Positions 1 through 64,000 of a stretch of 64,000 nucleotides of DNA are shown here, piece by piece (within the stretch, counting starts at the first letter, position 1; the number at the start of each line of letters is the position of its first letter). The notes under the pieces were generated by a model, which saw only the letters and a list, made by a program, of their open reading frames with translations, was not told the origin of the DNA and did no database searches. The DNA is from a virus. Taxonomy: Duplodnaviria; Heunggongvirae; Uroviricota; Caudoviricetes. Made by a program: the position numbers and the translations under genes. The stretch covers positions 5,543 to 69,542 of IMG/VR virus record IMGVR_UViG_3300034105_001678. The stretch is one strand, 5' to 3'.

Positions 1-265
1 GATTGACAATGAAACAAATTCAATCTATTATTTAATGGTTGAACAATTTATGGAAATCAAACCGAGTGAAACAATTTACCGACACAACGGAAACGAGATT
101 GACAAAATGTTTTTCGAGAAGTGGTTAGTAAATTACGATAACTACACAAACCAGTTACAAGATAGAAAAGTAATGGTTTTAACACCAAAGATTTCTAATA
201 TGAAACGAGTAAGTGTAAATGGTAAAATTTACTTTATCGGTTAAACATTAGTATTACATTAGGAA

Positions 266-298
266 AGTCCTCTACTGAAAAGTAGGGGATTTTTTTTT
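266..298 (+). terminator. rho-independent terminator (hairpin cctctact-gaaa-agtagggg plus T9)
   Basis: GC stem-loop followed by a T-run immediately after the stop of ORF 35..244. Confidence 0.65.
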
Positions 299-415
299 AC
301 ACACCATATTCCATCCCGAACCAGATCTGGATTATGGATATTGTTTGGCTTTGGTCGGTATTACATTAGAAGCCAAACATTAATGTCCAGTGATCCCTGA
401 ACCAGGATGGAAAAA
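299..415. repeat. Intergenic palindromic repeat element (IRE) copy 1
   Basis: Left end CCAGATCTGG. Core is ATATTGTTTGGC...GCCAAACATTAAT. Right end CCAGGATGGAAAAAATAATTT. Same architecture at about 10 other intergenic sites. Confidence 0.7.
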
Positions 416-430
416 ATAATTTAAATAATA

Positions 431-463
431 TTTGGTGGAATGGAATTAATGTTATATCTTTGT
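431..463 (+). promoter_or_regulatory. Early promoter, Bacteroidetes sigma-A type (TTTG at 431, TATCTTTG at 456-463, 20 nt spacer)
   Basis: Motif AATATTTGGTGGAATG-N-TTATATCTTTGT recurs before 13 plus-strand genes. It matches the Bacteroidetes -33 TTTG / -7 TAnnTTTG consensus. Confidence 0.7.
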
Positions 464-483
464 TGAAACAAATAAACTTAATT

Positions 484-1056
484 ATGGAACACACTAATGA
501 AACAAGAAAAGGTAACTACATTACCAGAACGTATCAAGAGACTGACCCAGAAAGTCCAAGAGGTTGGGATAACCTAACTACAATGTTATGTTTTCATAAC
601 AGATATGATTTAGGTGATAAGACGGAGTACAAGTCCGATATGTTTGAAGGTTGGGAAGATATGAAGACTAAACTTGTTGATACGGAAGACGTACACACGA
701 TTTTACCTTTGTACCTATACGACCATAGTGGAATTACTATTAGTACTAGTCCGTTCGGTTGTAATTGGGATAGTGGACAAGTAGGTTGGATATTCATTAC
801 TAACCAAACCATTAAGGAAGAAGGTATTGATGAAAGTAAAGTTGAGGAGTATCTTAAAAGTGAAGTTGAGACTTACGACCAGTATTTAACGGGTGAAGTT
901 TATGGATACAAGATATTCAAAGTTGAAACTTGTAGTCAAGGTCACGAACACGAAGAAGAATTAGATAGTTGTTACGGGTATTACGGGGAAGACGAGTGTA
1001 TGAAAGAAGGAGTTAGGGTTATGGAATACTATCTAAACGATGAAGTAGTTGTGTAG
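484..1056 (+). CDS. hypothetical early protein (acidic, several Cys/His)
   Basis: ORF 460..1056 in the track starts at TTG. The in-frame ATG at 484 (MEHTNE...) lies about 25 nt after the -7 box. A hairpin terminator follows. Confidence 0.5.
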   Translation: MEHTNETRKGNYITRTYQETDPESPRGWDNLTTMLCFHNRYDLGDKTEYKSDMFEGWEDMKTKLVDTEDVHTILPLYLYDHSGITISTSPFGCNWDSGQVGWIFITNQTIKEEGIDESKVEEYLKSEVETYDQYLTGEVYGYKIFKVETCSQGHEHEEELDSCYGYYGEDECMKEGVRVMEYYLNDEVVV

Positions 1057-1081
1057 TAATACATAGGTTGATAAGGTGAAA

Positions 1082-1112
1082 GGGGGTGAACGAAAGTTCA
1101 TCCCTTTTTTTA
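1082..1112 (+). terminator. rho-independent terminator
   Basis: Hairpin gggtgaac-gaaa-gttcatccc then T7. Confidence 0.6.
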
Positions 1113-1245
1113 TTACCAAGAACCAGATCCACCTATATCCGGATTCGGAATATTGTTTGGCTTTGAGGTATTACATTATAGGGGCCAAAGATTATTTACC
1201 GGAGGACCTGATCTAACCAGGATGGAAAAATAATTTGAAAATAAA
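1113..1245. repeat. IRE copy 2
   Basis: AACCAGATCC...AATATTGTTTGGCTTTG...GGCCAAAGATTATT...CCAGGATGGAAAAAATAATTT. Confidence 0.7.
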
Positions 1246-1313
1246 ATTAAATAATTTTGTTTGGAATTAAAATAGTTGTATATTTGTGTATTCTAAAACT
1301 AAAAAAAAATATT

Positions 1314-1643
1314 ATGATTAACCAACAAGATTACAAAGGTCGTGAAATTGAATTTCAAATGGACGACGTTGATGACAATGTTTACTTCGAGGGTTGTGAT
1401 GACCACACCTTGACGGATGAATTTATGACTAACCTAATGGAAAAGGTTATGAGTTGTAAATGGTTTATTATGGGAAACAAGACCGAAGGTATCATTACCT
1501 TTCAATCCCACAATGAATTTACGATTGACTGGAAATCAATTACAATGGGTGAAGACTGGGACACCGATGAAGAAGATGACCACACACAAGAAGTCCTATT
1601 GAATTATGACTCCGAACAAACCCAAGTAGTTAATTTCAATTAG
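1314..1643 (+). CDS. hypothetical early protein (acidic)
   Basis: ATG at 1314 is in frame with track ORF 1257..1643. Promoter at 1256-1286, terminator at 1663-1690. Confidence 0.5.
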   Translation: MINQQDYKGREIEFQMDDVDDNVYFEGCDDHTLTDEFMTNLMEKVMSCKWFIMGNKTEGIITFQSHNEFTIDWKSITMGEDWDTDEEDDHTQEVLLNYDSEQTQVVNFN

Positions 1644-1690
1644 AAGTTACAAACGGAATTAGACCCCTTACAAAAGTGAGGGGTTTTTTT

Positions 1691-1790
1691 ATGTCCAAGA
1701 AGATCTGGTTCACCTGAGTCTGTGTAATTTTGTTTGGCTAAGCCAATCATTATCCATAGCTCCGGCCCGGAGATCATCGTCCCACAGAAA
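1691..1790. repeat. IRE copy 3
   Basis: TTTTTTTATGTCCAAGAAGATCTGG...TTTTGTTTGGCTAAGCCAATCATTATCC... Confidence 0.65.
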
Positions 1791-1816
1791 TTAATTTAAA
1801 AAAGATTATAAAATGT

Positions 1817-1848
1817 TTTGTTTTATATTAAAAATTGTATTACCTTTG
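1817..1848 (+). promoter_or_regulatory. Early promoter (TTTG 1817, TACCTTTG 1841-1848)
   Basis: 20 nt spacer; fits the consensus. Confidence 0.55.
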
Positions 1849-1871
1849 TGGAACAAATAACAACAAGTACT

Positions 1872-2729
1872 ATGAGTAATCAAGATTCAAGAGTAGTAGA
1901 AATACTCAACAAAGCAAAATTAAACTGGAACGTGAAATCCGAAAGGGTTACCACGGAGTCTGGTATTACATTAGATGGGTATTCAGCCCTGGTTCGTGAA
2001 GACACGAACACTCCACTATCTGTTAGAAGTGAGTCGTATTATCCTTATCAAAACTACGAGTTAGTAGAGTTGTTAGACCGAGTATCGGGATTAACTGGTT
2101 TGTCCATTCACAAAGGAGGTTTCTTTGGTGAGGGCCAAAAAGTATTCATCCAGTTGAAGTCCAACAATTTACGAATTGGTAACGACAGAGTTGAAGGATA
2201 CCTTACGGGAATCAACAGCTTCGATGGTACAACATCTTTGGCCTTTGGTCCAAGTAACATCACCATCAGTTGCCAAAACAAATTCTTTGCAGCCTTTCGT
2301 GAAATGCAATCCAAGGTAAGACATACCAAGAATATGGTAGTAAAGATTGATGAGATCTGTAAAAGACTAGAAGGAGTACTGGACGAGGAGAAGATTGTAT
2401 TCGATAATATCCTTAAGCTGAGTGAAACAAGGTTCGACGATATCATTAAGGATAGAGTTACGCGTGAACTATTCGGCATTAATAAGGATATAGACCTTAA
2501 AGATATGGAGGCAATCAGTGGTGTAACACGCAATAAGCTGAGCCGTTTCTATGTAGATTTAAATGGTGAGTTGCAAGGCAAGGGTGATAACCTATGGGGT
2601 TTATTCTCTGGTATTACAAAGTACACTACTCATAGCCTTACAAAGAATGATAACACTGAAGCCAAAATGTTTGGTGTGTATGGTAAGAGAGAGTTAAGCA
2701 TATTCAACAAGCTGACAGAGCTTGTATAA
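1872..2729 (+). CDS. hypothetical protein (286 aa)
   Basis: In-frame ATG at 1872 (MSNQDSR...). The long ORF has coherent coding potential. Confidence 0.5.
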   Translation: MSNQDSRVVEILNKAKLNWNVKSERVTTESGITLDGYSALVREDTNTPLSVRSESYYPYQNYELVELLDRVSGLTGLSIHKGGFFGEGQKVFIQLKSNNLRIGNDRVEGYLTGINSFDGTTSLAFGPSNITISCQNKFFAAFREMQSKVRHTKNMVVKIDEICKRLEGVLDEEKIVFDNILKLSETRFDDIIKDRVTRELFGINKDIDLKDMEAISGVTRNKLSRFYVDLNGELQGKGDNLWGLFSGITKYTTHSLTKNDNTEAKMFGVYGKRELSIFNKLTELV

Positions 2730-2936
2730 CAATATTCGGTTGGGAGAGGAATATTAAAACACTCTGTGGTCATAGAGTGCGAAGGTTAAGAATAAGTATA
2801 CGAGTGGTATCCCAAGACAACGCCCACGTTGCGTTTCCTATCGTATTACATAGTAGGTGGTTCCTTGAAAAGCATAACGCCTATTCTTATCAAAGACTGA
2901 CATAGTGGAAAGACATTAGGGATTATAAAATAATAA

Positions 2937-2971
2937 AGACCTTTCGGAGTAGTCAACCGAGAGGTTTTTTT
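2937..2971 (+). terminator. rho-independent terminator
   Basis: Hairpin gacctttcgg...ccgagaggt then T7. The small ORF 2846..3079(-) in this region is probably a shadow ORF. Confidence 0.55.
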
Positions 2972-3122
2972 ATGCCCAAGAAATAGCAACTGTGCTGCAC
3001 TGGTGGAATATTGTTTGGCTGAGCCAATCATTATCAAGAGCTGCGCTGTTGCGCTGAGGAGAGCGCTTATACGGGCCAATCAATATTGTCCGGTGCCCAC
3101 TGATCTCCAGGACGTAAAAAAT
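2972..3122. repeat. IRE copy 4
   Basis: TTTTTTTATGCCCAAGAAATAG...AATATTGTTTGGCTGAGCCAATCATTATC...GGGCCAATCAATATTG...CCAGGACGTAAAAAATAATTT. Confidence 0.7.
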
Positions 3123-3146
3123 AATTTAAAAAAAAATAAAATAATA

Positions 3147-3178
3147 TTTGGTGGAATGAAATAGTTGTTATATCTTTG
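3147..3178 (+). promoter_or_regulatory. Early promoter (TTTG 3147-3150, TATCTTTG 3171-3178)
   Basis: Exact 20 nt spacer. Confidence 0.7.
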
Positions 3179-3199
3179 TGGAAACAAAAAAGAAAAATT

Positions 3200-3532
3200 A
3201 TGGACTACAAAATTGTAACATCAAGTAATTCACACACATTAACCGAAAACATAAGGTTATTAATAGGTGAAGGGTGGGAACCAGTTGGTTCACATCAAGT
3301 CGTAACTATACACGACCAAAATAGATATCGTGGTAATCAACATATTGACACCACACACGAAACCGAGTATTCACAAACTATGGTTAGAAAAACCAATACG
3401 AAAGTTATTGAAGTGGATATTATGTTCAACCATCCTGACGATGATGAAACCATTAAGGTTTATGATGAAGAAGGAATGAGAGAAGAATTTGAATATGAAT
3501 TAGATTGTTTAATTAAAAACTCTGGATTATGA
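3200..3532 (+). CDS. hypothetical protein
   Basis: ATG at 3200 (MDYKIV...). The track start 3176 is a TTG. Confidence 0.5.
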   Translation: MDYKIVTSSNSHTLTENIRLLIGEGWEPVGSHQVVTIHDQNRYRGNQHIDTTHETEYSQTMVRKTNTKVIEVDIMFNHPDDDETIKVYDEEGMREEFEYELDCLIKNSGL

Positions 3533-3801
3533 ACAGAATATCAATTTACAAAATAACGGATTTGGATGATGTAGATTCAGATGCGATGTATTATACTCTT
3601 AAAGGTTTAAGAGAACAAGTGTTAAATGAGTGGTATGATGTATGGGGTGAAAGGTGGAATGAAAAATGGGAGGGAGAACAAGACTACACCAAAGAACAAA
3701 TCAAAGAGAGTGATGAAGACCTATTTGGTTATATGGATAGTTGGAATTATAATGTGGAAACAATATTAGAAATCACGGAAGATGACTTCCCTAAATCTTA
3801 A
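3529..3801 (+). CDS. hypothetical protein (acidic, Trp-rich)
   Basis: ATGA overlap with the upstream gene. Confidence 0.45.
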   Translation: MNRISIYKITDLDDVDSDAMYYTLKGLREQVLNEWYDVWGERWNEKWEGEQDYTKEQIKESDEDLFGYMDSWNYNVETILEITEDDFPKS

Positions 3802-3804
3802 ACT

Positions 3805-4026
3805 ATGATAAAGTCAATCGAAGAAAAGAAACACACACCAGTTGAAATAGATTTAACTGGTCCTGATGGAAATGTATTTTACCTTATCGCTCAAGGTGGT
3901 AGGTATTGTAAACAACTGGGTTTAAACTCGGAAGTGTTCACTCGTAGAATGATGAGTGGTGATTACGAAAATGCGGTCAACGTATTTGAAGAATATTTTG
4001 GATCATTTGTAACTTTATTTAGATAA
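3805..4026 (+). CDS. hypothetical protein
   Basis: ORF closely follows the upstream stop. Confidence 0.45.
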   Translation: MIKSIEEKKHTPVEIDLTGPDGNVFYLIAQGGRYCKQLGLNSEVFTRRMMSGDYENAVNVFEEYFGSFVTLFR

Positions 4027-4028
4027 TA

Positions 4029-4060
4029 TTTGGTGGAATGATATATTAGTTATATCTTTG
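4029..4060 (+). promoter_or_regulatory. Early promoter (TTTG 4029, TATCTTTG 4053-4060)
   Basis: 20 nt spacer. Confidence 0.7.
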
Positions 4061-4081
4061 TACCGAACAAAAAAATTAATT

Positions 4082-4279
4082 ATGACAAAGTATCAAGTAT
4101 TAAGTCCAGACGGGTTTACGATTGAGTTCGATAAACCTTATTACACCTCAAAGAAAAAAGCTTTCGAAGCTTTTGACAAGTGGAAAGAAAGGTATAAATT
4201 ACAAGGGTATTATAGTTCCAACAATGGAAGAATACCTTTGGAGGAATTAGAAGATTATATGAGTATTCGTCAAATTTAA
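4082..4279 (+). CDS. hypothetical protein
   Basis: ATG at 4082 (MTKYQV...). Confidence 0.45.
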   Translation: MTKYQVLSPDGFTIEFDKPYYTSKKKAFEAFDKWKERYKLQGYYSSNNGRIPLEELEDYMSIRQI

Positions 4280-4390
4280 AATCAATAACAATGAATATAT
4301 TATATTATATACTTTTAGTATTCGGAGTTGTAGTAGTATTAGCCGCGATGGTTGTAATACTCGTAATCATAATTAAAAAAGCGATAGACA

Positions 4391-4663
4391 ATGGAACAGA
4401 CCCCAACGACATTTAACTTTCATTTAGATACAAAGGTTACAACCTGGTATCGTACAGAATTTGAAATCGAGGCTAACTCATTAGAGGAAGCTCAGAAATT
4501 GGCAATTGCCTTTCGTGAGAGAGGTGATAACACGGAACTGCCGTGGGAACAAATTGACGACACTCTTGAAGGTATGATACCAGATGAAAATGGTGCAGAA
4601 CCTACGGAGGAATTATATGATGAGGATGGTAATATAATTTGGGATAACACTAAATCAATTTAA
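4391..4663 (+). CDS. hypothetical acidic protein
   Basis: ORF. Confidence 0.45.
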   Translation: MEQTPTTFNFHLDTKVTTWYRTEFEIEANSLEEAQKLAIAFRERGDNTELPWEQIDDTLEGMIPDENGAEPTEELYDEDGNIIWDNTKSI

Positions 4664-4664
4664 A

Positions 4665-4982
4665 ATGGATAAGTTAGAATTAATCAAACGTATTACAGAC
4701 ATACTAAAAGTTAATGGATGTTTTAGTATTGGAGAATTGGAGGGAGAAACCACAGGAATTTGTGTGGGTGAATTAGGTAAGTTCGTTGGACTGGTTGAGT
4801 ACTTCACCGAAGATTATTGTGAAGTGAATGTATATGAACCAAGTTCATTTAGTTCAGACCCAATAGACACCTACGAACAAGACTATGGTTTTTTAAGTGA
4901 AGATGTATTAGGTGATATACATTTATTATGTGAACAATGGGAAGCTGAATGTATTAGAACAGAAAAAAGAATTTCAAATTAA
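4665..4982 (+). CDS. hypothetical protein
   Basis: ORF starts 2 nt after the upstream stop. Confidence 0.45.
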   Translation: MDKLELIKRITDILKVNGCFSIGELEGETTGICVGELGKFVGLVEYFTEDYCEVNVYEPSSFSSDPIDTYEQDYGFLSEDVLGDIHLLCEQWEAECIRTEKRISN

Positions 4983-5084
4983 GTTTACATTATAAAAGAC
5001 ATAATGTATATTATATAAAATTGTGTTTATAATTTGTGTTTGAATGTGTAAGAGGGAATGGTAGAAATATCATTTCCTTTTTTT

Positions 5085-5232
5085 ATGCCCAAGAAGATCT
5101 GAGCACAGTGGCACAGGAGAAATAATGTTTGGCTTTCACCTTCCGACGCTGTGGGCCCTGGACTGAATTTGTTTGGCCGAGCCAAACATTATCGGACAGG
5201 TGGATCACCGGCCACCGGTTCTTCCCAGGAAA
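5085..5232. repeat. IRE copy 5
   Basis: TTTTTTTATGCCCAAGAAGATCTGAGCACAG...AATAATGTTTGGCTTTC...TTTGTTTGGCCGAGCCAAACATTATCGG...CCCAGGAAAAAATAATTT. Confidence 0.7.
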
Positions 5233-5259
5233 AAATAATTTAAAAAAAATAAAATAATA

Positions 5260-5291
5260 TTTGTTGGAATAAAATATTTGTTATATCTTTG
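5260..5291 (+). promoter_or_regulatory. Early promoter
   Basis: TTTG 5260-5263, TATCTTTG 5284-5291, 20 nt spacer. Confidence 0.65.
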
Positions 5292-5312
5292 TGTAAACAA
5301 AAAAAGAAAATT

Positions 5313-5561
5313 ATGTCAAATCTAAAAGATCAAGAAGTTAACTCTCATTGGACAAAGGTCGCTAAGAGAGTATTAGAGGGAAAAACTATTGTAGAAGTTC
5401 GTTATCTTAATGATGAGGAAATGGAAATGATGGGTTGGTATAAACGACCTGTATGTTTTGTCCTAAATGATGGTACAAGTTGTATGTTATCCTGTGATGA
5501 TGAGGGTAATGATGGTGGAGTTTTATTCTATGGAACTGATGGTGTTTTACCAGTATTATAA
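5313..5561 (+). CDS. hypothetical protein
   Basis: ATG at 5313 (MSNLKD...). Confidence 0.45.
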   Translation: MSNLKDQEVNSHWTKVAKRVLEGKTIVEVRYLNDEEMEMMGWYKRPVCFVLNDGTSCMLSCDDEGNDGGVLFYGTDGVLPVL

Positions 5562-5597
5562 TAACATATAAAAAAGTTTTAAAAAAATTAAAATAAA

Positions 5598-5629
5598 TTT
5601 GGTGGAATGAAAACTTCTTTATATCTTTG
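5598..5629 (+). promoter_or_regulatory. Early promoter
   Basis: TTTG 5598-5601, TATCTTTG 5622-5629, 20 nt spacer. Confidence 0.65.
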
Positions 5630-5661
5630 TGTAACAATTTAAAATATATAATCCAAAAAAA

Positions 5662-5687
5662 CGGGGACAGGTTTCTGAACAAAAATT
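5662..5687 (+). promoter_or_regulatory. Conserved 5'UTR element CGGGGACAGGTTTCTGAACAAAAATT
   Basis: A near-identical 26-mer also sits at 9461-9486, in the same position between the -7 box and the ATG. Confidence 0.5.
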
Positions 5688-5691
5688 GAGT

Positions 5692-6438
5692 ATGGGAAAC
5701 GTACAATTATTAGGTAAAAAAGTAAACGAGGTTTACTCTACCAAAGATTACAACAAGTTTAAATTTCGTGGGGACAATCGTATTGTCAAAGACTCTCACG
5801 TAAGAGGTCTAATTGAGAATATGAAGTTACGAGGTTGGGAGCCAGGTTCATACGTGGTTATCAACGAGAAAGGTGAAGTCATTGACGGACAACATAGAGT
5901 AAGGGCGGCTATCCAAGTGGGTATTCCAGTTCATTACACTATTGAGAAAAAAGCGGGGTTTGAAACTATCCGTAACCTTAATAGAAACCAAAAGAACTGG
6001 GCGATAACCGACCACATTCACGGATTCGTTGAGGAAAACAATCCACACTACATTAAGTTAAACAACTTCATTAAGGAGTACAAAGAACTTAAAGTTACTG
6101 AATGTATGATGTTATGTAAAAATTCATTCTCATCAGTTCCTCGTAACGAGTTTGAGAGTGGTAACTTTACTACACGTGATATGGGTAAGGCGAGAATGTG
6201 GGGTGATTACATTATGTCACTTAAACCATTCTTTAAAGGTTACAATCGTTCAATCTTTGTAAGAGCGATAGTGAAAGTGTTATCAAAGAAACCAGAATTC
6301 AAGTTTGATAAATTCTTACATAAGGTTCAATTAAGACCAAACTTAATTACTATGTGTGGGACAGTTGAACAATATATATCAATGATTGAGGAGTTGTATA
6401 ACTTCGGTAGTCGTGATAAAATCAATTTAAGATTTTAA
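5692..6438 (+). CDS. ParB-like N-terminal domain protein
   Basis: Segment ...VVINEKGEVIDGQHRVRAAIQVGIPV... resembles the ParB/Srx fold motif (idGhHRl.Aa). ATG at 5692. Confidence 0.45.
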   Translation: MGNVQLLGKKVNEVYSTKDYNKFKFRGDNRIVKDSHVRGLIENMKLRGWEPGSYVVINEKGEVIDGQHRVRAAIQVGIPVHYTIEKKAGFETIRNLNRNQKNWAITDHIHGFVEENNPHYIKLNNFIKEYKELKVTECMMLCKNSFSSVPRNEFESGNFTTRDMGKARMWGDYIMSLKPFFKGYNRSIFVRAIVKVLSKKPEFKFDKFLHKVQLRPNLITMCGTVEQYISMIEELYNFGSRDKINLRF

Positions 6439-6466
6439 GAGTTGGGTTATATAGGTTGGTTAGTAA

Positions 6467-6496
6467 AGTGGGGTGGACTTCGGTTCACCCTTTTTA
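6467..6496 (+). terminator. rho-independent terminator
   Basis: gtggggtggacttcggttcaccc then T5. Confidence 0.55.
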
Positions 6497-6579
6497 TTTG
6501 TATTACCTGGAAGAATGATCTGGGTCGGGGGACCTGTTAGATAGTGTTTGGCCCTGAATGTGAATAAGTTAAAAAAAGT

Positions 6580-6610
6580 TTTGCAGTTATTAACATTTTG
6601 TGTATATTTG
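6580..6610 (+). promoter_or_regulatory. Promoter (TTTG 6580, TATATTTG 6603-6610, 19 nt spacer)
   Basis: Fits the Bacteroidetes consensus. Confidence 0.5.
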
Positions 6611-6635
6611 CAGAACGAAAACAAACAAATGTATT

Positions 6636-6878
6636 ATGATTAAAAAATTGTCGAAAGATCAGACATTAAGAATGTTTGACCATTCCACGAAATTGTATTG
6701 TAAAATACAATTGAGTGAAAACAAGAAGTATTACGAGAAGTACGTTTCCAGGGATAAAAAGAACTGGGAATTAATTAGTAAGTTAAAATCGTTTGATGAG
6801 GTATTAACAACTCAGCAAGAATTGATAGATAACAACTATATGAACTTGTTTAGAAAGATTAGCACGGGTAAAGTTTAA
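6636..6878 (+). CDS. hypothetical protein
   Basis: ATG at 6636 (MIKKLSKD...). Confidence 0.4.
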   Translation: MIKKLSKDQTLRMFDHSTKLYCKIQLSENKKYYEKYVSRDKKNWELISKLKSFDEVLTTQQELIDNNYMNLFRKISTGKV

Positions 6879-6908
6879 TAGATTTTGGATTAGTAAGTTT
6901 TATTGTTC

Positions 6909-6940
6909 AGGAGACCTCACCAGAAATGGTGGGGTTTTTC
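6909..6940 (+). terminator. rho-independent terminator
   Basis: cctcacca-gaaa-tggtgggg then T5. Confidence 0.6.
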
Positions 6941-6942
6941 TT

Positions 6943-7150
6943 TGCAACTAATTTGCGCAGATCTGGCAGCAGAGGTGGATAATGTTTGGCCATCGTAACT
7001 ACTTGATTATCAATGATAGTCCTGGGCCAATCATTATCGGTGCTGTTGCGCGCAGCAGGTGTTCCCATTTATGCGCAGCAATTTGGCTGAATTATGCGCA
7101 ACTGGTGGCCAATCATTATTAGGGATGATCTCACCAGCATCCAGGGCACA
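6943..7150. repeat. IRE copy 7 (the longest, composite)
   Basis: Contains GCGCAGATCTGGCAG, GATAATGTTTGGCCATCG, GGGCCAATCATTATCGG, TGGCCAATCATTATTAGGGATGATCT and CCAGGGCACAAAAAAAAC. TGCGCAG-type sub-repeats occur several times. Confidence 0.65.
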
Positions 7151-7179
7151 AAAAAAACTTCATTTATTTTTAAATTAAA

Positions 7180-7211
7180 TTTGGTGGAATGAAAATAGTT
7201 TTATATCTTTG
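7180..7211 (+). promoter_or_regulatory. Early promoter
   Basis: TTTG 7180-7183, TATCTTTG 7204-7211. Confidence 0.65.
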
Positions 7212-7233
7212 TACAGAACAAAAAAAACAAATT

Positions 7234-7992
7234 ATGATTTACAAAAACATCTCACAATCTAAGAAGTCTACTGGACTATCTTATTTAGGTATGGTTAACA
7301 ACTCTACCAAACACGAAAAAGCGTACAAGTTCGATGAACTGGTATACACTTTATATTTGGCACCTGCCAAAATGAGTGGGTACGAAGTTTGCCCGATGAG
7401 AACAAAAGAATGTACATTGTTATGTCTGAATGAATCAGGTCGTAATAAAATGGACACTCACAAAAACACGATTAACAATTCACGAATCAAAAAAACTAAA
7501 TTGTTTTTTGAGGAGAGAGAATTCTTTATGAAGTGGTTAATCGATGATATCACAATAGCCAAAAAGAAGGCTAAAGATCTGGGATATCATTTTAGTGTTC
7601 GTCTGAATAATACTTCGGATATCTCCCCCGAATCTTTTTACTTGTCAATTGATGGAGTCAATAAAAACATACTGGAAATATTTCCCGATGTTCAATTCTA
7701 TGATTATACAAAAGTACCTAATCGGATGAGGTTGAAAATGAAATACCCTAATTACGATTTAACCTTTTCATTTAGTGGTAACAATATGGATGAGTGTTTT
7801 AAAATGTTACAAAATAACATTAGGGTGGCGATGGTGTTCGACAAAGTTCCCACGTCATACAAAGGTTATAACGTTATCGATGGTGATCAGTACGATATGA
7901 GATATCGGGATGATGATAATGTTATTGTTGGTTTGAAGTTTAAACGAGTACGAACTAAACTAGATAAAAAATATAAGTTCGTAATACAATAG
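7234..7992 (+). CDS. hypothetical protein (252 aa)
   Basis: ATG at 7234. Terminator at 7999-8020. Confidence 0.5.
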   Translation: MIYKNISQSKKSTGLSYLGMVNNSTKHEKAYKFDELVYTLYLAPAKMSGYEVCPMRTKECTLLCLNESGRNKMDTHKNTINNSRIKKTKLFFEEREFFMKWLIDDITIAKKKAKDLGYHFSVRLNNTSDISPESFYLSIDGVNKNILEIFPDVQFYDYTKVPNRMRLKMKYPNYDLTFSFSGNNMDECFKMLQNNIRVAMVFDKVPTSYKGYNVIDGDQYDMRYRDDDNVIVGLKFKRVRTKLDKKYKFVIQ

Positions 7993-7998
7993 AATAAG

Positions 7999-8020
7999 AA
8001 ACCCCGAAAGGGGTTTTTTT
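7999..8020 (+). terminator. rho-independent terminator
   Basis: aaccccgaaaggggtt then T7. Confidence 0.7.
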
Positions 8021-8165
8021 ATGCCCAAGAATCTCCGGCCACTGTGCACAGATGAAATTTGTTTGGCCGAGCCAATCATTATTAGAAGACGCCGTCGCCG
8101 GTCTTCTGTGAAGGTAAGAGCCAATCATTATTAGGGATGATCTGCACCGGTGGCCGGAAATAAAA
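8021..8165. repeat. IRE copy 8
   Basis: TTTTTTTATGCCCAAGAATCTCCGG...AAATTTGTTTGGCCGAGCCAATCATTATTAG...GAGCCAATCATTATTAGGGATGATCT... Confidence 0.7.
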
Positions 8166-8190
8166 TAATTTTAAAATAAATAAAATATTA

Positions 8191-8222
8191 TTTGGTGGAT
8201 TGAAATAAAGGTTATATCTTTG
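8191..8222 (+). promoter_or_regulatory. Early promoter
   Basis: TTTG 8191-8194, TATCTTTG 8215-8222. Confidence 0.65.
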
Positions 8223-8245
8223 TACCGAACAAAAAAACATATACA

Positions 8246-8533
8246 ATGATTAAAGAAAAAAGAAAACCAATTTCAGTAAGTGACCACAAGAGATTCGCTT
8301 GCTTTGAGTATGAAAATGAAACTTCACCAGGCTATCAACTGGGCGATATTCTTTACAAGGAATATGGTGAAGAACAGGAACCAGAAGTCGGAGTAGTCAT
8401 CCAAACTTTCGAGGATGGTGATGTTAGAACCGATATGTGGGGTATGAGTTGTGATGACGAAGTATCTCAAGCAACTTTGGAACAGATCAAAAAGTATCGA
8501 CCAAGTTTAATGGAATTTCTTTTAATAAAATAA
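8246..8533 (+). CDS. hypothetical protein
   Basis: ATG start as in the track. Confidence 0.45.
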   Translation: MIKEKRKPISVSDHKRFACFEYENETSPGYQLGDILYKEYGEEQEPEVGVVIQTFEDGDVRTDMWGMSCDDEVSQATLEQIKKYRPSLMEFLLIK

Positions 8534-8534
8534 A

Positions 8535-8566
8535 TTTGGTGGAACAGAATAAAAGTTATATCTTTG
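8535..8566 (+). promoter_or_regulatory. Early promoter
   Basis: TTTG 8535-8538, TATCTTTG 8559-8566. Confidence 0.65.
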
Positions 8567-8604
8567 TAAAATAAATCATTTACTAATTAATAAATTTAAA
8601 CAAA

Positions 8605-9045
8605 ATGGGAACACGTTCAACCTACCGAGTTATCGAACAATGGACTGATGACAAAACCGGTAAAATCAAAAATGAGAATTTAGTTTTAGTGTATCTGCAA
8701 TATGACGGATACCCAACAGGTCATCCTATTGATACCGCTGAATGGTTATCAACTGGCAAAGTCGTAAATGGTTACAGCCTAAACGAAGAATTACAATTCA
8801 ACGGAGCTGGCTGTTTAGCTGCCCAACTCGTAGACAAAATGAAAACTGGAACTGGTGGATGTTATATACATTCATTGAGTAGTCGTGGTAAATCGTGGGA
8901 AGATTATCTCTATGATATTATTGTCAAAGAAGATAAATCCATTGAGTACGTTTGTTATGAGAATGGAAGTAAGAAGAAAGAACTATTTCGTGGTTCACCT
9001 GCGGACTTTGTAATCAAATATCATAAAGAAGATGTCGAAGCTTAA
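8605..9045 (+). CDS. hypothetical protein
   Basis: ORF. Confidence 0.45.
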   Translation: MGTRSTYRVIEQWTDDKTGKIKNENLVLVYLQYDGYPTGHPIDTAEWLSTGKVVNGYSLNEELQFNGAGCLAAQLVDKMKTGTGGCYIHSLSSRGKSWEDYLYDIIVKEDKSIEYVCYENGSKKKELFRGSPADFVIKYHKEDVEA

Positions 9046-9406
9046 TAAAGTTAGATTTAACCTTTCACGTGGTGAAAACTATATGAAGTGGAAAGTAATG
9101 TATGACGACGGCAGGGTGGATTATCACCATCCTGCTGAAGTTCAGATCAATATGTTTGGCTGTACCCTATCTAATAATAGAAGAGCGGCCGACAAGATCT
9201 TTAATGGTGAAACTACCAAAGTGGTGTGTGCTTATATTAAGTGTAAGGATGTCCAGGTTATAACCAGTGACTTCAATACTGAAAGTAATACACAGATCAA
9301 GTACAACCCAAGAGAGATGCCATTCTGGAATGTGGATGGTGTTAATCACGACGGAAATTATTATGAAGAACTTTTTACAATAGATTATAAAGTTTTTGTA
9401 AAATAA
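9032..9406 (+). CDS. hypothetical protein
   Basis: Overlaps the upstream gene by 14 nt. Confidence 0.45.
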   Translation: MSKLNKVRFNLSRGENYMKWKVMYDDGRVDYHHPAEVQINMFGCTLSNNRRAADKIFNGETTKVVCAYIKCKDVQVITSDFNTESNTQIKYNPREMPFWNVDGVNHDGNYYEELFTIDYKVFVK

Positions 9407-9438
9407 TTTGGTGGATTAAAATAATTGTTATACATTTG
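9407..9438 (+). promoter_or_regulatory. Early promoter (TTTG 9407, TACATTTG 9431-9438)
   Basis: 20 nt spacer. Confidence 0.6.
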
Positions 9439-9489
9439 TAAAAGAAATCAATTTAAAACACGGGGACAGGTTACTGAACACAAATTATT

Positions 9490-10035
9490 ATGGGACTAGA
9501 TATGTATTTGTCGAAAAAAACTTATGTTAAACAATGGTCACACATTGAACCAGAGAAACAATTTGAAGTAGAAGTTAAACGTGGTGGTGAACCTTACACC
9601 GACATCAAATCCGAACGAGTGTCATACGTGACCGAAGGTGTTGGGTATTGGAGAAAGTTCAACGCTTTACACAACTGGTTTGTGGAGAATTGTCAGGATG
9701 GTTTGGATGAGTGTCAAGAAAGTTATGTAGACCGAACCAAGTTAGAGGAGTTAGTTGTAACACTTCACGAGGTCAAGAACATTTTAGAGAACTCACCAAA
9801 GAAAAAGGTACAGGTTAAAAATGGTTGGTCAAATGGTGAGGACACCTTTGTTGAAATCGAAGTATCGGAAGATAGTGAGAAGTTAGATGAGTTGTTTCCA
9901 ACATCATCAGGGTTTTTCTTCGGGGGAACTGAATATGATGAGTATTACAAAGAACAAGTTGATGAAACAATCGAATTGATTACTGACTTGTTGAAAGATG
10001 AAACGGGTGAATACTACTACCAAGCTTCTTGGTAA
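9490..10035 (+). CDS. hypothetical protein
   Basis: Preceded by the CGGGGACAGGTTACTGAACA UTR element. Confidence 0.45.
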   Translation: MGLDMYLSKKTYVKQWSHIEPEKQFEVEVKRGGEPYTDIKSERVSYVTEGVGYWRKFNALHNWFVENCQDGLDECQESYVDRTKLEELVVTLHEVKNILENSPKKKVQVKNGWSNGEDTFVEIEVSEDSEKLDELFPTSSGFFFGGTEYDEYYKEQVDETIELITDLLKDETGEYYYQASW

Positions 10036-10055
10036 ATAATATAACGGGAATATCA

Positions 10056-10087
10056 TTTGGAAAAATGGTATTCCTTTTATATCTTTG
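10056..10087 (+). promoter_or_regulatory. Early promoter
   Basis: TTTG 10056-10059, TATCTTTG 10080-10087. Confidence 0.6.
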
Positions 10088-10108
10088 TAAAACTTAAACT
10101 AAACGATT

Positions 10109-10753
10109 ATGCCAAACTGGTGTTCAAATTCTATTGTCATTACTGGTGACAAAGAAAAAATAAAAAAGATTAAAAGGGTGTTACAATCAATGGACACCAA
10201 ACAAGATAACATTGGTATATTTCAAACTCTTGTTGGTAAGGACGATAATATAAGTGAGTCCCAGTACAATGAGGGAGGAGCTTGGTATCAACATAACCTT
10301 GATAGGTATGGATGTAAATGGGATATCAACTGGGATGACTCCAACATTGATATTGAGGGTGATGAATGTATTACTATGTCACCACAAACGGCTTGGTCGC
10401 CGCCGGAGGGATTCTGTAGATTACTATCCGAACAATATGGTGTAGATGTTCTACTGGAATACTCGGAGCCTGGATGTGACTTCGCCGGTAAACTTCTCAC
10501 ATATGGTGATGGTAGAGAGGAGGAGGGAGAAACATATCAATACCTCGAAGGATTATACTTCATTGATGAGGATTACTTTTGGATGGAGGTTAGAAACAAT
10601 CTCGAGTATGAGTTTGAAGATGGAGAACCGAGAGAAGTAAAGGAATGGATGGAAGACTTCCAGTATGTAGATGAGAAACATCATAGTGACCTTATTGAGT
10701 TATATGATGATATCAAAGAGGAGTACGAAGAACAACAACAAGAATCAAAATAA
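10109..10753 (+). CDS. hypothetical acidic protein
   Basis: Long ORF. Internal ORFs 10254.., 10288..(-) and 10446.. are shadows. Confidence 0.5.
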   Translation: MPNWCSNSIVITGDKEKIKKIKRVLQSMDTKQDNIGIFQTLVGKDDNISESQYNEGGAWYQHNLDRYGCKWDINWDDSNIDIEGDECITMSPQTAWSPPEGFCRLLSEQYGVDVLLEYSEPGCDFAGKLLTYGDGREEEGETYQYLEGLYFIDEDYFWMEVRNNLEYEFEDGEPREVKEWMEDFQYVDEKHHSDLIELYDDIKEEYEEQQQESK

Positions 10754-10822
10754 TTTCACGGGAGCTGAGATGGTAAATAATCTTTGGCTCCCATTTATAC
10801 ACACTAAATAAAAAAACAAGCA

Positions 10823-11314
10823 ATGGGAAGATTTAATCAATCAATCGACGGAGTATTCACTGATCTAGTAGAAGTGGGACAAATTCCAAGTTATGACAAG
10901 TTCGTAAACTATGGTAATGAAATTAAACCAAGTAAAGACCTGAAGAAATTCACCGTCGAGTACAAGAACCTAGTAAAGGTGTTTGGCCCTACAGTGGAGA
11001 AGTTGGCAACACTTGAGGAAATCATTATGCAAATGAGAGCAAAAGAATCAGTGGATGATATTAAGTTGTCCTTAGTAAGAGATTACTTATATGCTCGTTG
11101 TTCATTCTTCCGTCGTGGCAAGTTGTCTAAGGACATTCGTGTTATCGTGGACAAGGCTGAATTCTGGGAAGTACCTAATGTGGATGATCTTTTAACCAAT
11201 AAGGACTTTATGGACAAAGCCGTTAGCAAACTTACAAGAGCAATGGACACTGAGATTAAGAACAATGTCTATGAGTATGGTAAAACTCAAGAGTTAGAAA
11301 ATACTAAAAAATAA
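10823..11314 (+). CDS. hypothetical protein
   Basis: ORF. Confidence 0.45.
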   Translation: MGRFNQSIDGVFTDLVEVGQIPSYDKFVNYGNEIKPSKDLKKFTVEYKNLVKVFGPTVEKLATLEEIIMQMRAKESVDDIKLSLVRDYLYARCSFFRRGKLSKDIRVIVDKAEFWEVPNVDDLLTNKDFMDKAVSKLTRAMDTEIKNNVYEYGKTQELENTKK

Positions 11315-11369
11315 TTAGTATATTCCAAATTAGTTTGTATCTTTACATCGAACAATAAAATAAACTGAT

Positions 11370-11939
11370 ATGAGTAAAATTAAATTAGGTAAGGAGGTTA
11401 TGATATCCGACCCTTGTTATGTGGAACCTACTTGGTGTCAACATAAGCTTAAGAATGTATTACCTGGAGAGTACTCCGTGTATAACAAGTACTTCAACGC
11501 TGGTGATTGGGGCATAAGGAATTCTATGTTGATTGCGGTCCATCAGGATTACGAGATGGATGACAATCTAAGATGGAAAGAATGTGCTGGAGCTGTAGTG
11601 GGTGTTGACTCGGGACAGGCTGGAATATTTGACCACGCGTATTACAGGAAGGACAGTGTCTTCGAGAATCAGGAATCCAAATTCCTTAAGGAGTATGTGG
11701 TCCACAACAATGAGGGAGGAGAGATATGGTATGCACATATGTGTGACCGTACCTTAGGTGAAGAAGGATGGGGACACTTCGAACACGGAGTGGTATCTAG
11801 ATCTGGATTCGGGGATGGTTCATATACTCTGTATGTTGCAAGAGTTAACCGCAAGGTGGTTGGTATCTGTATCGACTTCGAAGTTGAACCTGATGGTTCC
11901 ACAATTGAATTTGATTTCTATAAGAACCAGGCTGTTTAG
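11370..11939 (+). CDS. hypothetical protein (in the GC-richer region)
   Basis: ORF with a noticeably higher GC codon preference than its neighbours. Confidence 0.45.
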   Translation: MSKIKLGKEVMISDPCYVEPTWCQHKLKNVLPGEYSVYNKYFNAGDWGIRNSMLIAVHQDYEMDDNLRWKECAGAVVGVDSGQAGIFDHAYYRKDSVFENQESKFLKEYVVHNNEGGEIWYAHMCDRTLGEEGWGHFEHGVVSRSGFGDGSYTLYVARVNRKVVGICIDFEVEPDGSTIEFDFYKNQAV

Positions 11940-12140
11940 TCCTGGTTCTTCTTACTAACATCTAATCCAAAACAAATGAAAAAGTTCTTATTTAACTTGC
12001 ACTGGCTGTTTGACTTCTATGTCATTTACTTCACCTATAATACTAGTAAGATTAAAAGGTACCACGAGTATATGTCCAAGAAGTATGGAAACAAATACAC
12101 AGATTTATTCACGGGACCTGAGGAGGATTCCAAATAATGT

Positions 12141-12569
12141 TTGGCTATGAATGAACCAGAAATAACTTTAAAACCTTCACAGTGGCTGAATGCCGGTTGG
12201 ATATTGTTTGGCCTTGCGGGCATAATGTTTGTCATCCCTCCACTTATAGCAATATGGAAGATAATAGAACTATATTGCCACAAGTATGATTTCTATGAGG
12301 ATCACATTCTAGAGTCGAAGGGTGTCTTCACCGTCACCAGGAATGAGATTCATTATTTCAGAATCAAGTCCATCCAAATCGACGAACCATTCCTCTACAG
12401 GTTGGTGGACCTGTCTAGTTTGCACATTAAGACATCTGACCAGTATACGATGGAGTTCACCTTGAAGGCTATACCAGTAGGTAAAACTCTGGTGAACGAT
12501 TTAAGGACTGTGGTTAAGGCAGAAAGAAAGGCACATAATGTGAGGGAGTTTGATATGTACGACCTATAA
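12141..12569 (+). CDS. membrane protein with a bacterial PH (bPH_2/YdbT-like) domain
   Basis: N-terminal TM hairpin followed by a region resembling the membrane-flanked bPH_2 domain. The start may instead be ATG at 12147. Confidence 0.4.
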   Translation: MAMNEPEITLKPSQWLNAGWILFGLAGIMFVIPPLIAIWKIIELYCHKYDFYEDHILESKGVFTVTRNEIHYFRIKSIQIDEPFLYRLVDLSSLHIKTSDQYTMEFTLKAIPVGKTLVNDLRTVVKAERKAHNVREFDMYDL

Positions 12570-12638
12570 AATATATTTTAATGGAATTTGGAATTACAGA
12601 TAATTTTGTTTATAATTTATATATAAACAAATCAGATT

Positions 12639-12821
12639 ATGAAAAAAACAAACACTGGTCGTGCAACACAGGTAACTACCTACGTGCCGATCTCAGACAA
12701 CATTTACCACGATGGGTATTCTTACCGTGTACGAGTAAGAGTTCAGGGCGAGACTGTAAGCAGAAACTTCTCAAGCAAGAGAAAGGCTGTAGCTTTCCGC
12801 AACGAATTGCTAAGAGGGTAA
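12639..12821 (+). CDS. small basic putative DNA-binding protein (AP2/integrase Arm-like)
   Basis: YRVRVRVQGETVSRNFSSKRKAVAFRNEL resembles the AP2 / Arm DNA-binding fold. A terminator follows at 12846-12888. Preferred over the overlapping ORF 12581..12898. Confidence 0.3.
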   Translation: MKKTNTGRATQVTTYVPISDNIYHDGYSYRVRVRVQGETVSRNFSSKRKAVAFRNELLRG

Positions 12822-12845
12822 TTAAAGACTTCCTTAAAAGAGGGC

Positions 12846-12888
12846 AAGGCCTGGGTGTGAAAGCGCTTGGGCCTTTTTTTTATGTCCC
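12846..12888 (+). terminator. rho-independent terminator
   Basis: GC-rich stem then T8. Followed by the TATGTCCC...CCCAGGATGGAAAATAATGTTTGGC module (IRE-like, 12889-12935). Confidence 0.55.
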
Positions 12889-12958
12889 GTCAGTGTAAGA
12901 CGACCCAGGATGGAAAATAATGTTTGGCTTTAAAATATTCTAAATATTTATAGGATAT

Positions 12959-13669
12959 ATGGAGAAACTAATATACCTTGTCGAGGAAAACGTTTTATTA
13001 ATGAAGAGACTCGAGAACCTAACCGTGTATGACGGGAACAGGTTCCACCTAACCATCACCTGGGAACAGGATGGTCCTAATATGCACGGTGTAATACTCG
13101 GGACCATAAAGGTGGACTCACCTCAGATATCAGTGGATCTAATCGACGGTCTGATGAAGACAGCAGCCCAGTACTTGTATGACAACAATATTGACCCGAC
13201 CGATAACATTACCTTCAGTGTCTCCAGGATATATATAATGTTTGGCCATAACAAGATTGATCTATTCGACTACATCCCACACAACCTGAAGAGGGACCTC
13301 ATCGGTGACACCCCAACTATAAAAGAAGTAGTAGATGGACACTATGGTAATATCAACCCAGATCAACTACCAGACTTCAACAGTGAATATGACAAACACG
13401 TAGCTGTTAAAATAAAAAGATTACAAGCCGTCTTTAAAGTATTACAAAGGGGTACCTTTGAAGGTGAACCCTATAGACTTAAAAGTCACCCTGAGATAGT
13501 TGTTAACTCGGACGACAAGAACTTCACCGTAGGTGGTAGGGTTGTTAGTCCAGACTTTAAACTATCCATTACAGGTGAAATTGAATCTGGACCACAGACT
13601 GTGGAGTTCAGAAACTTCCTTAGAGAGAAATTCAAAAACCTTGGTATAACCGATTCTAACTTTATTTAG
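12959..13669 (+). CDS. hypothetical protein
   Basis: ORF. Contains an internal ATAATGTTTGGCC motif at 13245. Confidence 0.45.
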   Translation: MEKLIYLVEENVLLMKRLENLTVYDGNRFHLTITWEQDGPNMHGVILGTIKVDSPQISVDLIDGLMKTAAQYLYDNNIDPTDNITFSVSRIYIMFGHNKIDLFDYIPHNLKRDLIGDTPTIKEVVDGHYGNINPDQLPDFNSEYDKHVAVKIKRLQAVFKVLQRGTFEGEPYRLKSHPEIVVNSDDKNFTVGGRVVSPDFKLSITGEIESGPQTVEFRNFLREKFKNLGITDSNFI

Positions 13670-13679
13670 TTGGGTTAGG

Positions 13680-13760
13680 GTTTGGGGCCAAACATTATTC
13701 GTATTACAATGGTTGTTTAGACACCTATCATTTTAGTCAATAATGTTTGGCCCTTATCTA
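13680..13760. repeat. Perfect palindrome GGGCCAAACATTATT...AATAATGTTTGGCCC flanking about 45 nt
   Basis: Arms at 13686-13700 and 13738-13752. Confidence 0.7.
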
Positions 13761-14030
13761 TTGCGGTCCTCCCTCCGGTCGGACCTTCATCCCGTATTCT
13801 TGCCAAACAAGTTCACCCTGTATGACATCCCGTAAGTTGTTTGGCAAAAGTGATGTATGACTTGGCGGGGGATCTGTCGATCCCCCTTCAGGTAGATACT
13901 AGAACCTGGTCTATAGGGATATAATTATAAACCCATTATACTGGTGTATGACAAGGGGGATGTATGACATCGGGATGAAGGGAGGGAGACGAGAGTCTCC
14001 CGACCGTATAACCATTATACTATTATATGA
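13760..14030. other. Candidate replication origin / strand-switch control region
   Basis: Four TGTATGAC(A/T) iterons at 13819, 13854, 13945 and 13961. IR TTGCCAAACAA / TTGTTTGGCAA at 13796-13848. Hairpin GGGGGATCTGTCGATCCCCC at 13869-13888. Long-range IR at 13771-13794 versus 13971-14006. Non-coding over about 650 bp, between the plus and minus gene blocks. Confidence 0.45.
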
Positions 14031-14349
14031 ACGGGTATAATCTGTATATATGTATGTATAAAAGTATACCCTTTATAGAAAAATATAAAAAACAGATCAC
14101 GATTGACGCAGGGGTCAATCCCCATAGAGTTGCAACCAAAGTGGGAGAAGGTGGTAAATTGTGGGTGATATATACTAGAACCCAAAAACCGGACACAAAG
14201 TCACTTATTTATGTATATAAAAAGATCCCGACAAAATGTCACTAAAAAAACCCCTGTTTACGGGTATAAAAACGGGAATAAATTAGGGGTCATTTACATC
14301 CCGTTATAATCGGTCGGAGAACGATGTTCTCCTCCCTCAAAGATAGTAA

Positions 14350-14640
14350 TTACTTCTTCTGTTTAAACAACTTTGTCCATATCTGACTACGGGGATTACC
14401 TAACTTCATCCCTATATACTTTCCAATAACTGAACCCAATATATAGAATACTACTATGGTAAAGTTTCCCTTTAGTAAATCATCTATGGCATAATAGGTA
14501 GACACAAGAGCCACCAAATTTAACCATACTGAATTTAAGAGTAGAGCCCCTATCTTATTCTGGTAGGTATACTTTATCTCTAACACCTTAAAGATGTTAA
14601 ATAAAGTTTGTGATGTTAATACTATAAGTTCTTTATACAT
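14350..14640 (-). CDS. small polytopic membrane protein (possibly GtrA-like)
   Basis: 96 aa with about 3 TM helices, immediately downstream of the GT2 gene. Similarity to GtrA is not demonstrable by eye. Confidence 0.35.
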   Translation of the reverse strand: MYKELIVLTSQTLFNIFKVLEIKYTYQNKIGALLLNSVWLNLVALVSTYYAIDDLLKGNFTIVVFYILGSVIGKYIGMKLGNPRSQIWTKLFKQKK

Positions 14641-14670
14641 TTATCTTTTTTTTGTAACCTGTCAAATATA

Positions 14671-15387
14671 CTACCCCCAATATCCGTGGGAATTTTTGAA
14701 AAATTCTGGGTTGTTTCTGTTTAGATATGACTTAATCATTATCTTGAACATCCATAATACTCCCTTGTTCTTGAACCTACGGGATGATGTATAGGTTCCC
14801 TCTATCTTGACTACCTTAAACTCTTTTGATGTCACCTTTTGTGATATCGAATAATCCTCAGCAAATAGGTGTTCAGGATTGTATCCTCCTACTGTCCAGT
14901 ATGCTCCTGAGTTCCATAATTGAAATCCTCCCACTGCAAAGGGTGTCCCCATATACAAGGATAAGGTCTGGAACATATCAAATACTCTGAATACCCATCT
15001 ATAAGGTTTATCTGTATAGAATGGAACTGTTACCAAATCTTTCCTGTGAGATAAACACTCTTCTATTATCTTTGGGTTGGTTAATAATATATCTGCATCC
15101 AAGAATAACATATACGGAGTTGTTACCAGGTTACTTCCGTTTAATCTTCCTTCTGATGGATATCCTCCTTTGATTACTTCTATATCCAATATATGTTTGA
15201 AGTCTACTTGTAATCTCTTTATCCATATCAATGAATCATTATCGTCTGATATATCTGCTATGATTAATCTTACCCCTGAGATGTGTTTTTGTCTTGATAT
15301 GTATTGAATACAATTATATAAGATTATTCCCTCATTTTTGGATGGGATTACTATTGTTAACCTCTTACGCAATGACCGTATATTCAT
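14671..15387 (-). CDS. glycosyltransferase family 2 (GtrB / Dpm1-like)
   Basis: N-terminal IVIPSKNEG and the LFLDADIL DxD motif are typical of GT-A / GT2. Confidence 0.6.
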   Translation of the reverse strand: MNIRSLRKRLTIVIPSKNEGIILYNCIQYISRQKHISGVRLIIADISDDNDSLIWIKRLQVDFKHILDIEVIKGGYPSEGRLNGSNLVTTPYMLFLDADILLTNPKIIEECLSHRKDLVTVPFYTDKPYRWVFRVFDMFQTLSLYMGTPFAVGGFQLWNSGAYWTVGGYNPEHLFAEDYSISQKVTSKEFKVVKIEGTYTSSRRFKNKGVLWMFKIMIKSYLNRNNPEFFKNSHGYWG

Positions 15388-16081
15388 CGTTATTATATAT
15401 TATATAACTGTTATTCTCAATCCAATCCCCGCAGTTCAGATATCTGATGCCATCTATTTGTTTGTCGTCAGGATGATGTATATGTCCACACATTACCGTT
15501 GTACAGTTATGTTTCATCCCCTGTCTCACTATCTCCTGCTCGAATGATGTCATAAACTTCACCGCCTCCTTCACCTTATCCTTTAGATATTTGGATAATG
15601 ATCTCTTATACCCCCACGATTTGAGTCTCCTGTCAATGGATATCGCCATATCATATCCGATACTACCAAGAACTCCGAGCCACTTCAACTTAACCACACC
15701 ATCATATAAATCCCCGTGGGTAATGTAGGTATTGTTATAGACATACTCATTATGAACCTCTATGTTCCCGAAAGATAACTCAAGGTAATCCCTCATAAAC
15801 TCATCGTGGTTCCCAGGAATATAAATTACCTTTGTCCCGTTCTTTGAATACGATAGAATCTTCCTCAGCACATTCGTATGTGACTGCGGCCACCTGAACT
15901 TCCTCTTTAGTAACCACCCGTCAATGATGTCCCCAACCAAAAACAAATACTCTGGTTGATACATCTTCAGTACCTCCAACACCTCTGTTGCATTGGAACC
16001 CTTTGATCCCAAATGAACGTCCGAAATAAATAATGCTTGTATCTTCATCCCCATAAATATCCTTCCCATCTCACGGGACAC
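15365..16081 (-). CDS. calcineurin-like metallophosphoesterase, LpxH/YbbF family
   Basis: LFISDVHLG, LVGDIIDGW, IPGNHDE and GHIHH motifs with spacing like UDP-2,3-diacylglucosamine hydrolase LpxH. Confidence 0.55.
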   Translation of the reverse strand: MSREMGRIFMGMKIQALFISDVHLGSKGSNATEVLEVLKMYQPEYLFLVGDIIDGWLLKRKFRWPQSHTNVLRKILSYSKNGTKVIYIPGNHDEFMRDYLELSFGNIEVHNEYVYNNTYITHGDLYDGVVKLKWLGVLGSIGYDMAISIDRRLKSWGYKRSLSKYLKDKVKEAVKFMTSFEQEIVRQGMKHNCTTVMCGHIHHPDDKQIDGIRYLNCGDWIENNSYIIYNNDEYTVIA

Positions 16082-16099
16082 ATTAATTTTCTATTATTC

Positions 16100-16351
16100 T
16101 TATTTGAATAACACCCTTATCATATCCTTTGCACGATTTAAACAGTCAGTCCAATTGTTCCCCTGGGATATGACATTCCCCGTCTCTAGGTCAAAGATAT
16201 ACCATATGTCACCTATCTTACACTTACCCCCTTTAATCTCAGGTACATTCGGTGCAGGTCTAGTCGTGTTAATGGTTATCCTTTTGGAATCTACCTTTAT
16301 CCAATTCCCATTTAAAAAAAGATTCCTTTTCTTGTTAGATTGTCCAGTCAT
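16100..16351 (-). CDS. hypothetical protein
   Basis: ORF. Confidence 0.35.
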   Translation of the reverse strand: MTGQSNKKRNLFLNGNWIKVDSKRITINTTRPAPNVPEIKGGKCKIGDIWYIFDLETGNVISQGNNWTDCLNRAKDMIRVLFK

Positions 16352-17178
16352 ATATTAGTTTCATAATGTTTCTTAGATGGATATAGTTCTAAAAATTTTT
16401 GTGTTGTGATTAATTCGTTTCTTTTTGATTTGTGATGAAAAACTCTATAATGATTCACCACACCATCAACCTCAATAAAAAAGTTTAATGGAGTTTCATT
16501 TTCAACTAAACACCCATAACAATGAATTTCGTTATTAGAATTGTGTTGAATTCTTATGTGGTGGTGCCAATCTTCAACCTCTAATTTGTCTTTTTTGTTA
16601 TGTGGATTCAACATTTTATTATTATATATCATATACCCATCAACAGTAAACCATCTTTTTGGTTTTGTCTTTGTTGGTTTTTGATTCAAACTTATTGGGT
16701 TAAATTCTTTCAAATATCTACTCAAAATGTACATATCAAATATACCACCATTTCTACTTCTAAATTTTTCCAAATAATCATAATCATTTTCTGAGAATAA
16801 TTCGTGTTCACTTAATCCATATTTCGTTATCATATGTTTTTTTAATGGTGAATCAATAAACTGATAAAATTTCCCATCCCATTCTATACCTTGCTGTCTT
16901 GTTTTTAAGTCCCACTTAAAGTGTTTCATATTATTACTAAGGGTATAATCATAATCCACAGGTATAAGATAAGGTGAAAATCTGTATCCCCAATGGTACC
17001 CATCTCCTTTCCAAGTCCTATATGCAATGTACATCGAATTAGGGGTGTTTAAATATTTAATCGGTAGAAAATCAATAAATTCTGCCAATTTTTTTTCGTC
17101 AGCAAGTAGAGTTTTAGGAATTAATAATGCACCTAACCCCGCAAACAATGATGTTTTTAAAAATGACCTCCTATCCAT
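16348..17178 (-). CDS. exported protein with twin-arginine (Tat) signal peptide
   Basis: MDRRSFLKTSLFAGLGALLIP is a textbook Tat motif (RRxFLK) plus an h-region. The mature part is His/Tyr/Trp-rich and of unknown function. Confidence 0.5.
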   Translation of the reverse strand: MDRRSFLKTSLFAGLGALLIPKTLLADEKKLAEFIDFLPIKYLNTPNSMYIAYRTWKGDGYHWGYRFSPYLIPVDYDYTLSNNMKHFKWDLKTRQQGIEWDGKFYQFIDSPLKKHMITKYGLSEHELFSENDYDYLEKFRSRNGGIFDMYILSRYLKEFNPISLNQKPTKTKPKRWFTVDGYMIYNNKMLNPHNKKDKLEVEDWHHHIRIQHNSNNEIHCYGCLVENETPLNFFIEVDGVVNHYRVFHHKSKRNELITTQKFLELYPSKKHYETNI

Positions 17179-17566
17179 TTAATGAAGATTTTACTGACTT
17201 CCAAAAATTTAAAACTATGTCATATTGAGTTTGTTGATTTTCAGGGTCAGTTATGTAATTTTCAAATATCTTTATCTTATTCTCAATTATACTTACATCA
17301 CCCTGCAAATATGTTCCAACTTGCATCATTGGTAAGTTATCCCCATTGATAACATATTCTTCGTGAAACATTTCAATAAGAATCATTAGTTTTTTTCTGG
17401 CAGAATTAAAATCCCCACCTAAATCAAACTTCTCAATTCTTTTTCTAAATTTACTTTTAGGATTAATAACCTTACCACCAATATATTCAGTAGTTCTTTT
17501 CGATGCAGTGTTACCTATTCCTCTAAATAAACCCCATACAAACGCGTTACCCATTTTGTTAGCCAT
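17171..17566 (-). CDS. hypothetical protein
   Basis: The ATG at 17566 (MANKMGN) lies downstream of the minus-strand promoter at 17588-17618. Confidence 0.4.
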   Translation of the reverse strand: MANKMGNAFVWGLFRGIGNTASKRTTEYIGGKVINPKSKFRKRIEKFDLGGDFNSARKKLMILIEMFHEEYVINGDNLPMMQVGTYLQGDVSIIENKIKIFENYITDPENQQTQYDIVLNFWKSVKSSLNG

Positions 17567-17587
17567 AATATTCTTATTTTTATAGTA

Positions 17588-17618
17588 CAAAGATATGGAT
17601 TATTTGGAATATCACAAA
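17588..17618 (-). promoter_or_regulatory. Minus-strand promoter (TTTG - 19 nt - TATCTTTG)
   Basis: The reverse complement reads TTTGtgatattccaaataatccaTATCTTTG. Confidence 0.6.
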
Positions 17619-17631
17619 ATATTTTATAATA

Positions 17632-17670
17632 TTTTTAAAAATAAATAAACCCATTGAAAACCAATGGGTT
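17632..17670 (-). terminator. rho-independent terminator
   Basis: On the minus strand, hairpin aacccattgg-tttt-caatgggtt then a T-rich run. Confidence 0.65.
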
Positions 17671-17719
17671 ATGATACCAACTTCCGACTTTGGCGGTGTT
17701 TTACTTCCGAGTTTGTCAT

Positions 17720-18088
17720 TTAAATTGTTTCATTGTCTCTTATTACTCCTCTGAATATTAGTGGTCTATCCTTTGGCATATCATCAAAATTATCTTCGTT
17801 GTAATGTATCATATCACTTATGTTTGTGTTGTCCACAAATTCATATACAAATATAATCTTATCTCTACTCATTTCCATAAAATGATTGTATGAATTAATA
17901 TATCTATTTGTAACTGTCACCGTCATTGTCTTTAATTCCTCGGTATAAAAATTTCCATCCCATCTATTTTCCATATAGAATATTACACCCACAGGTCTAT
18001 ACATCCATTGTAATTGGCCAAGGTAATCACTCCTCAAATACCATTTTCTCTTTATATTCTTTTGGAAGAACTTGAATGGTCTAATCAT
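17720..18088 (-). CDS. MIKPFKFF-family protein 1 (MIRPFKFFQKN...)
   Basis: Shared N-terminal decapeptide. The body is unrelated to other family members. Confidence 0.55.
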   Translation of the reverse strand: MIRPFKFFQKNIKRKWYLRSDYLGQLQWMYRPVGVIFYMENRWDGNFYTEELKTMTVTVTNRYINSYNHFMEMSRDKIIFVYEFVDNTNISDMIHYNEDNFDDMPKDRPLIFRGVIRDNETI

Positions 18089-18524
18089 TTCTAAATGTTA
18101 AAGTTGTGTCAGCATTGGTATGGAATACTTCTCCTACCATATCTTCATTCCATTTACATTGTTCATAAATAATATGATTAATCTCCGCTTCAACATCAAT
18201 ACTCATCCAAGCACCCGCTGCAAGTTCTTGTATATATCTTCTTATTGTTACACTATTTGTATGAACCGCAACCTCATCAATCTTCCTTCTAATATCATAA
18301 TCACTATAAGAATTATATTTGTCTCTATATAATTTAGTCATAATGATAATCAACATATTTTTAACTCTATCATTATCCATTAAATTATTATCCTGAATAT
18401 ATTTGTATGTGATGTCTAATACACCAATCAATAATGGAACATTTGTTGCATCATCTAACAAACCGGTTAGTTGCCAATTTATTTTTGTTTCGTTTGATCT
18501 AAAAAATTTGAAATCCTTTATCAT
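18081..18524 (-). CDS. MIKPFKFF-family protein 2 (MIKDFKFFRSN...)
   Basis: Shared N-terminal motif. Overlaps its neighbour by 8 nt. Confidence 0.55.
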   Translation of the reverse strand: MIKDFKFFRSNETKINWQLTGLLDDATNVPLLIGVLDITYKYIQDNNLMDNDRVKNMLIIIMTKLYRDKYNSYSDYDIRRKIDEVAVHTNSVTIRRYIQELAAGAWMSIDVEAEINHIIYEQCKWNEDMVGEVFHTNADTTLTFRND

Positions 18525-18751
18525 TATACATTATTATTTCGTTCATACATCGTAACTCCCTCTCTCCATAATTCATACTCATATTCTTCCACAAGTGGAT
18601 TGTATGGTGACTCTAACGAACGACTATTACGGTAACAATCAAATGCATCATAATATCCTTTTGTGTATATGTTTCTATCCTCAGGACTTAAACCACTATA
18701 TCTATTGGGTATAGGAACTTGTTTCTTTGCGAGGAACTTAAATGTTTTCAT
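18524..18751 (-). CDS. MIKPFKFF-family protein 3 (MKTFKFLAKK...)
   Basis: Shared N-terminal motif. Confidence 0.5.
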   Translation of the reverse strand: MKTFKFLAKKQVPIPNRYSGLSPEDRNIYTKGYYDAFDCYRNSRSLESPYNPLVEEYEYELWREGVTMYERNNNV

Positions 18752-18930
18752 TATTTTTTTATTTTAAAGAAATTAACTATTCTATCTGTGAAAGGTAGTT
18801 TATTCTTCTTTAACATCTCTTGATATTCCACCACTTCAATCGCCTCACTCATTAAGATTGGGGTTCCTCTTCTTACCTTATCAGACAATTCTTCAAGACG
18901 TTTGTCTGTGAGTGTTTTTCTAAATTTCAT
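18751..18930 (-). CDS. hypothetical small protein (MKFRKTLTD...)
   Basis: Track ORF 18751..19014 trimmed to the ATG at 18930. This avoids an 83-nt overlap with the upstream gene. Confidence 0.35.
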   Translation of the reverse strand: MKFRKTLTDKRLEELSDKVRRGTPILMSEAIEVVEYQEMLKKNKLPFTDRIVNFFKIKK

Positions 18931-18931
18931 A

Positions 18932-19162
18932 TTATTTAATTTTGTTTTCAATATTTTTATTATGGAGTTCAACAAAATACTCTGCAATATGTTTATGTAA
19001 CTCCCCAGACCCAACTATCCAATATTCATCTTGACCCCCGTCATCAAAAAGTATGGGTTCAATAGGTTTAATCGTTCTACACCAACATTTTTCTCCTTGA
19101 TTACAAGTTCCTATTTGCCATTTTACGGTTAAAGATTTTTCTTCCGCTTCTTCAAATTTCAT
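18932..19162 (-). CDS. hypothetical Cys-containing small protein
   Basis: Contains C..C..CWC. Could bind metal. Confidence 0.4.
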   Translation of the reverse strand: MKFEEAEEKSLTVKWQIGTCNQGEKCWCRTIKPIEPILFDDGGQDEYWIVGSGELHKHIAEYFVELHNKNIENKIK

Positions 19163-19172
19163 ATTATTTGTT

Positions 19173-19688
19173 TTATATTATATCAGGAAAATTATACATA
19201 TAGTGGTCTGGATAAATTGTTTGTCCTTCCACTGTGTTCCCTTCTTCAATACTTCTAAACAACATAACTTTATATGGCTGCGGCAAAATAGAATCGTATC
19301 TTTCTTCGGACACATCAAAGAATACAAATTCATCTGTGTTATAGAATTCAGGATATGTTTCATCTATTGGTGGGTTAGGATTTACATTACGATAATTCAT
19401 TTCTACTCTATCACTCCACCTCAGAAACCCTCTATTCCACAACTCACACCATTCAGCAGCCATACGATCATCGACAATACCTTCATATGGATTGATGGTG
19501 ATATTATTACGTCCAGCTTCCCACCCCTCAATGTATGTTTCAATACGTATTAAGGTTCCACCTCTCAAATCCTGTGGTAACATATTCCAATGACGATTCG
19601 ATATTCCATATGGTGGATCTATTCGTACTGGTAATGTATACTCATCACTATATGTGTATCCGTTAAGTAGTTTAAATGGTTTTATCAT
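19173..19688 (-). CDS. MIKPFKFF-family protein 4 (MIKPFKLLNGY...)
   Basis: Shared N-terminal motif. Confidence 0.55.
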   Translation of the reverse strand: MIKPFKLLNGYTYSDEYTLPVRIDPPYGISNRHWNMLPQDLRGGTLIRIETYIEGWEAGRNNITINPYEGIVDDRMAAEWCELWNRGFLRWSDRVEMNYRNVNPNPPIDETYPEFYNTDEFVFFDVSEERYDSILPQPYKVMLFRSIEEGNTVEGQTIYPDHYMYNFPDII

Positions 19689-20023
19689 ACGTATCTTATT
19701 GTTGATGTTCCATCTAAATATTCATTTAAAAAATCTTCCATAAATCCAATTACCTGTTCATTACATATATAATTTCTATATCTATATTTTAATTCATCTA
19801 TCATTGCTCTAACGGATAATTCATCCATATCACCATCGTAAATTAATTCTAATTGTGTATTTTGAGCTCCTACATAAAAACCAAGATGTTGTGTAGGACC
19901 AGAAAAAAAATATGTTGGTGGTTCGTTTGAAGTTATTACCTCAACAGGTACACCTCCAACCAATAGGTCGTAGTGATATAATCTTTTTGGTCTCCCCTCA
20001 AAAAATTTAAATTGGTTTACCAT
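19685..20023 (-). CDS. MIKPFKFF-family protein 5 (MVNQFKFFEGRP...)
   Basis: Shared N-terminal motif. Confidence 0.5.
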   Translation of the reverse strand: MVNQFKFFEGRPKRLYHYDLLVGGVPVEVITSNEPPTYFFSGPTQHLGFYVGAQNTQLELIYDGDMDELSVRAMIDELKYRYRNYICNEQVIGFMEDFLNEYLDGTSTIRYV

Positions 20024-20270
20024 CTTCTTCCCACTCTTTAATGTTTCTTAATATTGTTTCCGTTAGTTCTTTTGTTTTATCATCCAATAGTTTCATCATC
20101 TCAATATCTTTTGGGTTTGTTTCATCCCACGCAGCTTCTTCTCTCGCACCTGATTCGTGAATAACATTATTAATCATAAACCAACAGGACATTTTAATTC
20201 TTGTTTCCAACGATGTTTCTTTTAACAATTCACTTATAGTGTTTGATAAAATCTTTCTTGCCTTTGCCAT
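20007..20270 (-). CDS. hypothetical acidic protein
   Basis: ORF. Confidence 0.4.
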   Translation of the reverse strand: MAKARKILSNTISELLKETSLETRIKMSCWFMINNVIHESGAREEAAWDETNPKDIEMMKLLDDKTKELTETILRNIKEWEEDGKPI

Positions 20271-20271
20271 A

Positions 20272-20709
20272 TTATCCTCTTCTTTGTAAATTAATTAATG
20301 GGACACTTACTCTATAATTTTCAGTATTCCCGTCTCTTGTAATTAAATAAACTATGTGAAACATTCCACCAATATTAATTCCACTTACAATCTTTAATAT
20401 TATTACCTCACCATTTCTTTCTTCTATAGAAGTTTCATATCCTCTCCAATTTATATTTCGTCTCATTTTAGTTCTTACACGACTGATAACAAATCCATCA
20501 TAAAAAGTTTGTGGTATTGGAACTTGTACATAACCTGCTGGTATATATTCTGGACTTCTCATTATTTGTTGAACTCTATCTGATAACTCACTCAATCTCA
20601 CTCCACCATACAAGTCGGGATTAATTGTTCTATCATAATATCCACCTCGTGGTGTTGATACAACTATGGCACTATTTGTCCCCCGTAAAAATTTAAATGG
20701 TTTTATCAT
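20272..20709 (-). CDS. MIKPFKFF-family protein 6 (MIKPFKFLRGTN...)
   Basis: Shared N-terminal motif. Confidence 0.55.
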   Translation of the reverse strand: MIKPFKFLRGTNSAIVVSTPRGGYYDRTINPDLYGGVRLSELSDRVQQIMRSPEYIPAGYVQVPIPQTFYDGFVISRVRTKMRRNINWRGYETSIEERNGEVIILKIVSGINIGGMFHIVYLITRDGNTENYRVSVPLINLQRRG

Positions 20710-20909
20710 CTTCTTTTAAATTTAACTTGATGTAATAACATCATTGGTACGAATACCCAAGCAACTAAAGCCGCGGGAACGGTCTTAGCAATCACTTCGA
20801 GTAAAGTGAATTCATCTTTGTCTTCATATCTTCTCTCCGATGGATGTTTGATCATCCAATATACACCATATATTGTTGTTAGTATCCAATAGATTAATAA
20901 TATTACCAT
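20706..20909 (-). CDS. small membrane protein (2 TM)
   Basis: Hydrophobic segments with a basic C-terminus. Confidence 0.4.
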   Translation of the reverse strand: MVILLIYWILTTIYGVYWMIKHPSERRYEDKDEFTLLEVIAKTVPAALVAWVFVPMMLLHQVKFKRR

Positions 20910-20921
20910 ACGTTTAAAGTT

Positions 20922-21218
20922 TTATTCTACCATATAATATCTCGACCGTTTATATTCTTTTCTATTCTGATATGAGTCCTTCCAGTTCTGAATAATTTGT
21001 TCCGCTTGATATTTTTGTTGAAATGGATATGATCCCGATTCCCATACTTTGAAAGGTAATGGAAAATAGTTAGTATTATACCACACTTTTTGTTGTGGTA
21101 AATAATACGTTGTACCTTCGTAAGTCCACGTTTGGATACGATACTTTGGTTTTCCTTCTAGTGTTGTTACTCCCAACAACATTAGTACTATAATAAGTCT
21201 TTTCATTATTAGATACAA
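20922..21218 (-). CDS. small secreted protein (signal peptide)
   Basis: N-terminal MKRLIIVLMLLGVTTLEG. Confidence 0.4.
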   Translation of the reverse strand: MYLIMKRLIIVLMLLGVTTLEGKPKYRIQTWTYEGTTYYLPQQKVWYNTNYFPLPFKVWESGSYPFQQKYQAEQIIQNWKDSYQNRKEYKRSRYYMVE

Positions 21219-21250
21219 TATAAATAATATTTCTTATAATATAAAATTAT

Positions 21251-21820
21251 TTACCATATACTTAAAATTTTAGATAGAATGAGAATTACAACAAATGTTA
21301 TGATGGTTGCAATAACAGTTATAGGTAGCGCTTGGTCACTATACAATGATAACTTTTGAAAGAACATCTTAACCCTCGTCCACCACTTCGGATTAACAGT
21401 TGTTACTCTTGTTGCTTGGAACAATCTAATTTGATTTCTTAGTCTTTCACTTTCGGCCAACATATCTCTGTTCAAATTATATTGTTCTTGTGTGATGGTA
21501 CCGTTAAGTATTTGTGTACGATTGTTATCTTCAGTTACTATATCTCGTCTAATGAGCGCTCTTTCTAATGTAAACCTTTCGATTTCATCGGTAGCATTGT
21601 GAAATCTATCATATAATTCACGGTCGGTATGGTATAATCTTCTTCTACCCATATAACCTTCAGGTGTATCGGCGTTGATATATGTTCTTGGATGATGGTA
21701 ATTGATTACCTCTTGAACAAATCTTTGACCGTCATTTAATGATGCGGTTGCTCTAGTCTCTCCTTCATAGAGATCTAATGTTCCCTTAACTTCCTTCTGG
21801 AAAAATTTGAATGGTTTCAT
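21251..21820 (-). CDS. MIKPFKFF-family protein 7 (MKPFKFFQKEVKG...) with C-terminal TM
   Basis: Shared N-terminal motif. C-terminal hydrophobic helix. Confidence 0.55.
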   Translation of the reverse strand: MKPFKFFQKEVKGTLDLYEGETRATASLNDGQRFVQEVINYHHPRTYINADTPEGYMGRRRLYHTDRELYDRFHNATDEIERFTLERALIRRDIVTEDNNRTQILNGTITQEQYNLNRDMLAESERLRNQIRLFQATRVTTVNPKWWTRVKMFFQKLSLYSDQALPITVIATIITFVVILILSKILSIW

Positions 21821-21829
21821 ATTATTTTT

Positions 21830-21964
21830 TTATTCGTCGTCACCTCCGTTTTCATAACATCTCTCACACATACCATTAATTGACATTCCACTACCAATTG
21901 AACCGCAGTCTCTTCCACATATTTTGCAGAAACCCGCCCTAAAAAAATTGATTACCTTTTTCAT
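21830..21964 (-). CDS. 44-aa zinc-ribbon protein (not in the ORF track)
   Basis: MKKVINFFRAGFCKICGRDCGS...CERCYENGGDDE has two CxxC pairs. Confidence 0.4.
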   Translation of the reverse strand: MKKVINFFRAGFCKICGRDCGSIGSGMSINGMCERCYENGGDDE

Positions 21965-22102
21965 ATTATTTTTTATATTTTCTTAATTTACATTTTTCAT
22001 CCCATATCAAATATCTTATTTGTAAACTCTTAAAGAAACCTTTGGTTTCAGTTAATAAAGTTTGATAATAAATGATTTTCTTTTGGATTAGTCTTTTTGC
22101 CA

Positions 22103-22324
22103 TTATCTTCGGTTTAGTTGTCTACCCGCAGCAGACGGTGTGGTTAAGTAATAATCATAGTGCATCACACAATGTCTTTGATTTTCTTGAATAACATAAT
22201 TGAAATGATTATACTTCATTTCTGTTACGGTACAATAATAACCACGGAAAATAAATGTTGAACCAACTTGTAGTTGACATCTATTTTTATATGGGTTTCG
22301 TTGAAAAAATTTAAATGGTTGCAT
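22103..22324 (-). CDS. MIKPFKFF-family protein 8 (MQPFKFFQRNPYK...)
   Basis: Shared N-terminal motif. Confidence 0.5.
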   Translation of the reverse strand: MQPFKFFQRNPYKNRCQLQVGSTFIFRGYYCTVTEMKYNHFNYVIQENQRHCVMHYDYYLTTPSAAGRQLNRR

Positions 22325-22469
22325 TATGGTGTGATATAAAAAAATAATGAATCGAACTTTGAATGTGCGAGAAAGTAACTACCATCTTTACATTGATACA
22401 GGTTAACTGGTCTACCGTTTACTCTATCAGTGAAACGATACCCAATATAGGATGCGAATAATCTTTTAA

Positions 22470-22805
22470 TCATAATACTTCAGTTAATATTCTCCAGTCT
22501 TTTAATATGTTACCATCGAAGGTAACCTCAACAGGGATACCTTTTAATTTATCAACACTGTTTACTTTTGCCTCTTTCAATAATTTGGATACAAATCTCA
22601 TTGTATCATCAAATCCTTTGGTTCTATCTTCTTCAGTCCATTCGGTATATTCACTACGTTTAATCATTTCTGGGTCCCAAGCACCTTTGAAATCACCAAC
22701 GCCCCAACTACCATTACCAAGTGTAACCGATAGACCAATACAAGCGTCTTGATAACCTCCGTGTCCGAATCTAACTGATTCGATTTTTCCTAATTTCTTT
22801 TCCAT
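22470..22805 (-). CDS. hypothetical protein
   Basis: ORF. Confidence 0.45.
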   Translation of the reverse strand: MEKKLGKIESVRFGHGGYQDACIGLSVTLGNGSWGVGDFKGAWDPEMIKRSEYTEWTEEDRTKGFDDTMRFVSKLLKEAKVNSVDKLKGIPVEVTFDGNILKDWRILTEVL

Positions 22806-22807
22806 AT

Positions 22808-23455
22808 TTAAATTAAACTATTTGGGTAATATAATAATGTTGGGTTCTTCTTTTGAATATCAATGTCTGGATACTCTTCTTTGAATTTCATAACGTCAAA
22901 TCTTTTAGTAATAAGATGATGACCATTCTTAGTTGGGATGATTGCTTCAACCTTTGGCCCAACACTATATCCCGTTGGTATTCCTACTTTATCAAACTCA
23001 ACTTCAGTGATTGGTTTACAATTATATTCGATATGTGCAACCATCAATGGTGATGGTGATGTCATTCCGTCAACATCAATAATCCATCTCTTCTCACTCG
23101 TTTTAATTTGACCCACAACTGAATCGAATAAACCTTTTTGATTGTGTTGTCCATTTTGAATGCGTTGAGCTAATAACACCATCATATTCAGCGACACATC
23201 AAAATGATTTTGTTTCTGAACGTGAATGTATGCTCTTGCTTTAAACATCTCACATAGTTGTATAATCTCATCATACCTACGTTCCAGGTGTTCAATACTT
23301 TCAACACAATATGTTTTAATTGTTCTAACTGACTGGTGATTATCTTTCTCACCTTCAGGTTGATCCTTCTTACGTTTGAATACGTACAGCATATAAAAAT
23401 CTCCAGCGTTGGAGAAATTTAATAGGGGTTTAATAAGTTCAATATTGTTTATCAT
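22808..23455 (-). CDS. hypothetical protein
   Basis: ORF. Confidence 0.45.
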   Translation of the reverse strand: MINNIELIKPLLNFSNAGDFYMLYVFKRKKDQPEGEKDNHQSVRTIKTYCVESIEHLERRYDEIIQLCEMFKARAYIHVQKQNHFDVSLNMMVLLAQRIQNGQHNQKGLFDSVVGQIKTSEKRWIIDVDGMTSPSPLMVAHIEYNCKPITEVEFDKVGIPTGYSVGPKVEAIIPTKNGHHLITKRFDVMKFKEEYPDIDIQKKNPTLLYYPNSLI

Positions 23456-23757
23456 ATCAGTGGTTCGTCATCAATTTTATAAATTTGATATTGGTCCGAT
23501 TCTTTTTCATCTGCTCTACTTTTTATAAATTCTAAGGTGTCCTTAGCATTTTTCATATCTCCATAGAAAACGGTGGTATGAAAGGTGTAACAACATAATT
23601 GAGTCTCTTCTTTAGACCACCTTCTAGCTATAACGTAATTGAATTGTTCCATTTTTTTCTTTAATTCATTTTCTAGTTCCGATACTCTCCTCTCTAGTTG
23701 AGCAACTCTTGAGACTATATTATATTTTGAATCTAATTTAAGGTCTCTATCACTCAT
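23452..23757 (-). CDS. hypothetical coiled-coil protein
   Basis: ORF. Confidence 0.4.
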   Translation of the reverse strand: MSDRDLKLDSKYNIVSRVAQLERRVSELENELKKKMEQFNYVIARRWSKEETQLCCYTFHTTVFYGDMKNAKDTLEFIKSRADEKESDQYQIYKIDDEPLI

Positions 23758-23762
23758 TCGTT

Positions 23763-24005
23763 TTAATATTTATTCTTATCTGATTTACCTAAATGTGCTC
23801 GACCTTTAATTGTTCCAGTAAAGTTGTCCTCTTCAATATTTCTATCGACAATCAATGAAGTACTGTTAAGACTTACCATTTCTTGAAGTGTCTTCTTTGC
23901 AATTGAGCCAGCGTACTTTCTTTTGTTTTTGGTGTTGTCAGCACCTAACAACGGTGCCTCAAATTCAACCTCTACTTCCAAACTAATTGTATATTTGAAT
24001 AACAT
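23763..24005 (-). CDS. hypothetical protein
   Basis: ORF. Confidence 0.4.
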   Translation of the reverse strand: MLFKYTISLEVEVEFEAPLLGADNTKNKRKYAGSIAKKTLQEMVSLNSTSLIVDRNIEEDNFTGTIKGRAHLGKSDKNKY

Positions 24006-24009
24006 ATGT

Positions 24010-24429
24010 TTAATTTATTAGAGTCACTTCAACTCCTTTTAATTTAATTGGTTTCTCTGTCAATCCAACAAGAATATCTATTCGTTTCTTATGTCTCTTG
24101 TTCATTACATCTTTAACAGTATAAACACCATTATACTTTCCCGCCTTTCTAATCCTAACCTTCTGATTGAATCTCCATTTACGTTTTAAATCTCTAGAAA
24201 CAGCAATGATTTTGTGTTTCTTCGGATTATCAAGATCAATTTTAAAACCAGATGCGGTGATGTTTGGAGTTGAATCGGTCTCACCTTCAATAGGACTGTA
24301 CGTTGTTAAAGTGACAACCTCAACATCAATCTTTTTAACGATTGAGGTTACATATTTAAAATCTCCACTCAATTCACTATCTCCAACTACCTTAGGAAAA
24401 AACGCTAATATTAATAGTATATTTTTCAT
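24010..24429 (-). CDS. secreted 3D-domain (MltA-like) protein, putative cell-wall binding/lytic
   Basis: Signal peptide. TLTTYSP..TASG...IAVSRD...RIDIL resembles 3D domain motifs. Leaderless-type promoter at 24434-24465. Confidence 0.45.
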   Translation of the reverse strand: MKNILLILAFFPKVVGDSELSGDFKYVTSIVKKIDVEVVTLTTYSPIEGETDSTPNITASGFKIDLDNPKKHKIIAVSRDLKRKWRFNQKVRIRKAGKYNGVYTVKDVMNKRHKKRIDILVGLTEKPIKLKGVEVTLIN

Positions 24430-24433
24430 AGTA

Positions 24434-24465
24434 TAAAGGTAATGTATATTTTAGGATATACCAAA
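24434..24465 (-). promoter_or_regulatory. Minus-strand promoter with the -7 box 4 nt from the ATG (leaderless class)
   Basis: The reverse complement reads TTTGgtatatcctaaaatatacatTACCTTTA-TACT-ATG. Confidence 0.5.
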
Positions 24466-24470
24466 ATATT

Positions 24471-24665
24471 TTAAGAATTCTTTGTCAAACCCTCATAAAT
24501 ACCTTGAGAGGTTGACGCCGCGAGTATCAGATATACCACTTTAGTAACCCAATGCCACGTGAATAAATCAGGTTCGTTTGATATGAACCAAAATACCACA
24601 TACCATATTCCAGACCCAAAACCAATGGATAATATTAATACTATTATATCTTTTATTAGTTTCAT
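24471..24665 (-). CDS. small membrane protein
   Basis: 2 TM helices. Confidence 0.4.
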   Translation of the reverse strand: MKLIKDIIVLILSIGFGSGIWYVVFWFISNEPDLFTWHWVTKVVYLILAASTSQGIYEGLTKNS

Positions 24666-24847
24666 AATTAACCGACGTAAAATTCTTCTATTAAGTTATC
24701 ACCTTTAAATTCTTTTCTAACTAAGTAACATTCTGTTTCAGATGACTTTAGGTTCTTTAATTTTTTTTCCGCATCATTAAGTGATTCACATTCAACAACT
24801 TCTTCACCCAAAACGATTTCGTATTTTAATGTAATTTTCATATTTTT

Positions 24848-25939
24848 TTATTCGTAACTTTCTCTATCAATATTGATAACGTAAGGAAATCTAGGTATAC
24901 CATCTGGTGTTAAATTAAAATATTTAACGGTTGCAGTTTTACCAATAAGTTTGTTTTTATCTTTTAATAAATGACTCCCTTCCTCCCAAGAACATTTGAC
25001 ATTCGATTTAAATCGTTTATCATTTCTTTCAAATACCATATAACCAACCTGTCCACTCTTATTCCCTTCACCCTCAACCACATCTAAAATCATATACTCT
25101 TCATCAATAAACGATTTATGTTTGAGTAAAGACTTACTACGTTTATTTTCATAGTGAGAATCAACACGAAGTATTTGTCCTTCATAACCATACTCTACAT
25201 ACTTCTCATAAAGTTCCATAACTTTATTCTCATCACCAACTGGATGGGTTGTAACGAACTCACAAGTGGATGGTAACTTAACACCATACAACGCTCTGAA
25301 TCTTTCAAAGAATGTTCCACCTTGTGATGGGAAATCATAAATATGATATTTGATTACTCTTGAACACTCATCTAAATCTTCTTGTGTTGGTTTAGTTTTC
25401 TTAACTAAGGACACAATCTTATTGAAGTCATTAGCGAGTTTATCACAATACAATTCGCCATCGAATATGTGATCAGGATTCTCATCAAACAAGAACTTCA
25501 TTGATTCAAAGACGTGTGGTGCGGATACTATTTCTTTACCATTTCTACTCCACATACCATTAGACTTAACGATACAACGAATACCATCTAACTTTGGTTG
25601 TGAGAATATTGGGTAACTAACTTTATCTTTGTAGTCTTCCCACTTGTTTGCCAACATTGGTTCGAAGTATTGTTTCCCATCAATTGAATTGATATTTTCA
25701 AAATAACCTCGTTCAAGTTTAATCTTTCTCTTAGCGTGGGATTCAGCAACTGCTTGTTCCTCATCTGTTGTTTGATTAGACTTACCAGTGTTCTTACCTT
25801 TACATACTGTCCACTCACTAGTAACTTTTAATCCATCTGTTTGTCCTGAAATTGTTCGGTGTTTATTACCTTCAACTTCAATTGTCCACTCTTGAATTTT
25901 GTTACCTTTGGTCTTCTTGTATATTGTTTCTAATTTCAT
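24848..25939 (-). CDS. lig: ATP-dependent DNA ligase
   Basis: KxDG adenylation motif (SQPKLDGIRC). Size and layout match T7/T4-like phage ligases. Confidence 0.8.
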   Translation of the reverse strand: MKLETIYKKTKGNKIQEWTIEVEGNKHRTISGQTDGLKVTSEWTVCKGKNTGKSNQTTDEEQAVAESHAKRKIKLERGYFENINSIDGKQYFEPMLANKWEDYKDKVSYPIFSQPKLDGIRCIVKSNGMWSRNGKEIVSAPHVFESMKFLFDENPDHIFDGELYCDKLANDFNKIVSLVKKTKPTQEDLDECSRVIKYHIYDFPSQGGTFFERFRALYGVKLPSTCEFVTTHPVGDENKVMELYEKYVEYGYEGQILRVDSHYENKRSKSLLKHKSFIDEEYMILDVVEGEGNKSGQVGYMVFERNDKRFKSNVKCSWEEGSHLLKDKNKLIGKTATVKYFNLTPDGIPRFPYVINIDRESYE

Positions 25940-25940
25940 A

Positions 25941-26594
25941 TTAATCGTTTAGTGAACCCCATTGATGAACGAATGCACTTGCAATTCCATCGAAGGTTCT
26001 GTTACGAATTCTTTCTCTTTCTTTTGGATCTTTGGATGCCGCTTCAGCATACCACTTAGACATTCTCTTACCACTTTTGTATGTGATAAATTCACCCTTA
26101 CCGACAATCTTAGTTGGTGTTAGTAATGGTAAACCTTTTAACCATAAACAAGTACTCTTACTTGCCTCGTGTCCGAATTGCCAAGGATGAACAACTTGAT
26201 TGGGTTTTCTCCATATAGTACTCATCACACCAATAGGATTCTCAATCGCGATTCTTGGTATCGGTGCGTTAGATAATGCCATAAAGAATTCAATACCTTC
26301 CTTTCTATGTTGTTGTCTATCTGGAAACCTTGGATGTGGTCTACGTTCTGATGTTGGTAGATGTCCATCTTCAGGATGGTAAAACCATTTGTTACCTGTT
26401 ACAGTTAAGTAAGTACAAGGTGGATGAGCAATCATTAAGTCCCAACCCTGGTCTAAAATATCTAAGACATTTCCTTGGTAATGTTTACCTGGAGTTTCTG
26501 ATGGTTCGAGATCACAAGACGTTGCGTCGTGTCCCATTTTTGTGAACCAATCTCTAACGGTTCCACTAAATTCACAAGCTATTAATACTTTCAT
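25941..26594 (-). CDS. putative DNA C5-cytosine methyltransferase-like protein (short phage type)
   Basis: CEFSGTVR (motif I-like), AHPPCTYLT (PC motif IV) and IENP (ENV-like). Low-complexity middle region. Confidence 0.45.
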   Translation of the reverse strand: MKVLIACEFSGTVRDWFTKMGHDATSCDLEPSETPGKHYQGNVLDILDQGWDLMIAHPPCTYLTVTGNKWFYHPEDGHLPTSERRPHPRFPDRQQHRKEGIEFFMALSNAPIPRIAIENPIGVMSTIWRKPNQVVHPWQFGHEASKSTCLWLKGLPLLTPTKIVGKGEFITYKSGKRMSKWYAEAASKDPKERERIRNRTFDGIASAFVHQWGSLND

Positions 26595-26797
26595 AATTTA
26601 TTTTAAATTTGACATATGTTCTATGTGTTTATCACACTCTTCAATTTTCTTAATCATTAAGGTACGAACAACTTTACCAAGCATAGAATCATCTTCAGTG
26701 GATAATATTACTGAGGATGGTATTGTTATAGATTTCTTAGCCTCTTCGGATAACCGAATAGTTTCTTTTCTATAATAATCTCTATCTTTATTCATTG

Positions 26798-27076
26798 TTA
26801 ATCTACTTTATGGAAGGTCATTTCTTCAACTGGATAACAGTTACGTAAAGCTAAAACAAATGTTTTCAAATGATTGACACAATCATTATCAGCTCTAAGT
26901 GCCGCCTCTGTTAAATTGTTATTCACTACTGCTTGAGCGAAATCTCCACCCATATATCCCACACCATCTCTTGTTCTCATTATCGAAACGATAACGTCAA
27001 TGATGTGATTACTTGCTTGGATGTTGTATCTCTTCAAGAAATTTTCTGCCGCCGGATAGTATAATTCTTCTGACAT
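26798..27076 (-). CDS. hypothetical protein
   Basis: ORF. Confidence 0.4.
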   Translation of the reverse strand: MSEELYYPAAENFLKRYNIQASNHIIDVIVSIMRTRDGVGYMGGDFAQAVVNNNLTEAALRADNDCVNHLKTFVLALRNCYPVEEMTFHKVD

Positions 27077-27077
27077 A

Positions 27078-27647
27078 TTAAATTGATTTATATAAACGTT
27101 TGTGATTATAAAGTGCTACTGGATTTTCTTCTGCGATTAATCCATATTCATTTCTTACCTTATCATAAATTGATTCAGTATCTTCATTGATGTGTTTTGC
27201 AATGATGTTAACAAACCCATAGTTAGATTCATCAACCACATCTTGTGGTGTTCCAGGTAAACCACAGTAACTCGCCTCACCAACTTCGCTGATGAACATC
27301 CCACTATAGAATCCCTTCAAACGAAATCCGTCTACGAACTTATCGGCGTTACACCAAATGAATACTGAGTTATCTTTCTTCGATAACAATGGAACCATCG
27401 TGTTATCTATAACATAAGCGGTTCCCCATTTTGTAGATGAATTTGAGTCTGTGAATTGACCAACTGAGAATAATCCTCCAGGACTGCCGTGTCCCATCAT
27501 CATTACCCTATCGTGTTCCTCAATGAGTTTTTTAACCTCATCTTTTGTAACTCCACCCGTGATTACTGTTTTGTTTGGAATGGACTCGTAGACAACATCT
27601 AAAAACGATGTGCTTGGGTCCGATGGATGTATTATTAATGTTTTCAT
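27078..27647 (-). CDS. hypothetical protein
   Basis: ORF. A promoter directly abuts the ATG. Confidence 0.45.
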   Translation of the reverse strand: MKTLIIHPSDPSTSFLDVVYESIPNKTVITGGVTKDEVKKLIEEHDRVMMMGHGSPGGLFSVGQFTDSNSSTKWGTAYVIDNTMVPLLSKKDNSVFIWCNADKFVDGFRLKGFYSGMFISEVGEASYCGLPGTPQDVVDESNYGFVNIIAKHINEDTESIYDKVRNEYGLIAEENPVALYNHKRLYKSI

Positions 27648-27651
27648 ATGA

Positions 27652-27683
27652 CAAAGATATGTATTTTTTTGGAATATACCAAA
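27652..27683 (-). promoter_or_regulatory. Minus-strand promoter, leaderless class
   Basis: The reverse complement reads TTTGgtatattccaaaaaaatacaTATCTTTG-TCAT-ATG. Confidence 0.55.
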
Positions 27684-27688
27684 ATATT

Positions 27689-28069
27689 CTAAATAATTTT
27701 AGAATTTACTTTTTCTACTATGTTTTTGTAATCTTCCATATAACCATCTTCGAATTTAGAACGGTCATTAAAGGTCTTAATTGAATGAAGTACAGTGGTA
27801 TGGTCTCTACCATTTAAAAACCCGCCAATCTCAACTAAACTGTATTTAAACTCACTTCTCATCAGGTTACAGAACATATGACGAGCGTCAGATACTTCAC
27901 GCTTATTGTATTTGCGTATAATGTCCTCAACTGAAATAGAGTGGTACTCTCCCACTATCTTTAAAATTTCGGTATGGGAGATTTTAGTTCTTCTAGACTT
28001 TGTAAAATTTTTGGGGATATCTTCTTTTTTGATACCAGGGAAAACGTAAGGGCTAATCCTTCCTTTCAT
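27689..28069 (-). CDS. DnaA domain IV (C-terminal DNA-binding domain)-only protein
   Basis: [40 protein letters not shown] aligns with the DnaA C-terminus ([40 protein letters not shown]). Confidence 0.7.
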   Translation of the reverse strand: [126 protein letters not shown]

Positions 28070-28122
28070 ATTTTGTTATTTTAAACAAACATACGAATAT
28101 ACTAAATAACTACCAAATATTT

Positions 28123-28356
28123 CTAGTATTTTCCTGTAAAATATATGTAAACCACTTCTGGAATCTTGGTACAAATTGTTTCATTACCTTGACCGTCAGA
28201 ACAAGGGATAGACGGTAAGTCTTTAACGTACTTACGTAGTTCTCTAGGTGCTTTCTTCAACCTATTAACCACACTTTCCCTCGAGTATAATTTATCAGAA
28301 TCGTAATGTTCTTTGATTAATGAGGTATATTGAGATTCGGATATTACTATTTTCAT
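28123..28356 (-). CDS. hypothetical protein
   Basis: ORF. Confidence 0.4.
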   Translation of the reverse strand: MKIVISESQYTSLIKEHYDSDKLYSRESVVNRLKKAPRELRKYVKDLPSIPCSDGQGNETICTKIPEVVYIYFTGKY

Positions 28357-28388
28357 ACTAATAAATATCCGAATCTTTATTCTTTTTA

Positions 28389-29498
28389 TTATCTTTCATT
28401 TCTAAAATCGAATGATCCAGATCTAACTTGTTGAGGTACGGGTTCCGCCATATCCATATCCATAGGTTGTTCCGTTGATATTAATTCATCTATTTGTTCT
28501 TGTTGTAATCCTAAATTATCCATAGCATCAACTAATCTACGAACACCCATAGGTTCTTCTGAACGTTCCTCCATCACACCAACTTCTTCTTCAACGTTTC
28601 TCTCAATACCTCTTCTGATACGATTAACTCTTTCTTCCGAAATAGGTTGAGGTACATCTATTGGGTCCATAATTTTAAACCCACCAAACTTAGATAAAAA
28701 TTTATCTTCAACCTCCCTATCTTTGTCAGATAAAAGAAAACGATTTGTCTTAGGTTTATTATCCATAGATTCAACACGGATAACTTTTAATAATTCATTT
28801 GGTAATTCACTTTGTAGAGAATCTATACGAGCATCCTTTTGGTTCCACCAAGAGAATTCAGGATCGTTCTTATCTAATGAACGAAAACTTGCAACTTTAT
28901 ATCCACTCTTCTTATTTAAACAATAAATTAACACTCCTCTAGATGCGTACTTTGTGAAATATTCTGGATTACTTTCAGTAGTTGTACACCACTTAGTATT
29001 TGAACCGTACTTCTTAGATGCATTGAATGTTAATGGTCTAATAAATAACCACTCATCGTCTTCGTAAACTAATTTTATTTGTTTCTCCAAATCTTTACCT
29101 TGAGCAACTATGTCGGCGATACTAACAGCGTTGTTTATCTCGTCAAAGCTTTGATAAGTCGATACATCGTTTTGTTTAATTAAACCTCTTTCATTATATT
29201 CACAGAACTTTTGAAAGGTTTTAATGTCTGAAGTGTTAAACATACCATCAACTATACGATAGAACAATACTAATTGTAAATCTGATATACTATCCAATTC
29301 ACTTTTTTGAATTCCAAATTGTTCTTGTAAGTGTATTTTAATATCATTACAATGTTCTGAAATGTTAGGGGTCTTCTTCATAATCCTCAATAACGTCTCA
29401 GTATATTTCGTTTTCTTATCCGGACAGAATAAAGAAAACAATTCAAACATATTAAGATTGAATTCTGGATTAACTTTTAGTTCTTTTGTTCTAGACAT
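28389..29498 (-). CDS. hypothetical protein (369 aa, acidic C-terminal tail)
   Basis: ORF. No family recognised. Confidence 0.45.
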   Translation of the reverse strand: MSRTKELKVNPEFNLNMFELFSLFCPDKKTKYTETLLRIMKKTPNISEHCNDIKIHLQEQFGIQKSELDSISDLQLVLFYRIVDGMFNTSDIKTFQKFCEYNERGLIKQNDVSTYQSFDEINNAVSIADIVAQGKDLEKQIKLVYEDDEWLFIRPLTFNASKKYGSNTKWCTTTESNPEYFTKYASRGVLIYCLNKKSGYKVASFRSLDKNDPEFSWWNQKDARIDSLQSELPNELLKVIRVESMDNKPKTNRFLLSDKDREVEDKFLSKFGGFKIMDPIDVPQPISEERVNRIRRGIERNVEEEVGVMEERSEEPMGVRRLVDAMDNLGLQQEQIDELISTEQPMDMDMAEPVPQQVRSGSFDFRNER

Positions 29499-29546
29499 AA
29501 TTGGTGTTTTTATTAATATATATAATTATTTTGGGAATCCCAAATA

Positions 29547-30203
29547 TTAATAGAATTTTCTTAAAACTTCTATAACATCCCAAGCATCTTCAAGTGCGTT
29601 GTGAGTTACAATACCATCAACGTTTGCACGTTCCTTACATTGAGTAAGGTTCGGTAATGATTTATCGTTTGTCCAATCAACCATTAAGATTGCAGGATCT
29701 AATACTCTTTGACGAGTACGGATTAATTTTTGCCACCAAGGAAGTTCTTGTAAGAATAACTTATCAAATGTTCCAAAGTTTTTACCGGCAACATTTAATG
29801 TAATCGGTTTAGTTTTACCATCAATGACGGGTGTTAATTTTCCATTCACGTGAGTTGATGGTGAATCCAAATGTGAAAATCCATTACACCAAAGAAACTT
29901 ATAGAATTCTTTAATCACATCTTCTTTCTCATAGAAACTATAATCGGTATGTGTGTCCATTAAAAATCTAGTGTCATCAGTACCTTCAAGGTATTCACCA
30001 ATCATTGCAATGATTTCTTTGTTCATCGTGATTGCTCTTGGTGAACCTGTGATTTCATTTTGAAGAACAATCGCATTAAACTTAGGACACTCTTCGTATG
30101 GTAATTTCTTTTCAGTATCTTCGATAATTGCACCGATAGATAATACTTTGTGTTTCTCAGAATCTAATCCTGAAGTTTCGATATCAACGCTAACGTAGAC
30201 CAT
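29547..30203 (-). CDS. DEDDh 3'-5' exonuclease (DnaQ/RNase T-like)
   Basis: Exo I motif VSVDIETSGL. Exo III motif HNALEDAWD (H-x4-D). Confidence 0.7.
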   Translation of the reverse strand: MVYVSVDIETSGLDSEKHKVLSIGAIIEDTEKKLPYEECPKFNAIVLQNEITGSPRAITMNKEIIAMIGEYLEGTDDTRFLMDTHTDYSFYEKEDVIKEFYKFLWCNGFSHLDSPSTHVNGKLTPVIDGKTKPITLNVAGKNFGTFDKLFLQELPWWQKLIRTRQRVLDPAILMVDWTNDKSLPNLTQCKERANVDGIVTHNALEDAWDVIEVLRKFY

Positions 30204-30223
30204 TTTACTTTTTTTTAAAATTA

Positions 30224-30523
30224 TTAATTAAACATTTCATCTTTACCAACAGCATCGTGCTGTTTCACTAACTCGTTTATCCTACTCTCAATTCTAATTT
30301 GCAATGCACCTTCCAAACCTTTATCTTTCCAATTGGTTTCAAAATAAAATCTCGCCATATTAAATTTTAGTTTAACTTGGTGAAGTTCAAAGCCTGGAAT
30401 CATAATTAAATCTTCCATTTCTTTATCCAAGTAATCGGTTACTTCTGGAATGTTAAAACCTAAACCATACCAACTTTCGGGGATGTATGGTTTGTACTTC
30501 TCATTAAATTCATTTGATGTCAT
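30224..30523 (-). CDS. hypothetical protein
   Basis: ORF. Confidence 0.4.
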   Translation of the reverse strand: MTSNEFNEKYKPYIPESWYGLGFNIPEVTDYLDKEMEDLIMIPGFELHQVKLKFNMARFYFETNWKDKGLEGALQIRIESRINELVKQHDAVGKDEMFN

Positions 30524-30987
30524 AGTCCTAATTTATTAAGTTGTTTAATTGTATCTTCAGCTGAAGTATGTAAAATACCAATACCCCCCGCTTCAATCCA
30601 TCCATTTATATTATCAACTCTATCGTCAATAAGAATGTTGTTAGGACCTGCGAAATCTTTCTTATGTTTAGCACTTCTAAGAATCAATTTAACACCAGGT
30701 AATTCTCTATAAACCCAGTCAAATTTAGCTACCCTCGAATCTTCCTGACGAGATGGTGCTGAAAGTAATTTTGGATTATACTTTTCAATATAAGACCACA
30801 AGTCTTTCCCATCTTTCATCCAACCAAGGTTAATCCAAAAATCATAACCCGCTGCATTGATTGGGTCCCAAAAATCGGTGTCACTTCTATGTGAACCATC
30901 TAACTCGTGACCTGTAAGTTCTAAGTACCCCTTGTCAAAATCAACAAGTACCCCATCCATATCACAATATATTTTATACTCTCCCAT
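30520..30987 (-). CDS. HAD-family 5'(3')-deoxyribonucleotidase
   Basis: DMDGVLVDF motif I and overall NT5C-like layout. Confidence 0.6.
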   Translation of the reverse strand: MGEYKIYCDMDGVLVDFDKGYLELTGHELDGSHRSDTDFWDPINAAGYDFWINLGWMKDGKDLWSYIEKYNPKLLSAPSRQEDSRVAKFDWVYRELPGVKLILRSAKHKKDFAGPNNILIDDRVDNINGWIEAGGIGILHTSAEDTIKQLNKLGL

Positions 30988-31029
30988 AATATATGTTTTG
31001 AGTACAAATATAAGATATTAATTTGAATA

Positions 31030-31064
31030 TACAAAAAAACCCCAAAAAAATTTGGGGTTTTATA
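31030..31064. terminator. bidirectional hairpin terminator
   Basis: aaccccaaa-aaaa-tttggggtt flanked by A and T runs. Confidence 0.6.
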
Positions 31065-31083
31065 GGAAATAGTTGAAATATCT

Positions 31084-31308
31084 TTATTTTGTTTTAGCAA
31101 CAACCGTTGGGTTATCACTTTTTGCATTGTCTATAACGTAATATTCACCATTCTCATCCTGACCTATGGTCAATTCGTGATCGTCAGCTCCTGGTAATTC
31201 TTCAGGTTGGATTTTAGTATCGAAGTCGTCAAACTCTTGAGATTCCTTTAGGATACCCTCAACAATTCTAGTGATATCGGTTTGTTTTAATTTAATAACT
31301 TTGGCCAT
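31084..31308 (-). CDS. hypothetical acidic protein
   Basis: ORF. Confidence 0.4.
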   Translation of the reverse strand: MAKVIKLKQTDITRIVEGILKESQEFDDFDTKIQPEELPGADDHELTIGQDENGEYYVIDNAKSDNPTVVAKTK

Positions 31309-31511
31309 AGTTTCTTTTATATATAAATATCAGGTTATTTGGTTAAGATTTCTTACGATCCAAACCTTTCTTTTGATTCAATTTACGGGTGGCTTTAGCC
31401 ATTTTCTCCCTATTTTTTTGTTTCTTTTCACTTTTTGTCATATTCTTAAATATAAGAAAAATAAAAAAGGGACACCTTTCGATGCCCCTTTGGTTTTCAG
31501 GGATTTATATC

Positions 31512-32456
31512 TTAATTAATTCCTTTAAATATTTGTGGAACTGTACCATAAACTGGTAACTTACCATCCCATTTATTAATGAACTCCAATTGTAATAGCA
31601 TTGGTGTAATGGTCTTTTGTTTTAAACTATTAGCCTCAGCTTCAGCCTTAGCGGATGTTAACATTGCCTCAGCGTTACCTTGTGCGGTTGCCACTTTAAT
31701 CTTAGCTTCAGCCTCAGCTTGTTTAACTTTATTTTCAGCCATCAACGCCCCTTGAACGGCATTGTTCTTTGCTTCAATTGCTCTCTTAAATGTTTCAGGG
31801 TAAACTAAGTTAGATGTCAATTGATTAATGATGAAACCTTCAGGTAATAAACTAGCATCCAATGTTGCTCTTACTTTTGTTTCAAACAATTGACGGTTAC
31901 TGATTAGTTCCTCAGCCGTATAAAAGTTAGCGGTCATTCTAAATGCGTCATAAATGTTTGTCTTTAAAAACCCATCTTCAATCTCACCTAAACTTCTACG
32001 GTATTTGGCAAAAATCGATGGAACCTTATCTCTCTTTACAGAATAGTTAATGATTGGTGAAATGTGAAATTCACTACCATCTTTTGAGTTAACAATAAAT
32101 GCGTTCTCACCACTATATTCTTTATGTTGAATGTAAGTTGGGAACTCATAAATGTTATGTGTAATTGGATTAAAAAATACCATACCTGTTACTTCAGTAA
32201 CATCACTAACCCCTTTGTTATCACCATAAAGGTTTACCTTAACACCTACGTGTCCAGCGTCAATTCTCTCACAAGAGAAAAATAAAAATACTAATGTAAA
32301 AAATAACCCTACTCCAATTAAAATACTTCTCATAATTTGTTTTTGTTTTTGTTTTTGTTCTTGATTAAATTCTTCTTCTAAACGATTTAATTGTTCGTCT
32401 GTTCTTCTATTTCCGTAAGCATCAAAACGATTATCATACCTATTAAATGCTTCCAT
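31512..32456 (-). CDS. SPFH / band-7 (prohibitin/stomatin-like) membrane protein
   Basis: N-terminal TM then an SPFH-like body. Ala/Glu-rich coiled-coil tail (AEAEAKIKVATAQGNAEA...). Confidence 0.65.
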   Translation of the reverse strand: MEAFNRYDNRFDAYGNRRTDEQLNRLEEEFNQEQKQKQKQIMRSILIGVGLFFTLVFLFFSCERIDAGHVGVKVNLYGDNKGVSDVTEVTGMVFFNPITHNIYEFPTYIQHKEYSGENAFIVNSKDGSEFHISPIINYSVKRDKVPSIFAKYRRSLGEIEDGFLKTNIYDAFRMTANFYTAEELISNRQLFETKVRATLDASLLPEGFIINQLTSNLVYPETFKRAIEAKNNAVQGALMAENKVKQAEAEAKIKVATAQGNAEAMLTSAKAEAEANSLKQKTITPMLLQLEFINKWDGKLPVYGTVPQIFKGIN

Positions 32457-32457
32457 A

Positions 32458-32823
32458 TTATTTATTTTTTGGCTTCTTTCTTGTTTTCACAAATGGTTCC
32501 TCACTTTTAGTTTTGGAAGCTTGTTTGGGATTTCTTTTCTTTTTAATTATTTCTTCCTTGGGTACATAATCGTATTCAGTTTCTCCTGGTGGGATTACCT
32601 CATCTTTATTTGAAAAAAACTCAAACAGATCTTTCCATTGAATGAAATGATAAACAAACAATACTGAGAATATACCAACTAGTGCCGCCAAAATATTGGT
32701 GTACGAGTCTGCGGTAGTTAATCCTGGAAATACGATATATTCGAACACGATTACGACTCCGAATATTACTCCAACAACAGCCAAGACACTTTTGTCGAAT
32801 ACTTTTTTTAATGTTTCTTTCAT
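32458..32823 (-). CDS. membrane protein (2 TM) with a basic tail
   Basis: Hydropathy. Confidence 0.4.
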   Translation of the reverse strand: MKETLKKVFDKSVLAVVGVIFGVVIVFEYIVFPGLTTADSYTNILAALVGIFSVLFVYHFIQWKDLFEFFSNKDEVIPPGETEYDYVPKEEIIKKKRNPKQASKTKSEEPFVKTRKKPKNK

Positions 32824-32952
32824 TTGTTTTAAATTTTACCCCATCCGGATTTTTCCATACAAATTAAACGATATTGTTCAACTGTTCTAAGGAAGTTTAT
32901 TAATTTTTTCATAGTATTAAAATATAAATAAAATTTTTTAAATAAAAAAATA

Positions 32953-33609
32953 TTATCCAACAATTCCTTTCATATCATCTGTGTGATGATCTAACGGTCC
33001 TAACTCTGAACCGATTACAACTTTTTTCATCGGATTAATAATCTCACGATGTAAATCATAAGGTCTAAATTCTGGATGACCATCCATACCTACATCCATT
33101 CTTCTACCATTGGTAATCTTTTGTGCGTGTGGTAAGTGACAATGTCCGTGTAGCATTATTCTACCTTTACGTAAACCATTCCAAGATGATATTGGATAGT
33201 GCATACACTCCAACGTTTCACCCATATAGTTTACTTGTAGGAACCATTGAACACTATTGAATAAACTTTGACAGTTCTCTCTGTTCCTATCAATGTGATG
33301 ATCGTGGTTACCTAAGATTAAATGAATCTCTTGACATATGATTCTATCTCTTAACAATTGAATGTTTTCAAATCCACCGAATGACCAATCCCCAAAATGA
33401 ATCAACACATCTTCTTGACCAACAACCTCATTGATGTTGTTAACAATGGTATCATTCATCTTATCTAACGTTGGGAAATCCCTTGTTTGATTTTCCGGAA
33501 TATCTCCATTAGCTAATCTCCAATTAGTTGTTCCACGACATATGTTTCCGTGACTGAAATGGGTGTCTCCCGTTACCCAAACTTTTCTACTATCTTCTAT
33601 CTTTATCAT
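32953..33609 (-). CDS. calcineurin-like metallophosphoesterase
   Basis: GDTHFSHGN, GDWSFGG, GNHDHH and HGHCH motifs. Confidence 0.65.
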   Translation of the reverse strand: MIKIEDSRKVWVTGDTHFSHGNICRGTTNWRLANGDIPENQTRDFPTLDKMNDTIVNNINEVVGQEDVLIHFGDWSFGGFENIQLLRDRIICQEIHLILGNHDHHIDRNRENCQSLFNSVQWFLQVNYMGETLECMHYPISSWNGLRKGRIMLHGHCHLPHAQKITNGRRMDVGMDGHPEFRPYDLHREIINPMKKVVIGSELGPLDHHTDDMKGIVG

Positions 33610-34022
33610 CCTCTAAAAAATTTAAAATCTTTTTTCTTATCCGGTCTTCTATTTGGTGGTTCTATTCTTTCTATTGCAGACCTAATTGCCGTTTCTCTTT
33701 CTGATTGTGCTTGAGTAATTCGTGATATTGGTGGTGGAGGTGGAATGGTTCTACCAAAACTTGTCATTCGTTGTCTGTTAATTTCTGACATTGTTCTAAA
33801 CCATCCTCTATGTCTCTCGTTACTTTCATTTTCTTTCTTTCGTTTTTCTTTTATGATTTTTTCCTCATCATCTCCAATTAATAACGCCAATATTGGACCC
33901 AATATTATTGCACCTATTATTGTATCTAAACCTAATGTCCAACGTTTACTGTGATAGACCATCACATATGTTGCGGATATCATCCAAAAAAATACTAAAA
34001 CAAATATTAACTCGTTACTCAT
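33606..34022 (-). CDS. membrane protein (N-terminal TMs, PPPPP linker); C-terminus ends DFKFFRG
   Basis: Hydropathy. The C-terminal heptapeptide mimics the MIKPFKFF-family motif. Confidence 0.4.
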   Translation of the reverse strand: MSNELIFVLVFFWMISATYVMVYHSKRWTLGLDTIIGAIILGPILALLIGDDEEKIIKEKRKKENESNERHRGWFRTMSEINRQRMTSFGRTIPPPPPISRITQAQSERETAIRSAIERIEPPNRRPDKKKDFKFFRG

Positions 34023-34023
34023 A

Positions 34024-34521
34024 TTAACTAAATTCAGTTGATGTACTTACTCGAAGTCCATCGATTATTAAATCATCGTACTTGGGGTCATCGAAAAACG
34101 AACCAACACCTTTAGCTCTTTCCTTTTTTCGATATTCACGATTAACAACTAACCCATCAGGTTCACCCCATTCAAGTGCCATAGTAATAAAATCTTCAAT
34201 ACTCCACTCGTCACCATATTCATCAACCACCCTACCTGAACGAATGAAAGACAATAGTTCTTCTTTATTAGAATAATATTTGTCCTTATGAAAATTCCAA
34301 CAGAACTTCCAACCACCGCTTCGTTTACCTAAATGAATATTAGTTCCATCAATGAAGATACCCCACGGACTTTCTCTACCCCATTGATTATCAATAGGTT
34401 CATCAAACCCACACTCAATGTTACTTGGTGATAAATCTAAGTTGGCAATACGTTCTAGTAATTTGAATTTTCTTTCATCCATCTCGGATGCTTGGGGTAT
34501 GCGGTAGTAATTTGTTCCCAT
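34024..34521 (-). CDS. hypothetical protein
   Basis: ATG at 34521 (MGTNYY...). The track start 34542 is a TTG. Promoter -7 box at 34540-34547. Confidence 0.4.
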   Translation of the reverse strand: MGTNYYRIPQASEMDERKFKLLERIANLDLSPSNIECGFDEPIDNQWGRESPWGIFIDGTNIHLGKRSGGWKFCWNFHKDKYYSNKEELLSFIRSGRVVDEYGDEWSIEDFITMALEWGEPDGLVVNREYRKKERAKGVGSFFDDPKYDDLIIDGLRVSTSTEFS

Positions 34522-34658
34522 AATGTTAGTAAGTTTGTACAAATGTATATATTTTTTCTGATATCACAAAATATATCACAAAAAAATCCCCAAATTTCTT
34601 TGGGGATTAACTGAAACACGACTCGTGTCAGTCCGAGGATACTATCCAGGGAGAGGTT

Positions 34659-35891
34659 TTATTTTTTTATTTCTTTTAAGATATCTAAAGAAATGTTAAC
34701 AACTGTTTCGTTAATTTTCTCAACATCAGATCTTCTAACGTTTGCATATTTTAATGCTGTTTTAGGTGAGATACCTTCTATCTTCGTTTTAAAATCACTG
34801 ATAGCTTCTCTTAATCCTTGAGATACCGCAAAAACTGACATAATTGATTTGTCACCTGTAAATTCAATATCTTCTAATGGAACCATTTTTTCTACTTTAA
34901 TTACACCATCATCCAAATACCCACCATCTTGTAGAGTTAGTGGTTGCATTTTACCATTTGGGATTCTATATTCGTCTGGTCTTTTTCTACCAAACTTGTT
35001 TTTCATACTAATAGTCCAAATAAATTGGTCGTTTTGTTTAACACCCGTAATTTCAAAATCCATTTTCATTGAAACATCTAAGTTCAATTCTGAATAACCA
35101 CTTTTATCTAATTGGAATACATCAGTTTTACCTAAGTATCTTTTGTCGCTCTTTTTAGTTTCTTCCCATTTACTATATTTTTGATTGAATTGTCTTGCCA
35201 AATATGATGTATTGTTCTGTTCAGTGTCTCTACCACCAATTCTAGCAACAACCGACTTTAAGAATGATTGAGCATTTTCATATGTGTTGAAACTATGAAC
35301 TCTATATTTTATTTCGTCATTATCCCAAACATCGTTATGTGTATCTTCAAATTTAAGGTCGTTAACTATGATTGCTGGAATACTTCTTTTAGAAAGTATC
35401 TCATTAAATTGTTTACCTTTATCTGATTCAAGACCTAACTCATCTCTAAGGATAGGATTGAATAGTCTTCTAATATTTTCTTGTACGTCGTAATTTTCTC
35501 CACTTGCTTGGTAAGGTCTACGTTCGATATTGTTATCATCACCTTCGTCATCTGGTAAATTACTATAGACTCTTTTAGTGTTTCTATGTGGATTGTATTT
35601 TGGACAAGTGTCACTTGACCACTTAACTCCACCATATTGTTGTTTTAGTTTTTCAACTAAATCTGGATGACTATTAACAAACTCTTGAATATCACAAGTA
35701 AATATCACATTTACTCTACCACCTTGAGGGTTGTTAGGGTCGATTAACATATCGTGACCAATAAGATTACCTTCGTCATCTTTAATTGGTCTACTAATAG
35801 CATCTGCTTTATCCCATATACGTCCCATTTCATCTATTTCGGTTGAACTTTCTGAAATGATAGACATTAATTTTTCTTTCGATATTTCCAT
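34659..35891 (-). CDS. hypothetical protein (410 aa)
   Basis: Long ORF. Terminator hairpin at 34585-34612 downstream. Confidence 0.5.
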   Translation of the reverse strand: MEISKEKLMSIISESSTEIDEMGRIWDKADAISRPIKDDEGNLIGHDMLIDPNNPQGGRVNVIFTCDIQEFVNSHPDLVEKLKQQYGGVKWSSDTCPKYNPHRNTKRVYSNLPDDEGDDNNIERRPYQASGENYDVQENIRRLFNPILRDELGLESDKGKQFNEILSKRSIPAIIVNDLKFEDTHNDVWDNDEIKYRVHSFNTYENAQSFLKSVVARIGGRDTEQNNTSYLARQFNQKYSKWEETKKSDKRYLGKTDVFQLDKSGYSELNLDVSMKMDFEITGVKQNDQFIWTISMKNKFGRKRPDEYRIPNGKMQPLTLQDGGYLDDGVIKVEKMVPLEDIEFTGDKSIMSVFAVSQGLREAISDFKTKIEGISPKTALKYANVRRSDVEKINETVVNISLDILKEIKK

Positions 35892-35953
35892 TACTACGTG
35901 TATTTTTATATAAATATCACAGAATCACACTTATTGTGTTTTGTGTGATAATA

Positions 35954-37510
35954 TTATGCCATTGTAGATGAAGATGATATCATATTAGCAACTTTGGCAA
36001 CTTTGGGTCCACCTTGAGCAATTAGACTGTTACCACTATTTGATCTTCTATCTATTACAATTTGTAATAACGACTTAGGGTCTTTATTACCAGATGCAAC
36101 CGCTTCGTTAATTGTTCTTGCAAATTTTTGGAACCATCCCTCACCATTCCAAGTTGCGTATCCAAAATTAAACGTTAAAGCTGCATCTTTTGATATAATA
36201 TCTGCAGCTTCAGGTGACAAATGTGATTTACTAAATTTAATAAAGAATGGTTTCATAATGTCACCAGCCAATTTTCTTAATTTTCTATCCAACGACGGAT
36301 TATCTTTCAACATATAACCGTGTTTCCATTTACTTCTAGCATCTTCGGCATCAATTAAAGCCCAAAATTCCTGACCCGCAGGTCCAGTGGCTTCAGTACC
36401 TCCCGCCTTTCTATCCATACCAAACATTGTTTCACCAGATGCACCAAATCTACCATCTTTTACTCTACCATCTTGTAACATATCTGGGTGATAATATCCA
36501 CCCTCTAAATTATCTATGATAAGATTAACTATACCCTCCCAATCGTTAACTGTGACGTTACCACCACTACCGTTAGCTTTATTGATATATGATGAAAGTT
36601 CTTCTGATTTAACACCTCTTTCTTTAAGAAGTTCGATTAATTTATTTAACATTGCAGGAGTCGCTACTTTCAAATCTGTACTACCCGCACCAGCCTTACC
36701 TCCAGTTGCATTTGTTAATCCAGAAGCTAAATCACTTAAATTACCTGAAGATACACCTACGTGAACGTGAGATGGAATACCATCTATTTGCATTATCTTA
36801 CCAATAAGGTCACCTTCTTTAACTGAATCACCAACACTTACCGATGAGTCTATATGTGTATAGAAAATATCTGGTTTACCGTCGTTACTTTTTACAGACA
36901 CTTGGTCTCCGTATATTTTTTTAACTCCACTTTTAATTAATCCACCACTTGCCTTTCTAACTTTATTTACAACACCACTAGTGATTGAGTAAACCTCAGT
37001 TCCAACTGGACCTGTAACATCCCAAGCGTTTCCACTTTGCCAATCAGATGCACTATGTGTACCTTGACCAGGTTTACCTATTAATCCACCACCTTGTGAA
37101 ACCAACTTAGACGCCTCATTGATTGATGTTTTACCATCATTTAATTTCTCTTGTGTGAATTTAGCAACCGCAGCACCAGTCTCAGGACCAAAAAGACCAT
37201 CAACACCATACCTTGGTAATTCATAACCTAATAAAATTAAACCTATTTGCATAGACTCAACTTCTTTTTGAAATTGATATGAACCTTTTTCTTGTTGGGT
37301 TATCCCGTTACCGCTTGCGGCAGTTTCAAGAGTTTTATAAAACGCCTCAACGTCGGGAGTAATAGCGTCAGCCTTCTTATCGTCGTGTTTATTGGTCTTA
37401 ATACCCAAACCACCCATAATTTTATCCCAAAGTTCCCCCTCATTAACTACTTTTTTACCATAGTTAAGTCGGTGCATTCTTTCTAACTGTTCTATTAAAT
37501 TCTTCTTCAT
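35954..37510 (-). CDS. multidomain peptidoglycan hydrolase: PG-binding domain + M23 (LytM) peptidase + GH108-like lysozyme domain
   Basis: PG_binding_1-like LQIGLILLGYELPRYGVDGLFGPETGAAVAKF. M23 motifs HSASDWQSG...HVHVG. C-terminal EGGYYHPDM...GETMFGMD resembles GH108. Confidence 0.65.
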   Translation of the reverse strand: MKKNLIEQLERMHRLNYGKKVVNEGELWDKIMGGLGIKTNKHDDKKADAITPDVEAFYKTLETAASGNGITQQEKGSYQFQKEVESMQIGLILLGYELPRYGVDGLFGPETGAAVAKFTQEKLNDGKTSINEASKLVSQGGGLIGKPGQGTHSASDWQSGNAWDVTGPVGTEVYSITSGVVNKVRKASGGLIKSGVKKIYGDQVSVKSNDGKPDIFYTHIDSSVSVGDSVKEGDLIGKIMQIDGIPSHVHVGVSSGNLSDLASGLTNATGGKAGAGSTDLKVATPAMLNKLIELLKERGVKSEELSSYINKANGSGGNVTVNDWEGIVNLIIDNLEGGYYHPDMLQDGRVKDGRFGASGETMFGMDRKAGGTEATGPAGQEFWALIDAEDARSKWKHGYMLKDNPSLDRKLRKLAGDIMKPFFIKFSKSHLSPEAADIISKDAALTFNFGYATWNGEGWFQKFARTINEAVASGNKDPKSLLQIVIDRRSNSGNSLIAQGGPKVAKVANMISSSSTMA

Positions 37511-37540
37511 ATTAATATAAATATCACAATTTTAGTTCAA

Positions 37541-37747
37541 TTATAGGATATGATCCTCTTCATCCTCATCAAATTTACCAAAGAGGTCATCACCCTTATA
37601 ATCTGGGTGATTTTTACTCATATAATCTATTCCTCTAACCCAACTCCAAGAGATTAATGCGACAACTATAAACATTAACGCGAAAACTGGTATGTATTCC
37701 ATATTATTTATTCTTTTTATTATGTGATTTAGGTCTTCCGTTTTCAT
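37541..37747 (-). CDS. small membrane protein (holin candidate)
   Basis: 68 aa, one TM, charged C-terminus, adjacent to the lysin. Confidence 0.35.
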   Translation of the reverse strand: MKTEDLNHIIKRINNMEYIPVFALMFIVVALISWSWVRGIDYMSKNHPDYKGDDLFGKFDEDEEDHIL

Positions 37748-38066
37748 CTAACAGAACGAAAACTATCTTATCAATTCTAACAATCGATTCTTTTGTATTT
37801 TTGTTTCTAACATCACAACATATCGTTACTGACGTTGTCCCGAATTTAACCAAGTCCATACCAAATTCAATTATGTCACCAACCTTTGCGGTGGTTACAA
37901 AATCAATCTCAGACATCGCTTTGGTTACGATATTAGAACTACTCAACTGACAAATGGCAAAGATTGCCGCCTCCTCATCAATCCACTTTAATAATTGACC
38001 ACCAAATAACGTACCTCTTGGGTTTAAATCACCTGGCTTAATCAACTTTCTAGTCCTATATATCAT
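37704..38066 (-). CDS. hotdog-fold acyl-CoA thioesterase (YbgC/4HBT-like)
   Basis: LNPRGTLFGGQLLKWIDEEAAIFA matches the 4HBT motif. Confidence 0.6.
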   Translation of the reverse strand: MIYRTRKLIKPGDLNPRGTLFGGQLLKWIDEEAAIFAICQLSSSNIVTKAMSEIDFVTTAKVGDIIEFGMDLVKFGTTSVTICCDVRNKNTKESIVRIDKIVFVLLDENGRPKSHNKKNK

Positions 38067-38323
38067 TTTCTTTTTTGTTTTTCTCTGTACTCTCTATGTT
38101 TTTCTGACCAATTAGGGTCTCTATAATCAATTACGTAATCACAATAATCATAGTCGTTAACTATTTCTCTTGGTTGTGGTAAGTCTGTTTCATCCTCATC
38201 CGTTTTAATTATCTGTCTAACCTTACCATTAATAACTCTACGAACAATCCTCCAATACAATGAAGACTTCTTTTCATTTCTAGGTCTATCTTTAACAATA
38301 GGTTTACGACGGCTTCTGCTCAT
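38063..38323 (-). CDS. hypothetical Arg/Lys-rich protein
   Basis: ORF. Confidence 0.4.
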   Translation of the reverse strand: MSRSRRKPIVKDRPRNEKKSSLYWRIVRRVINGKVRQIIKTDEDETDLPQPREIVNDYDYCDYVIDYRDPNWSEKHREYREKQKRK

Positions 38324-38885
38324 CAGTTAAGAATTTTATGATCTTTTCTTTTATTCCACTTTGTTTAATGCCCTCAATACTCTTCGGGGTTAAAACAAAA
38401 TTATCCAATCCCCAAACTTCTTTCCATTCTTCTCCTTTACCCATATCCAAATCATCTACTGCAACCCATTCTGTGACCTCTGGGTGGTCTCTAAGGTATT
38501 GATGTATCTCCAAGGACCTTGACTGTTCTAAGTCCCACTGACGAGACCATATGAAGTTTTCAGGGACATCACATTCACCTAAGTTTTTAGTAAATGCTAT
38601 TGGTTTCTTTTTGAGTCCCTGTGACTCATAATATTCACCCATCTCCTCAACAGTGGCCCATCTTTTCCAATCAGATGAGACAACAATTTCAGCATTAGTT
38701 TCTTCCAGTATTTCATTTAGGGTATCGATTGCTTTCTTATTAAAATTATCAAAACGAGCGTCCAACTCAAGTGACATAACTGATTGACTTAACTTACGTC
38801 CAACCTTTTTTTGTTTCTTAAATCTACCTCCCCATTCTGTTGACAAACAAATAACCCCATCGTGATCTAAAAATATTACCTTCAT
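38304..38885 (-). CDS. HAD-superfamily hydrolase
   Basis: FLDHDGV motif I and VAVDDLDM motif IV-like. Confidence 0.5.
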   Translation of the reverse strand: MKVIFLDHDGVICLSTEWGGRFKKQKKVGRKLSQSVMSLELDARFDNFNKKAIDTLNEILEETNAEIVVSSDWKRWATVEEMGEYYESQGLKKKPIAFTKNLGECDVPENFIWSRQWDLEQSRSLEIHQYLRDHPEVTEWVAVDDLDMGKGEEWKEVWGLDNFVLTPKSIEGIKQSGIKEKIIKFLTDEQKPS

Positions 38886-38939
38886 TTCTTCCTTTTTATG
38901 TTGTAAATATAAATAATATTTTCGAATATCACAAATTAA

Positions 38940-39365
38940 CTATGAATTTTCTTCAATATAATCGTGTTGTGGAGACCAAACTCCTTCAGAAGTTACTTTT
39001 GGATTCTCATTTCTATCAATCATAACCCATTCAGCTTTAACTAAACCCCAAGGTTTGAAATGTTCTAATACGTCCTCAAGTGAGAAACATTTACAACTGT
39101 AGATATCAAACTGAGCCATTGGTAATTCGTAATGATCCCAAATGTGAATTGATGCGTGTGATGTTGCCAAAGTAACCGTACCTGTTAAACCTTCATTACC
39201 TGGGTAATCAACGTAAACACTCGTAGGTCCACCTACAACTTCCATTTTAACTTTATGAACTAACTGGATAAACCATTCATTTAAATCACTAACTCTGTTC
39301 GGAGGATTAGTGAGCCAAACCTTCATCAAAAGGTGTTGGTGATAAGGAACAAATTCTTCTTGCAT
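38940..39365 (-). CDS. S-adenosylmethionine decarboxylase-like (prokaryotic SpeH/SpeD class, pyruvoyl enzyme)
   Basis: GLTGTVTLATSHASIHIWDHYELPMAQFDIYSCK aligns with [32 protein letters not shown]. Confidence 0.55.
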   Translation of the reverse strand: MQEEFVPYHQHLLMKVWLTNPPNRVSDLNEWFIQLVHKVKMEVVGGPTSVYVDYPGNEGLTGTVTLATSHASIHIWDHYELPMAQFDIYSCKCFSLEDVLEHFKPWGLVKAEWVMIDRNENPKVTSEGVWSPQHDYIEENS

Positions 39366-39420
39366 ATATGTTTTTTTCTATTACATATATATCTTTGAAT
39401 TTGTATTTTTCTAAGATTAT

Positions 39421-39669
39421 TTAAACTTTCTTATTCTTATAAAACCACATTATATGGGTTGTTAATATCGCTACGTTTACAAACATAGTTGGGTTATTCA
39501 TAATCAGATATCCATACCAAATCCATAGAATGCAGGCTAGTGAATTTACCACCCTCAATTTAAACATCGATTTAAACGTCATCGACATTAACACAACCAC
39601 TGACGCAACCCAACCTAATACCTCAACCATTACTATATTTTTTAAAGTTCTTAACGAACCCAGTTTCAT
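39421..39669 (-). CDS. small membrane protein (2-3 TM)
   Basis: Hydropathy. Confidence 0.4.
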   Translation of the reverse strand: MKLGSLRTLKNIVMVEVLGWVASVVVLMSMTFKSMFKLRVVNSLACILWIWYGYLIMNNPTMFVNVAILTTHIMWFYKNKKV

Positions 39670-40306
39670 ACTTCTTTAATTCCTTTGTGTCTAATCCGTT
39701 ATATAATCCCGTTGACATAAACGCCTGAATCTCATCATCGATAATTTTCTTATCATTAACATAACCCATTTTCATAAGTTTCTTTTTTAACTTATCGTAA
39801 TGAGTTGGTTTAATTCCTTTTATAAGTTTATTAACGTCTCTCTTGTAATCTTTGTTGGTGAAATATAGACCGTGAGCAATCTCGTGATCTAAAGTTTTTA
39901 AGTCTTTGCTACTCGCACCAATCAAATACCAATCGGTTCGTCTACCATCATTCTTTTCCGATGAATCTTTTGCACAATACCAATAGATGTCGTTCATAAT
40001 CGAATCGTACTCAGTGTCTTTACAAAACTGATGATGAGCAACTTGTAAAATGTTACAGGGAATATTATAACCAGACCAATCTTCTGGATATGTAAATGTT
40101 TTCTTTTTCCAAGCATCTTTATAGAATCTCATATACTCCATCCAAGTAAAATATTTGTTCCTGAATATTTTATATGGTGACTCGTAGAATTCTTGGTATC
40201 GACAGAACAACATCGCTCTATCATAATTGTCGTCAACCAACACACAGTAAATGTTTGGTTTAATTTCTTTTACAACCCCCTGAACTAACGGATGATTGAT
40301 TTTCAT
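39623..40306 (-). CDS. putative HExxH zinc metallopeptidase
   Basis: LDHEIAHGLY motif. Otherwise unrecognised. Confidence 0.4.
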   Translation of the reverse strand: MKINHPLVQGVVKEIKPNIYCVLVDDNYDRAMLFCRYQEFYESPYKIFRNKYFTWMEYMRFYKDAWKKKTFTYPEDWSGYNIPCNILQVAHHQFCKDTEYDSIMNDIYWYCAKDSSEKNDGRRTDWYLIGASSKDLKTLDHEIAHGLYFTNKDYKRDVNKLIKGIKPTHYDKLKKKLMKMGYVNDKKIIDDEIQAFMSTGLYNGLDTKELKKYETGFVKNFKKYSNG

Positions 40307-40309
40307 AAA

Positions 40310-40885
40310 TTAAATTTTATTTATTTTAAATAACTCTTCGGTTAAATCAATATATGGTTGTGTTTCGGGATTATAATAGCCAACCATTTTGTCTATTTTT
40401 TCCTTATTGTCGTATGTTGTAGTTTTATTATGTTGTTCAACTCCCCAAATTGGTTCTGGTAATTCTCTAACATTAAACATAACCACTCGTTCTGGTGTTG
40501 CGCAAACATAAAAAACATCTTTGTCAGGTGATATAATCATATCGTCCCATTTTTTCTTTTCAACTAAGAAAGTATCATAATCTTTCTTTCTTCCTTTAGT
40601 TTCAATTCCACATTTTTCTAAAATACTACGCAAATCGATAGGAGAATATTTGTTATGTATATTTAAATCTATCAAATCAGGATACAATTTTTTCAATTCA
40701 AAATAAATACTTGTTTCATCCTGACAAATGTAAGTTAGATATCTTTCTCTTCTTTTACTTAAAAGTAGTGGTATACAATTAATAATTGTATCTAAACAAT
40801 TTTTATGTTCTTGTTCTTTTTCTAATTGTTCCGCTATCCGTTTTTCAATTTCTTCTACTGACAACTCTTCAATATCTCTCGACAT
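40310..40885 (-). CDS. hypothetical protein
   Basis: ORF. Confidence 0.45.
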   Translation of the reverse strand: MSRDIEELSVEEIEKRIAEQLEKEQEHKNCLDTIINCIPLLLSKRRERYLTYICQDETSIYFELKKLYPDLIDLNIHNKYSPIDLRSILEKCGIETKGRKKDYDTFLVEKKKWDDMIISPDKDVFYVCATPERVVMFNVRELPEPIWGVEQHNKTTTYDNKEKIDKMVGYYNPETQPYIDLTEELFKINKI

Positions 40886-41469
40886 AAATCTTCTGGTATT
40901 TTACTTCTTTCATAAGCGTTAGATCTACCTTGTGTTCCTGTTTTAGAACCTCTAGGTGCTGCAACGTGACAAGGTGAACCATTCTTACACATTGGTCTTG
41001 GAACCCATACATCACTATTAGTCCATATGTCGGTTGGTTTCATTCTTTCATCACCATACTGACAATATGTAACAGTGTTTCGTTTGAACTTATCCATAAA
41101 TGGCATCTTACGAAGAACTCCTCTTGGGTTTTCAATGAACCAATATGTTGGATTGAAATGTTCAATCACTTCGATAGTTTTCTTAACTAATTCAATACCA
41201 AGTCGTGCGGTATCTGTCTTAGGAATGTACGCACCCTTACCTCCAGTCCAATGGTGACCTAAAGCGGCAACACTGAATCCTGTACAAGGTGGTGATGCCC
41301 AAATTACATCAGGTTGAAATGGAACTTTGGTTACATCAAAGTCTAAGATACTAACGGCATAATGTATTCCGTCAAATGGTGTTAGGTCGGATGAAAATAC
41401 TTCCATACCTAACTCTTCGGCAATCTTTCCAACGGAACGACTACCCGCAAATAATTCTAATACTTTCAT
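40855..41469 (-). CDS. DNA (cytosine-5)-methyltransferase
   Basis: Motif I LELFAGSRS, motif IV ASPPCTGFS, motif VI ENPRG. Compact 204 aa. Confidence 0.8.
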   Translation of the reverse strand: MKVLELFAGSRSVGKIAEELGMEVFSSDLTPFDGIHYAVSILDFDVTKVPFQPDVIWASPPCTGFSVAALGHHWTGGKGAYIPKTDTARLGIELVKKTIEVIEHFNPTYWFIENPRGVLRKMPFMDKFKRNTVTYCQYGDERMKPTDIWTNSDVWVPRPMCKNGSPCHVAAPRGSKTGTQGRSNAYERSKIPEDLCREILKSCQ

Positions 41470-41756
41470 TAAACTAAATGCTTAAATTTATCAGCAACGT
41501 TATTGATATAATTTTCCTCATCTAAAGATAATAGATGTCTACATTTTTTTAAATGGTCAAGACTATCCCAAAAAGATTCATCGTTAACATTTGGTCTACG
41601 AACACCGTAATTAGATGCTTTAATATCTTTTTGGTCTTCACTAATGAACCCACACTCAACTAAGTAATCAATTAGTTCTTGTCTTTCTCTAGATGAACAA
41701 GCATCAACAAATTCACTTGGATTAACGTCGATGTCGTCTGGTGTAAAATCTGGCAT
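41469..41756 (-). CDS. hypothetical acidic protein
   Basis: ORF. Confidence 0.4.
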   Translation of the reverse strand: MPDFTPDDIDVNPSEFVDACSSRERQELIDYLVECGFISEDQKDIKASNYGVRRPNVNDESFWDSLDHLKKCRHLLSLDEENYINNVADKFKHLV

Positions 41757-41813
41757 AATAATTTTATTTAAATGTTTAAATAAAATATAAGAAAAAAAAT
41801 TGGAAATAAAAAA

Positions 41814-42146
41814 TTATAGAGAAAAAGATTCTCCACATCCACAGGTGCGGGATGCATTAGGATTGGACCAACTAAATCCTTTACCGTTTAAACCAGATGA
41901 GTATTGTAGCTCGGTACCATATAGATAAAGAACTGATTTCTTATCTACCACTAATTTAACTCCACCGCCCGCCTCGAACACGTCGTCCGATTCGTGTATG
42001 TTGTCATCAAAGTCCATTGTATATGAAAGACCTGAACATCCTCCACCCTTTACCCCAACACGAAGATGGTGAGTGTCTGGATTTATACCATCACCCACCA
42101 TAAGTTCTATCACGTGTTCTAATGCTAACTCACTTATTGTAATCAC
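41814..42146 (-). CDS. iscA: Fe-S cluster insertion protein, A-type carrier (IscA/SufA/HesB family)
   Basis: GGGCSGLSYTMDFDD and C-terminal CGCGESF are hallmark HesB motifs. Confidence 0.75.
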   Translation of the reverse strand: MITISELALEHVIELMVGDGINPDTHHLRVGVKGGGCSGLSYTMDFDDNIHESDDVFEAGGGVKLVVDKKSVLYLYGTELQYSSGLNGKGFSWSNPNASRTCGCGESFSL

Positions 42147-42328
42147 TTTAAACCAGTCTTATTTAATAAAGAATCGGTTGTTTTAATATCAACCTTTATT
42201 TCTTTTATCACTTGGGTTTCCTTTCGTAATTTTGCAAGTTCTCGTTGTTGAAAGAAACATATTAATAGTAATGCGATTGCACTTCCCTTAGTTATGTTGT
42301 CTTGATTTTTCTTGAAGAATTCTATCAT
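42143..42328 (-). CDS. small membrane protein
   Basis: ORF sitting between iscA and iscU. Confidence 0.35.
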   Translation of the reverse strand: MIEFFKKNQDNITKGSAIALLLICFFQQRELAKLRKETQVIKEIKVDIKTTDSLLNKTGLK

Positions 42329-42332
42329 AGTT

Positions 42333-42728
42333 TTAATTAATTAATATATCCATACCATTTTTCTTTCGGTAATCGTTTATCGCTTCTTTGATAGCATCTT
42401 CCGCTAATACCGAACAATGTATCTTAACTGGAGGTAATGATAGTTCCTCCACCAATTCCATATTATCCATTTTAATTGCATCATCTATTGACATTCCTTT
42501 CAACCATTCGGTTGCTAAAGAGGATGCTGCGATTGCCGATCCACATCCGAAGGTTTTGAACTTAGCGTCGGTTATGATGTTATCGTTAACTTCAATTTGT
42601 AATCTCATTACATCACCACATTCTGGTGCACCCACTAATCCCGTACCTACATTAGATTTACTTTTATCCAAAGTACCTACGTTTCGTGGGTTATTGAAAT
42701 GATCTATTACCTTATCTCCGTATGCCAT
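42333..42728 (-). CDS. iscU: Fe-S cluster scaffold protein IscU/NifU
   Basis: Near full-length identity pattern to bacterial IscU: MAYGDKVIDHFNNPRNVG, GAPECGDVMRLQ, FKTFGCGSAIA, LPPVKIHCSVLAEDAI. Confidence 0.9.
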   Translation of the reverse strand: MAYGDKVIDHFNNPRNVGTLDKSKSNVGTGLVGAPECGDVMRLQIEVNDNIITDAKFKTFGCGSAIAASSLATEWLKGMSIDDAIKMDNMELVEELSLPPVKIHCSVLAEDAIKEAINDYRKKNGMDILIN

Positions 42729-42751
42729 AGTATTTGTTTATATGATAAATA

Positions 42752-42997
42752 TCAGTCAATCAGTTCATCTGTTATAATGTTATGATCATTTAAGATTTCG
42801 TGTATCTTTTCATATACCAATTCCAAAGCATCATACTTGTCAATTTCTTTACCTTCCATTGACCATTCTAAACCTTTTTTAGTGTTATGTACAATATCCC
42901 ATAACGCCATCGCCATATCTAAAGATTTAATTGCTCTTTTATGTGCCATAACATCGTCAGGATCACTTAAGTTGTACTCTATTGTCGCTTTCGCCAT
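42752..42997 (-). CDS. hypothetical protein
   Basis: ORF. Confidence 0.4.
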   Translation of the reverse strand: MAKATIEYNLSDPDDVMAHKRAIKSLDMAMALWDIVHNTKKGLEWSMEGKEIDKYDALELVYEKIHEILNDHNIITDELID

Positions 42998-43125
42998 AAG
43001 TCACTGAGTTTTTTACCTGGTTTAATTATTCTACCGTTTTCATCCATCATAGGTGCTCGGTATATTTCAAATGCCATCCATAAACCTACTAAAACTAATA
43101 AAATTCCAAACTTCATCATATTGAT

Positions 43126-43428
43126 TTATTTTAATGATTCAACATATTTTGATTTCCAAAATTGCCACCATTTACGTTTGACAATTGGTTTACATTCTGA
43201 GAATGGATTATCTCCAAATGCTACCTTATTTAAATACTTGGAAGATATTACATTGAAAAATATTTCGTGGTACTTTTTATCTACCGTGGAAAAATCGGCA
43301 ATAACTTCAACGTTTAATGTTACAGGACCATCTTCAGTATATACTATAAAATGTTCTTGTAATTTAACTAAACTACTTGTTTGTAAATTTATATAATTTC
43401 CATTTCCAATGTGAAAATCGGTTCCCAT
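43126..43428 (-). CDS. hypothetical protein
   Basis: ORF. The plus-strand ORF 43121..43396 is its shadow. Confidence 0.4.
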   Translation of the reverse strand: MGTDFHIGNGNYINLQTSSLVKLQEHFIVYTEDGPVTLNVEVIADFSTVDKKYHEIFFNVISSKYLNKVAFGDNPFSECKPIVKRKWWQFWKSKYVESLK

Positions 43429-43429
43429 A

Positions 43430-43753
43430 TTACTCTGTTTGTGTTGTTAATATTAGTTCAAATTCGTTAGCACCTTTTTTGTTTTGTTCTTTGAACATTT
43501 CAAGTGCAATCTCATAACGACTAACCTCAGTAAATCTAATAAATAATTCATCTCGTAAACTATCTCGTTCATTAATGATTTGTACCTTTTCAATATCACC
43601 ACCAGGAATATAACCATTGTCTGTTTGACACTTAACTAATTCTTCTTTTGTTTTTCTCAACTCTTCTAATTTATTAAAATAGTTAACCAATAAACCTGTA
43701 AAAGATAATGTAGCAACTACCACATAAAATCTAAGCTGTGTTAAAATTTTCAT
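43430..43753 (-). CDS. hypothetical protein with N-terminal signal/TM
   Basis: ORF. Confidence 0.4.
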   Translation of the reverse strand: MKILTQLRFYVVVATLSFTGLLVNYFNKLEELRKTKEELVKCQTDNGYIPGGDIEKVQIINERDSLRDELFIRFTEVSRYEIALEMFKEQNKKGANEFELILTTQTE

Positions 43754-44052
43754 TTGTCTAATTTTTTAATGTCTGTTAATATTTTCTCCACCTCTTGTTC
43801 AGATAGATAACCAAGTACATCGTCTGTAATTGGTGTGTCGTAAGTTATCTGACCATCTTTACCAAAGACAGCTAATTCATATAACCCTTTAGATCCTCCA
43901 TATGTATGTTCACCTTGAACAATACTAGCCCCGTAACCATTTGAAAATTGTACTATACATTGTTTTCCTATCCCCATTGGGTGTATTTGGAAATTCAACT
44001 CCTCGAACACTATCGTGTCTAAGTTGTTCGTTGGTCTTGTTTTTACGTTCAT
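43750..44052 (-). CDS. hypothetical protein
   Basis: ORF. Confidence 0.4.
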   Translation of the reverse strand: MNVKTRPTNNLDTIVFEELNFQIHPMGIGKQCIVQFSNGYGASIVQGEHTYGGSKGLYELAVFGKDGQITYDTPITDDVLGYLSEQEVEKILTDIKKLDK

Positions 44053-44265
44053 CTTTTTGTTTTTTTACAAATGATTGTATTAAATAATAATTCATATTAA
44101 AATATTTCTTCCGCAATTCCTAATACCTCAGCAACACCTAAAAATATTGCCGTGTTTCCGAATTGCTCGTTAAATAAAAAAAGACACGCCACAATTCGTA
44201 AAATTGATTTTACAATACTAATCCAAAAATGGCTGTTTGTTTTTGATTCTTTCTCTTGCATAACT

Positions 44266-45234
44266 TTAATATACTATTTTTTCTTGAGATTTCAAAATAT
44301 CATCAACAATTTGTATCCTTTGACCAATCCATCTCATTACATTTACTGTCATTGAGTTACCAATAATACCTTTAACATTTGAATATGATGGTTTTTTACC
44401 GTCAATTTCAAAGTCAAGATAATCATCAGGGAACCCCTGAAGTCTAAGTAATTCTTTCTCGGTAAATTCTCGGATACCTCCCTCATCAACCCAATAGTTT
44501 GATGTTGAATCCTTACCAAACCCATCGGTTAATGTTTGAGAATATGATTTAGTTATCGTACCTGCGATTCTAATTTGTCCGAGAAGACTTTTGGTACGGT
44601 CATCCCTCTCTTTAAGAGTCTCTTTTTTAAATTTCTTAAAACATCCTTCGTCAAATAATATTGCCGCAGGGACTCTCCAGTCGGTTCCACGATATCCAAC
44701 AATGTAGACTCTTTTGCGTCGTTGGGGTACTCCAAAATATTGGGAGTCGAAAACCCTATAAGCGATTGACCGTTTGGTACCTTGAACAATACCTCCCCCT
44801 CTGTTGATGTTGTCCGGTCTAAAATCGACACCTGTGAAAGAGGAGATGATGTCACACAACCCTTCTTTGTGTTCTTTATCAAAAACACCGTCGACGTTTT
44901 CCCATACGTTGTACTTGGGAGATTTTGACTCAAGAATTCCTCCATATTTAATGGCGAGTTGAGCACGTAAGTCATCCATTCCTTTTCTGAGTCCTGAATT
45001 TGACCAAGCTTGGCACGGTGTGCCTCCGACGAACACGTCGAAATCTGTTTTTTTGAATTTTTCATCGTCTAGTAAGTTTAACATATTTGTATAAAAAGGA
45101 ACATCAGGGTAATGATGTTTAAGGACTTTCTGTGGGAAACTTGCAAAGTCACATAGACCCGCACATTCCCAACCAAGTGGCTCCCAAGCGACAGTCGCCG
45201 CCTCCATACCACTACATACTGAAAAATACTTCAT
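44266..45234 (-). CDS. DNA (cytosine-5)-methyltransferase
   Basis: Motif I FSVCSGMEAA, motif IV GGTPCQAWSNSG, motif VI VWENVDGV. C-terminal target recognition domain. Confidence 0.8.
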   Translation of the reverse strand: MKYFSVCSGMEAATVAWEPLGWECAGLCDFASFPQKVLKHHYPDVPFYTNMLNLLDDEKFKKTDFDVFVGGTPCQAWSNSGLRKGMDDLRAQLAIKYGGILESKSPKYNVWENVDGVFDKEHKEGLCDIISSFTGVDFRPDNINRGGGIVQGTKRSIAYRVFDSQYFGVPQRRKRVYIVGYRGTDWRVPAAILFDEGCFKKFKKETLKERDDRTKSLLGQIRIAGTITKSYSQTLTDGFGKDSTSNYWVDEGGIREFTEKELLRLQGFPDDYLDFEIDGKKPSYSNVKGIIGNSMTVNVMRWIGQRIQIVDDILKSQEKIVY

Positions 45235-45337
45235 ACGTTTGTAAGTTTAAATTGTTTCGATACAAATGTAATAATAATTTCGGAAATACGAAAAAAAATT
45301 AAAATATTTTTCGGAATATGATATAACTAATTGATTA

Positions 45338-46732
45338 TTAGTTACTTAAAAAGTCATATTTTTCTTTTTTCCACTCTATATGTGGGTGTGATTTAAATCT
45401 ATTAGTTAAGGTTTCAACTGCAGAATCAAATATATCAATTACTGGTGTGTTCGCCTTACCATATTGTTGAACTAGATTACCTTTTCTATATTGTAAGTTG
45501 ATTCTTTTTCTTTTGTAAGTTAATGCAACATAAACATAAAGATTACCATTGGTAAATTGTTTACTCATACAATTCTTCATAGTATATCCCTCCAACCTAA
45601 AATCTTCTTCCGTTAATAAAATCTTTGGTTTGTATACCTCACCATCAATATCAATCTCTGTTTCAATAATATTAACAAAGTCCTCTGGGAATTCATATCT
45701 TAATTTATATCCACGAGCAAGGTGTAATTTAATTCCAGACCAGGACTCCAACATATTTTCAAACTCGTGATCGTCTTTTGCTTTGAACTTTAATTCTATA
45801 TCTCTCTCCTCTAATAATTCCCTGATTGAAAATAACTTATTAAGATTGTATATTAAAGAATCAGATCTCAATGTTTCTTTCTCCCAACCATTAATAAGTC
45901 TAACCATTGATTTCTTTTCCACATCATTCTTTAGTTGATGTATTTTTTTGTTTGGTGGTAAATCATAGCAATGTTGTTCCCAAACAAATTGTTTCAAATA
46001 TTCTAGATAGTTGTCACCAAATAATTTACAAATATAATTTAATGAACTAATGTGAATTGGTTTATCACACTTTGTATTTAATTGACTAACTAGATACTTT
46101 GATTTAATTCCATATGAATCAAGGACTGACGGTAGGAACTTATTATCGTTCTTAACTAACCACTTCTTCTTTGGGTATTCATACTTAATGTCTTCATACA
46201 CTCCGTCGTGTGATTTAATATCTTTAACATCTAAATGATAATCAACTAACATATCATAAAGTGGATTAACAACACTTTTATGTTCGTAGTTTTTAGATTT
46301 AATGAAATCACTTTTAAAATTAGGTTCTATTTTCCTATAAATGATATCGTTGATTGATTCAATTGCTCTATCATACTTGACACCCCAAAATTTTAATCTC
46401 TTCTCACCTCTATAATAACCATTCTCACTTAACTCGGAAAGTAATTTAAATGAATTCTTTTTAGTAAGGTATGAAGACTTGAATTGTTTCTCATCTGTTA
46501 AGTTATTATTGTTAAGTCTATAACCAACAACGATATCTCCAGTTGTAATGTTTAAATTAAATGTATGAGTAAATGTGATTTGTTTTTTGGTTCCCCACCT
46601 TTGATAATCAAAATCAAACGTGCCAACAAATTCAATGTTGTTATCGTCAGAATACAATTTCAAATCACATAGTGAAACTGATCCACTTTTACTATCTACC
46701 TTTTTCTGATTGTGTATTAATAATAAATCCAT
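45338..46732 (-). CDS. large hypothetical protein, paralog of 46771..48663
   Basis: Shared segments with its neighbour: LPSVLDSYGIKSKYLVSQL versus LVASVLDMLGIKTKATIKIL, and NCMSKQ versus HHCVATY near the C-terminus. Confidence 0.5.
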   Translation of the reverse strand: MDLLLIHNQKKVDSKSGSVSLCDLKLYSDDNNIEFVGTFDFDYQRWGTKKQITFTHTFNLNITTGDIVVGYRLNNNNLTDEKQFKSSYLTKKNSFKLLSELSENGYYRGEKRLKFWGVKYDRAIESINDIIYRKIEPNFKSDFIKSKNYEHKSVVNPLYDMLVDYHLDVKDIKSHDGVYEDIKYEYPKKKWLVKNDNKFLPSVLDSYGIKSKYLVSQLNTKCDKPIHISSLNYICKLFGDNYLEYLKQFVWEQHCYDLPPNKKIHQLKNDVEKKSMVRLINGWEKETLRSDSLIYNLNKLFSIRELLEERDIELKFKAKDDHEFENMLESWSGIKLHLARGYKLRYEFPEDFVNIIETEIDIDGEVYKPKILLTEEDFRLEGYTMKNCMSKQFTNGNLYVYVALTYKRKRINLQYRKGNLVQQYGKANTPVIDIFDSAVETLTNRFKSHPHIEWKKEKYDFLSN

Positions 46733-46770
46733 CTACATAAAATATAGATGGATTTATTTAGTTTGTGTAG

Positions 46771-48663
46771 TTAAAACTCTTCGAAGGGTAGTCTGATACC
46801 GTTGAATATATCTGTAACCCTTACTGGTAGTAACTCTTGGGTGATTTCAATACCGTTTATTTTAACTGGAACTTTCTTCTTTTCTTTCCAATTAAGGGTT
46901 CCCCATCTTGAACATTGTTCTATTTTTTGAGATAACAGTAAAAGACCGTCTTCAAATGTTGATGGTGGTGAGGCGTTACAGAACGACCTTTGTTGAATAC
47001 ATTTACCTGATTGGATATCAAATTCACACGTTACCCTATCCATACCACTTTGATTTCTTAACGATATTATTATGGATTTATCTTTATCAGAATAGGTTGC
47101 AACACAGTGATGCATAAACGCACCTTCTTCAATATAATCTTCTTCCCTTCTAAGAACGTAAGGGTATAGTGTGTGTAATGATTCGTCATTTTCCAAACAC
47201 TCTAAAGGTTTTTGTAAATCTTCTAAAACTTTATCTTCGTATTGATATTCAATGACCCAACCTTTTTTGATTGCTCCCATCATTTTGGTTAACTCTCTAT
47301 GTTCGACGTGAAATTCGTCCATAGTTCTAGACTTCAAATAAATTGATGGGTCATATTCTCTCACCCTATCAATCATTCTTATGTGGTCATCAACCAACTG
47401 AATAAATCTTTCCGAAAGAGCACTATTAGAATCCATATAATTAAACGAGTTAACTATCTTTATAAGGTTTTCTTTTTCAATATCCTTTAAACCATATACC
47501 TTATTCATTTCCCTTAACATCACCGCTTTGGTTCCAACATCATTATAATCTCTAATTCCAAATTTACGAGTCGACTTTTCAAATATCATTGGGTTTACAT
47601 TTCCAATGTACTTTGCATAATCACTATCAAAGTAATGAATGAACTTACATAAACCATAAATGTCAATGTTAGGATATTCGTGTAAAATTTTAATAGTTGC
47701 TTTAGTTTTAATACCTAACATATCCAAAACGGATGCCACTAATTTCCTATCATTCTTTTTTAAGAACTTCTCTGTGGGATATAACTTAGTTAGGAGGTAA
47801 TCATAATGACTGTTTGGTACTTTAATCTTTTTATTTTTAATGAATGCAGTCATTACATCATTAATGAAACTTTCTTGATTTGATGAGTATGAAATGCAAC
47901 CTAAATCAAGACCTAAAGATTCCTGGATTTTTCTTGTAAATAAAGTATCATCAAAACTATTTTGATAGTCGTTATATAATCTTGAGTAATCACCTATCCC
48001 CTTTGTTTTAATTGTGAGGAATGATGTGTTCTGAATTAAATTATGTAACGATTGGAAACTATTTGTTCTGAATACTTGTGAATTTTGTTTACCTCTAACA
48101 GTTTTAGTTAGGGTTGTAAAATTACCAGTAACCAAATTAAAAGTTAAAGACTGAACAATATAACTTTTTTTAAAGTAAATACAATTATAACTTCTGTGTT
48201 TATCTTGTCTATAAAGTTTAATTGTAATCTTATCTCCGTGTCTTCTGATTGACCTCTCAATTATGGTAACATTAATTTCAGAAAGTGGTCTACCGTAATG
48301 ACTTTTAATTTGTCTATCCTTTGTTGTTTCAAAGGAACAATTACCTAACTTATTTTTCTTAACGTAGTAAGTTAAACGAAAGGTTTCTTGTACTGGTTCA
48401 GTTGTTGCAGCGTAAAACACCTTCTTCTTTTTCTTCTCAGGTAAGGAGACTATTTTACCTATGGGTTTTAAGACGTTAACTAAACGTTCAAGTTTTTTAT
48501 TTGGGGCATCCCAATCAATTTCTAAACTATCTAAATCATCAATTAATGACTTGGATAATTCCCTTTTCTCATCTAATCTACAATAATCTTTAAATGGGGT
48601 TATCGTTGCGTATTGAAATTTTTCTCTTAAAATGTCTTCCATATCGTTAAGTTTAGGGTACAA
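46771..48663 (-). CDS. large hypothetical protein (630 aa), paralog of 45338..46732
   Basis: See above. No recognised catalytic motifs. Confidence 0.5.
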   Translation of the reverse strand: MYPKLNDMEDILREKFQYATITPFKDYCRLDEKRELSKSLIDDLDSLEIDWDAPNKKLERLVNVLKPIGKIVSLPEKKKKKVFYAATTEPVQETFRLTYYVKKNKLGNCSFETTKDRQIKSHYGRPLSEINVTIIERSIRRHGDKITIKLYRQDKHRSYNCIYFKKSYIVQSLTFNLVTGNFTTLTKTVRGKQNSQVFRTNSFQSLHNLIQNTSFLTIKTKGIGDYSRLYNDYQNSFDDTLFTRKIQESLGLDLGCISYSSNQESFINDVMTAFIKNKKIKVPNSHYDYLLTKLYPTEKFLKKNDRKLVASVLDMLGIKTKATIKILHEYPNIDIYGLCKFIHYFDSDYAKYIGNVNPMIFEKSTRKFGIRDYNDVGTKAVMLREMNKVYGLKDIEKENLIKIVNSFNYMDSNSALSERFIQLVDDHIRMIDRVREYDPSIYLKSRTMDEFHVEHRELTKMMGAIKKGWVIEYQYEDKVLEDLQKPLECLENDESLHTLYPYVLRREEDYIEEGAFMHHCVATYSDKDKSIIISLRNQSGMDRVTCEFDIQSGKCIQQRSFCNASPPSTFEDGLLLLSQKIEQCSRWGTLNWKEKKKVPVKINGIEITQELLPVRVTDIFNGIRLPFEEF

Positions 48664-48712
48664 ATATAGTAAAAAAAGTTAGGATATACGTATTTATATA
48701 AAAAAATATATT

Positions 48713-48841
48713 ATGGCGAAAGCAAAAGGTTCATCCACATCTCAAAAGGTTTCTTTTGGAAAAAAAGGTAAAGGTAAATATAAGAAAAATTTTGGTCCAA
48801 AAGCCCAAAAACCAAAGAGATACAGAGGTCAAGGTCGTTAA
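48713..48841 (+). CDS. putative 42-aa highly basic peptide (not in the ORF track)
   Basis: MAKAKGSSTSQKVSFGKKGKGKYKKNFGPKAQKPKRYRGQGR. Sits on the plus strand between minus-strand genes, preceded by an AT-rich region. Confidence 0.25.
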   Translation: MAKAKGSSTSQKVSFGKKGKGKYKKNFGPKAQKPKRYRGQGR

Positions 48842-49317
48842 TTTAAACGACCCCCTCCTTTGTACGATTTAATGTATCTTGGCTCATCAATACTACTGAG
48901 CTTGACATTCTCGTATCTGTTGGCTGCGTGGACAAAAATCCTATTACCTAAGTAAACCCCACAGTGCCAACCACTTGGACTTTGAGTACTTCTAAAATAG
49001 ATAAGATCTCCCATTTGTAGACTATCTTTAGTAACCCTAGTTATTTGATACCATTGTTGGTAACAAACATCCTTTAAATCAAGACCATACACATCTTTAT
49101 ACAATCTTTTATTGAATTGTGAACAATCAATACCCTTTTTAGTACTACCCCCTAATTTATATTTAACACCTAACCAATTATTAATGAAATTACCTAAAGG
49201 TGGGTTATTTATTTGTAACCATTCTACATAATCTGCAAATTGATTTCGTTGTACTGTCTGTGCCACCAACCCCCTAGAGATTAGCATTAGCGTTGTAATT
49301 AAAATAATTTTTCTCAT
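48838..49317 (-). CDS. NlpC/P60 family cell-wall peptidase with signal peptide
   Basis: Catalytic Cys in GIDCSQF. Catalytic His in GWHCGVYLGNRIFVHA. Confidence 0.7.
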   Translation of the reverse strand: MRKIILITTLMLISRGLVAQTVQRNQFADYVEWLQINNPPLGNFINNWLGVKYKLGGSTKKGIDCSQFNKRLYKDVYGLDLKDVCYQQWYQITRVTKDSLQMGDLIYFRSTQSPSGWHCGVYLGNRIFVHAANRYENVKLSSIDEPRYIKSYKGGGRLN

Positions 49318-49622
49318 AATAACGATAATAAAATATACGATAGTTTATATCCCACAAACGCTCCCAATGCGGATGGGATTGGAAAGACTATCAACTTTCC
49401 AAAGTCTGTAACATATTTGGGTCGATTAACAATCCTACCCATAAAAAAATAATAACAAAGATAACATAAAAATACTGCAATGTCTGTACGTGTGGCAATA
49501 AACACTACTAATGTTGCACCCAAGAATCCAAATACAAAGTTATCTCTTACACCTTCCCAAACTTCTTTATTTGTGGCTTCTTTCCATTCTTTAATTATTT
49601 TCTTAGTTCTATTTTTTACCAT
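49314..49622 (-). CDS. small membrane protein (3 TM; holin/spanin candidate)
   Basis: Hydropathy. Overlaps the NlpC/P60 gene. Confidence 0.4.
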   Translation of the reverse strand: MVKNRTKKIIKEWKEATNKEVWEGVRDNFVFGFLGATLVVFIATRTDIAVFLCYLCYYFFMGRIVNRPKYVTDFGKLIVFPIPSALGAFVGYKLSYILLSLL

Positions 49623-49737
49623 CGGACCTCCCTAACTCTTGTTGTAATTGTTGTATTCTTAGTTTATCCCTTTGGGTTGAATCTTTCTTTGATTTTAATT
49701 CTAAAATCTCTTTAACGATTTCTTCTTTACTCATAAT

Positions 49738-50859
49738 TTAATTACTTAATGGTGCTTTTATTGACGGGTGATATTGGTAATTTTCTAATATTACATCTTT
49801 TTCTCCGAATGAAAATATACCATCCATAATGTGTACAGTTGGTAAATTAAATGGTTCTCTGTTTATTTGTTCTTTAGCTTGTTCAATATGGTTCTTATAT
49901 AAATGAACATCACCTAAATTACCTATTAATTCATCTGGTACCATACTCATTTCATCCGCAATCATCATTAATAATAAACCATATGACGCAATGTTAAATG
50001 GTAAACCTAAAAATGTATCAACAGATCTTTGATTCCACATTAAGGATATTGCTCGTTTAGGTATATTGTGTGATTGTAACTCTTCACTCAATCCCCCACC
50101 AAATGGAACTATATCATCAACCATTGATTTAAACCTTTCCTCACCAACTTTCTTCTTTAATAAGTCCCACATCTCTTCCCCAGTTAACTTTCTAGTGTAG
50201 ACTTGAAAACCATAATGACAAGGCGGTAAAACCATTTGGTCTAACTCACCCACGTTCCAAGCACTTACCATCAATCTTCTACTATCTGGATTTGTTTTAA
50301 GTTCATCAATTAGATTTTGAATTTGGTCTAAATAAATTGGGTCACCGTTATCGGATATGTCTTGTAATCCACCCCATTTTCTCCATTGTTTACCATAAAT
50401 TGGTCCGAGTTCTCCCCATTCCTTAGCAAACTCATCATCAATTTTGATAAGATTAATAAATTCTTCTTGAGTTAATGGTGTTAACATATCCGAATTACTG
50501 AACAGTATTTCAATGTGTGGTTGGATACCCATAATATCTCCACATTTATATCCATCAATAATCTCATTAATCTTTTTAGAATAGTTTTTATAAGCATCAC
50601 CATTCCAAATGCTACATCCATTCATCACTAGATACTTGATGTTAGTACTACCACTTAAAAACCAAATCAACTCGGTTACCATAGTTTTCCAAGCCATTTT
50701 CTTAGTTGTTAATAATGGAAACCCCTGAGCCATTCTATGACGTATTTGTCTACCAAAAACTGAAATGGTTCCAGTTCCAGTTCTATCCGTTTTAACAACT
50801 CCATTATCCAAAATATCTTGTAGTAAATCTTGATACTTCTTATCAATCGTATTCATCAT
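49738..50859 (-). CDS. thyA: thymidylate synthase (ThyA) with two insertions
   Basis: DRTGTGT, GFPLLTTKK, SAWNVGELDQMVLPPCHYGFQVY, LGLPFNIASY. About 100 aa longer than E. coli ThyA. Start trimmed to MMNTIDKK. Confidence 0.85.
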   Translation of the reverse strand: MMNTIDKKYQDLLQDILDNGVVKTDRTGTGTISVFGRQIRHRMAQGFPLLTTKKMAWKTMVTELIWFLSGSTNIKYLVMNGCSIWNGDAYKNYSKKINEIIDGYKCGDIMGIQPHIEILFSNSDMLTPLTQEEFINLIKIDDEFAKEWGELGPIYGKQWRKWGGLQDISDNGDPIYLDQIQNLIDELKTNPDSRRLMVSAWNVGELDQMVLPPCHYGFQVYTRKLTGEEMWDLLKKKVGEERFKSMVDDIVPFGGGLSEELQSHNIPKRAISLMWNQRSVDTFLGLPFNIASYGLLLMMIADEMSMVPDELIGNLGDVHLYKNHIEQAKEQINREPFNLPTVHIMDGIFSFGEKDVILENYQYHPSIKAPLSN

Positions 50860-51065
50860 ATTAATTTTTTTCTTCTTCAATTTCATATCCTTCTTGGATT
50901 TGTACTCCCATCATATAGGTTAACCACCTGATTGTTAACCCCCAACAAGGTGACGTTATACCCGTTTCAAGGAACTCCGTTTTGTTATAAAAAAAAACTA
51001 CCGTTGGTATTATGAACCAATGGTGCCTTTTATTATAAATAAAAAAGTCTTTGTAGTAAATTTTT

Positions 51066-51353
51066 TTACTCTTCATAGTCTCCAGTTGTTTTTCTTAATA
51101 ATCTATCAACCTCATCTTCCTTTTCTCTCATCTCAATCACTCTGATGTAGTATGTATCAGGTGAGTTTGTTTCGGTTTTCATATTCTTATCAAACCACTT
51201 ACTAAACCATTTACCTTTGTACGCTAGAACTTGACATCTGTCAGCAAATTCATTAGCGTCATCTTGGTCTAGTAGACCCTCGTCAACAAGTTTTGCAAGT
51301 ACAATGTCTTTTACCTTGTTGTAATTTTCCATTTCTGAAGTTAAATCAATCAT
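51066..51353 (-). CDS. hypothetical protein
   Basis: ORF. Confidence 0.4.
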   Translation of the reverse strand: MIDLTSEMENYNKVKDIVLAKLVDEGLLDQDDANEFADRCQVLAYKGKWFSKWFDKNMKTETNSPDTYYIRVIEMREKEDEVDRLLRKTTGDYEE

Positions 51354-51558
51354 TTTCTTTTAATTTACTTAAACATTTATACAATATATGTGACTCTTCT
51401 AAAGTATATAATCCGCTTTGTTGACCGTAAGATATGGAGGCCTCTATTATTTGAATGGTGTCCTCTTTACTGATATTATCAATAAATGAATCGAATTCCT
51501 TTTTGCTCTTGAATTCTATTAATCCTCCGAATATATTTTCCATAATTAAAGTATACAA
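51346..51558 (-). CDS. hypothetical protein
   Basis: ORF. Confidence 0.4.
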   Translation of the reverse strand: MYTLIMENIFGGLIEFKSKKEFDSFIDNISKEDTIQIIEASISYGQQSGLYTLEESHILYKCLSKLKEND

Positions 51559-51590
51559 AATTTAAATCAAAATTCCAAATAATTATAGAT

Positions 51591-51956
51591 ATGAATGTTA
51601 CAATAGGTGGTAAAATGTTCCCTGGTGAGTACTTAACAAGCCCAGAAGATATCCAAAAGGGTATGATGGGTCGAGACTCTCTTGAGGGTTGTATGGTCTT
51701 TAAAATGGGTAAAGGTCACCATTCATTTTGGATGAAGAACTGTTTAATCCCATTGGATATTGTTTTTGTTCTAAACAACAGAGTAAGTGGTATTCATCAC
51801 AATTGTCCCGCTCCGGATAGACATCGTATGAACCCACCAAAATATACAGGTCTTGGTGATCACGTTGTTGAGTTCCCAGGTGGAACCTGTAAAGATTTTA
51901 AGGTAGGAGATAAGGTCAACCTTTACCTTGGAACACCTCAGAATCCCATTAGATAA
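51591..51956 (+). CDS. DUF192 (COG1430) family protein
   Basis: KGMMGRDSLEGCMVF...FWMKNCLIPLDIVFV matches the DUF192 signature (RGLM...GMLF...FWMKNT.IPLDIIF). Confidence 0.55.
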   Translation: MNVTIGGKMFPGEYLTSPEDIQKGMMGRDSLEGCMVFKMGKGHHSFWMKNCLIPLDIVFVLNNRVSGIHHNCPAPDRHRMNPPKYTGLGDHVVEFPGGTCKDFKVGDKVNLYLGTPQNPIR

Positions 51957-52063
51957 AATTATACCTCTTTCCATTGATTTTTTAAATTATTTTTGTTAAC
52001 TTTTATAAAATATAAGTAATCAATAACAATAAAACAAACTATTTATAATTAAACATTAATACT

Positions 52064-52243
52064 ATGGGCTGCGGATGTAAAAAAAGAGCTGACGAACAAC
52101 CTGTTCAAGAACAGACTCAAAACGTAACAATCAAATTAACTGAATCTAATACAGGTTCATCAACTACCATTACCCAAACTCAAGAGGAGTTGGTAGAGAA
52201 AATTGTCGCTAAACTTAACGATTTAGAGGGCAATAACCAATAA
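52064..52243 (+). CDS. 59-aa hypothetical protein (MGCGCKKRADEQ...), possibly N-acylated
   Basis: ORF followed by hairpin atatcggacagggaatatcggattctgtccgatatt. Its MGCGC N-terminus resembles a dual acylation motif, which would be odd in a phage. Confidence 0.3.
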   Translation: MGCGCKKRADEQPVQEQTQNVTIKLTESNTGSSTTITQTQEELVEKIVAKLNDLEGNNQ

Positions 52244-52316
52244 TATATCGGACAGGGAATATCGGATTCTGTCCGATATTTTTTACCTTATCTGTATATA
52301 AAATTTTATATATTAT

Positions 52317-52514
52317 ATGAAAGCGCAAACAAAATTAACGAGTGTGAATATCTTAGATGATGTTTACAAAAAATTCAAAATTAAATCAATCGAAGGTTCA
52401 ATTAACCTTCAAAAATTGGTTAATCGATCATTGGACCTTTACAATAAAGATGAAAAGTTCAGAGACCTAATAAACGATCATAACGGATTAGCCGCTAGCG
52501 GTTCAAAGTTTTAA
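52317..52514 (+). CDS. hypothetical protein
   Basis: ORF. Confidence 0.35.
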   Translation: MKAQTKLTSVNILDDVYKKFKIKSIEGSINLQKLVNRSLDLYNKDEKFRDLINDHNGLAASGSKF

Positions 52515-52518
52515 ATTA

Positions 52519-53874
52519 ATGAAGAAAAAAATATTACTTTTATCTGATGATTTAAGAATGACATCAGGTATTGCTACTATGTCCAAAGAAATCGTATTAG
52601 GTACCGTCCACAAATACGATTGGGTTCAGTTGGGTGCATCGATTAGTCACCCTGAAATTGGGAAGATTGTTGATGTAAATGACGACATAAGAAAACGCAC
52701 CGGAGTTGAAGATGCGAATTTAAAGATTATACCATACAATGGTTATGGGGATATCAATATGATTCGTAGATTGTTAGACGAAGAAAAACCAGATGCCATT
52801 CTTCATTTTACGGACCCACACTATTGGCAATGGTTATACGATAACGAACACGAGATAAGACAGCGTGTACCAATTTTATATTGGCACATTTGGGATGACT
52901 TACCAGATCCACAATACAATAGAGACTTCTATGAAAGTTGTGATTGGGTTGGTGGTATTTCAAAACAAACATACGGTATTATTCATCGTGTTAGTAAAAG
53001 AACCGATAAGGTTACATTTAAACCTTTGGAAGATTGGCAGATAAGTTACGTTCCTCACGGTATTAATCCAGATTTATTTAAACCGTTAGATACTATCAGT
53101 GAAGAAGTAACTAAATTTATTCACGGAGAAAAGAAATATGACTTTGTTCTATTTTACAACAGTAGAAACATTAGAAGGAAACAACCAAGTGACGTAATTT
53201 ATTCATTTAAATTATTCTGTGATAGATTACCAAAAGAAAAGGCTGAAAAATGTTTATTGCTAATGCACACATCTCCGGTTGATGAGAATGGTACAGACTT
53301 ACCTGCAGTTATTAATGACCTTTGTCCTTATGATGTTAGATTCACGGGTATTAAATTAGAACAAGATAAGCTAAATGAATTCTATAACATTGTTGATTGT
53401 ACAATTAACATTGCAAACAATGAAGGATTTGGTTTAACGACGGCAGAATCTTTAATGTCGGGAACACCAATCATTGTAAATGTTACTGGTGGGTTACAGG
53501 ATCAATGTGGATTTGATTTTAGTGCCGATGATTATATTAGTGTCGGTACTTTACATAGTAAGGAAGAAAGAAGTCAAACAGCTCACGGTGAATGGGTTAT
53601 TCCTGTTTGGCCATCGGCAATTAACTTAAATGGTTCAGTACCAACACCATACATTTTTGATGATAGGGTTAATGATATTGAAGTTGCTGATGCTATTATG
53701 AAAATGTATAAGTTTAGTAAAAAGAAGAGAAAAGAAAAAGGATTAAAAGGTAGAGAGTTTATGATTAACAATCTATCAAATAAAATAATGTGTGATAAAC
53801 TGATTGAAGGTATTGATACCACAATGGAAAAATTCACACCAAGAAAAAGATTCGACACATATAAAGTAATATGA
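52519..53874 (+). CDS. glycosyltransferase, GT-B fold (GT1/GT4-like)
   Basis: C-terminal EGFGLTTAESLMSGTPIIVNVTGGLQDQ is a GT4-type donor-binding motif. Confidence 0.65.
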   Translation: MKKKILLLSDDLRMTSGIATMSKEIVLGTVHKYDWVQLGASISHPEIGKIVDVNDDIRKRTGVEDANLKIIPYNGYGDINMIRRLLDEEKPDAILHFTDPHYWQWLYDNEHEIRQRVPILYWHIWDDLPDPQYNRDFYESCDWVGGISKQTYGIIHRVSKRTDKVTFKPLEDWQISYVPHGINPDLFKPLDTISEEVTKFIHGEKKYDFVLFYNSRNIRRKQPSDVIYSFKLFCDRLPKEKAEKCLLLMHTSPVDENGTDLPAVINDLCPYDVRFTGIKLEQDKLNEFYNIVDCTINIANNEGFGLTTAESLMSGTPIIVNVTGGLQDQCGFDFSADDYISVGTLHSKEERSQTAHGEWVIPVWPSAINLNGSVPTPYIFDDRVNDIEVADAIMKMYKFSKKKRKEKGLKGREFMINNLSNKIMCDKLIEGIDTTMEKFTPRKRFDTYKVI

Positions 53875-55127
53875 TTAAACCATTTTTATTATTTAGAGGA
53901 CCAGTAAAAACAAGAAGCGGATATGGTGCACATTCAAGAGACTTACTTGAATCACTTTATAAGATGGACTTGTTTAATATTAAAATTGATAGTTGTTCTT
54001 GGGGAAGTACTCCATTAACCGCATTAGAAGAAGGGAATGAATTCCATAATTGGATTAATGAAAACATCATTACCAACTTACCGGATCAACCAGAGATTTA
54101 TGTACAAGTAACCGTACCAAATGAATTTCAAAGAGTTGGTAAATTTAATATAGGTGTGACCGCAGGTATTGAAACAACTGTGGCACCTAAAAATTGGGTG
54201 GATGGTTGTAATAGGATGGATCACATCATAACCACTTCAACATTTTCTAGAGACGTTTTATTACAAACAGTTTATAATGAAACAGAAAATAATACTGGAA
54301 AATTAATTAAACAATTTAGAATTGAAAAACCCGTTTCAGTATTGTTTGAAGGTGTTGATACATCAATATATAATAACAAATATAAAGGTATCGATGTCGA
54401 TATTACGGAAGATTTTGCGTATCTTTTTGTTGGTCATTGGTTGAAAGGTGATACTGGTCAAGATCGTAAAGATGTTGGAATGTTGATTAGATGTTTCATT
54501 GAAGCATTTAAGGATGAAGAAGTAAAACCTGCGTTAGTTCTTAAAACGTCGTCAGCAACTTTCTCAGTTAGACAAAGAGAAGATTTTAGAAAGAAAATTG
54601 AGGATATTGTTAAGTTAAGTAAAACCGATACTCCTCCATCAATTTATCTTTTGTTTGGTGAATTAACCAATGAGGAAATGAATGAGTTATATAATCATCC
54701 TAAAATAAAAGCAATGGTTTCAATAACAAAAGGTGAAGGATTTGGTAGACCGTTATTAGAATTTACAATGACGGGTAAACCTGTGATAGCATCTAATTGG
54801 TCTGGACATAAAGACTTCTTACCTATGGAGAAAGCTATAATGGTTGGTGGTTCATTAACTGAAGTACACGAAAGTGTGATAGATGATTTTATCATTAAGG
54901 GTTCCAAATGGTTCACAGCCAATTATAACGAGTTTACAGAAGTGATGAAAATTGTTATTAAAGATTATGATAAGTTTTTGGAGAAGTCTGAATTGCTTAG
55001 AGAGTTTAACTCTGAAAACTTTACGTTGGATAATATGAAAAATAAGTTTGAATCTATTTTAAAACAAAATACAATTCAACCAAAAGAACATAAATTGGTT
55101 TTACCAAAACTCACAAAAGTTAACTAA
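53871..55127 (+). CDS. glycosyltransferase, GT-B fold (GT1/GT4-like)
   Basis: KGEGFGRPLLEFTMTGKPVIASNWSGHKDFL. The N-terminus MIKPFLLFRGP resembles the MIKPFKFF family motif. Confidence 0.6.
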   Translation: MIKPFLLFRGPVKTRSGYGAHSRDLLESLYKMDLFNIKIDSCSWGSTPLTALEEGNEFHNWINENIITNLPDQPEIYVQVTVPNEFQRVGKFNIGVTAGIETTVAPKNWVDGCNRMDHIITTSTFSRDVLLQTVYNETENNTGKLIKQFRIEKPVSVLFEGVDTSIYNNKYKGIDVDITEDFAYLFVGHWLKGDTGQDRKDVGMLIRCFIEAFKDEEVKPALVLKTSSATFSVRQREDFRKKIEDIVKLSKTDTPPSIYLLFGELTNEEMNELYNHPKIKAMVSITKGEGFGRPLLEFTMTGKPVIASNWSGHKDFLPMEKAIMVGGSLTEVHESVIDDFIIKGSKWFTANYNEFTEVMKIVIKDYDKFLEKSELLREFNSENFTLDNMKNKFESILKQNTIQPKEHKLVLPKLTKVN

Positions 55128-55378
55128 TGTCATTTAAATTTCTCACAGGTAACCAAGATATGTTTACACATTTGGAACCCACCCAACTATTAACATTAAG
55201 ACAACCAACAATGATTAACAATGTTGAATTTTGTTTTCAGTTTGGTGATAATGAACCCGTAGTATTTGCAACAGGACCTAATGAATGTCAAATTCGATTA
55301 AGTCCACAAACAGATGCTAATATTATGTTCACAGATAATCATAGACAGTTTAAATTATTTGCAAGAGAAAGACAATGA
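55127..55378 (+). CDS. hypothetical protein
   Basis: ORF. Confidence 0.35.
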   Translation: MSFKFLTGNQDMFTHLEPTQLLTLRQPTMINNVEFCFQFGDNEPVVFATGPNECQIRLSPQTDANIMFTDNHRQFKLFARERQ

Positions 55379-55584
55379 GAAAGTTTACCTTCTTTGTTGG
55401 TATTAGTAAACCAACACTAACCGCAACTTGGTCACCTGAATTCAATGATAATTTATTTACTAACCACGGTATTGATGCTGAGGCGGAACTAACAAGAATA
55501 ATGTCAGCAGAAATTGCAAGAACAATAGATGAAGATATAATAAGAACATTAACAAGAGAAATAAACGGAGGATTAAGAGCCTAA
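55375..55584 (+). CDS. hypothetical protein
   Basis: ORF. Confidence 0.35.
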   Translation: MRKFTFFVGISKPTLTATWSPEFNDNLFTNHGIDAEAELTRIMSAEIARTIDEDIIRTLTREINGGLRA

Positions 55585-55585
55585 T

Positions 55586-56431
55586 ATGAAAATTTTAGTA
55601 ACAGGAGGAGCAGGATTTATAGGAACTAATCTAATTAAGAGATTATTATTTGAAGGGCATAATGTAGAATCTATTGACAACTACGATAGTGGGTTAGTGT
55701 CCAATCACGTAGATGGGTGTAACTATCATACGGGAGATATAGAATCTATTGGTTTGATGGATAAAGACTTTGATATGATATATCATTTAGCGGGACTAAG
55801 TAGAATCCAACCATCGTTTAAAAATCCAACAGAAACTTTCAGAGTTAATACTATAGGTACCGAGAGTGTTTGTTCATTTGCAAAGAAAATAAATGCTAAG
55901 GTTGTATATGCGGGTTCGTCGTCAAGATGGCACGACCCATTTCAATCACCATACGCTTGTTACAAACATATGGGTGAAGAGATTTGTAAAATGTACAGAA
56001 AGGTTTATGATATAGACATTGAAATTGTTAGATTTTATAATGTTTACGGACCTAACGAAGTTGTTGACGGTGATTGGGCCGCAGTTATTGGTATATGGAG
56101 AAGACAAGTTATTAATAAGGAACCAATTACTATTGTTGGTGACGGTAATCAAAGACGAGATTTCACACACGTTATTGATATAGTTGATGGTTTATATAGG
56201 GTTGGTACGAGTAACGAAAAACACGAAGACGCTTGGGAGTTAGGTACTGGAACCAATTATTCAATACTTGAAGTCTATGAAATGTTTAAGGAAAAATTTG
56301 GGTGTGATAAGTTACACATTGAGAATCAGAAGGGTAACTATCGTATAACTTTGCGTGAAAATAACGATGCAATCGACCGTTTAGGTTGGTCACCAGAAAA
56401 TAGATTAAAAAATTATGTAGATAGTTTATGA
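55586..56431 (+). CDS. NAD-dependent sugar epimerase/dehydratase (SDR family)
   Basis: Rossmann ILVTGGAGFIGTNL. Catalytic YACYKHMGEE (YxxxK). Confidence 0.75.
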   Translation: MKILVTGGAGFIGTNLIKRLLFEGHNVESIDNYDSGLVSNHVDGCNYHTGDIESIGLMDKDFDMIYHLAGLSRIQPSFKNPTETFRVNTIGTESVCSFAKKINAKVVYAGSSSRWHDPFQSPYACYKHMGEEICKMYRKVYDIDIEIVRFYNVYGPNEVVDGDWAAVIGIWRRQVINKEPITIVGDGNQRRDFTHVIDIVDGLYRVGTSNEKHEDAWELGTGTNYSILEVYEMFKEKFGCDKLHIENQKGNYRITLRENNDAIDRLGWSPENRLKNYVDSL

Positions 56432-57051
56432 AAATAAGTTTTGCTATAACAGTATCCAAAGAGATAAACGAAATTAAACATTTAGTTCCATTCTTATTAG
56501 AACATAAACGACCTCAAGATGAGATAGTTGTTTTGTTTGATGAAAAAAATGGAGACAAGGAAGTGTTAGATTTTTTATTGCCTTTTAATATCAAACCTAA
56601 CGTACAAACCTGGAGAGGTTTTGATTTTGATTATAACTTTGCCGATTGGAAGAATAAATTAAATTCTTATTGTGTTGGGGATTATATATTTCAATTAGAT
56701 GCTGATGAGATGGTAAGTGAGTATATGATAAAGAACGTTACTGAAATCATTTCTATGAATAAGGACGTTGAGTTATTTTTTCTACCAAGAATAAACATAG
56801 TAAGTGGAATAACTCAGGATCATATTAATAGATGGGGATGGATAGTTGATGACTTAGGTAGGATTAACTTTCCAGACTTTCAAGGTAGAATATATAAGAA
56901 AGGTTTGGAATGGCAGGGAAAAGTTCACGAAAGAATTGTAGGAACGAAGTCCTATTCATTACTACCATCAGATGAAGAGTCGTATTGTATTAAACATTAC
57001 AAAGACATATCTAAACAAGAACAACAAAATAACTTATACAGTAAAATATGA
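56428..57051 (+). CDS. putative glycosyltransferase (GT-A, DxD QLDADE)
   Basis: DxD motif and GT2-like N-terminus. Confidence 0.45.
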   Translation: MKISFAITVSKEINEIKHLVPFLLEHKRPQDEIVVLFDEKNGDKEVLDFLLPFNIKPNVQTWRGFDFDYNFADWKNKLNSYCVGDYIFQLDADEMVSEYMIKNVTEIISMNKDVELFFLPRINIVSGITQDHINRWGWIVDDLGRINFPDFQGRIYKKGLEWQGKVHERIVGTKSYSLLPSDEESYCIKHYKDISKQEQQNNLYSKI

Positions 57052-57596
57052 AACTAGAAGAAATATACAATCAGAGATGTTCAACTCCATCGGATATTAA
57101 TGAACACTTACCAACATTAAAGAAATACGCCGAGGAGTGTGACCACATTACCGAAATGGGAGTTAGATGGGTGGTATCAACTTACGCCTTTATGATGGGG
57201 GGACCTAAAAAATTAATATCAATTGACATTAACCCCGTTGAAAAACACGGAATTAAAGTTGAAGACTTAGTTGAATTAGCCAAAGAAAAAAATGTTGATT
57301 TTGAATTTCAATTAGGTGACACTACTGTAATTGAAATTGATGAAACTGATTTTCTTTTTATTGATACTTGGCACGTTTACCAACAATTAAAAACAGAATT
57401 AACACTACACGGTAATAAAGCTAGAAAATATATTGGATTCCACGACACCACAATATTTGAAACTAGAGGGGAAAACGGTCATCCTGGTTTATGGCCCGCA
57501 ATCGAGGAGTTCTTATCTGAAAACCCTCATTGGTCAGTCCACGAAAGGTTTACAAATAACAACGGATTAACTATATTAAAGAGAAATGAAGATTGA
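57048..57596 (+). CDS. putative class I SAM-dependent O-methyltransferase (TylF/CmcI-like)
   Basis: EMGVRWVVSTYAFMMGG...ISIDI...FLFIDTWHVY pattern. Confidence 0.4.
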   Translation: MKLEEIYNQRCSTPSDINEHLPTLKKYAEECDHITEMGVRWVVSTYAFMMGGPKKLISIDINPVEKHGIKVEDLVELAKEKNVDFEFQLGDTTVIEIDETDFLFIDTWHVYQQLKTELTLHGNKARKYIGFHDTTIFETRGENGHPGLWPAIEEFLSENPHWSVHERFTNNNGLTILKRNED

Positions 57597-58164
57597 ATTT
57601 ATAATACCGACTTATAATAGGGTACATCACTTAATGACTATTATTAGTTCAATATTTGCTCAAACTAATCCAAATTGGTATATACACGTTGTTGCCGATT
57701 GTCCACCCGAAGGAACATTAGATAAGATAATGGACTTTTACAAGGATAGTGATAAAATAAAATTCACAATTTTAGAAAAAAGGTATAACGATTGGGGACA
57801 TACCCCAAGAAATTACGGATTAAAAAACTCTAAAGAAGAGTGGGTTATTATGACGGGAGAGGATAACTACTACGTTCCTACTTTTGTTGGGGAATTTTTA
57901 AAAGTTGCAACTCAGAACACCATATTTGTTTATTGTAATATGGTTCATAATTGGGTGAATAAAGACTACATTGCAATTAAATCTCAACCAATATTAGGTC
58001 ACATTGATATTGGTAATTTTATGGTTAAAAAAAGATTAGCTAAAGATATGGAATTGGATGTGACAGAAGCTAACGCCGATGGTTTGTTTGTTGAGGAATA
58101 CTTGAGACAATATCCTTTCGGTAAACAAAAGTTTATAGAAAAATTTTTATATGTCCACAACTAA
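57586..58164 (+). CDS. glycosyltransferase family 2
   Basis: FIIPTYNRVHHL...AQTNPNW...ADCPPEG and DxD-like VIMTGEDNYY. Confidence 0.55.
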   Translation: MKIEFIIPTYNRVHHLMTIISSIFAQTNPNWYIHVVADCPPEGTLDKIMDFYKDSDKIKFTILEKRYNDWGHTPRNYGLKNSKEEWVIMTGEDNYYVPTFVGEFLKVATQNTIFVYCNMVHNWVNKDYIAIKSQPILGHIDIGNFMVKKRLAKDMELDVTEANADGLFVEEYLRQYPFGKQKFIEKFLYVHN

Positions 58165-58915
58165 AAAGAAATGTGCGGTTTTTACTATTGTAAAAAATGA
58201 AAATTACTTCTTACCAATATGGTTAAAACATTATAAGAGGTACTTTGATAATTCAGACATTTATATCTTAGACCATCAATCGAATGATGGGTCAACTGAA
58301 GGATTAGATGTTAATGTTGACTTAGTTATTAACGAAATGGCATTTGATCATCAATGGTTAGTTAATACCGTAGAAAACTTCCAAGTTAAATTACTTGAGA
58401 ACTATGAATCGGTTTTATTTGTGGAAATAGATGAGATAATATATACTCTTGACAAACCATTAAATGAAGTTATAATTGATTTTATTAACGATGATAATTT
58501 ACTTGTTCAATCTTGTACTAGTAGAGATTTATTACAAATTTTAGAAACAGAAAAGTCTTTAGAAGAGGGTGATTTAATTATTGAAAATAGAAACTATTGG
58601 TTCGAGGATGCAATTTACCATAAAACATTATTATCTAAAGTACCTTTAAAATGGGTGGTTGGATTTCATTACATAACTAACCATACCACAAACCACACAC
58701 TTAACCTTAGAATGTGTCACTTACATCGTTTTGATTTTGAATTAATGTGTGAAAGAAATATTCATCGTATAAATAATACCCAAATTGAGGGTGGTGCAAA
58801 TGGTTTTCAAAATAAAACAACAGATAAAAATAAATTAATGGATTTCTTTATTATGGAACATAATAAAAAGGAACTCATTCCTGAAGAACATAAAATAGCT
58901 CTAAAACATATATGA
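58151..58915 (+). CDS. putative GT-A glycosyltransferase (GT92/GT2-like)
   Basis: AVFTIVKNENYFLPIWLKHYKRYF..IYILDHQSNDGSTEGL resembles the GT92 N-terminal region. Confidence 0.4.
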   Translation: MSTTKKKCAVFTIVKNENYFLPIWLKHYKRYFDNSDIYILDHQSNDGSTEGLDVNVDLVINEMAFDHQWLVNTVENFQVKLLENYESVLFVEIDEIIYTLDKPLNEVIIDFINDDNLLVQSCTSRDLLQILETEKSLEEGDLIIENRNYWFEDAIYHKTLLSKVPLKWVVGFHYITNHTTNHTLNLRMCHLHRFDFELMCERNIHRINNTQIEGGANGFQNKTTDKNKLMDFFIMEHNKKELIPEEHKIALKHI

Positions 58916-59538
58916 ATTTAATTGATAAAAATATCTACAATGAATTTACTTTATTGCCCGAAGATACATCTGGTTGGAATGGGAATAGTGAAGTTTTTGT
59001 TAAATTAATTACAGAAATTAAACCTAAAACAATTATTGAAGTTGGTTCTTGGAAAGGACAGTCAGCAATTAATATGGGTAAAACAACTAAGGAATTGGGA
59101 TTAGGTACCACAATACATTGTGTGGACACTTGGTTAGGTGCAATTGAATTTTGGTCAAGTTTAAAGGAAACAGAAGAACGTAATTTATTATTACGTCACG
59201 GATACCCTCAGATTTATTATCAATTTTTAAGTAATGTAATTCACAATGGTTTACAAGATACTATTTTACCATTTCCAAATACATCGGAAAATGGATTTAG
59301 ATATTTTAGAGATATAAAACTGACCGCGGATTTAATTTACATCGACGCCTCTCACGAGGAGGAAGATGTTTATAAAGATGTAAATAATTATTTTACCTTA
59401 TTAAACGCGGGAGGTATAATATTTGGGGATGATTATGTTAGTTGGATTGATGTAAAGAAATCAATTGACAGATTCGTTAAAGAACAAAATTTAACTTTAG
59501 AAGTATTGGAAAATAATTTTTGGGTTATAAAAAAATAA
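58912..59538 (+). CDS. class I SAM-dependent methyltransferase (CmcI/TylF-type sugar O-methyltransferase)
   Basis: SAM motif IIEVGSWKGQSA. IYIDASHEEEDV acidic motif. Confidence 0.55.
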   Translation: MNLIDKNIYNEFTLLPEDTSGWNGNSEVFVKLITEIKPKTIIEVGSWKGQSAINMGKTTKELGLGTTIHCVDTWLGAIEFWSSLKETEERNLLLRHGYPQIYYQFLSNVIHNGLQDTILPFPNTSENGFRYFRDIKLTADLIYIDASHEEEDVYKDVNNYFTLLNAGGIIFGDDYVSWIDVKKSIDRFVKEQNLTLEVLENNFWVIKK

Positions 59539-59542
59539 GATT

Positions 59543-60637
59543 ATGGTATATGATTACTTAATAGTGGGTTCTGGATTCTTCGGTAGTATCTGTGCACACG
59601 AACTTAACAAAACAGGTAAGAAGGTTTTAGTGATTGATTCAAGAAATCATATAGGTGGTAACTGTCACACAGAAAATAAAGATGGTATCAATGTTCACAC
59701 ATATGGTCCTCACGTATTTCACACATCAAATGAAGAAGTTTGGAAATGGATTAATCAATTTGTTGAATTCAATAACTTCAGACTGAATCCTGTTGCCAAT
59801 TACAAAGATGAATTGTATTCGTTACCTTTTAATATGTGGACATTTAATAAGTTATGGAATGTTACCACACCTGAACAAGCTAAACTTGTTATTGAGAATC
59901 AATCTAAAGAGATTGGTGAACCAACTAACTTAGAGGAACAAGCAATTAAATTGGTTGGTAAGGATGTGTATGAGAAATTGATTAAAGGATATACCACCAA
60001 ACAATGGAAGAAAGACCCTAAAGAATTACCTAAAGAGATTATAACTAGATTACCTGTTAGATTTACATTTGATGGTAACTACTTCAATGACAAGTATCAA
60101 GGTATTCCAATTGGTGGTTACACACAGATATTTGAAAAGTTATTAGATGGTATTGAAGTTAGGTTGGGTGTTGATTATTTCAAAGATGAATTACCCGAAC
60201 ATACTAAAGTAATATACACTGGTCCTATTGATAGGTTCTTTGATTACAAGTATGGTGAATTAGAATATAAAACAACAAGGTTCGAACATAAACACTTTGA
60301 CACACCAAACTATCAAGGTACAGCAGTAATGAACTACACTGAAGAAGAGATAGTACATACTAGAACTATTGAACATAAACATTTTGAAAGTTCAGACACA
60401 CCAACAACTTGGGTTTCGTGGGAATATCCTCACACATATAAGGCAGGTGAGACCGAACCATATTATCCTGTGAATGATAAATCAAATACTGAGATATATT
60501 CAAAGTATAAAGAAGAGGCAAATAAATTAAGTGATAGTGTTTTATTTGGTGGTAGGTTAGCCGAGTACAAATATTATGATATGCATCAAGTAATTGCGTC
60601 AGCGTTAGATTTTATAAATAAAGAAATTAATAAATGA
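59543..60637 (+). CDS. glf: UDP-galactopyranose mutase
   Basis: MVYDYLIVGSGFFGSICAHEL...VIDSRNHIGGNCHTE...HVFHTSNEEVW closely parallels E. coli Glf (MYDYIIVGSGLFGAVCANEL...IEKRNHIGGNAYTE...HIFHTNDKYIW). Confidence 0.85.
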   Translation: MVYDYLIVGSGFFGSICAHELNKTGKKVLVIDSRNHIGGNCHTENKDGINVHTYGPHVFHTSNEEVWKWINQFVEFNNFRLNPVANYKDELYSLPFNMWTFNKLWNVTTPEQAKLVIENQSKEIGEPTNLEEQAIKLVGKDVYEKLIKGYTTKQWKKDPKELPKEIITRLPVRFTFDGNYFNDKYQGIPIGGYTQIFEKLLDGIEVRLGVDYFKDELPEHTKVIYTGPIDRFFDYKYGELEYKTTRFEHKHFDTPNYQGTAVMNYTEEEIVHTRTIEHKHFESSDTPTTWVSWEYPHTYKAGETEPYYPVNDKSNTEIYSKYKEEANKLSDSVLFGGRLAEYKYYDMHQVIASALDFINKEINK

Positions 60638-61743
60638 ATATAACATTTGTATTGGCGGTATTAAATAAATTAGATTTAACCAAGGATTGTTATAATCATT
60701 TACGTAAGTTATATCCAGAGGTACCGTTAGTTATTAGTAGTGGCGGATCTTTAGATGGTACAAAGGAATGGTTAGAATCTTTAGATGATGAGTATATGTC
60801 ATATTTTCACGACGATGAAAGATTGACATTTTCCGATACCTACAATGCTGGAATTAAATTAGTTGATACTGAGAAATTAGTGTTGATACATAACGATATG
60901 GTTATTGGTGAACAGTTCTTAGAGAACTTAGATAGATTATTAGATGAGAATCCAAATACTTTATTATCGTACACCACAATTGAACCTCCAATCTTTAAGG
61001 GACACAAAAGACCTGGTAAAGTATTAATGGATATGGGGTCATCGTTTCATAATTTTGACCATACTTTATTTGAACGATACGTTCAAGACAATAAAGATAA
61101 ATGTAATATCTACGATGGTGCGGTTTTCTTTATGAGTGGGACCAAGAAAATGTTTGATGATATTGGCGGGTTTGATGGTTTTAGTTTTGTCCCTTGTTTC
61201 TGTGAGGATGATGATTTCTTAATTCGTGCGAAACTAAAAGGCTACGAACTTAAAACTACGGACTGTGCAATCACCTATCATTTTGTTTCGCAGACATCTA
61301 GATTTAGTGACGAGATGAAGACCGATAGGTTTAAAATTGAAGTTTCGTCAAATAGAAACTTTATTAGGAAGTGGGGTATTCCAATATCATCGTTTAATGA
61401 ATTAAGATATTGGGAAGATAAGATTTTCAAATATAATACCTTTTCAATTGGTTTGACAACTAGAGATAAATCGAAATTAGTACAATTAGAACCTTACTTT
61501 GATAAAATCGATTTAGGGGTGATTCCTGAAGATTATATAGAGAATGAACAAAAGAATACACGCTACGATTTAAGGTCGAAATTTACCCTTACTGACACCG
61601 TTGACGTGATGGTTTATGAAACTGCACCATTCACAGATGAAGACATTTATACTTTGAATAGATTAAGGTTGTCATTACCTCATTATGAACCTGGACAATA
61701 CAATATAGGTAATATGTTAATAGAAATAAAAAAGGGACTATAA
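60634..61743 (+). CDS. putative glycosyltransferase (GT2-like; candidate galactofuranosyltransferase)
   Basis: N-terminal GT-A-like region. Sits directly downstream of glf. A terminator hairpin follows at 61735-61760. Confidence 0.4.
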   Translation: MNITFVLAVLNKLDLTKDCYNHLRKLYPEVPLVISSGGSLDGTKEWLESLDDEYMSYFHDDERLTFSDTYNAGIKLVDTEKLVLIHNDMVIGEQFLENLDRLLDENPNTLLSYTTIEPPIFKGHKRPGKVLMDMGSSFHNFDHTLFERYVQDNKDKCNIYDGAVFFMSGTKKMFDDIGGFDGFSFVPCFCEDDDFLIRAKLKGYELKTTDCAITYHFVSQTSRFSDEMKTDRFKIEVSSNRNFIRKWGIPISSFNELRYWEDKIFKYNTFSIGLTTRDKSKLVQLEPYFDKIDLGVIPEDYIENEQKNTRYDLRSKFTLTDTVDVMVYETAPFTDEDIYTLNRLRLSLPHYEPGQYNIGNMLIEIKKGL

Positions 61744-61755
61744 GTCCCTTTTTTA

Positions 61756-62211
61756 TTATTTCTTAATCAACTTAAATAGTACTTGATATTTGTCTTTTGT
61801 TTTTCCCGCTTCCTTTAGATCTTCTTTGGTAATTTCAGGATATTCAATTTCAATTTCTTGATTTAAAAGTACACCATATTCATTATCAAATTCGATGTAC
61901 TGAGGGTTAACAACTTTACCAGTTACGGTACCTTCATCGTCCTTAACTTCGTTGTACATTTTTACTAAGACGCCACCATTACCATCTTCTTCTCCATACT
62001 TTTTGATTAATTCATCTCTTAATGCTTCAACCTTAGTTCTCTCGCCTTTAAGTTCTGTTGAGAAGTCACTCAATTCGTATTTCAAAATGATTGAAAGGTT
62101 TTGTTTACTGAATCCCTCAAACACCTGTTCTCCAGTTTGTGGTTCGATATACCCGTTAATTTCGCTTTCTAATTGTAGAACGTCCCCTAATTTTAATGTG
62201 ATTTTTTCCAT
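61756..62211 (-). CDS. hypothetical acidic protein
   Basis: ORF. Confidence 0.4.
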   Translation of the reverse strand: MEKITLKLGDVLQLESEINGYIEPQTGEQVFEGFSKQNLSIILKYELSDFSTELKGERTKVEALRDELIKKYGEEDGNGGVLVKMYNEVKDDEGTVTGKVVNPQYIEFDNEYGVLLNQEIEIEYPEITKEDLKEAGKTKDKYQVLFKLIKK

Positions 62212-62262
62212 ATTTTTTAATTTTCTTTTATAATATATATTTTATTTTTCAAAAAGTGAATC

Positions 62263-62871
62263 TTATTTCCACCACCATCCTTTACCGTCAAAAACGGCAT
62301 AGTCCATTATTAAATTAATTCTATCTGATTGACTTTGGTTTCTAACCTCGTGTTCAACCATATCATTCAATTCCCAAACCTCTCCAACCTTAAAGAACTT
62401 ATCTTCATCCCTAACATTGTAGATAATCTTATCTTCCTCGGAAATCAATGCAACGTGAACTCTATGACTAAGGGTGTAAGAACCACCAACGTCTATATGT
62501 CTATTAACATTCTTACCTGCAAATAGTTTAACGAACACAGCCCTAGCAAGATAACCTGGACCGTATTCTTTTTCCAAGACCTTCATAACAGGTTCCAATA
62601 ATTCTTCCATATTAAGAAGATCCCAATACTTGTGTTTAGTTCCGTTAAAGTGTCTAAAGTCTTTATCATATATTAATTGAATGGCTTGGGTTGCGGAATG
62701 GAATCTACTATATGCTTCTTGTCTAAAAGTATCAGCACCCCAATCCTCATCTTCAATTTTACTTAAGGAATCAATTAATGGTTGTGGGTTAATTGTACCC
62801 AAAAATTTAAAATTTTCTCCTATGTTCATAGAATAGTGATTAATGCGTATGTTATCATAAGTGATATCCAA
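62263..62871 (-). CDS. aspartyl/asparaginyl beta-hydroxylase-like 2OG-Fe(II) oxygenase (LpxO/AspH family)
   Basis: HIDVGGSYTLSHRVHVAL and GEVWELNDMVEHEVRNQSQSDRINLIMD match family motifs (HxD...RLHLGL; FDDS.EHEVWN.S...R). Confidence 0.5.
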   Translation of the reverse strand: MDITYDNIRINHYSMNIGENFKFLGTINPQPLIDSLSKIEDEDWGADTFRQEAYSRFHSATQAIQLIYDKDFRHFNGTKHKYWDLLNMEELLEPVMKVLEKEYGPGYLARAVFVKLFAGKNVNRHIDVGGSYTLSHRVHVALISEEDKIIYNVRDEDKFFKVGEVWELNDMVEHEVRNQSQSDRINLIMDYAVFDGKGWWWK

Positions 62872-63830
62872 ATTATTAATGCTTTAAGATATGTCATAAA
62901 TCCTGTGTGAAAATACTTTTGACCTATCGGTAAACATTTATGTGAAGGCGATATCAAATACGCGGAATATTCCAAAGTGAAAAACAATACAAAATAATGC
63001 ATACCAAATACACTTGTTAATAAACTAACAATACTTGCATATTTTGCTGAAGACCCTAATAAAAATGAAGATAAGAAAGATATCATCGACACTATTAAAA
63101 TGTATTCTGGTTTGTTATATTGTTTTATATAACCTTCCATAACGCCATAATAAGAACCAACTACGTTACCTAATATAATCACTAACGCAACAATCCATAT
63201 TAGTTCCCAATTAATATAATTTATTAACTTAGTCCAACTGTTAGAATAATAGACTAGATAGAGTGTAAATATTGTAAACGCTCCAAAATAATAATCGGTG
63301 AAGCAACTAATAATAATTGTACCTAAGAATGGTAAAACAACATTAGTAATATTCTTCCAATTAATTGGGTCGTCACTTACTTCGATATCTATTTCATCGT
63401 CATCCATAGATAGGATATAATAACTAATATATAATCCTGAAATCAATAACAATGGCCAGATATATGACATAAACTGCATATAGGTTAACCCTAACACCGC
63501 CATAGGAATAATAACTGTTTTCTCTAATGGTGACCATAGATAGTAATGATGAGTTGCAAGGTAATCGATGATACCAAACTTCTTACGTTTCTTATTATCA
63601 ATCGGAGCAATACTATTCAACATAGATGCCGATAGTGCAACACGACCTGGTATGGGTAGAATACCACCAAATAGTGATACTAAGAATACTACCATCTTTT
63701 TAGATTTAACTTTTTGTTCTAGTAATCTAAAGATGTCCATAAGGTATCCTCTTTCTTTGAGGATACCTGTTACGAACATAATGAATATTAAATAGACAAG
63801 GAACTCTTGCCCTTTGATTAAAATCTCCAT
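62826..63830 (-). CDS. polytopic membrane protein (about 10 TM; possible Wzy/EpsG-like polymerase)
   Basis: Hydropathy only. Located next to the glycan island. Confidence 0.35.
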   Translation of the reverse strand: MEILIKGQEFLVYLIFIMFVTGILKERGYLMDIFRLLEQKVKSKKMVVFLVSLFGGILPIPGRVALSASMLNSIAPIDNKKRKKFGIIDYLATHHYYLWSPLEKTVIIPMAVLGLTYMQFMSYIWPLLLISGLYISYYILSMDDDEIDIEVSDDPINWKNITNVVLPFLGTIIISCFTDYYFGAFTIFTLYLVYYSNSWTKLINYINWELIWIVALVIILGNVVGSYYGVMEGYIKQYNKPEYILIVSMISFLSSFLLGSSAKYASIVSLLTSVFGMHYFVLFFTLEYSAYLISPSHKCLPIGQKYFHTGFMTYLKALIIWISLMITYALITIL

Positions 63831-64000
63831 ATTAAAAATTATATTTAACTATTAAATTAAGACTTCTTGATGGTAAATCAACTGATGAACCCCAAACTCT
63901 ACTTACATCATTAAATAAATTATAAACTAATAATGTGTAATTTAATTTGTTTTGTTTTGTTGAGTATCCGATATTAACTAACCTCACACCCTTATTATGT

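Follow-up and report, generated by a model that had tools for sequence, protein, structure and literature searches.

The 64-kb stretch of viral DNA analyzed here, hereafter the window, encodes a U-type Fe-S cluster scaffold and an A-type Fe-S carrier that, judging from sequence comparisons, probably constitute a piece of the Bacteroidota ISC pathway carried by a virus; the host would supply IscS, and the pair would sustain Fe-S supply during infection. The two genes and a third, small gene lying between them are tightly packed on the minus strand at 41814-42728, in the order iscU, orf61 and A-type carrier. These positions, and the presence of a 61-aa ORF between scaffold and carrier, are exactly as given in a preliminary description of this DNA. 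Profile scores for the two Fe-S proteins, together with their conservation over many related loci, are far beyond what chance would produce.

Scaffold, carrier and the rest of the ISC system

The iscU gene (42333-42728, minus strand) has an ATG start and codes for a 131-residue U-type Fe-S cluster scaffold of Bacteroidota type. Its product matches PF01592 NifU_N (E = 6.7e-50; 168.9 bits against a cut-off of 22) and, over residues 3-124 of 131, the NCBI curated equivalog model TIGR01999 iscU (212.8 bits against a cut-off of 192.4), and it scores under the cut-offs of both the NifU and SufU models. The alignment with the solved IscU proteins of H. influenzae and E. coli (1q48, 2l4x) covers its whole length. 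The reference ligands of E. coli IscU are C37, D39, C63, H105 and C106, with LPPVK as the chaperone-binding motif; the window protein contains Cys37, Asp39, Cys62, LPPVK at residues 98-102, His104 and Cys105, and all of these are invariant across 59 distinct viral and 72 cellular IscU sequences. The TIGR01999 score and the structure alignments thus bear out the earlier reading of a near-canonical IscU with its three cysteines and LPPVK motif intact. The same ligands and motif are shared with the E. coli ISC scaffold, to which the window protein is 68% identical (70% for Acinetobacter IscU). In the PHROG collection it matches phrog_8429, a "NifU-like Fe-S cluster assembly protein" of the auxiliary-metabolic-gene category.

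Selection on this gene has been strongly purifying, with a median dN/dS of 0.07 among diverged phage copies, for which dS is often >1. At an 80%/80% conservation threshold, comparison of the viral consensus with the cellular Bacteroidota consensus yielded no diagnostic viral-versus-cellular substitution in IscU. Since no position separates the two, phage IscU should fit host partners and would be expected to engage the IscS and chaperones of the host in the way that the native scaffold does. One sequence was set aside during these comparisons: a 224-aa "double IscU" (P0001) on a 991-bp ENA contig has a truncated IscU joined in frame to a complete one and probably arose through chimeric assembly of two strain variants.

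The gene for the A-type Fe-S carrier (ATC; IscA/ErpA/HesB family) lies at 41814-42146 on the minus strand, has a GTG start and encodes 110 residues. Its product matches PF01521 (E = 1.9e-15), the subfamily model TIGR00049 (108.2 bits against a cut-off of 58.8) and phrog_17776, an ATC family; among solved structures it is closest to HI1723, Aquifex IscA and E. coli IscA. Cysteines Cys37, Cys102 and Cys104 (GGGCSG ... CGCGESF) are present and align with the ligands of solved ATCs. The window carrier shares both the three-Cys signature and the fold family of E. coli IscA/ErpA. All three cysteines occur in 54 of 56 viral sequences; the other two are gapped at those columns, and one of them also has Gly at Cys37. 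Loss of Cys ligands on careful alignment, which had been named as what would refute the identification, was seen in neither IscU nor the carrier.

The name IscA, which the preliminary description had given to this protein, stands in part. The product is an A-type carrier with three cysteines that passes TIGR00049, but it is not IscA proper by profile: it scores under the equivalog cut-offs for IscA (TIGR02011 / NF007049; 89.1 versus 150.6), ErpA (NF010147; 99.9 versus 117) and SufA (TIGR01997; 86.0 versus 136.2). Bacteroidota carriers encoded downstream of iscU have the same NCBIfam profile, passing TIGR00049 and likewise failing the IscA, ErpA and SufA cut-offs. Because the window carrier and its Bacteroidota counterparts all fall under these cut-offs, "IscA" is here a name from position and synteny only. 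The carrier gene is also under purifying selection (median dN/dS of 0.16 among diverged phage copies). A terminator-like hairpin at 41833-41850 lies within the CGCGES codons of the carrier gene and is probably a chance occurrence, as four such sites were found against 2.0 expected. Two unannotated "uncultured phage" records of ~600 kb in GenBank, LR756504.1 (393370-393693) and LR756511.1 (324450-324782), encode ATCs that are 53% and 43% identical, respectively, to the window carrier.

Other parts of the ISC system are missing. The tblastn searches of the window (E <= 1) returned nothing beyond noise for IscS, HscB, HscA or Fdx, and no iscS, hscA, hscB or ISC-type fdx is present in ~100 related viral loci, each covered for about 8 kb on either side. 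The earlier statement that the locus has no IscS/HscAB therefore holds for the window and for these flanks. Unlike in E. coli, where IscR, IscS, HscB, HscA, Fdx and IscX adjoin, none of these is found at the window locus; with scaffold and carrier only, the window does not contain a complete ISC system.

The phage, its host and the ancestry of the pair

The window has a GC content of ~33% and contains 113 ORFs of at least 60 aa, arranged in long same-strand gene blocks and packed with small ORFan genes; no tRNA or ribosomal genes were found in the 64 kb. Its gene content is typical of phage. Recognizable genes include those for a DNA ligase, a thymidylate synthase, several DNA methyltransferases, an M23 peptidase, an AdoMet decarboxylase, and GP88, DUF932 and PcfJ-like proteins, as well as a 9-kb glycan-biosynthesis cluster, and several ORFs match phage-derived families (Pfam GP88; PHROGs 1617, 1221, 4074 and 200). 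Two C5-cytosine methyltransferase-like genes lie on either side of the Fe-S locus (40855-41469 and 44266-45234, both minus strand), and an AdoMet decarboxylase-like gene (38940-39365, minus strand) and the gene for a long, 382-aa thymidylate synthase (49738-50886, minus strand) belong to the same transcription block. The glycan-biosynthesis cluster occupies 52519-61743 on the plus strand and is adjoined by an Asp/Arg-hydroxylase-like gene and a DUF401 gene (62263-63830, minus strand). Within it are genes for two GT1-like and several GT2 glycosyltransferases, an NAD-dependent epimerase, a methyltransferase and a UDP-galactopyranose mutase.

Neighbors beyond the right edge were read from contigs that carry an identical DUF401 gene (L186/L187, 1-925 and 5917-7434). 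Just past the edge is a tail-fibre gene whose 1278-aa product contains a Peptidase_S74 domain and has many PHROG tail-fibre matches; a 505-aa Trp-halogenase-like flavoenzyme is also encoded on these contigs, no more than 10 kb from the right end of the window. To the left, a walk of up to 10 kb encountered ORFans only. A 213-kb contig encodes one product identical to the window DUF932 protein and ends ~1 kb downstream of that gene, and therefore reaches ~200 kb leftward. A further contig, of 321 kb, encodes an A-type carrier from the 90%-identity cluster of the window carrier, and syntenic IMG/VR relatives of up to 287-334 kb are classed as viral. The tail fibre at the edge and these large viral contigs show that the window derives from a tailed jumbo phage of freshwater-type metagenomes, whose genome measures roughly 270-330 kb. 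That the pair is phage-encoded, as first proposed, is accordingly upheld by viral relatives of up to 334 kb, by the tail fibre at the right edge and by the phage-like gene content. Relatives of the window IscU are encoded on at least 589 IMG/VR stretches. Among GenBank phages, neither a megablast search with 8 kb around the locus nor a tblastn search with a lineage-specific 464-aa protein gave a match, and thus the GenBank phage collection holds no isolated or deposited close relative.

Evidence for the host comes from both translation and transcription signals. GGAG or GAGG precedes 4% of window ORFs, compared with 4.6% at random positions, and so there is no Shine-Dalgarno signal. The Bacteroidota-type promoter motif TTTG-N18-21-TAnnTTTG is present in 20 copies in the window versus 2.8 +/- 1.9 expected; 13 of these lie on the plus strand at 431-10087, upstream of small genes, and the others include copies at 17588-34570 on the minus strand. 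Among the 13, eight start with TTTGGTGGA and ten end with TATATCTTTG. This repeated motif is probably an early-gene promoter family read by a host sigma factor. A sigma-70 promoter scan of the window showed no enrichment (22 sites versus 23.2 expected). Translation initiation without Shine-Dalgarno sequences and the sigma-A promoter architecture are Bacteroidota traits. The host is probably a member of the Bacteroidota; the similarity of IscU and the ATC, the missing Shine-Dalgarno usage and the enriched promoter motif all support the Bacteroidetes host named in the preliminary description.

In a scan of cellular IscU proteins that used one genome per species, the matches were almost all from Bacteroidota, at 78-86% identity, and belonged to Sphingobacteriales, Chitinophagales and Cytophagales. 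An iscS-iscU-iscA context without adjacent hscBA or fdx was found at 77 of 80 cellular loci. The window shares with this Bacteroidota operon the order iscU then ATC, with 78-86% identity for IscU and 53-61% for the ATC, and differs from it in having no iscS, in the extra 61-aa gene between the pair and in its location in a phage genome. Mean identity of viral IscU is 80-82% to each of the three Bacteroidota orders, which are 82-86% identical to one another, and 68-70% to Gammaproteobacteria. For the ATC, mean identity is 59% to Bacteroidota and 46% to Gammaproteobacteria; compared with 63-74% between Bacteroidota orders, the phage ATC has diverged further. The comparison with host IscU that had been suggested thus places both proteins closest to those of Bacteroidota.

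Given the shared gene order and these identity levels, the pair has the appearance of a distal iscSUA operon segment captured long ago from Bacteroidota, in which the carrier would be evolving faster. By sequence similarity we assign IscU to the Bacteroidota type, a claim that stops above the order level. A neighbor-joining tree without bootstrap placed viral IscU as sister to Chitinophagales; we rejected this placement, as internal branches are 0.001-0.02 and the best matches of the window protein are Sphingobacteriales.

A variable slot between iscU and the carrier gene

The small gene between the pair, orf61 (42143-42328, minus strand), encodes a 61-aa product with no family in Pfam, NCBIfam or PHROG. 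Its start lies 4 nt past the iscU stop, and its stop overlaps the GTG start of the carrier gene by 4 nt (GTGA), which suggests co-transcription and translational coupling of iscU, orf61 and the carrier gene. Close relatives are 93-100% identical in this product, and for more distant ones the figure is 54-74%. The conservation in close relatives, together with a dN/dS of 0.05-0.25 among them, establishes orf61 as a real gene. Its product contains a single hydrophobic segment (residues 12-26, Kyte-Doolittle 2.05) and is probably a single-pass membrane-anchored protein.

Related loci differ in what they carry at this position. In every related viral locus holding both genes, iscU lies upstream of the ATC gene on one strand, and in many of them the two are only 14-44 nt apart and the slot is empty. 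A ~102-aa ferredoxin is encoded in the slot of at least 33 related viral loci, some of them syntenic with the window (L009, L011-13, L017, L024-26, L029, L031-38, L040-48, L051, L064, L075 and others; for example L033, 8431-8736, directly downstream of iscU). This ferredoxin has two Cys motifs (CVDCMDTACASACP ... CINCGACVPECP), is of the 7Fe/dicluster type, matches Fer4 families and phrog_8732, and is FdxA-like while scoring under the FdxA cut-off. With a ferredoxin between the pair, the locus can be described as an Fe-S-themed module. The window's lineage has orf61 in the slot instead, and tblastn detected no copy of the slot ferredoxin anywhere in the window. Other loci have 2-6 kb of glycan and methyltransferase genes in the slot, once with a RuBisCO-like protein. 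The 5-6 kb insert of L031 and L047 encodes a 394-aa RuBisCO large-subunit-like protein (PF00016, E = 1.1e-32; motif GGVNFIKEDE), and the gene sits on viral contigs among sugar and methyltransferase genes.

The scaffold gene itself is also variable in its occurrence. In the close relative L084 (2074-2099, corresponding to window positions 42345-42738), iscU is precisely missing between orf81 and orf61, and identity to the window is 98.6% on the carrier side of the junction and 81% on the other side. The junction is a recombination boundary and reflects an iscU presence/absence polymorphism. The gene is missing in L086 and L095 as well; iscU therefore behaves as a cassette that is dispensable for some members.

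These arrangements allow a broader reading, quite unlikely in our estimation, in which the abundant freshwater clade ancestrally possessed a three-gene cassette of iscU, 7Fe/dicluster ferredoxin and ATC. The phage ferredoxin would serve as electron donor for cluster assembly on IscU in place of the [2Fe-2S] Fdx, and the slot would be a swap site. If this were true, the locus would represent a minimal virus-specific ISC variant needing only host IscS, and the slot, whether filled with the ferredoxin, orf61 or glycan genes, would tune the module to hosts or conditions.

Proposed function and relation to known systems

Phage IscU and ATC genes are already catalogued (PHROGs 8429 and 17776) and described (PMC5332604). 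Nishimura 2017 (PMC5332604) reported IscU in six marine viral genomes and an ATC in 14, offered the same Fe-S supply interpretation and cited earlier virome reports of sufA and iscU; a 2019 review (PMC6359870) includes Fe-S cluster genes among ocean viral auxiliary genes. Like those marine genes, the window pair is virus-encoded without a desulfurase. However, the marine IscU genes cluster with homologues from Gammaproteobacteria and are dispersed over T4-like and other genomes (PMC5332604), whereas the window pair is Bacteroidota-type, belongs to a freshwater-type jumbo-phage clade and forms a conserved linked pair. Among genuine phage genomes in GenBank, only Phage C48C1 (OQ984149, Kyanoviridae) encodes a full-length IscU similar to that of the window; its NifU-like protein is 72% identical and also passes TIGR01999. 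The C48C1 protein is proteobacterial-type (79% identical to E. coli IscU), has no adjoining ATC and is an independent acquisition. Records named "Acinetobacter phage MD-2021a" also contain IscU and IscA (CAKLQF020000009.1 / CAKLQH020000011.1, L002), within a complete iscR-iscS-iscU-iscA-hscB-hscA-fdx operon and among housekeeping neighbors; these are bacterial contigs. New in the present locus are its Bacteroidota-type ancestry, the freshwater-type jumbo-phage clade, the way in which the scaffold and carrier genes stay linked, and the swap slot between them.

The earlier classification of the pair as auxiliary metabolic genes agrees with their presence on viral contigs of up to 334 kb, their Bacteroidota-type ancestry and the dN/dS values of 0.07 and 0.16. 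During infection the three genes would probably be co-transcribed and translationally coupled. Phage IscU would dock on host IscS and take up persulfide sulfur and iron, and [2Fe-2S]/[4Fe-4S] clusters would be built on it; the phage carrier would then hand these clusters to apo-proteins, which may belong to the host, the phage or both. As a result, Fe-S supply would be raised, or kept up when host gene expression or cluster stability fails, and the pair may in this way boost Fe-S enzyme maturation as originally suggested. Counting against a role in Fe-S supply are the lack of a client in the window, the dispensability of iscU in L084, L086 and L095, and the observation that in E. coli the ISC pathway hinders lambda infection rather than helping it (PMC3296357).

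The search for Fe-S client enzymes proposed in the preliminary description came back empty over the ~82 kb inspected of the ~300-kb genome. A Cys-motif scan and tblastn found no CX3CX2C, ferredoxin or glutaredoxin motif in the 64-kb window, Pfam comparison of ~46 window ORFs gave no match to a radical-SAM or other Fe-S family, and none was seen in the 8-10 kb past either window edge. This result bears on the idea, possible though unlikely, that the pair is not a general boost but a dedicated supply line for one or a few phage-encoded Fe-S clients elsewhere in the genome, candidates being a ferredoxin, a radical-SAM enzyme, a nuclease or a helicase. The window covers only a minor part of the genome, marine phages that encode IscU or an ATC have 2-16 further Fe-S-related genes (PMC5332604), and the 7Fe/dicluster-type ferredoxin sits exactly between iscU and the ATC gene in its at least 33 loci, all of which would suit a dedicated line; the window's lineage, however, has orf61 in place of that ferredoxin and no other ferredoxin copy in the window, and the inspected sequence offers no client to be served. 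We regard it as very unlikely that the pair acts mainly on sulfur flow, with excess phage IscU occupying host IscS and diverting sulfur from TusA/ThiI-type acceptors or other partners; tRNA thiolation, translation fidelity or frameshifting would then be altered, and Fe-S output would be secondary. Competition between E. coli IscU and TusA for IscS does change lambda infection via tRNA-Lys thiolation and programmed frameshifting (PMC3296357), and a phage IscU that equals host IscU at conserved positions would be an effective competitor. Yet a decoy needs no cluster ligands, LPPVK or co-conserved carrier, all of which are invariant, more IscU harms lambda, and the ferredoxin in relatives points to cluster chemistry.

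It is scarcely credible that the window is not viral at all and represents a misclassified bacterial or plasmid fragment with ordinary cellular iscU and iscA. Some records labelled "phage" that match IscU are indeed bacterial contigs with a full iscRSUA-hscBA-fdx operon, and DUF932 and PcfJ also occur on conjugative elements. The window, however, has no iscS, unlike the 77 of 80 cellular loci; it is adjoined by a tail fibre with an S74-chaperone domain; its dense small ORFans are accompanied by matches to GP88 and to PHROGs 1617, 1221, 4074 and 200; no tRNA or ribosomal genes were found in it; and the 213-334 kb contigs are classed as viral. A fragment of the Bacteroidota ISC pathway that is carried by the phage and fed by host IscS thus remains the reading that we favor.

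No new kind of system is revealed by this locus. It extends viral Fe-S assembly genes from marine, proteobacterial-type examples to widespread freshwater-type jumbo phages that probably infect Bacteroidota, and natural variants with and without iscU, and with and without the ferredoxin, provide good material for functional tests. Scaffold and carrier have been kept together under strong selection, which suggests that Fe-S supply repeatedly limits large phages.

Follow-up and report, generated by a model that had tools for sequence, protein, structure and literature searches.

Layout and gene content of the locus

The window is a 64,000-nucleotide stretch of DNA from a large freshwater phage. 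Its plus strand holds a 9.4-kb operon of 13 translationally coupled genes (52317-61743). They encode two GT4-type GT-B glycosyltransferases (GTs), small ORFs, an SDR, four GT-A glycosyltransferases, two O-methyltransferases and a Glf. Start/stop overlaps join nearly all adjacent genes between 52519 and 61743 (+), in agreement with the co-oriented plus-strand cluster of the original prediction. Its gene-by-gene assignments for this cluster are also essentially right, as judged from Pfam and NCBIfam profiles, motifs and a structure model. In the list below, core genes are those fixed among related loci and cassette genes are those exchanged.

52233-52291, plus strand: inverted repeat (I8) followed by a T-run, intrinsic terminator-like as read from the sequence
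52295-52312, no strand assigned: perfect 18-bp AT palindrome TATATAAAATTTTATATA, candidate promoter/operator of the operon
52317-52514, plus strand: s65, 65-aa first gene of the operon, conserved in related loci
52519-53874, plus strand: GT-B1 (core), GT4-type retaining glycosyltransferase; Glycos_transf_1, 31.8 bits; EX7E motif EGFGLTTAE
53871-55127, plus strand: GT-B2 (core), GT4-type glycosyltransferase; Glycos_transf_1, 28.9 bits; EX7E motif EGFGRPLLE
55127-55378, plus strand: s83, small predicted all-beta protein; conserved motif EFCFQFDDxEPxVFA...FKLFARER
55375-55584, plus strand: s69 ('mini-gp23'), stand-alone fragment of a T4-type major capsid protein; Pfam Gp23, E 9e-10
55586-56431, plus strand: extended SDR, NDP-sugar 4-epimerase-like; Epimerase, E 2e-44
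56428-57051, plus strand: GT2a (core), small GT-A glycosyltransferase; Glycos_transf_2, 22.3 bits; DAD motif
57048-57596, plus strand: MT1 (cassette), cation-dependent O-methyltransferase fold; AlphaFold pLDDT 96.3
57586-58164, plus strand: GT2b (cassette), GT-A glycosyltransferase; Glycos_transf_2, 57.8 bits, E 1.7e-15
58151-58915, plus strand: GT2_4 (cassette), GT-A-type glycosyltransferase; Glyco_tranf_2_4, 30.0 bits against a cut-off of 27.5
58912-59538, plus strand: MT24 (cassette), class I SAM methyltransferase of the Methyltransf_24/CmcI/TylF group; Methyltransf_24, E 2e-16
59543-60637, plus strand: Glf (cassette), UDP-galactopyranose mutase; PF03275, E 4e-74
60634-61743, plus strand: GT2c (core), GT-A glycosyltransferase, last gene; Glycos_transf_2, 36.9 bits
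61725-61757, no strand assigned: bidirectional intrinsic terminator with a 15-pair stem, AAAAAAGGGAC...GTCCCTTTTTT
62263-62871, minus strand: AspH-like gene, beyond the bidirectional terminator
62826-63830, minus strand: membrane protein, DUF401/TIGR00529, beyond the bidirectional terminator

The terminator-like element at 52233-52291 separates the operon from an upstream DUF192 gene and a small ORF. Among 61 distinct upstream regions of related loci, 45 have a hairpin with a T-run ahead of the s65 homologue. The motif of the palindrome TATATAAAATTTTATATA is matched six times in the window, where 0.72 matches would be expected, and the best match is that at 52295-52312. In 52 of 61 distinct related loci, a similar motif lies no more than 50 nt ahead of the first gene. 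We infer that it may act as a promoter or operator. At the other end, the bidirectional terminator sits between the operon and convergent minus-strand genes. The AspH-like gene and the membrane protein, once taken as an extension of the cluster with a Wzy-like member, lie outside the operon: they are on the opposite strand, past the terminator, and are not conserved with the cluster (1 and 17 of 82 related loci, respectively). The membrane protein belongs to the DUF401/TIGR00529 family, and its assignment as Wzy/EpsG is rejected.

Both GT-B enzymes exceed the Pfam Glycos_transf_1 cut-off of 26.4 bits and carry the EX7E motif, as expected for the predicted pair. Among solved structures, GT-B1 matches chlorovirus B736L best (3oy2, E 1e-9). 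All four GT-A enzymes are likewise recovered; GT2a scores slightly under the Glycos_transf_2 cut-off of 23.3 bits and is 45% identical to a 'glycosyltransferase family 2' protein of Flavobacterium phage immuto. GT2c carries a conserved C-terminal extension of ~140 aa and weakly matches the O-polysaccharide fucosyltransferase WrtF (9omh, E 3e-4). The Epimerase match bears out the SDR sugar epimerase/dehydratase call, with a score below all NCBIfam equivalog cut-offs. The SDR has the motifs GGAGFIG, SSS and YxxxK and lacks the dehydratase Asp-Glu pair, a pattern that we take to be 4-epimerase-like rather than dehydratase-like. As to the two proposed O-methyltransferases, MT24 is identified by its Methyltransf_24 profile, its CmcI and TylF matches being sub-threshold. 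MT1 has no match in Pfam; its AlphaFold model matches cation-dependent O-methyltransferases in Foldseek, including the sugar O-methyltransferase MeT1 of M. hassiacum (6g80, TMq 0.69), and MT1 is thus a predicted cation-dependent O-methyltransferase. Glf passes the TIGR00031 equivalog with 410 bits against a cut-off of 303.75 and is bona fide, as called.

Among the small ORFs, s65 is conserved in 81 of 82 loci (the immuto copy at 34%) and gives no match in Pfam, NCBIfam or PDB; by eye only, it gives the impression of a ribbon-helix-helix protein. The s83 family contains 276 proteins, every one metagenome-derived; its model has a pLDDT of 64, and a fold search with it gave no significant match. 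s69 matches phrog_138 (major head protein), and its family profile matches residues 260-311 of T4 gp23 in 6uzc (E 2.6e-7). The fragment comprises a strand and a long helix, is present in 47 of 82 loci and shows a dN/dS of about 0.5. Presumably it corresponds to the inward-facing spine helix of the T4 capsid protein, and since that helix faces inward, s69 is unlikely to be a surface acceptor mimic.

Core and exchangeable genes among related loci

Relatives of GT-B1 are encoded by at least 202 IMG/VR viral contigs, and syntenic clusters are found in two cultured phages, Flavobacterium phage immuto and Microcystis phage Mel-JY01. The same locus between the same phage flanks recurs in 80 viral contigs, which come from many samples, and in the complete genomes of two cultured phages, so the phage context holds. 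Misassembly of a host capsule or O-antigen chromosomal locus beside phage DNA would fit a gene content like that of bacterial polysaccharide loci, and 'MAG: Bacteroidota bacterium' is the bin label of some relatives. However, this explanation is effectively refuted by the recurrence of the locus with its phage flanks, by a GC content that is flat across the window (0.29-0.33) and by a window census without cellular housekeeping families. Acquisition from a host locus had also been suggested, to be sought in GC deviation and flanking tRNA or att sites. GC does not deviate, and both tRNA and flanking repeats are absent. The cluster is not an acquired island, because GC is flat and the locus is lineage-wide, its four core GTs outconserving thymidylate synthase (ThyA).

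GT-B1 and GT-B2 are present in 82 of 82 loci with median identities of 76% and 73%, GT2a in 78 (66%) and GT2c in 56 (74%), many loci being truncated. These four form a conserved core, more conserved than thymidylate synthase: the median identity among related loci is 73-76% (GT2a 66%), compared with 68% for ThyA. The genes between them vary strongly. There are 34 architectures among 57 complete loci, the distance from GT2a to GT2c ranges from 8 bp to 7.4 kb, and the 53 cassette gene families give a Jaccard similarity of only 0.16 at 75-85% GT-B1 identity. MT1 is found in three other loci, GT2b in 25 of 82, MT24 in 7 and Glf in 6. One relative, L003, is 96.5-97% identical to the window in nucleotide sequence and differs by an exact two-gene indel, lacking MT1 and GT2b; it is the sole other carrier of GT2_4 among the 82 loci. 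Cassettes of other alleles encode DegT aminotransferases, methyltransferases, PhyH, KASIII-like enzymes, SDRs and acyltransferases. It is near-certain that the glycan-assembly operon is a feature of the whole phage lineage and that the window holds one of its alleles, with four fixed GTs and exchangeable genes between them. The exchangeable set of this allele consists of the epimerase-like SDR, two GT-A enzymes, two O-methyltransferases and Glf.

Candidate acceptors of the glycan

The cluster had been described as a nearly self-sufficient pathway. This does not hold: priming phosphoglycosyltransferase, flippase and polymerase are absent from all 82 related loci, and no nucleotidyltransferase is found among the cluster family assignments. 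There are no multi-TM proteins among 696 cluster ORFs of the 82 loci and no TM segments in the cluster proteins scanned. An exported polysaccharide is not made self-sufficiently, because the priming transferase, flippase and polymerase are missing from every locus.

The architecture is near-certain; doubt attaches to the acceptor, and our confidence in the reading is set by it. The two roles proposed originally, virion glycosylation and modification of a host polysaccharide, are still the leading explanations. As the most likely one, we tentatively favor that a strain-specific glycan with Galf and O-methyl groups is assembled in the cytoplasm on a phage protein. The soluble enzymes would draw on host nucleotide sugars and SAM, with the SDR converting UDP-Glc to UDP-Galp and Glf converting UDP-Galp to UDP-Galf. 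The GT-A enzymes would then transfer the sugars, O-methylation would follow, and the oligosaccharide would grow stepwise, inside the cytoplasm and directly on an acceptor made by the phage. The likeliest candidate acceptor would be a virion protein, capsid or fibre. If so, every strain's particle would display its own surface glycan.

Mechanistically, this reading is modelled on mycobacteriophages, where soluble GTs of the phage are described as acting in the cytoplasm to glycosylate subunits of the capsid and the tail tube (Freeman 2023, as cited in PMC12619734). In that account the clusters are small, with 2-4 genes compared with the 13-gene operon here, and the likeness is one of mechanism. 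Cytoplasmic GTs and methyltransferases of chloroviruses and Megavirinae also make methylated virion-protein glycans with clade-specific gene sets (PMC9614988); these are eukaryotic giant viruses, however, and the similarity of B736L to GT-B1 is limited to the GT4 C-terminal domain. The match of GT-B1 to a chlorovirus GT4, its best among solved structures, is suggestive only, and no acceptor is known for B736L (PMC9614988), which counts against the virion inference, as does the preference of the authors of comparable islands for host O-chain modification (PMC7029224). Equally suggestive only are a conservation of the core GTs that resembles that of essential genes, and the capsid-fragment gene s69, translationally coupled within the operon. 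The same is true of a fibre gene (8i4m fibre, E 3.5e-13) and Laminin_G_3 proteins located 1-4 kb downstream in relatives; no fibre gene is seen within this 64-kb window, which counts against the link.

It is common for GT4 and GT2 enzymes lacking TM segments to work at the membrane on lipid-linked acceptors, so the soluble enzymes may also act through host Und-P intermediates. The soluble GTs may extend or decorate host Und-PP O-antigen, capsule or glycoprotein-glycan intermediates at the cytoplasmic face; host priming enzyme, flippase and ligase would then display the altered glycan, leading to a superinfection block or changed recognition. We consider this less likely than a phage protein acceptor, yet the strongest competitor. 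The GT and tailoring repertoire resembles that of bacterial O-antigen and capsule loci, which also have conserved flanks, a variable middle and the shared families GT2, GT4, SDR, Glf, DegT and O-methyltransferases, and GT2b and GT2c weakly match EPS, O-polysaccharide and Und-PP-acting GTs. Unlike those loci, the phage operon has no priming transferase, Wzx or ABC exporter, Wzy or ligase. The host could supply the absent export genes, but none of 34 architectures has its own flippase, polymerase or priming enzyme, and host Wzx and Wzy are usually substrate-selective. Moreover, core GTs conserved more tightly than ThyA are unusual for an accessory exclusion function, and the benefit for a large, apparently lytic phage is unclear. 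Hypervariability beside fibre genes is also seen in the pelagimyophage and cyanomyophage 'host recognition cluster', for which the same role was proposed (PMC7029224).

DNA glycosylation of the kind proposed for Rhizobium phage RL38J1, in which the GTs would assemble an oligosaccharide on hydroxylated or hydroxymethylated bases of the phage DNA and Glf would give UDP-Galf, is improbable. In Pootjesviridae, a phage Glf has been tied to DNA glycosylated at 5-hydroxycytosine, and DNA glycans with as many as three sugars exist (PMC13326640). In Rhizobium phage RL38J1 of this family, a Glf 46% identical to ours lies beside GTs and a ThyA homologue, as in the window, where 1.4 kb separate the operon from an upstream thymidylate-synthase homologue that is syntenic in 62 of 82 loci. 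However, the RL38J1 homologue has D169N and makes 5hodCMP, the diagnostic substitutions being N177D, L143D/E and D169N (PMC13326640), whereas the window ThyA retains the canonical L143, C146, D169 and N177 (VLPPCH; QRSVDTFLGLPFNIASY) and passes the thymidylate-synthase equivalog cut-off. The window has no ThyA paralogue and carries genes for two C5-cytosine DNA methylases. In the syntenic relative immuto, the DNA consists solely of dA, dC, dT and fdPreQ1 (PMC10516641), bases that are canonical or carry no sugar, and 6-7 GTs with two O-methyltransferases outsize any known DNA glycan.

Some other soluble acceptor, such as a non-virion phage or host protein, s83 or s69, a lipid or a small molecule, is doubtful but somewhat less improbable than DNA. 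Two small conserved ORFs are translationally coupled straight after GT-B1 and GT-B2, and some s69 relatives contain Thr-rich insertions. Yet s83 and s69 are missing from about 30-40% of loci, including those of immuto and Mel-JY01, and cannot be a universal acceptor because loci without them keep the core GTs.

Relation to known phage islands

The clusters of immuto and Mel-JY01 share the order of small ORF, GT-B, GT-B, (small ORF), GT2, methyltransferase and tailoring genes, and terminal GT, with identities to the window of 46-49% for GT-B1, 42-43% for GT-B2 and 34-45% for GT2a. The immuto cassette differs in lacking Glf and in having WecE/DegT aminotransferases, a mannosyltransferase and an acetyltransferase-like gene; a 152-aa zinc-ribbon-like protein occupies the slot of the mini-gp23 ORF. 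We found no functional study of these two clusters in the literature, where they are known from annotation.

GT-rich hypervariable islands are already known in aquatic myophages, and with relatives in viral contigs and cultured phages, the description of such clusters as rare in phages was overstated (PMC7029224, PMC12801897). The pelagimyophage 'host recognition cluster' and cyanomyophage LPS-gene islands (HTVC008M group, P-SSM2, S-SCSM1, S-SCSM2R) belong to large aquatic myophages, like the lineage of the window phage, and are also GT-rich, strain-variable and near tail-fibre genes (PMC7029224, PMC12801897). Their GT make-up is different (GT8, GT11, GT25 and others), a fixed four-GT scaffold is not reported for them, and no GT-B1 homologue is found in HTVC008M or cyanophages at E<1e-5. 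The 'moraphages', freshwater jumbo phages with Bacteroidota host signals, have four GT orthogroups among their widely shared core (PMC12619734). As described there, they resemble the window lineage, which has four core GTs, contigs of up to 636 kb and Bacteroidota-binned relatives.

Operon layout and phage context

The ORFs between positions 52317 and 61743 are co-oriented on the plus strand. Nearly all neighbours overlap by 1-14 nt or stand 1-4 nt apart, the pattern expected of one translationally coupled operon. The gene-by-gene reading first proposed for this cluster is correct, and its family assignments hold.

Features of the operon and its borders. Fractions give the loci with a homologue in a tblastn census over 82 loci.
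52233-52291, inverted repeat with T-run (hairpin terminator) preceding the operon
52295-52312, perfect 18-bp AT palindrome TATATAAAATTTTATATA, located about 5 nt ahead of s65
52317-52514 (+), s65, first gene, 81/82
52519-53874 (+), GT-B1, GT-B glycosyltransferase (GT), 82/82
53871-55127 (+), GT-B2, GT-B glycosyltransferase, 82/82
55127-55378 (+), s83, small ORF of 83 aa
55375-55584 (+), s69, small ORF of 69 aa
55586-56431 (+), SDR, sugar epimerase/dehydratase family
56428-57051 (+), GT2a, GT-A glycosyltransferase, 78/82
57048-57596 (+), MT1, predicted O-methyltransferase, 3/82
57586-58164 (+), GT2b, GT-A glycosyltransferase, 25/82
58151-58915 (+), GT2_4, GT-A glycosyltransferase, 1/82
58912-59538 (+), MT24, methyltransferase, 7/82
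59543-60637 (+), Glf, predicted UDP-galactopyranose mutase, 6/82
60634-61743 (+), GT2c, GT-A glycosyltransferase, 56/82, many loci truncated
61725-61757, bidirectional terminator separating the operon from minus-strand genes

The entry to the operon, running from terminator to palindrome to small ORF, is shared by most related loci. A hairpin with a T-run is found in 45 of 61 distinct upstream regions of relatives and a palindrome-like motif in 52 of the 61. The first gene, s65, is a conserved 65-aa ORF; Pfam, NCBIfam and PDB searches do not support a role as ribbon-helix-helix regulator. The T4 late promoter TATAAATA occurs at 12 sites against 13.4 expected, which is uninformative, and a sigma-70 scan gives matches at chance level. 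Just upstream of the operon terminator lies a 59-aa ORF (52064-52243, plus strand), whose product opens with MGCGCKK and is rich in Thr and Gln in its middle part. Two related loci, L168 and L169, have an equally long ORF at the equivalent place.

The original prediction extended the cluster to an AspH-like gene (62263-62871) and a membrane protein gene (62826-63830). Both are on the minus strand, past the terminator at 61725-61757, and are found in 1 and 17 of the 82 related loci, respectively, so they do not continue the cluster. The AspH-like protein resembles LpxO weakly (E 5e-5). The membrane protein, once read as Wzy/EpsG-like, belongs instead to DUF401/TIGR00529. This multi-pass protein (phrog_14035, E 1e-81) is encoded by a gene overlapping that of the Asp/Arg-hydroxylase-family oxygenase.

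The placement of the cluster inside a phage genome is borne out by its recurrence, with phage flanks, in viral contigs and cultured phages. At least 202 viral contigs in IMG/VR encode a relative of GT-B1; identity is 67-97% for the 80 fetched, whose contigs reach 335 kb, and a further relative lies on a 636-kb contig. Flavobacterium phage immuto and Microcystis phage Mel-JY01 both carry syntenic homologous clusters. At the nucleotide level, megablast with this region matched none of 50,697 phage records, and relatives were reached at the protein level. Signs of an acquired island, which had been suggested as a check, did not appear: GC is flat at 0.29-0.33 across the cluster, no tRNA was found as a boundary, and the edges of cluster and cassettes show no direct or inverted repeats of note. 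The window contains phage-type genes, and searches of it turned up no housekeeping family of cellular organisms. A host capsule locus misassembled beside phage DNA is therefore refuted by the phage genes, the flat GC, the recurrence on viral contigs and the synteny with cultured phages.

Enzymes and pathway capacity

Profile searches support two GT-B and four GT-A enzymes. GT-B1 and GT-B2 match Glycos_transf_1 with 31.8 and 28.9 bits, above the Pfam gathering score of 26.4, and both carry the EX7E motif (EGFGLTTAE in GT-B1, EGFGRPLLE in GT-B2). The best solved homologue of GT-B1 is a chlorovirus GT4 enzyme, B736L. GT2b (Glycos_transf_2, 57.8 bits), GT2c (Glycos_transf_2, 36.9 bits) and GT2_4 (Glyco_tranf_2_4, 30.0 against 27.5) are all above their Pfam cut-offs. 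GT2a is marginal by Pfam alone, just under the Glycos_transf_2 cut-off (22.3 against 23.3 bits); its assignment as GT-A is backed by a DAD motif and by homology to the immuto GT2.

The call of a bona fide Glf stands. The protein gives a full-length match to the TIGR00031 equivalog (410.4 bits, cut-off 303.75) and to the GLF domain PF03275 (E 4e-74, profile positions 1-203 of 203), and its residues 7-73 match NAD_binding_8 (E 1.9e-22), the N-terminal FAD-binding Rossmann domain. By family membership, the predicted product of 59543-60637 is UDP-galactopyranose mutase. The nearest homologues, 76-80% identical (L083 3500-9089 and L086 8001-9101), belong to other phage-like contigs whose GT sets are not the same, and Glf thus appears to move among environmental phages. 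One of these homologues is accompanied by a GlcNAc-transferase-like gene, two GT25 and one GT11; the other stands alone on a 487-kb contig.

The SDR call also stands, the protein being an extended SDR with an Epimerase domain (E 2e-44), GGAGFIG as GxxGxxG and YACYK as YxxxK. Its specific activity is not assignable because it scores far under every NCBIfam equivalog cut-off. We take its Ser/YxxxK pattern, which lacks the Asp-Glu pair of dehydratases, to be GalE-like. This pattern suggests a route that would convert UDP-Glc to UDP-Galp and then to UDP-Galf, after which GT-A enzymes would carry out the transfer and O-methylation would follow.

Two TylF/CmcI-like O-methyltransferases had been proposed. 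MT24 belongs to Methyltransf_24 (61 bits), with CmcI and TylF matches below threshold. MT1 has no match in Pfam or NCBIfam, and its similarity to MT24-like proteins is weak by hhalign (E 0.011), with a pairwise BLAST E of 4e-6; its family counts at least 5,464 unannotated proteins. The AlphaFold model of MT1 (pLDDT 96.3) has a class I O-methyltransferase fold. The top 50 Foldseek matches are nearly all O-methyltransferases (probability 1.00), and the best are cation-dependent enzymes including the mycobacterial sugar O-methyltransferase MeT1. The predicted structure settles MT1 as an O-methyltransferase where sequence profiles stayed weak.

The description of the pathway as nearly self-sufficient has to be given up. 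No TM segments are predicted in the operon proteins scanned, and no multi-TM protein was found among 696 plus-strand ORFs of 82 clusters; therefore no allele encodes a priming phosphoglycosyltransferase, flippase, polymerase or ligase. No nucleotidyltransferase is found among the family assignments of the cluster genes. The system must draw on host NDP-sugars, and the operon alone cannot export polysaccharide. A Wzx/Wzy- or ABC-dependent polysaccharide locus was considered and rejected, as priming, flippase, ABC exporter and polymerase genes are all missing from the operon and from the 82 related clusters scanned for multi-TM ORFs.

A fixed scaffold and a variable slot

The census separates the operon into two gene classes. 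The four core enzymes GT-B1, GT-B2, GT2a and GT2c recur across the lineage, and median identity is 73-76% for GT-B1, GT-B2 and GT2c against 68% for the neighbouring thymidylate synthase ThyA. GT2a and GT2c are separated by as little as 8 bp and as much as 7.4 kb. Among 57 complete loci (56 fetched and the window) there are 34 architectures; 56 complete loci, with immuto excluded, hold 53 cassette gene families and 0-9 cassette genes per locus. Cassette Jaccard similarity drops to 0.16 at 75-85% GT-B1 identity. Cassettes of other alleles contain DegT aminotransferase, CmcI-like methyltransferase, PhyH dioxygenase, KASIII-like and ketoreductase genes, as well as hexapeptide acyltransferases and GT2 and TOD1-type GTs. 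Gene content is thus strain-variable within conserved flanks, as in hypervariable host-recognition-type islands. The closest relative, L003, is 96.5-97% identical in nucleotide sequence and is without window positions 57054-58148, exactly MT1 and GT2b (1,095 bp). Its junction (14534-14538) is on gene boundaries, with GT2a fused in frame to GT2_4. The two loci form a natural near-isogenic pair, one methyltransferase and one GT apart.

Glycan clusters of this size had been called rare in phages, which is overstated. Phage-borne Glf is already known from 90 phage records and phrog_9677, and both pelagimyophages and cyanomyophages have been described with hypervariable islands rich in GTs (PMC7029224). 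Some phages encode as many as 13 GTs (PMC12801897). The 'Moraphages' (PMC12619734), among which four GT orthogroups are widely shared, may be this lineage or one related to it. We did not find three features described elsewhere, namely a constant scaffold of four GTs holding a cassette slot, the conserved entry of terminator and palindrome, and the capsid-fragment ORFs within the operon.

Candidate acceptors of the glycan

One to three small coupled ORFs follow GT-B2 in most loci. The ORF s69 ('mini-gp23') is a stand-alone fragment of a T4-type major capsid protein (MCP) inside a GT operon. Its family matches T4 gp23 at residues about 260-311 (6uzc, E 2.6e-7) and is present in 47 of 82 loci (L003-L079) at 41-58% identity. 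These proteins often finish with NGG..RA, and a few relatives have Thr-rich insertions. The matched gp23 region comprises a strand and a long helix, presumably the spine helix. Fragments of this type share 30-61% identity with the MCPs of phages resembling Mel-JY01; a search for the lineage's own major capsid gene, for comparison, returned 80 MCP loci, all on other contigs. The adjacent s83 is coupled to GT-B2 and belongs to a family of 276 members, all metagenome-derived and some in Bacteroidota MAGs, with the strongly conserved motif EFCFQFDDxEP...FKLFARER and two paralogues in some loci. It has no known family or confident fold (pLDDT 64, all-beta with low confidence, no match below E=1). 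For s69 and s83 alike, dN/dS is about 0.5. Because s69 and s83 are missing from immuto and Mel-JY01, neither is a universal acceptor.

We tentatively favour a virion protein as acceptor. Conservation of the core GTs resembles that of essential genes, and no allele carries export genes despite 34 architectures. The homology of GT-B1 to chlorovirus B736L (PMC9614988) points the same way, as do the capsid-fragment gene in the operon and the fibre and lectin-like Laminin_G_3 genes just downstream in relatives. The genes for a fibre homologue and for Laminin_G_3 proteins are placed 1-4 kb downstream in L168, L169 and about 9 further loci; downstream of the operon here, no such gene is seen before the window end at 64000. 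In L168 (16263-20252) and L169 (17277-20252), on the minus strand and convergent with the operon, two Laminin_G_3 proteins accompany a protein of ~1,750 aa whose C-terminus matches a cyanophage fibre (8i4m, E 3.5e-13). Remodelling of the host envelope is plausible but somewhat less likely: soluble GT2 and GT4 enzymes often work on Und-PP intermediates, and comparable pelagimyophage and cyanomyophage islands are read in this way (PMC7029224, PMC12801897).

DNA as the acceptor is very unlikely. Phage Glf has been tied to glycosylated 5-hydroxycytosine, made by ThyA homologues with N177D, L143D/E and D169N (PMC13326640), and a ThyA gene, which is syntenic in 62 of 82 loci, lies upstream of the operon at a distance of 1.4 kb. 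However, this ThyA keeps the canonical L143, C146, D169 and N177, passes the thymidylate-synthase equivalog cut-off and has no paralogue within the 64-kb window. The window also encodes two C5-cytosine methylases, and the DNA of the syntenic relative immuto contains dA, dC, dT and fdPreQ1 only (PMC10516641). DNA glycosylation was accordingly rejected as lead hypothesis on the published diagnostic residues. The ThyA gene (49738-50886, minus strand) encodes 382 aa, about 100 aa over the 266-position Pfam profile it spans; the surplus consists of internal insertions.

With a virion acceptor, this widespread freshwater phage lineage could have 'serotypes', a possibility that we consider speculative. 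The four-enzyme scaffold would lay a conserved virion glycan base and the recombining slot would vary the outer sugars (Galf, O-methyl, amino or acyl sugars), while mini-gp23 might help to couple glycosylation to capsid protein folding or assembly. Such a system would be analogous to bacterial O-antigen variation and to the clade-specific glycans of giant viruses. Variable islands rich in GTs are a common feature of large aquatic phages. This family offers a clean handle on what such islands glycosylate, with a fixed four-GT core, many natural cassette variants, one near-isogenic pair and two cultured relatives, immuto (grown on Flavobacterium sp. LMO8) and Mel-JY01 (grown on Microcystis), in which the biology is directly testable. 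If the virion is the target, phage virion glycosylation would extend from mycobacteriophages to abundant environmental phages, and glycan-based diversification of phage particles would be implied. If it is the host envelope, the locus would act as a modular system for serotype conversion, carried by a large and apparently lytic phage.

Elsewhere in the window, an AT palindrome resembling that of the operon is located at 48683-48712, upstream of a PcfJ-like gene. An additional stand-alone GT2 (E 9.5e-8) adjoins a metallophosphoesterase 37 kb from the operon, the two genes lying at 14671-15387 and 15365-16081 on the minus strand. Besides the two C5-cytosine DNA methylases, accessory genes in 1-49000 encode NifU, an Fe-S assembly protein, S-adenosylmethionine decarboxylase, a Band_7/SPFH protein, a DnaA C-terminal HTH domain, and M23 and NlpC/P60 peptidases.
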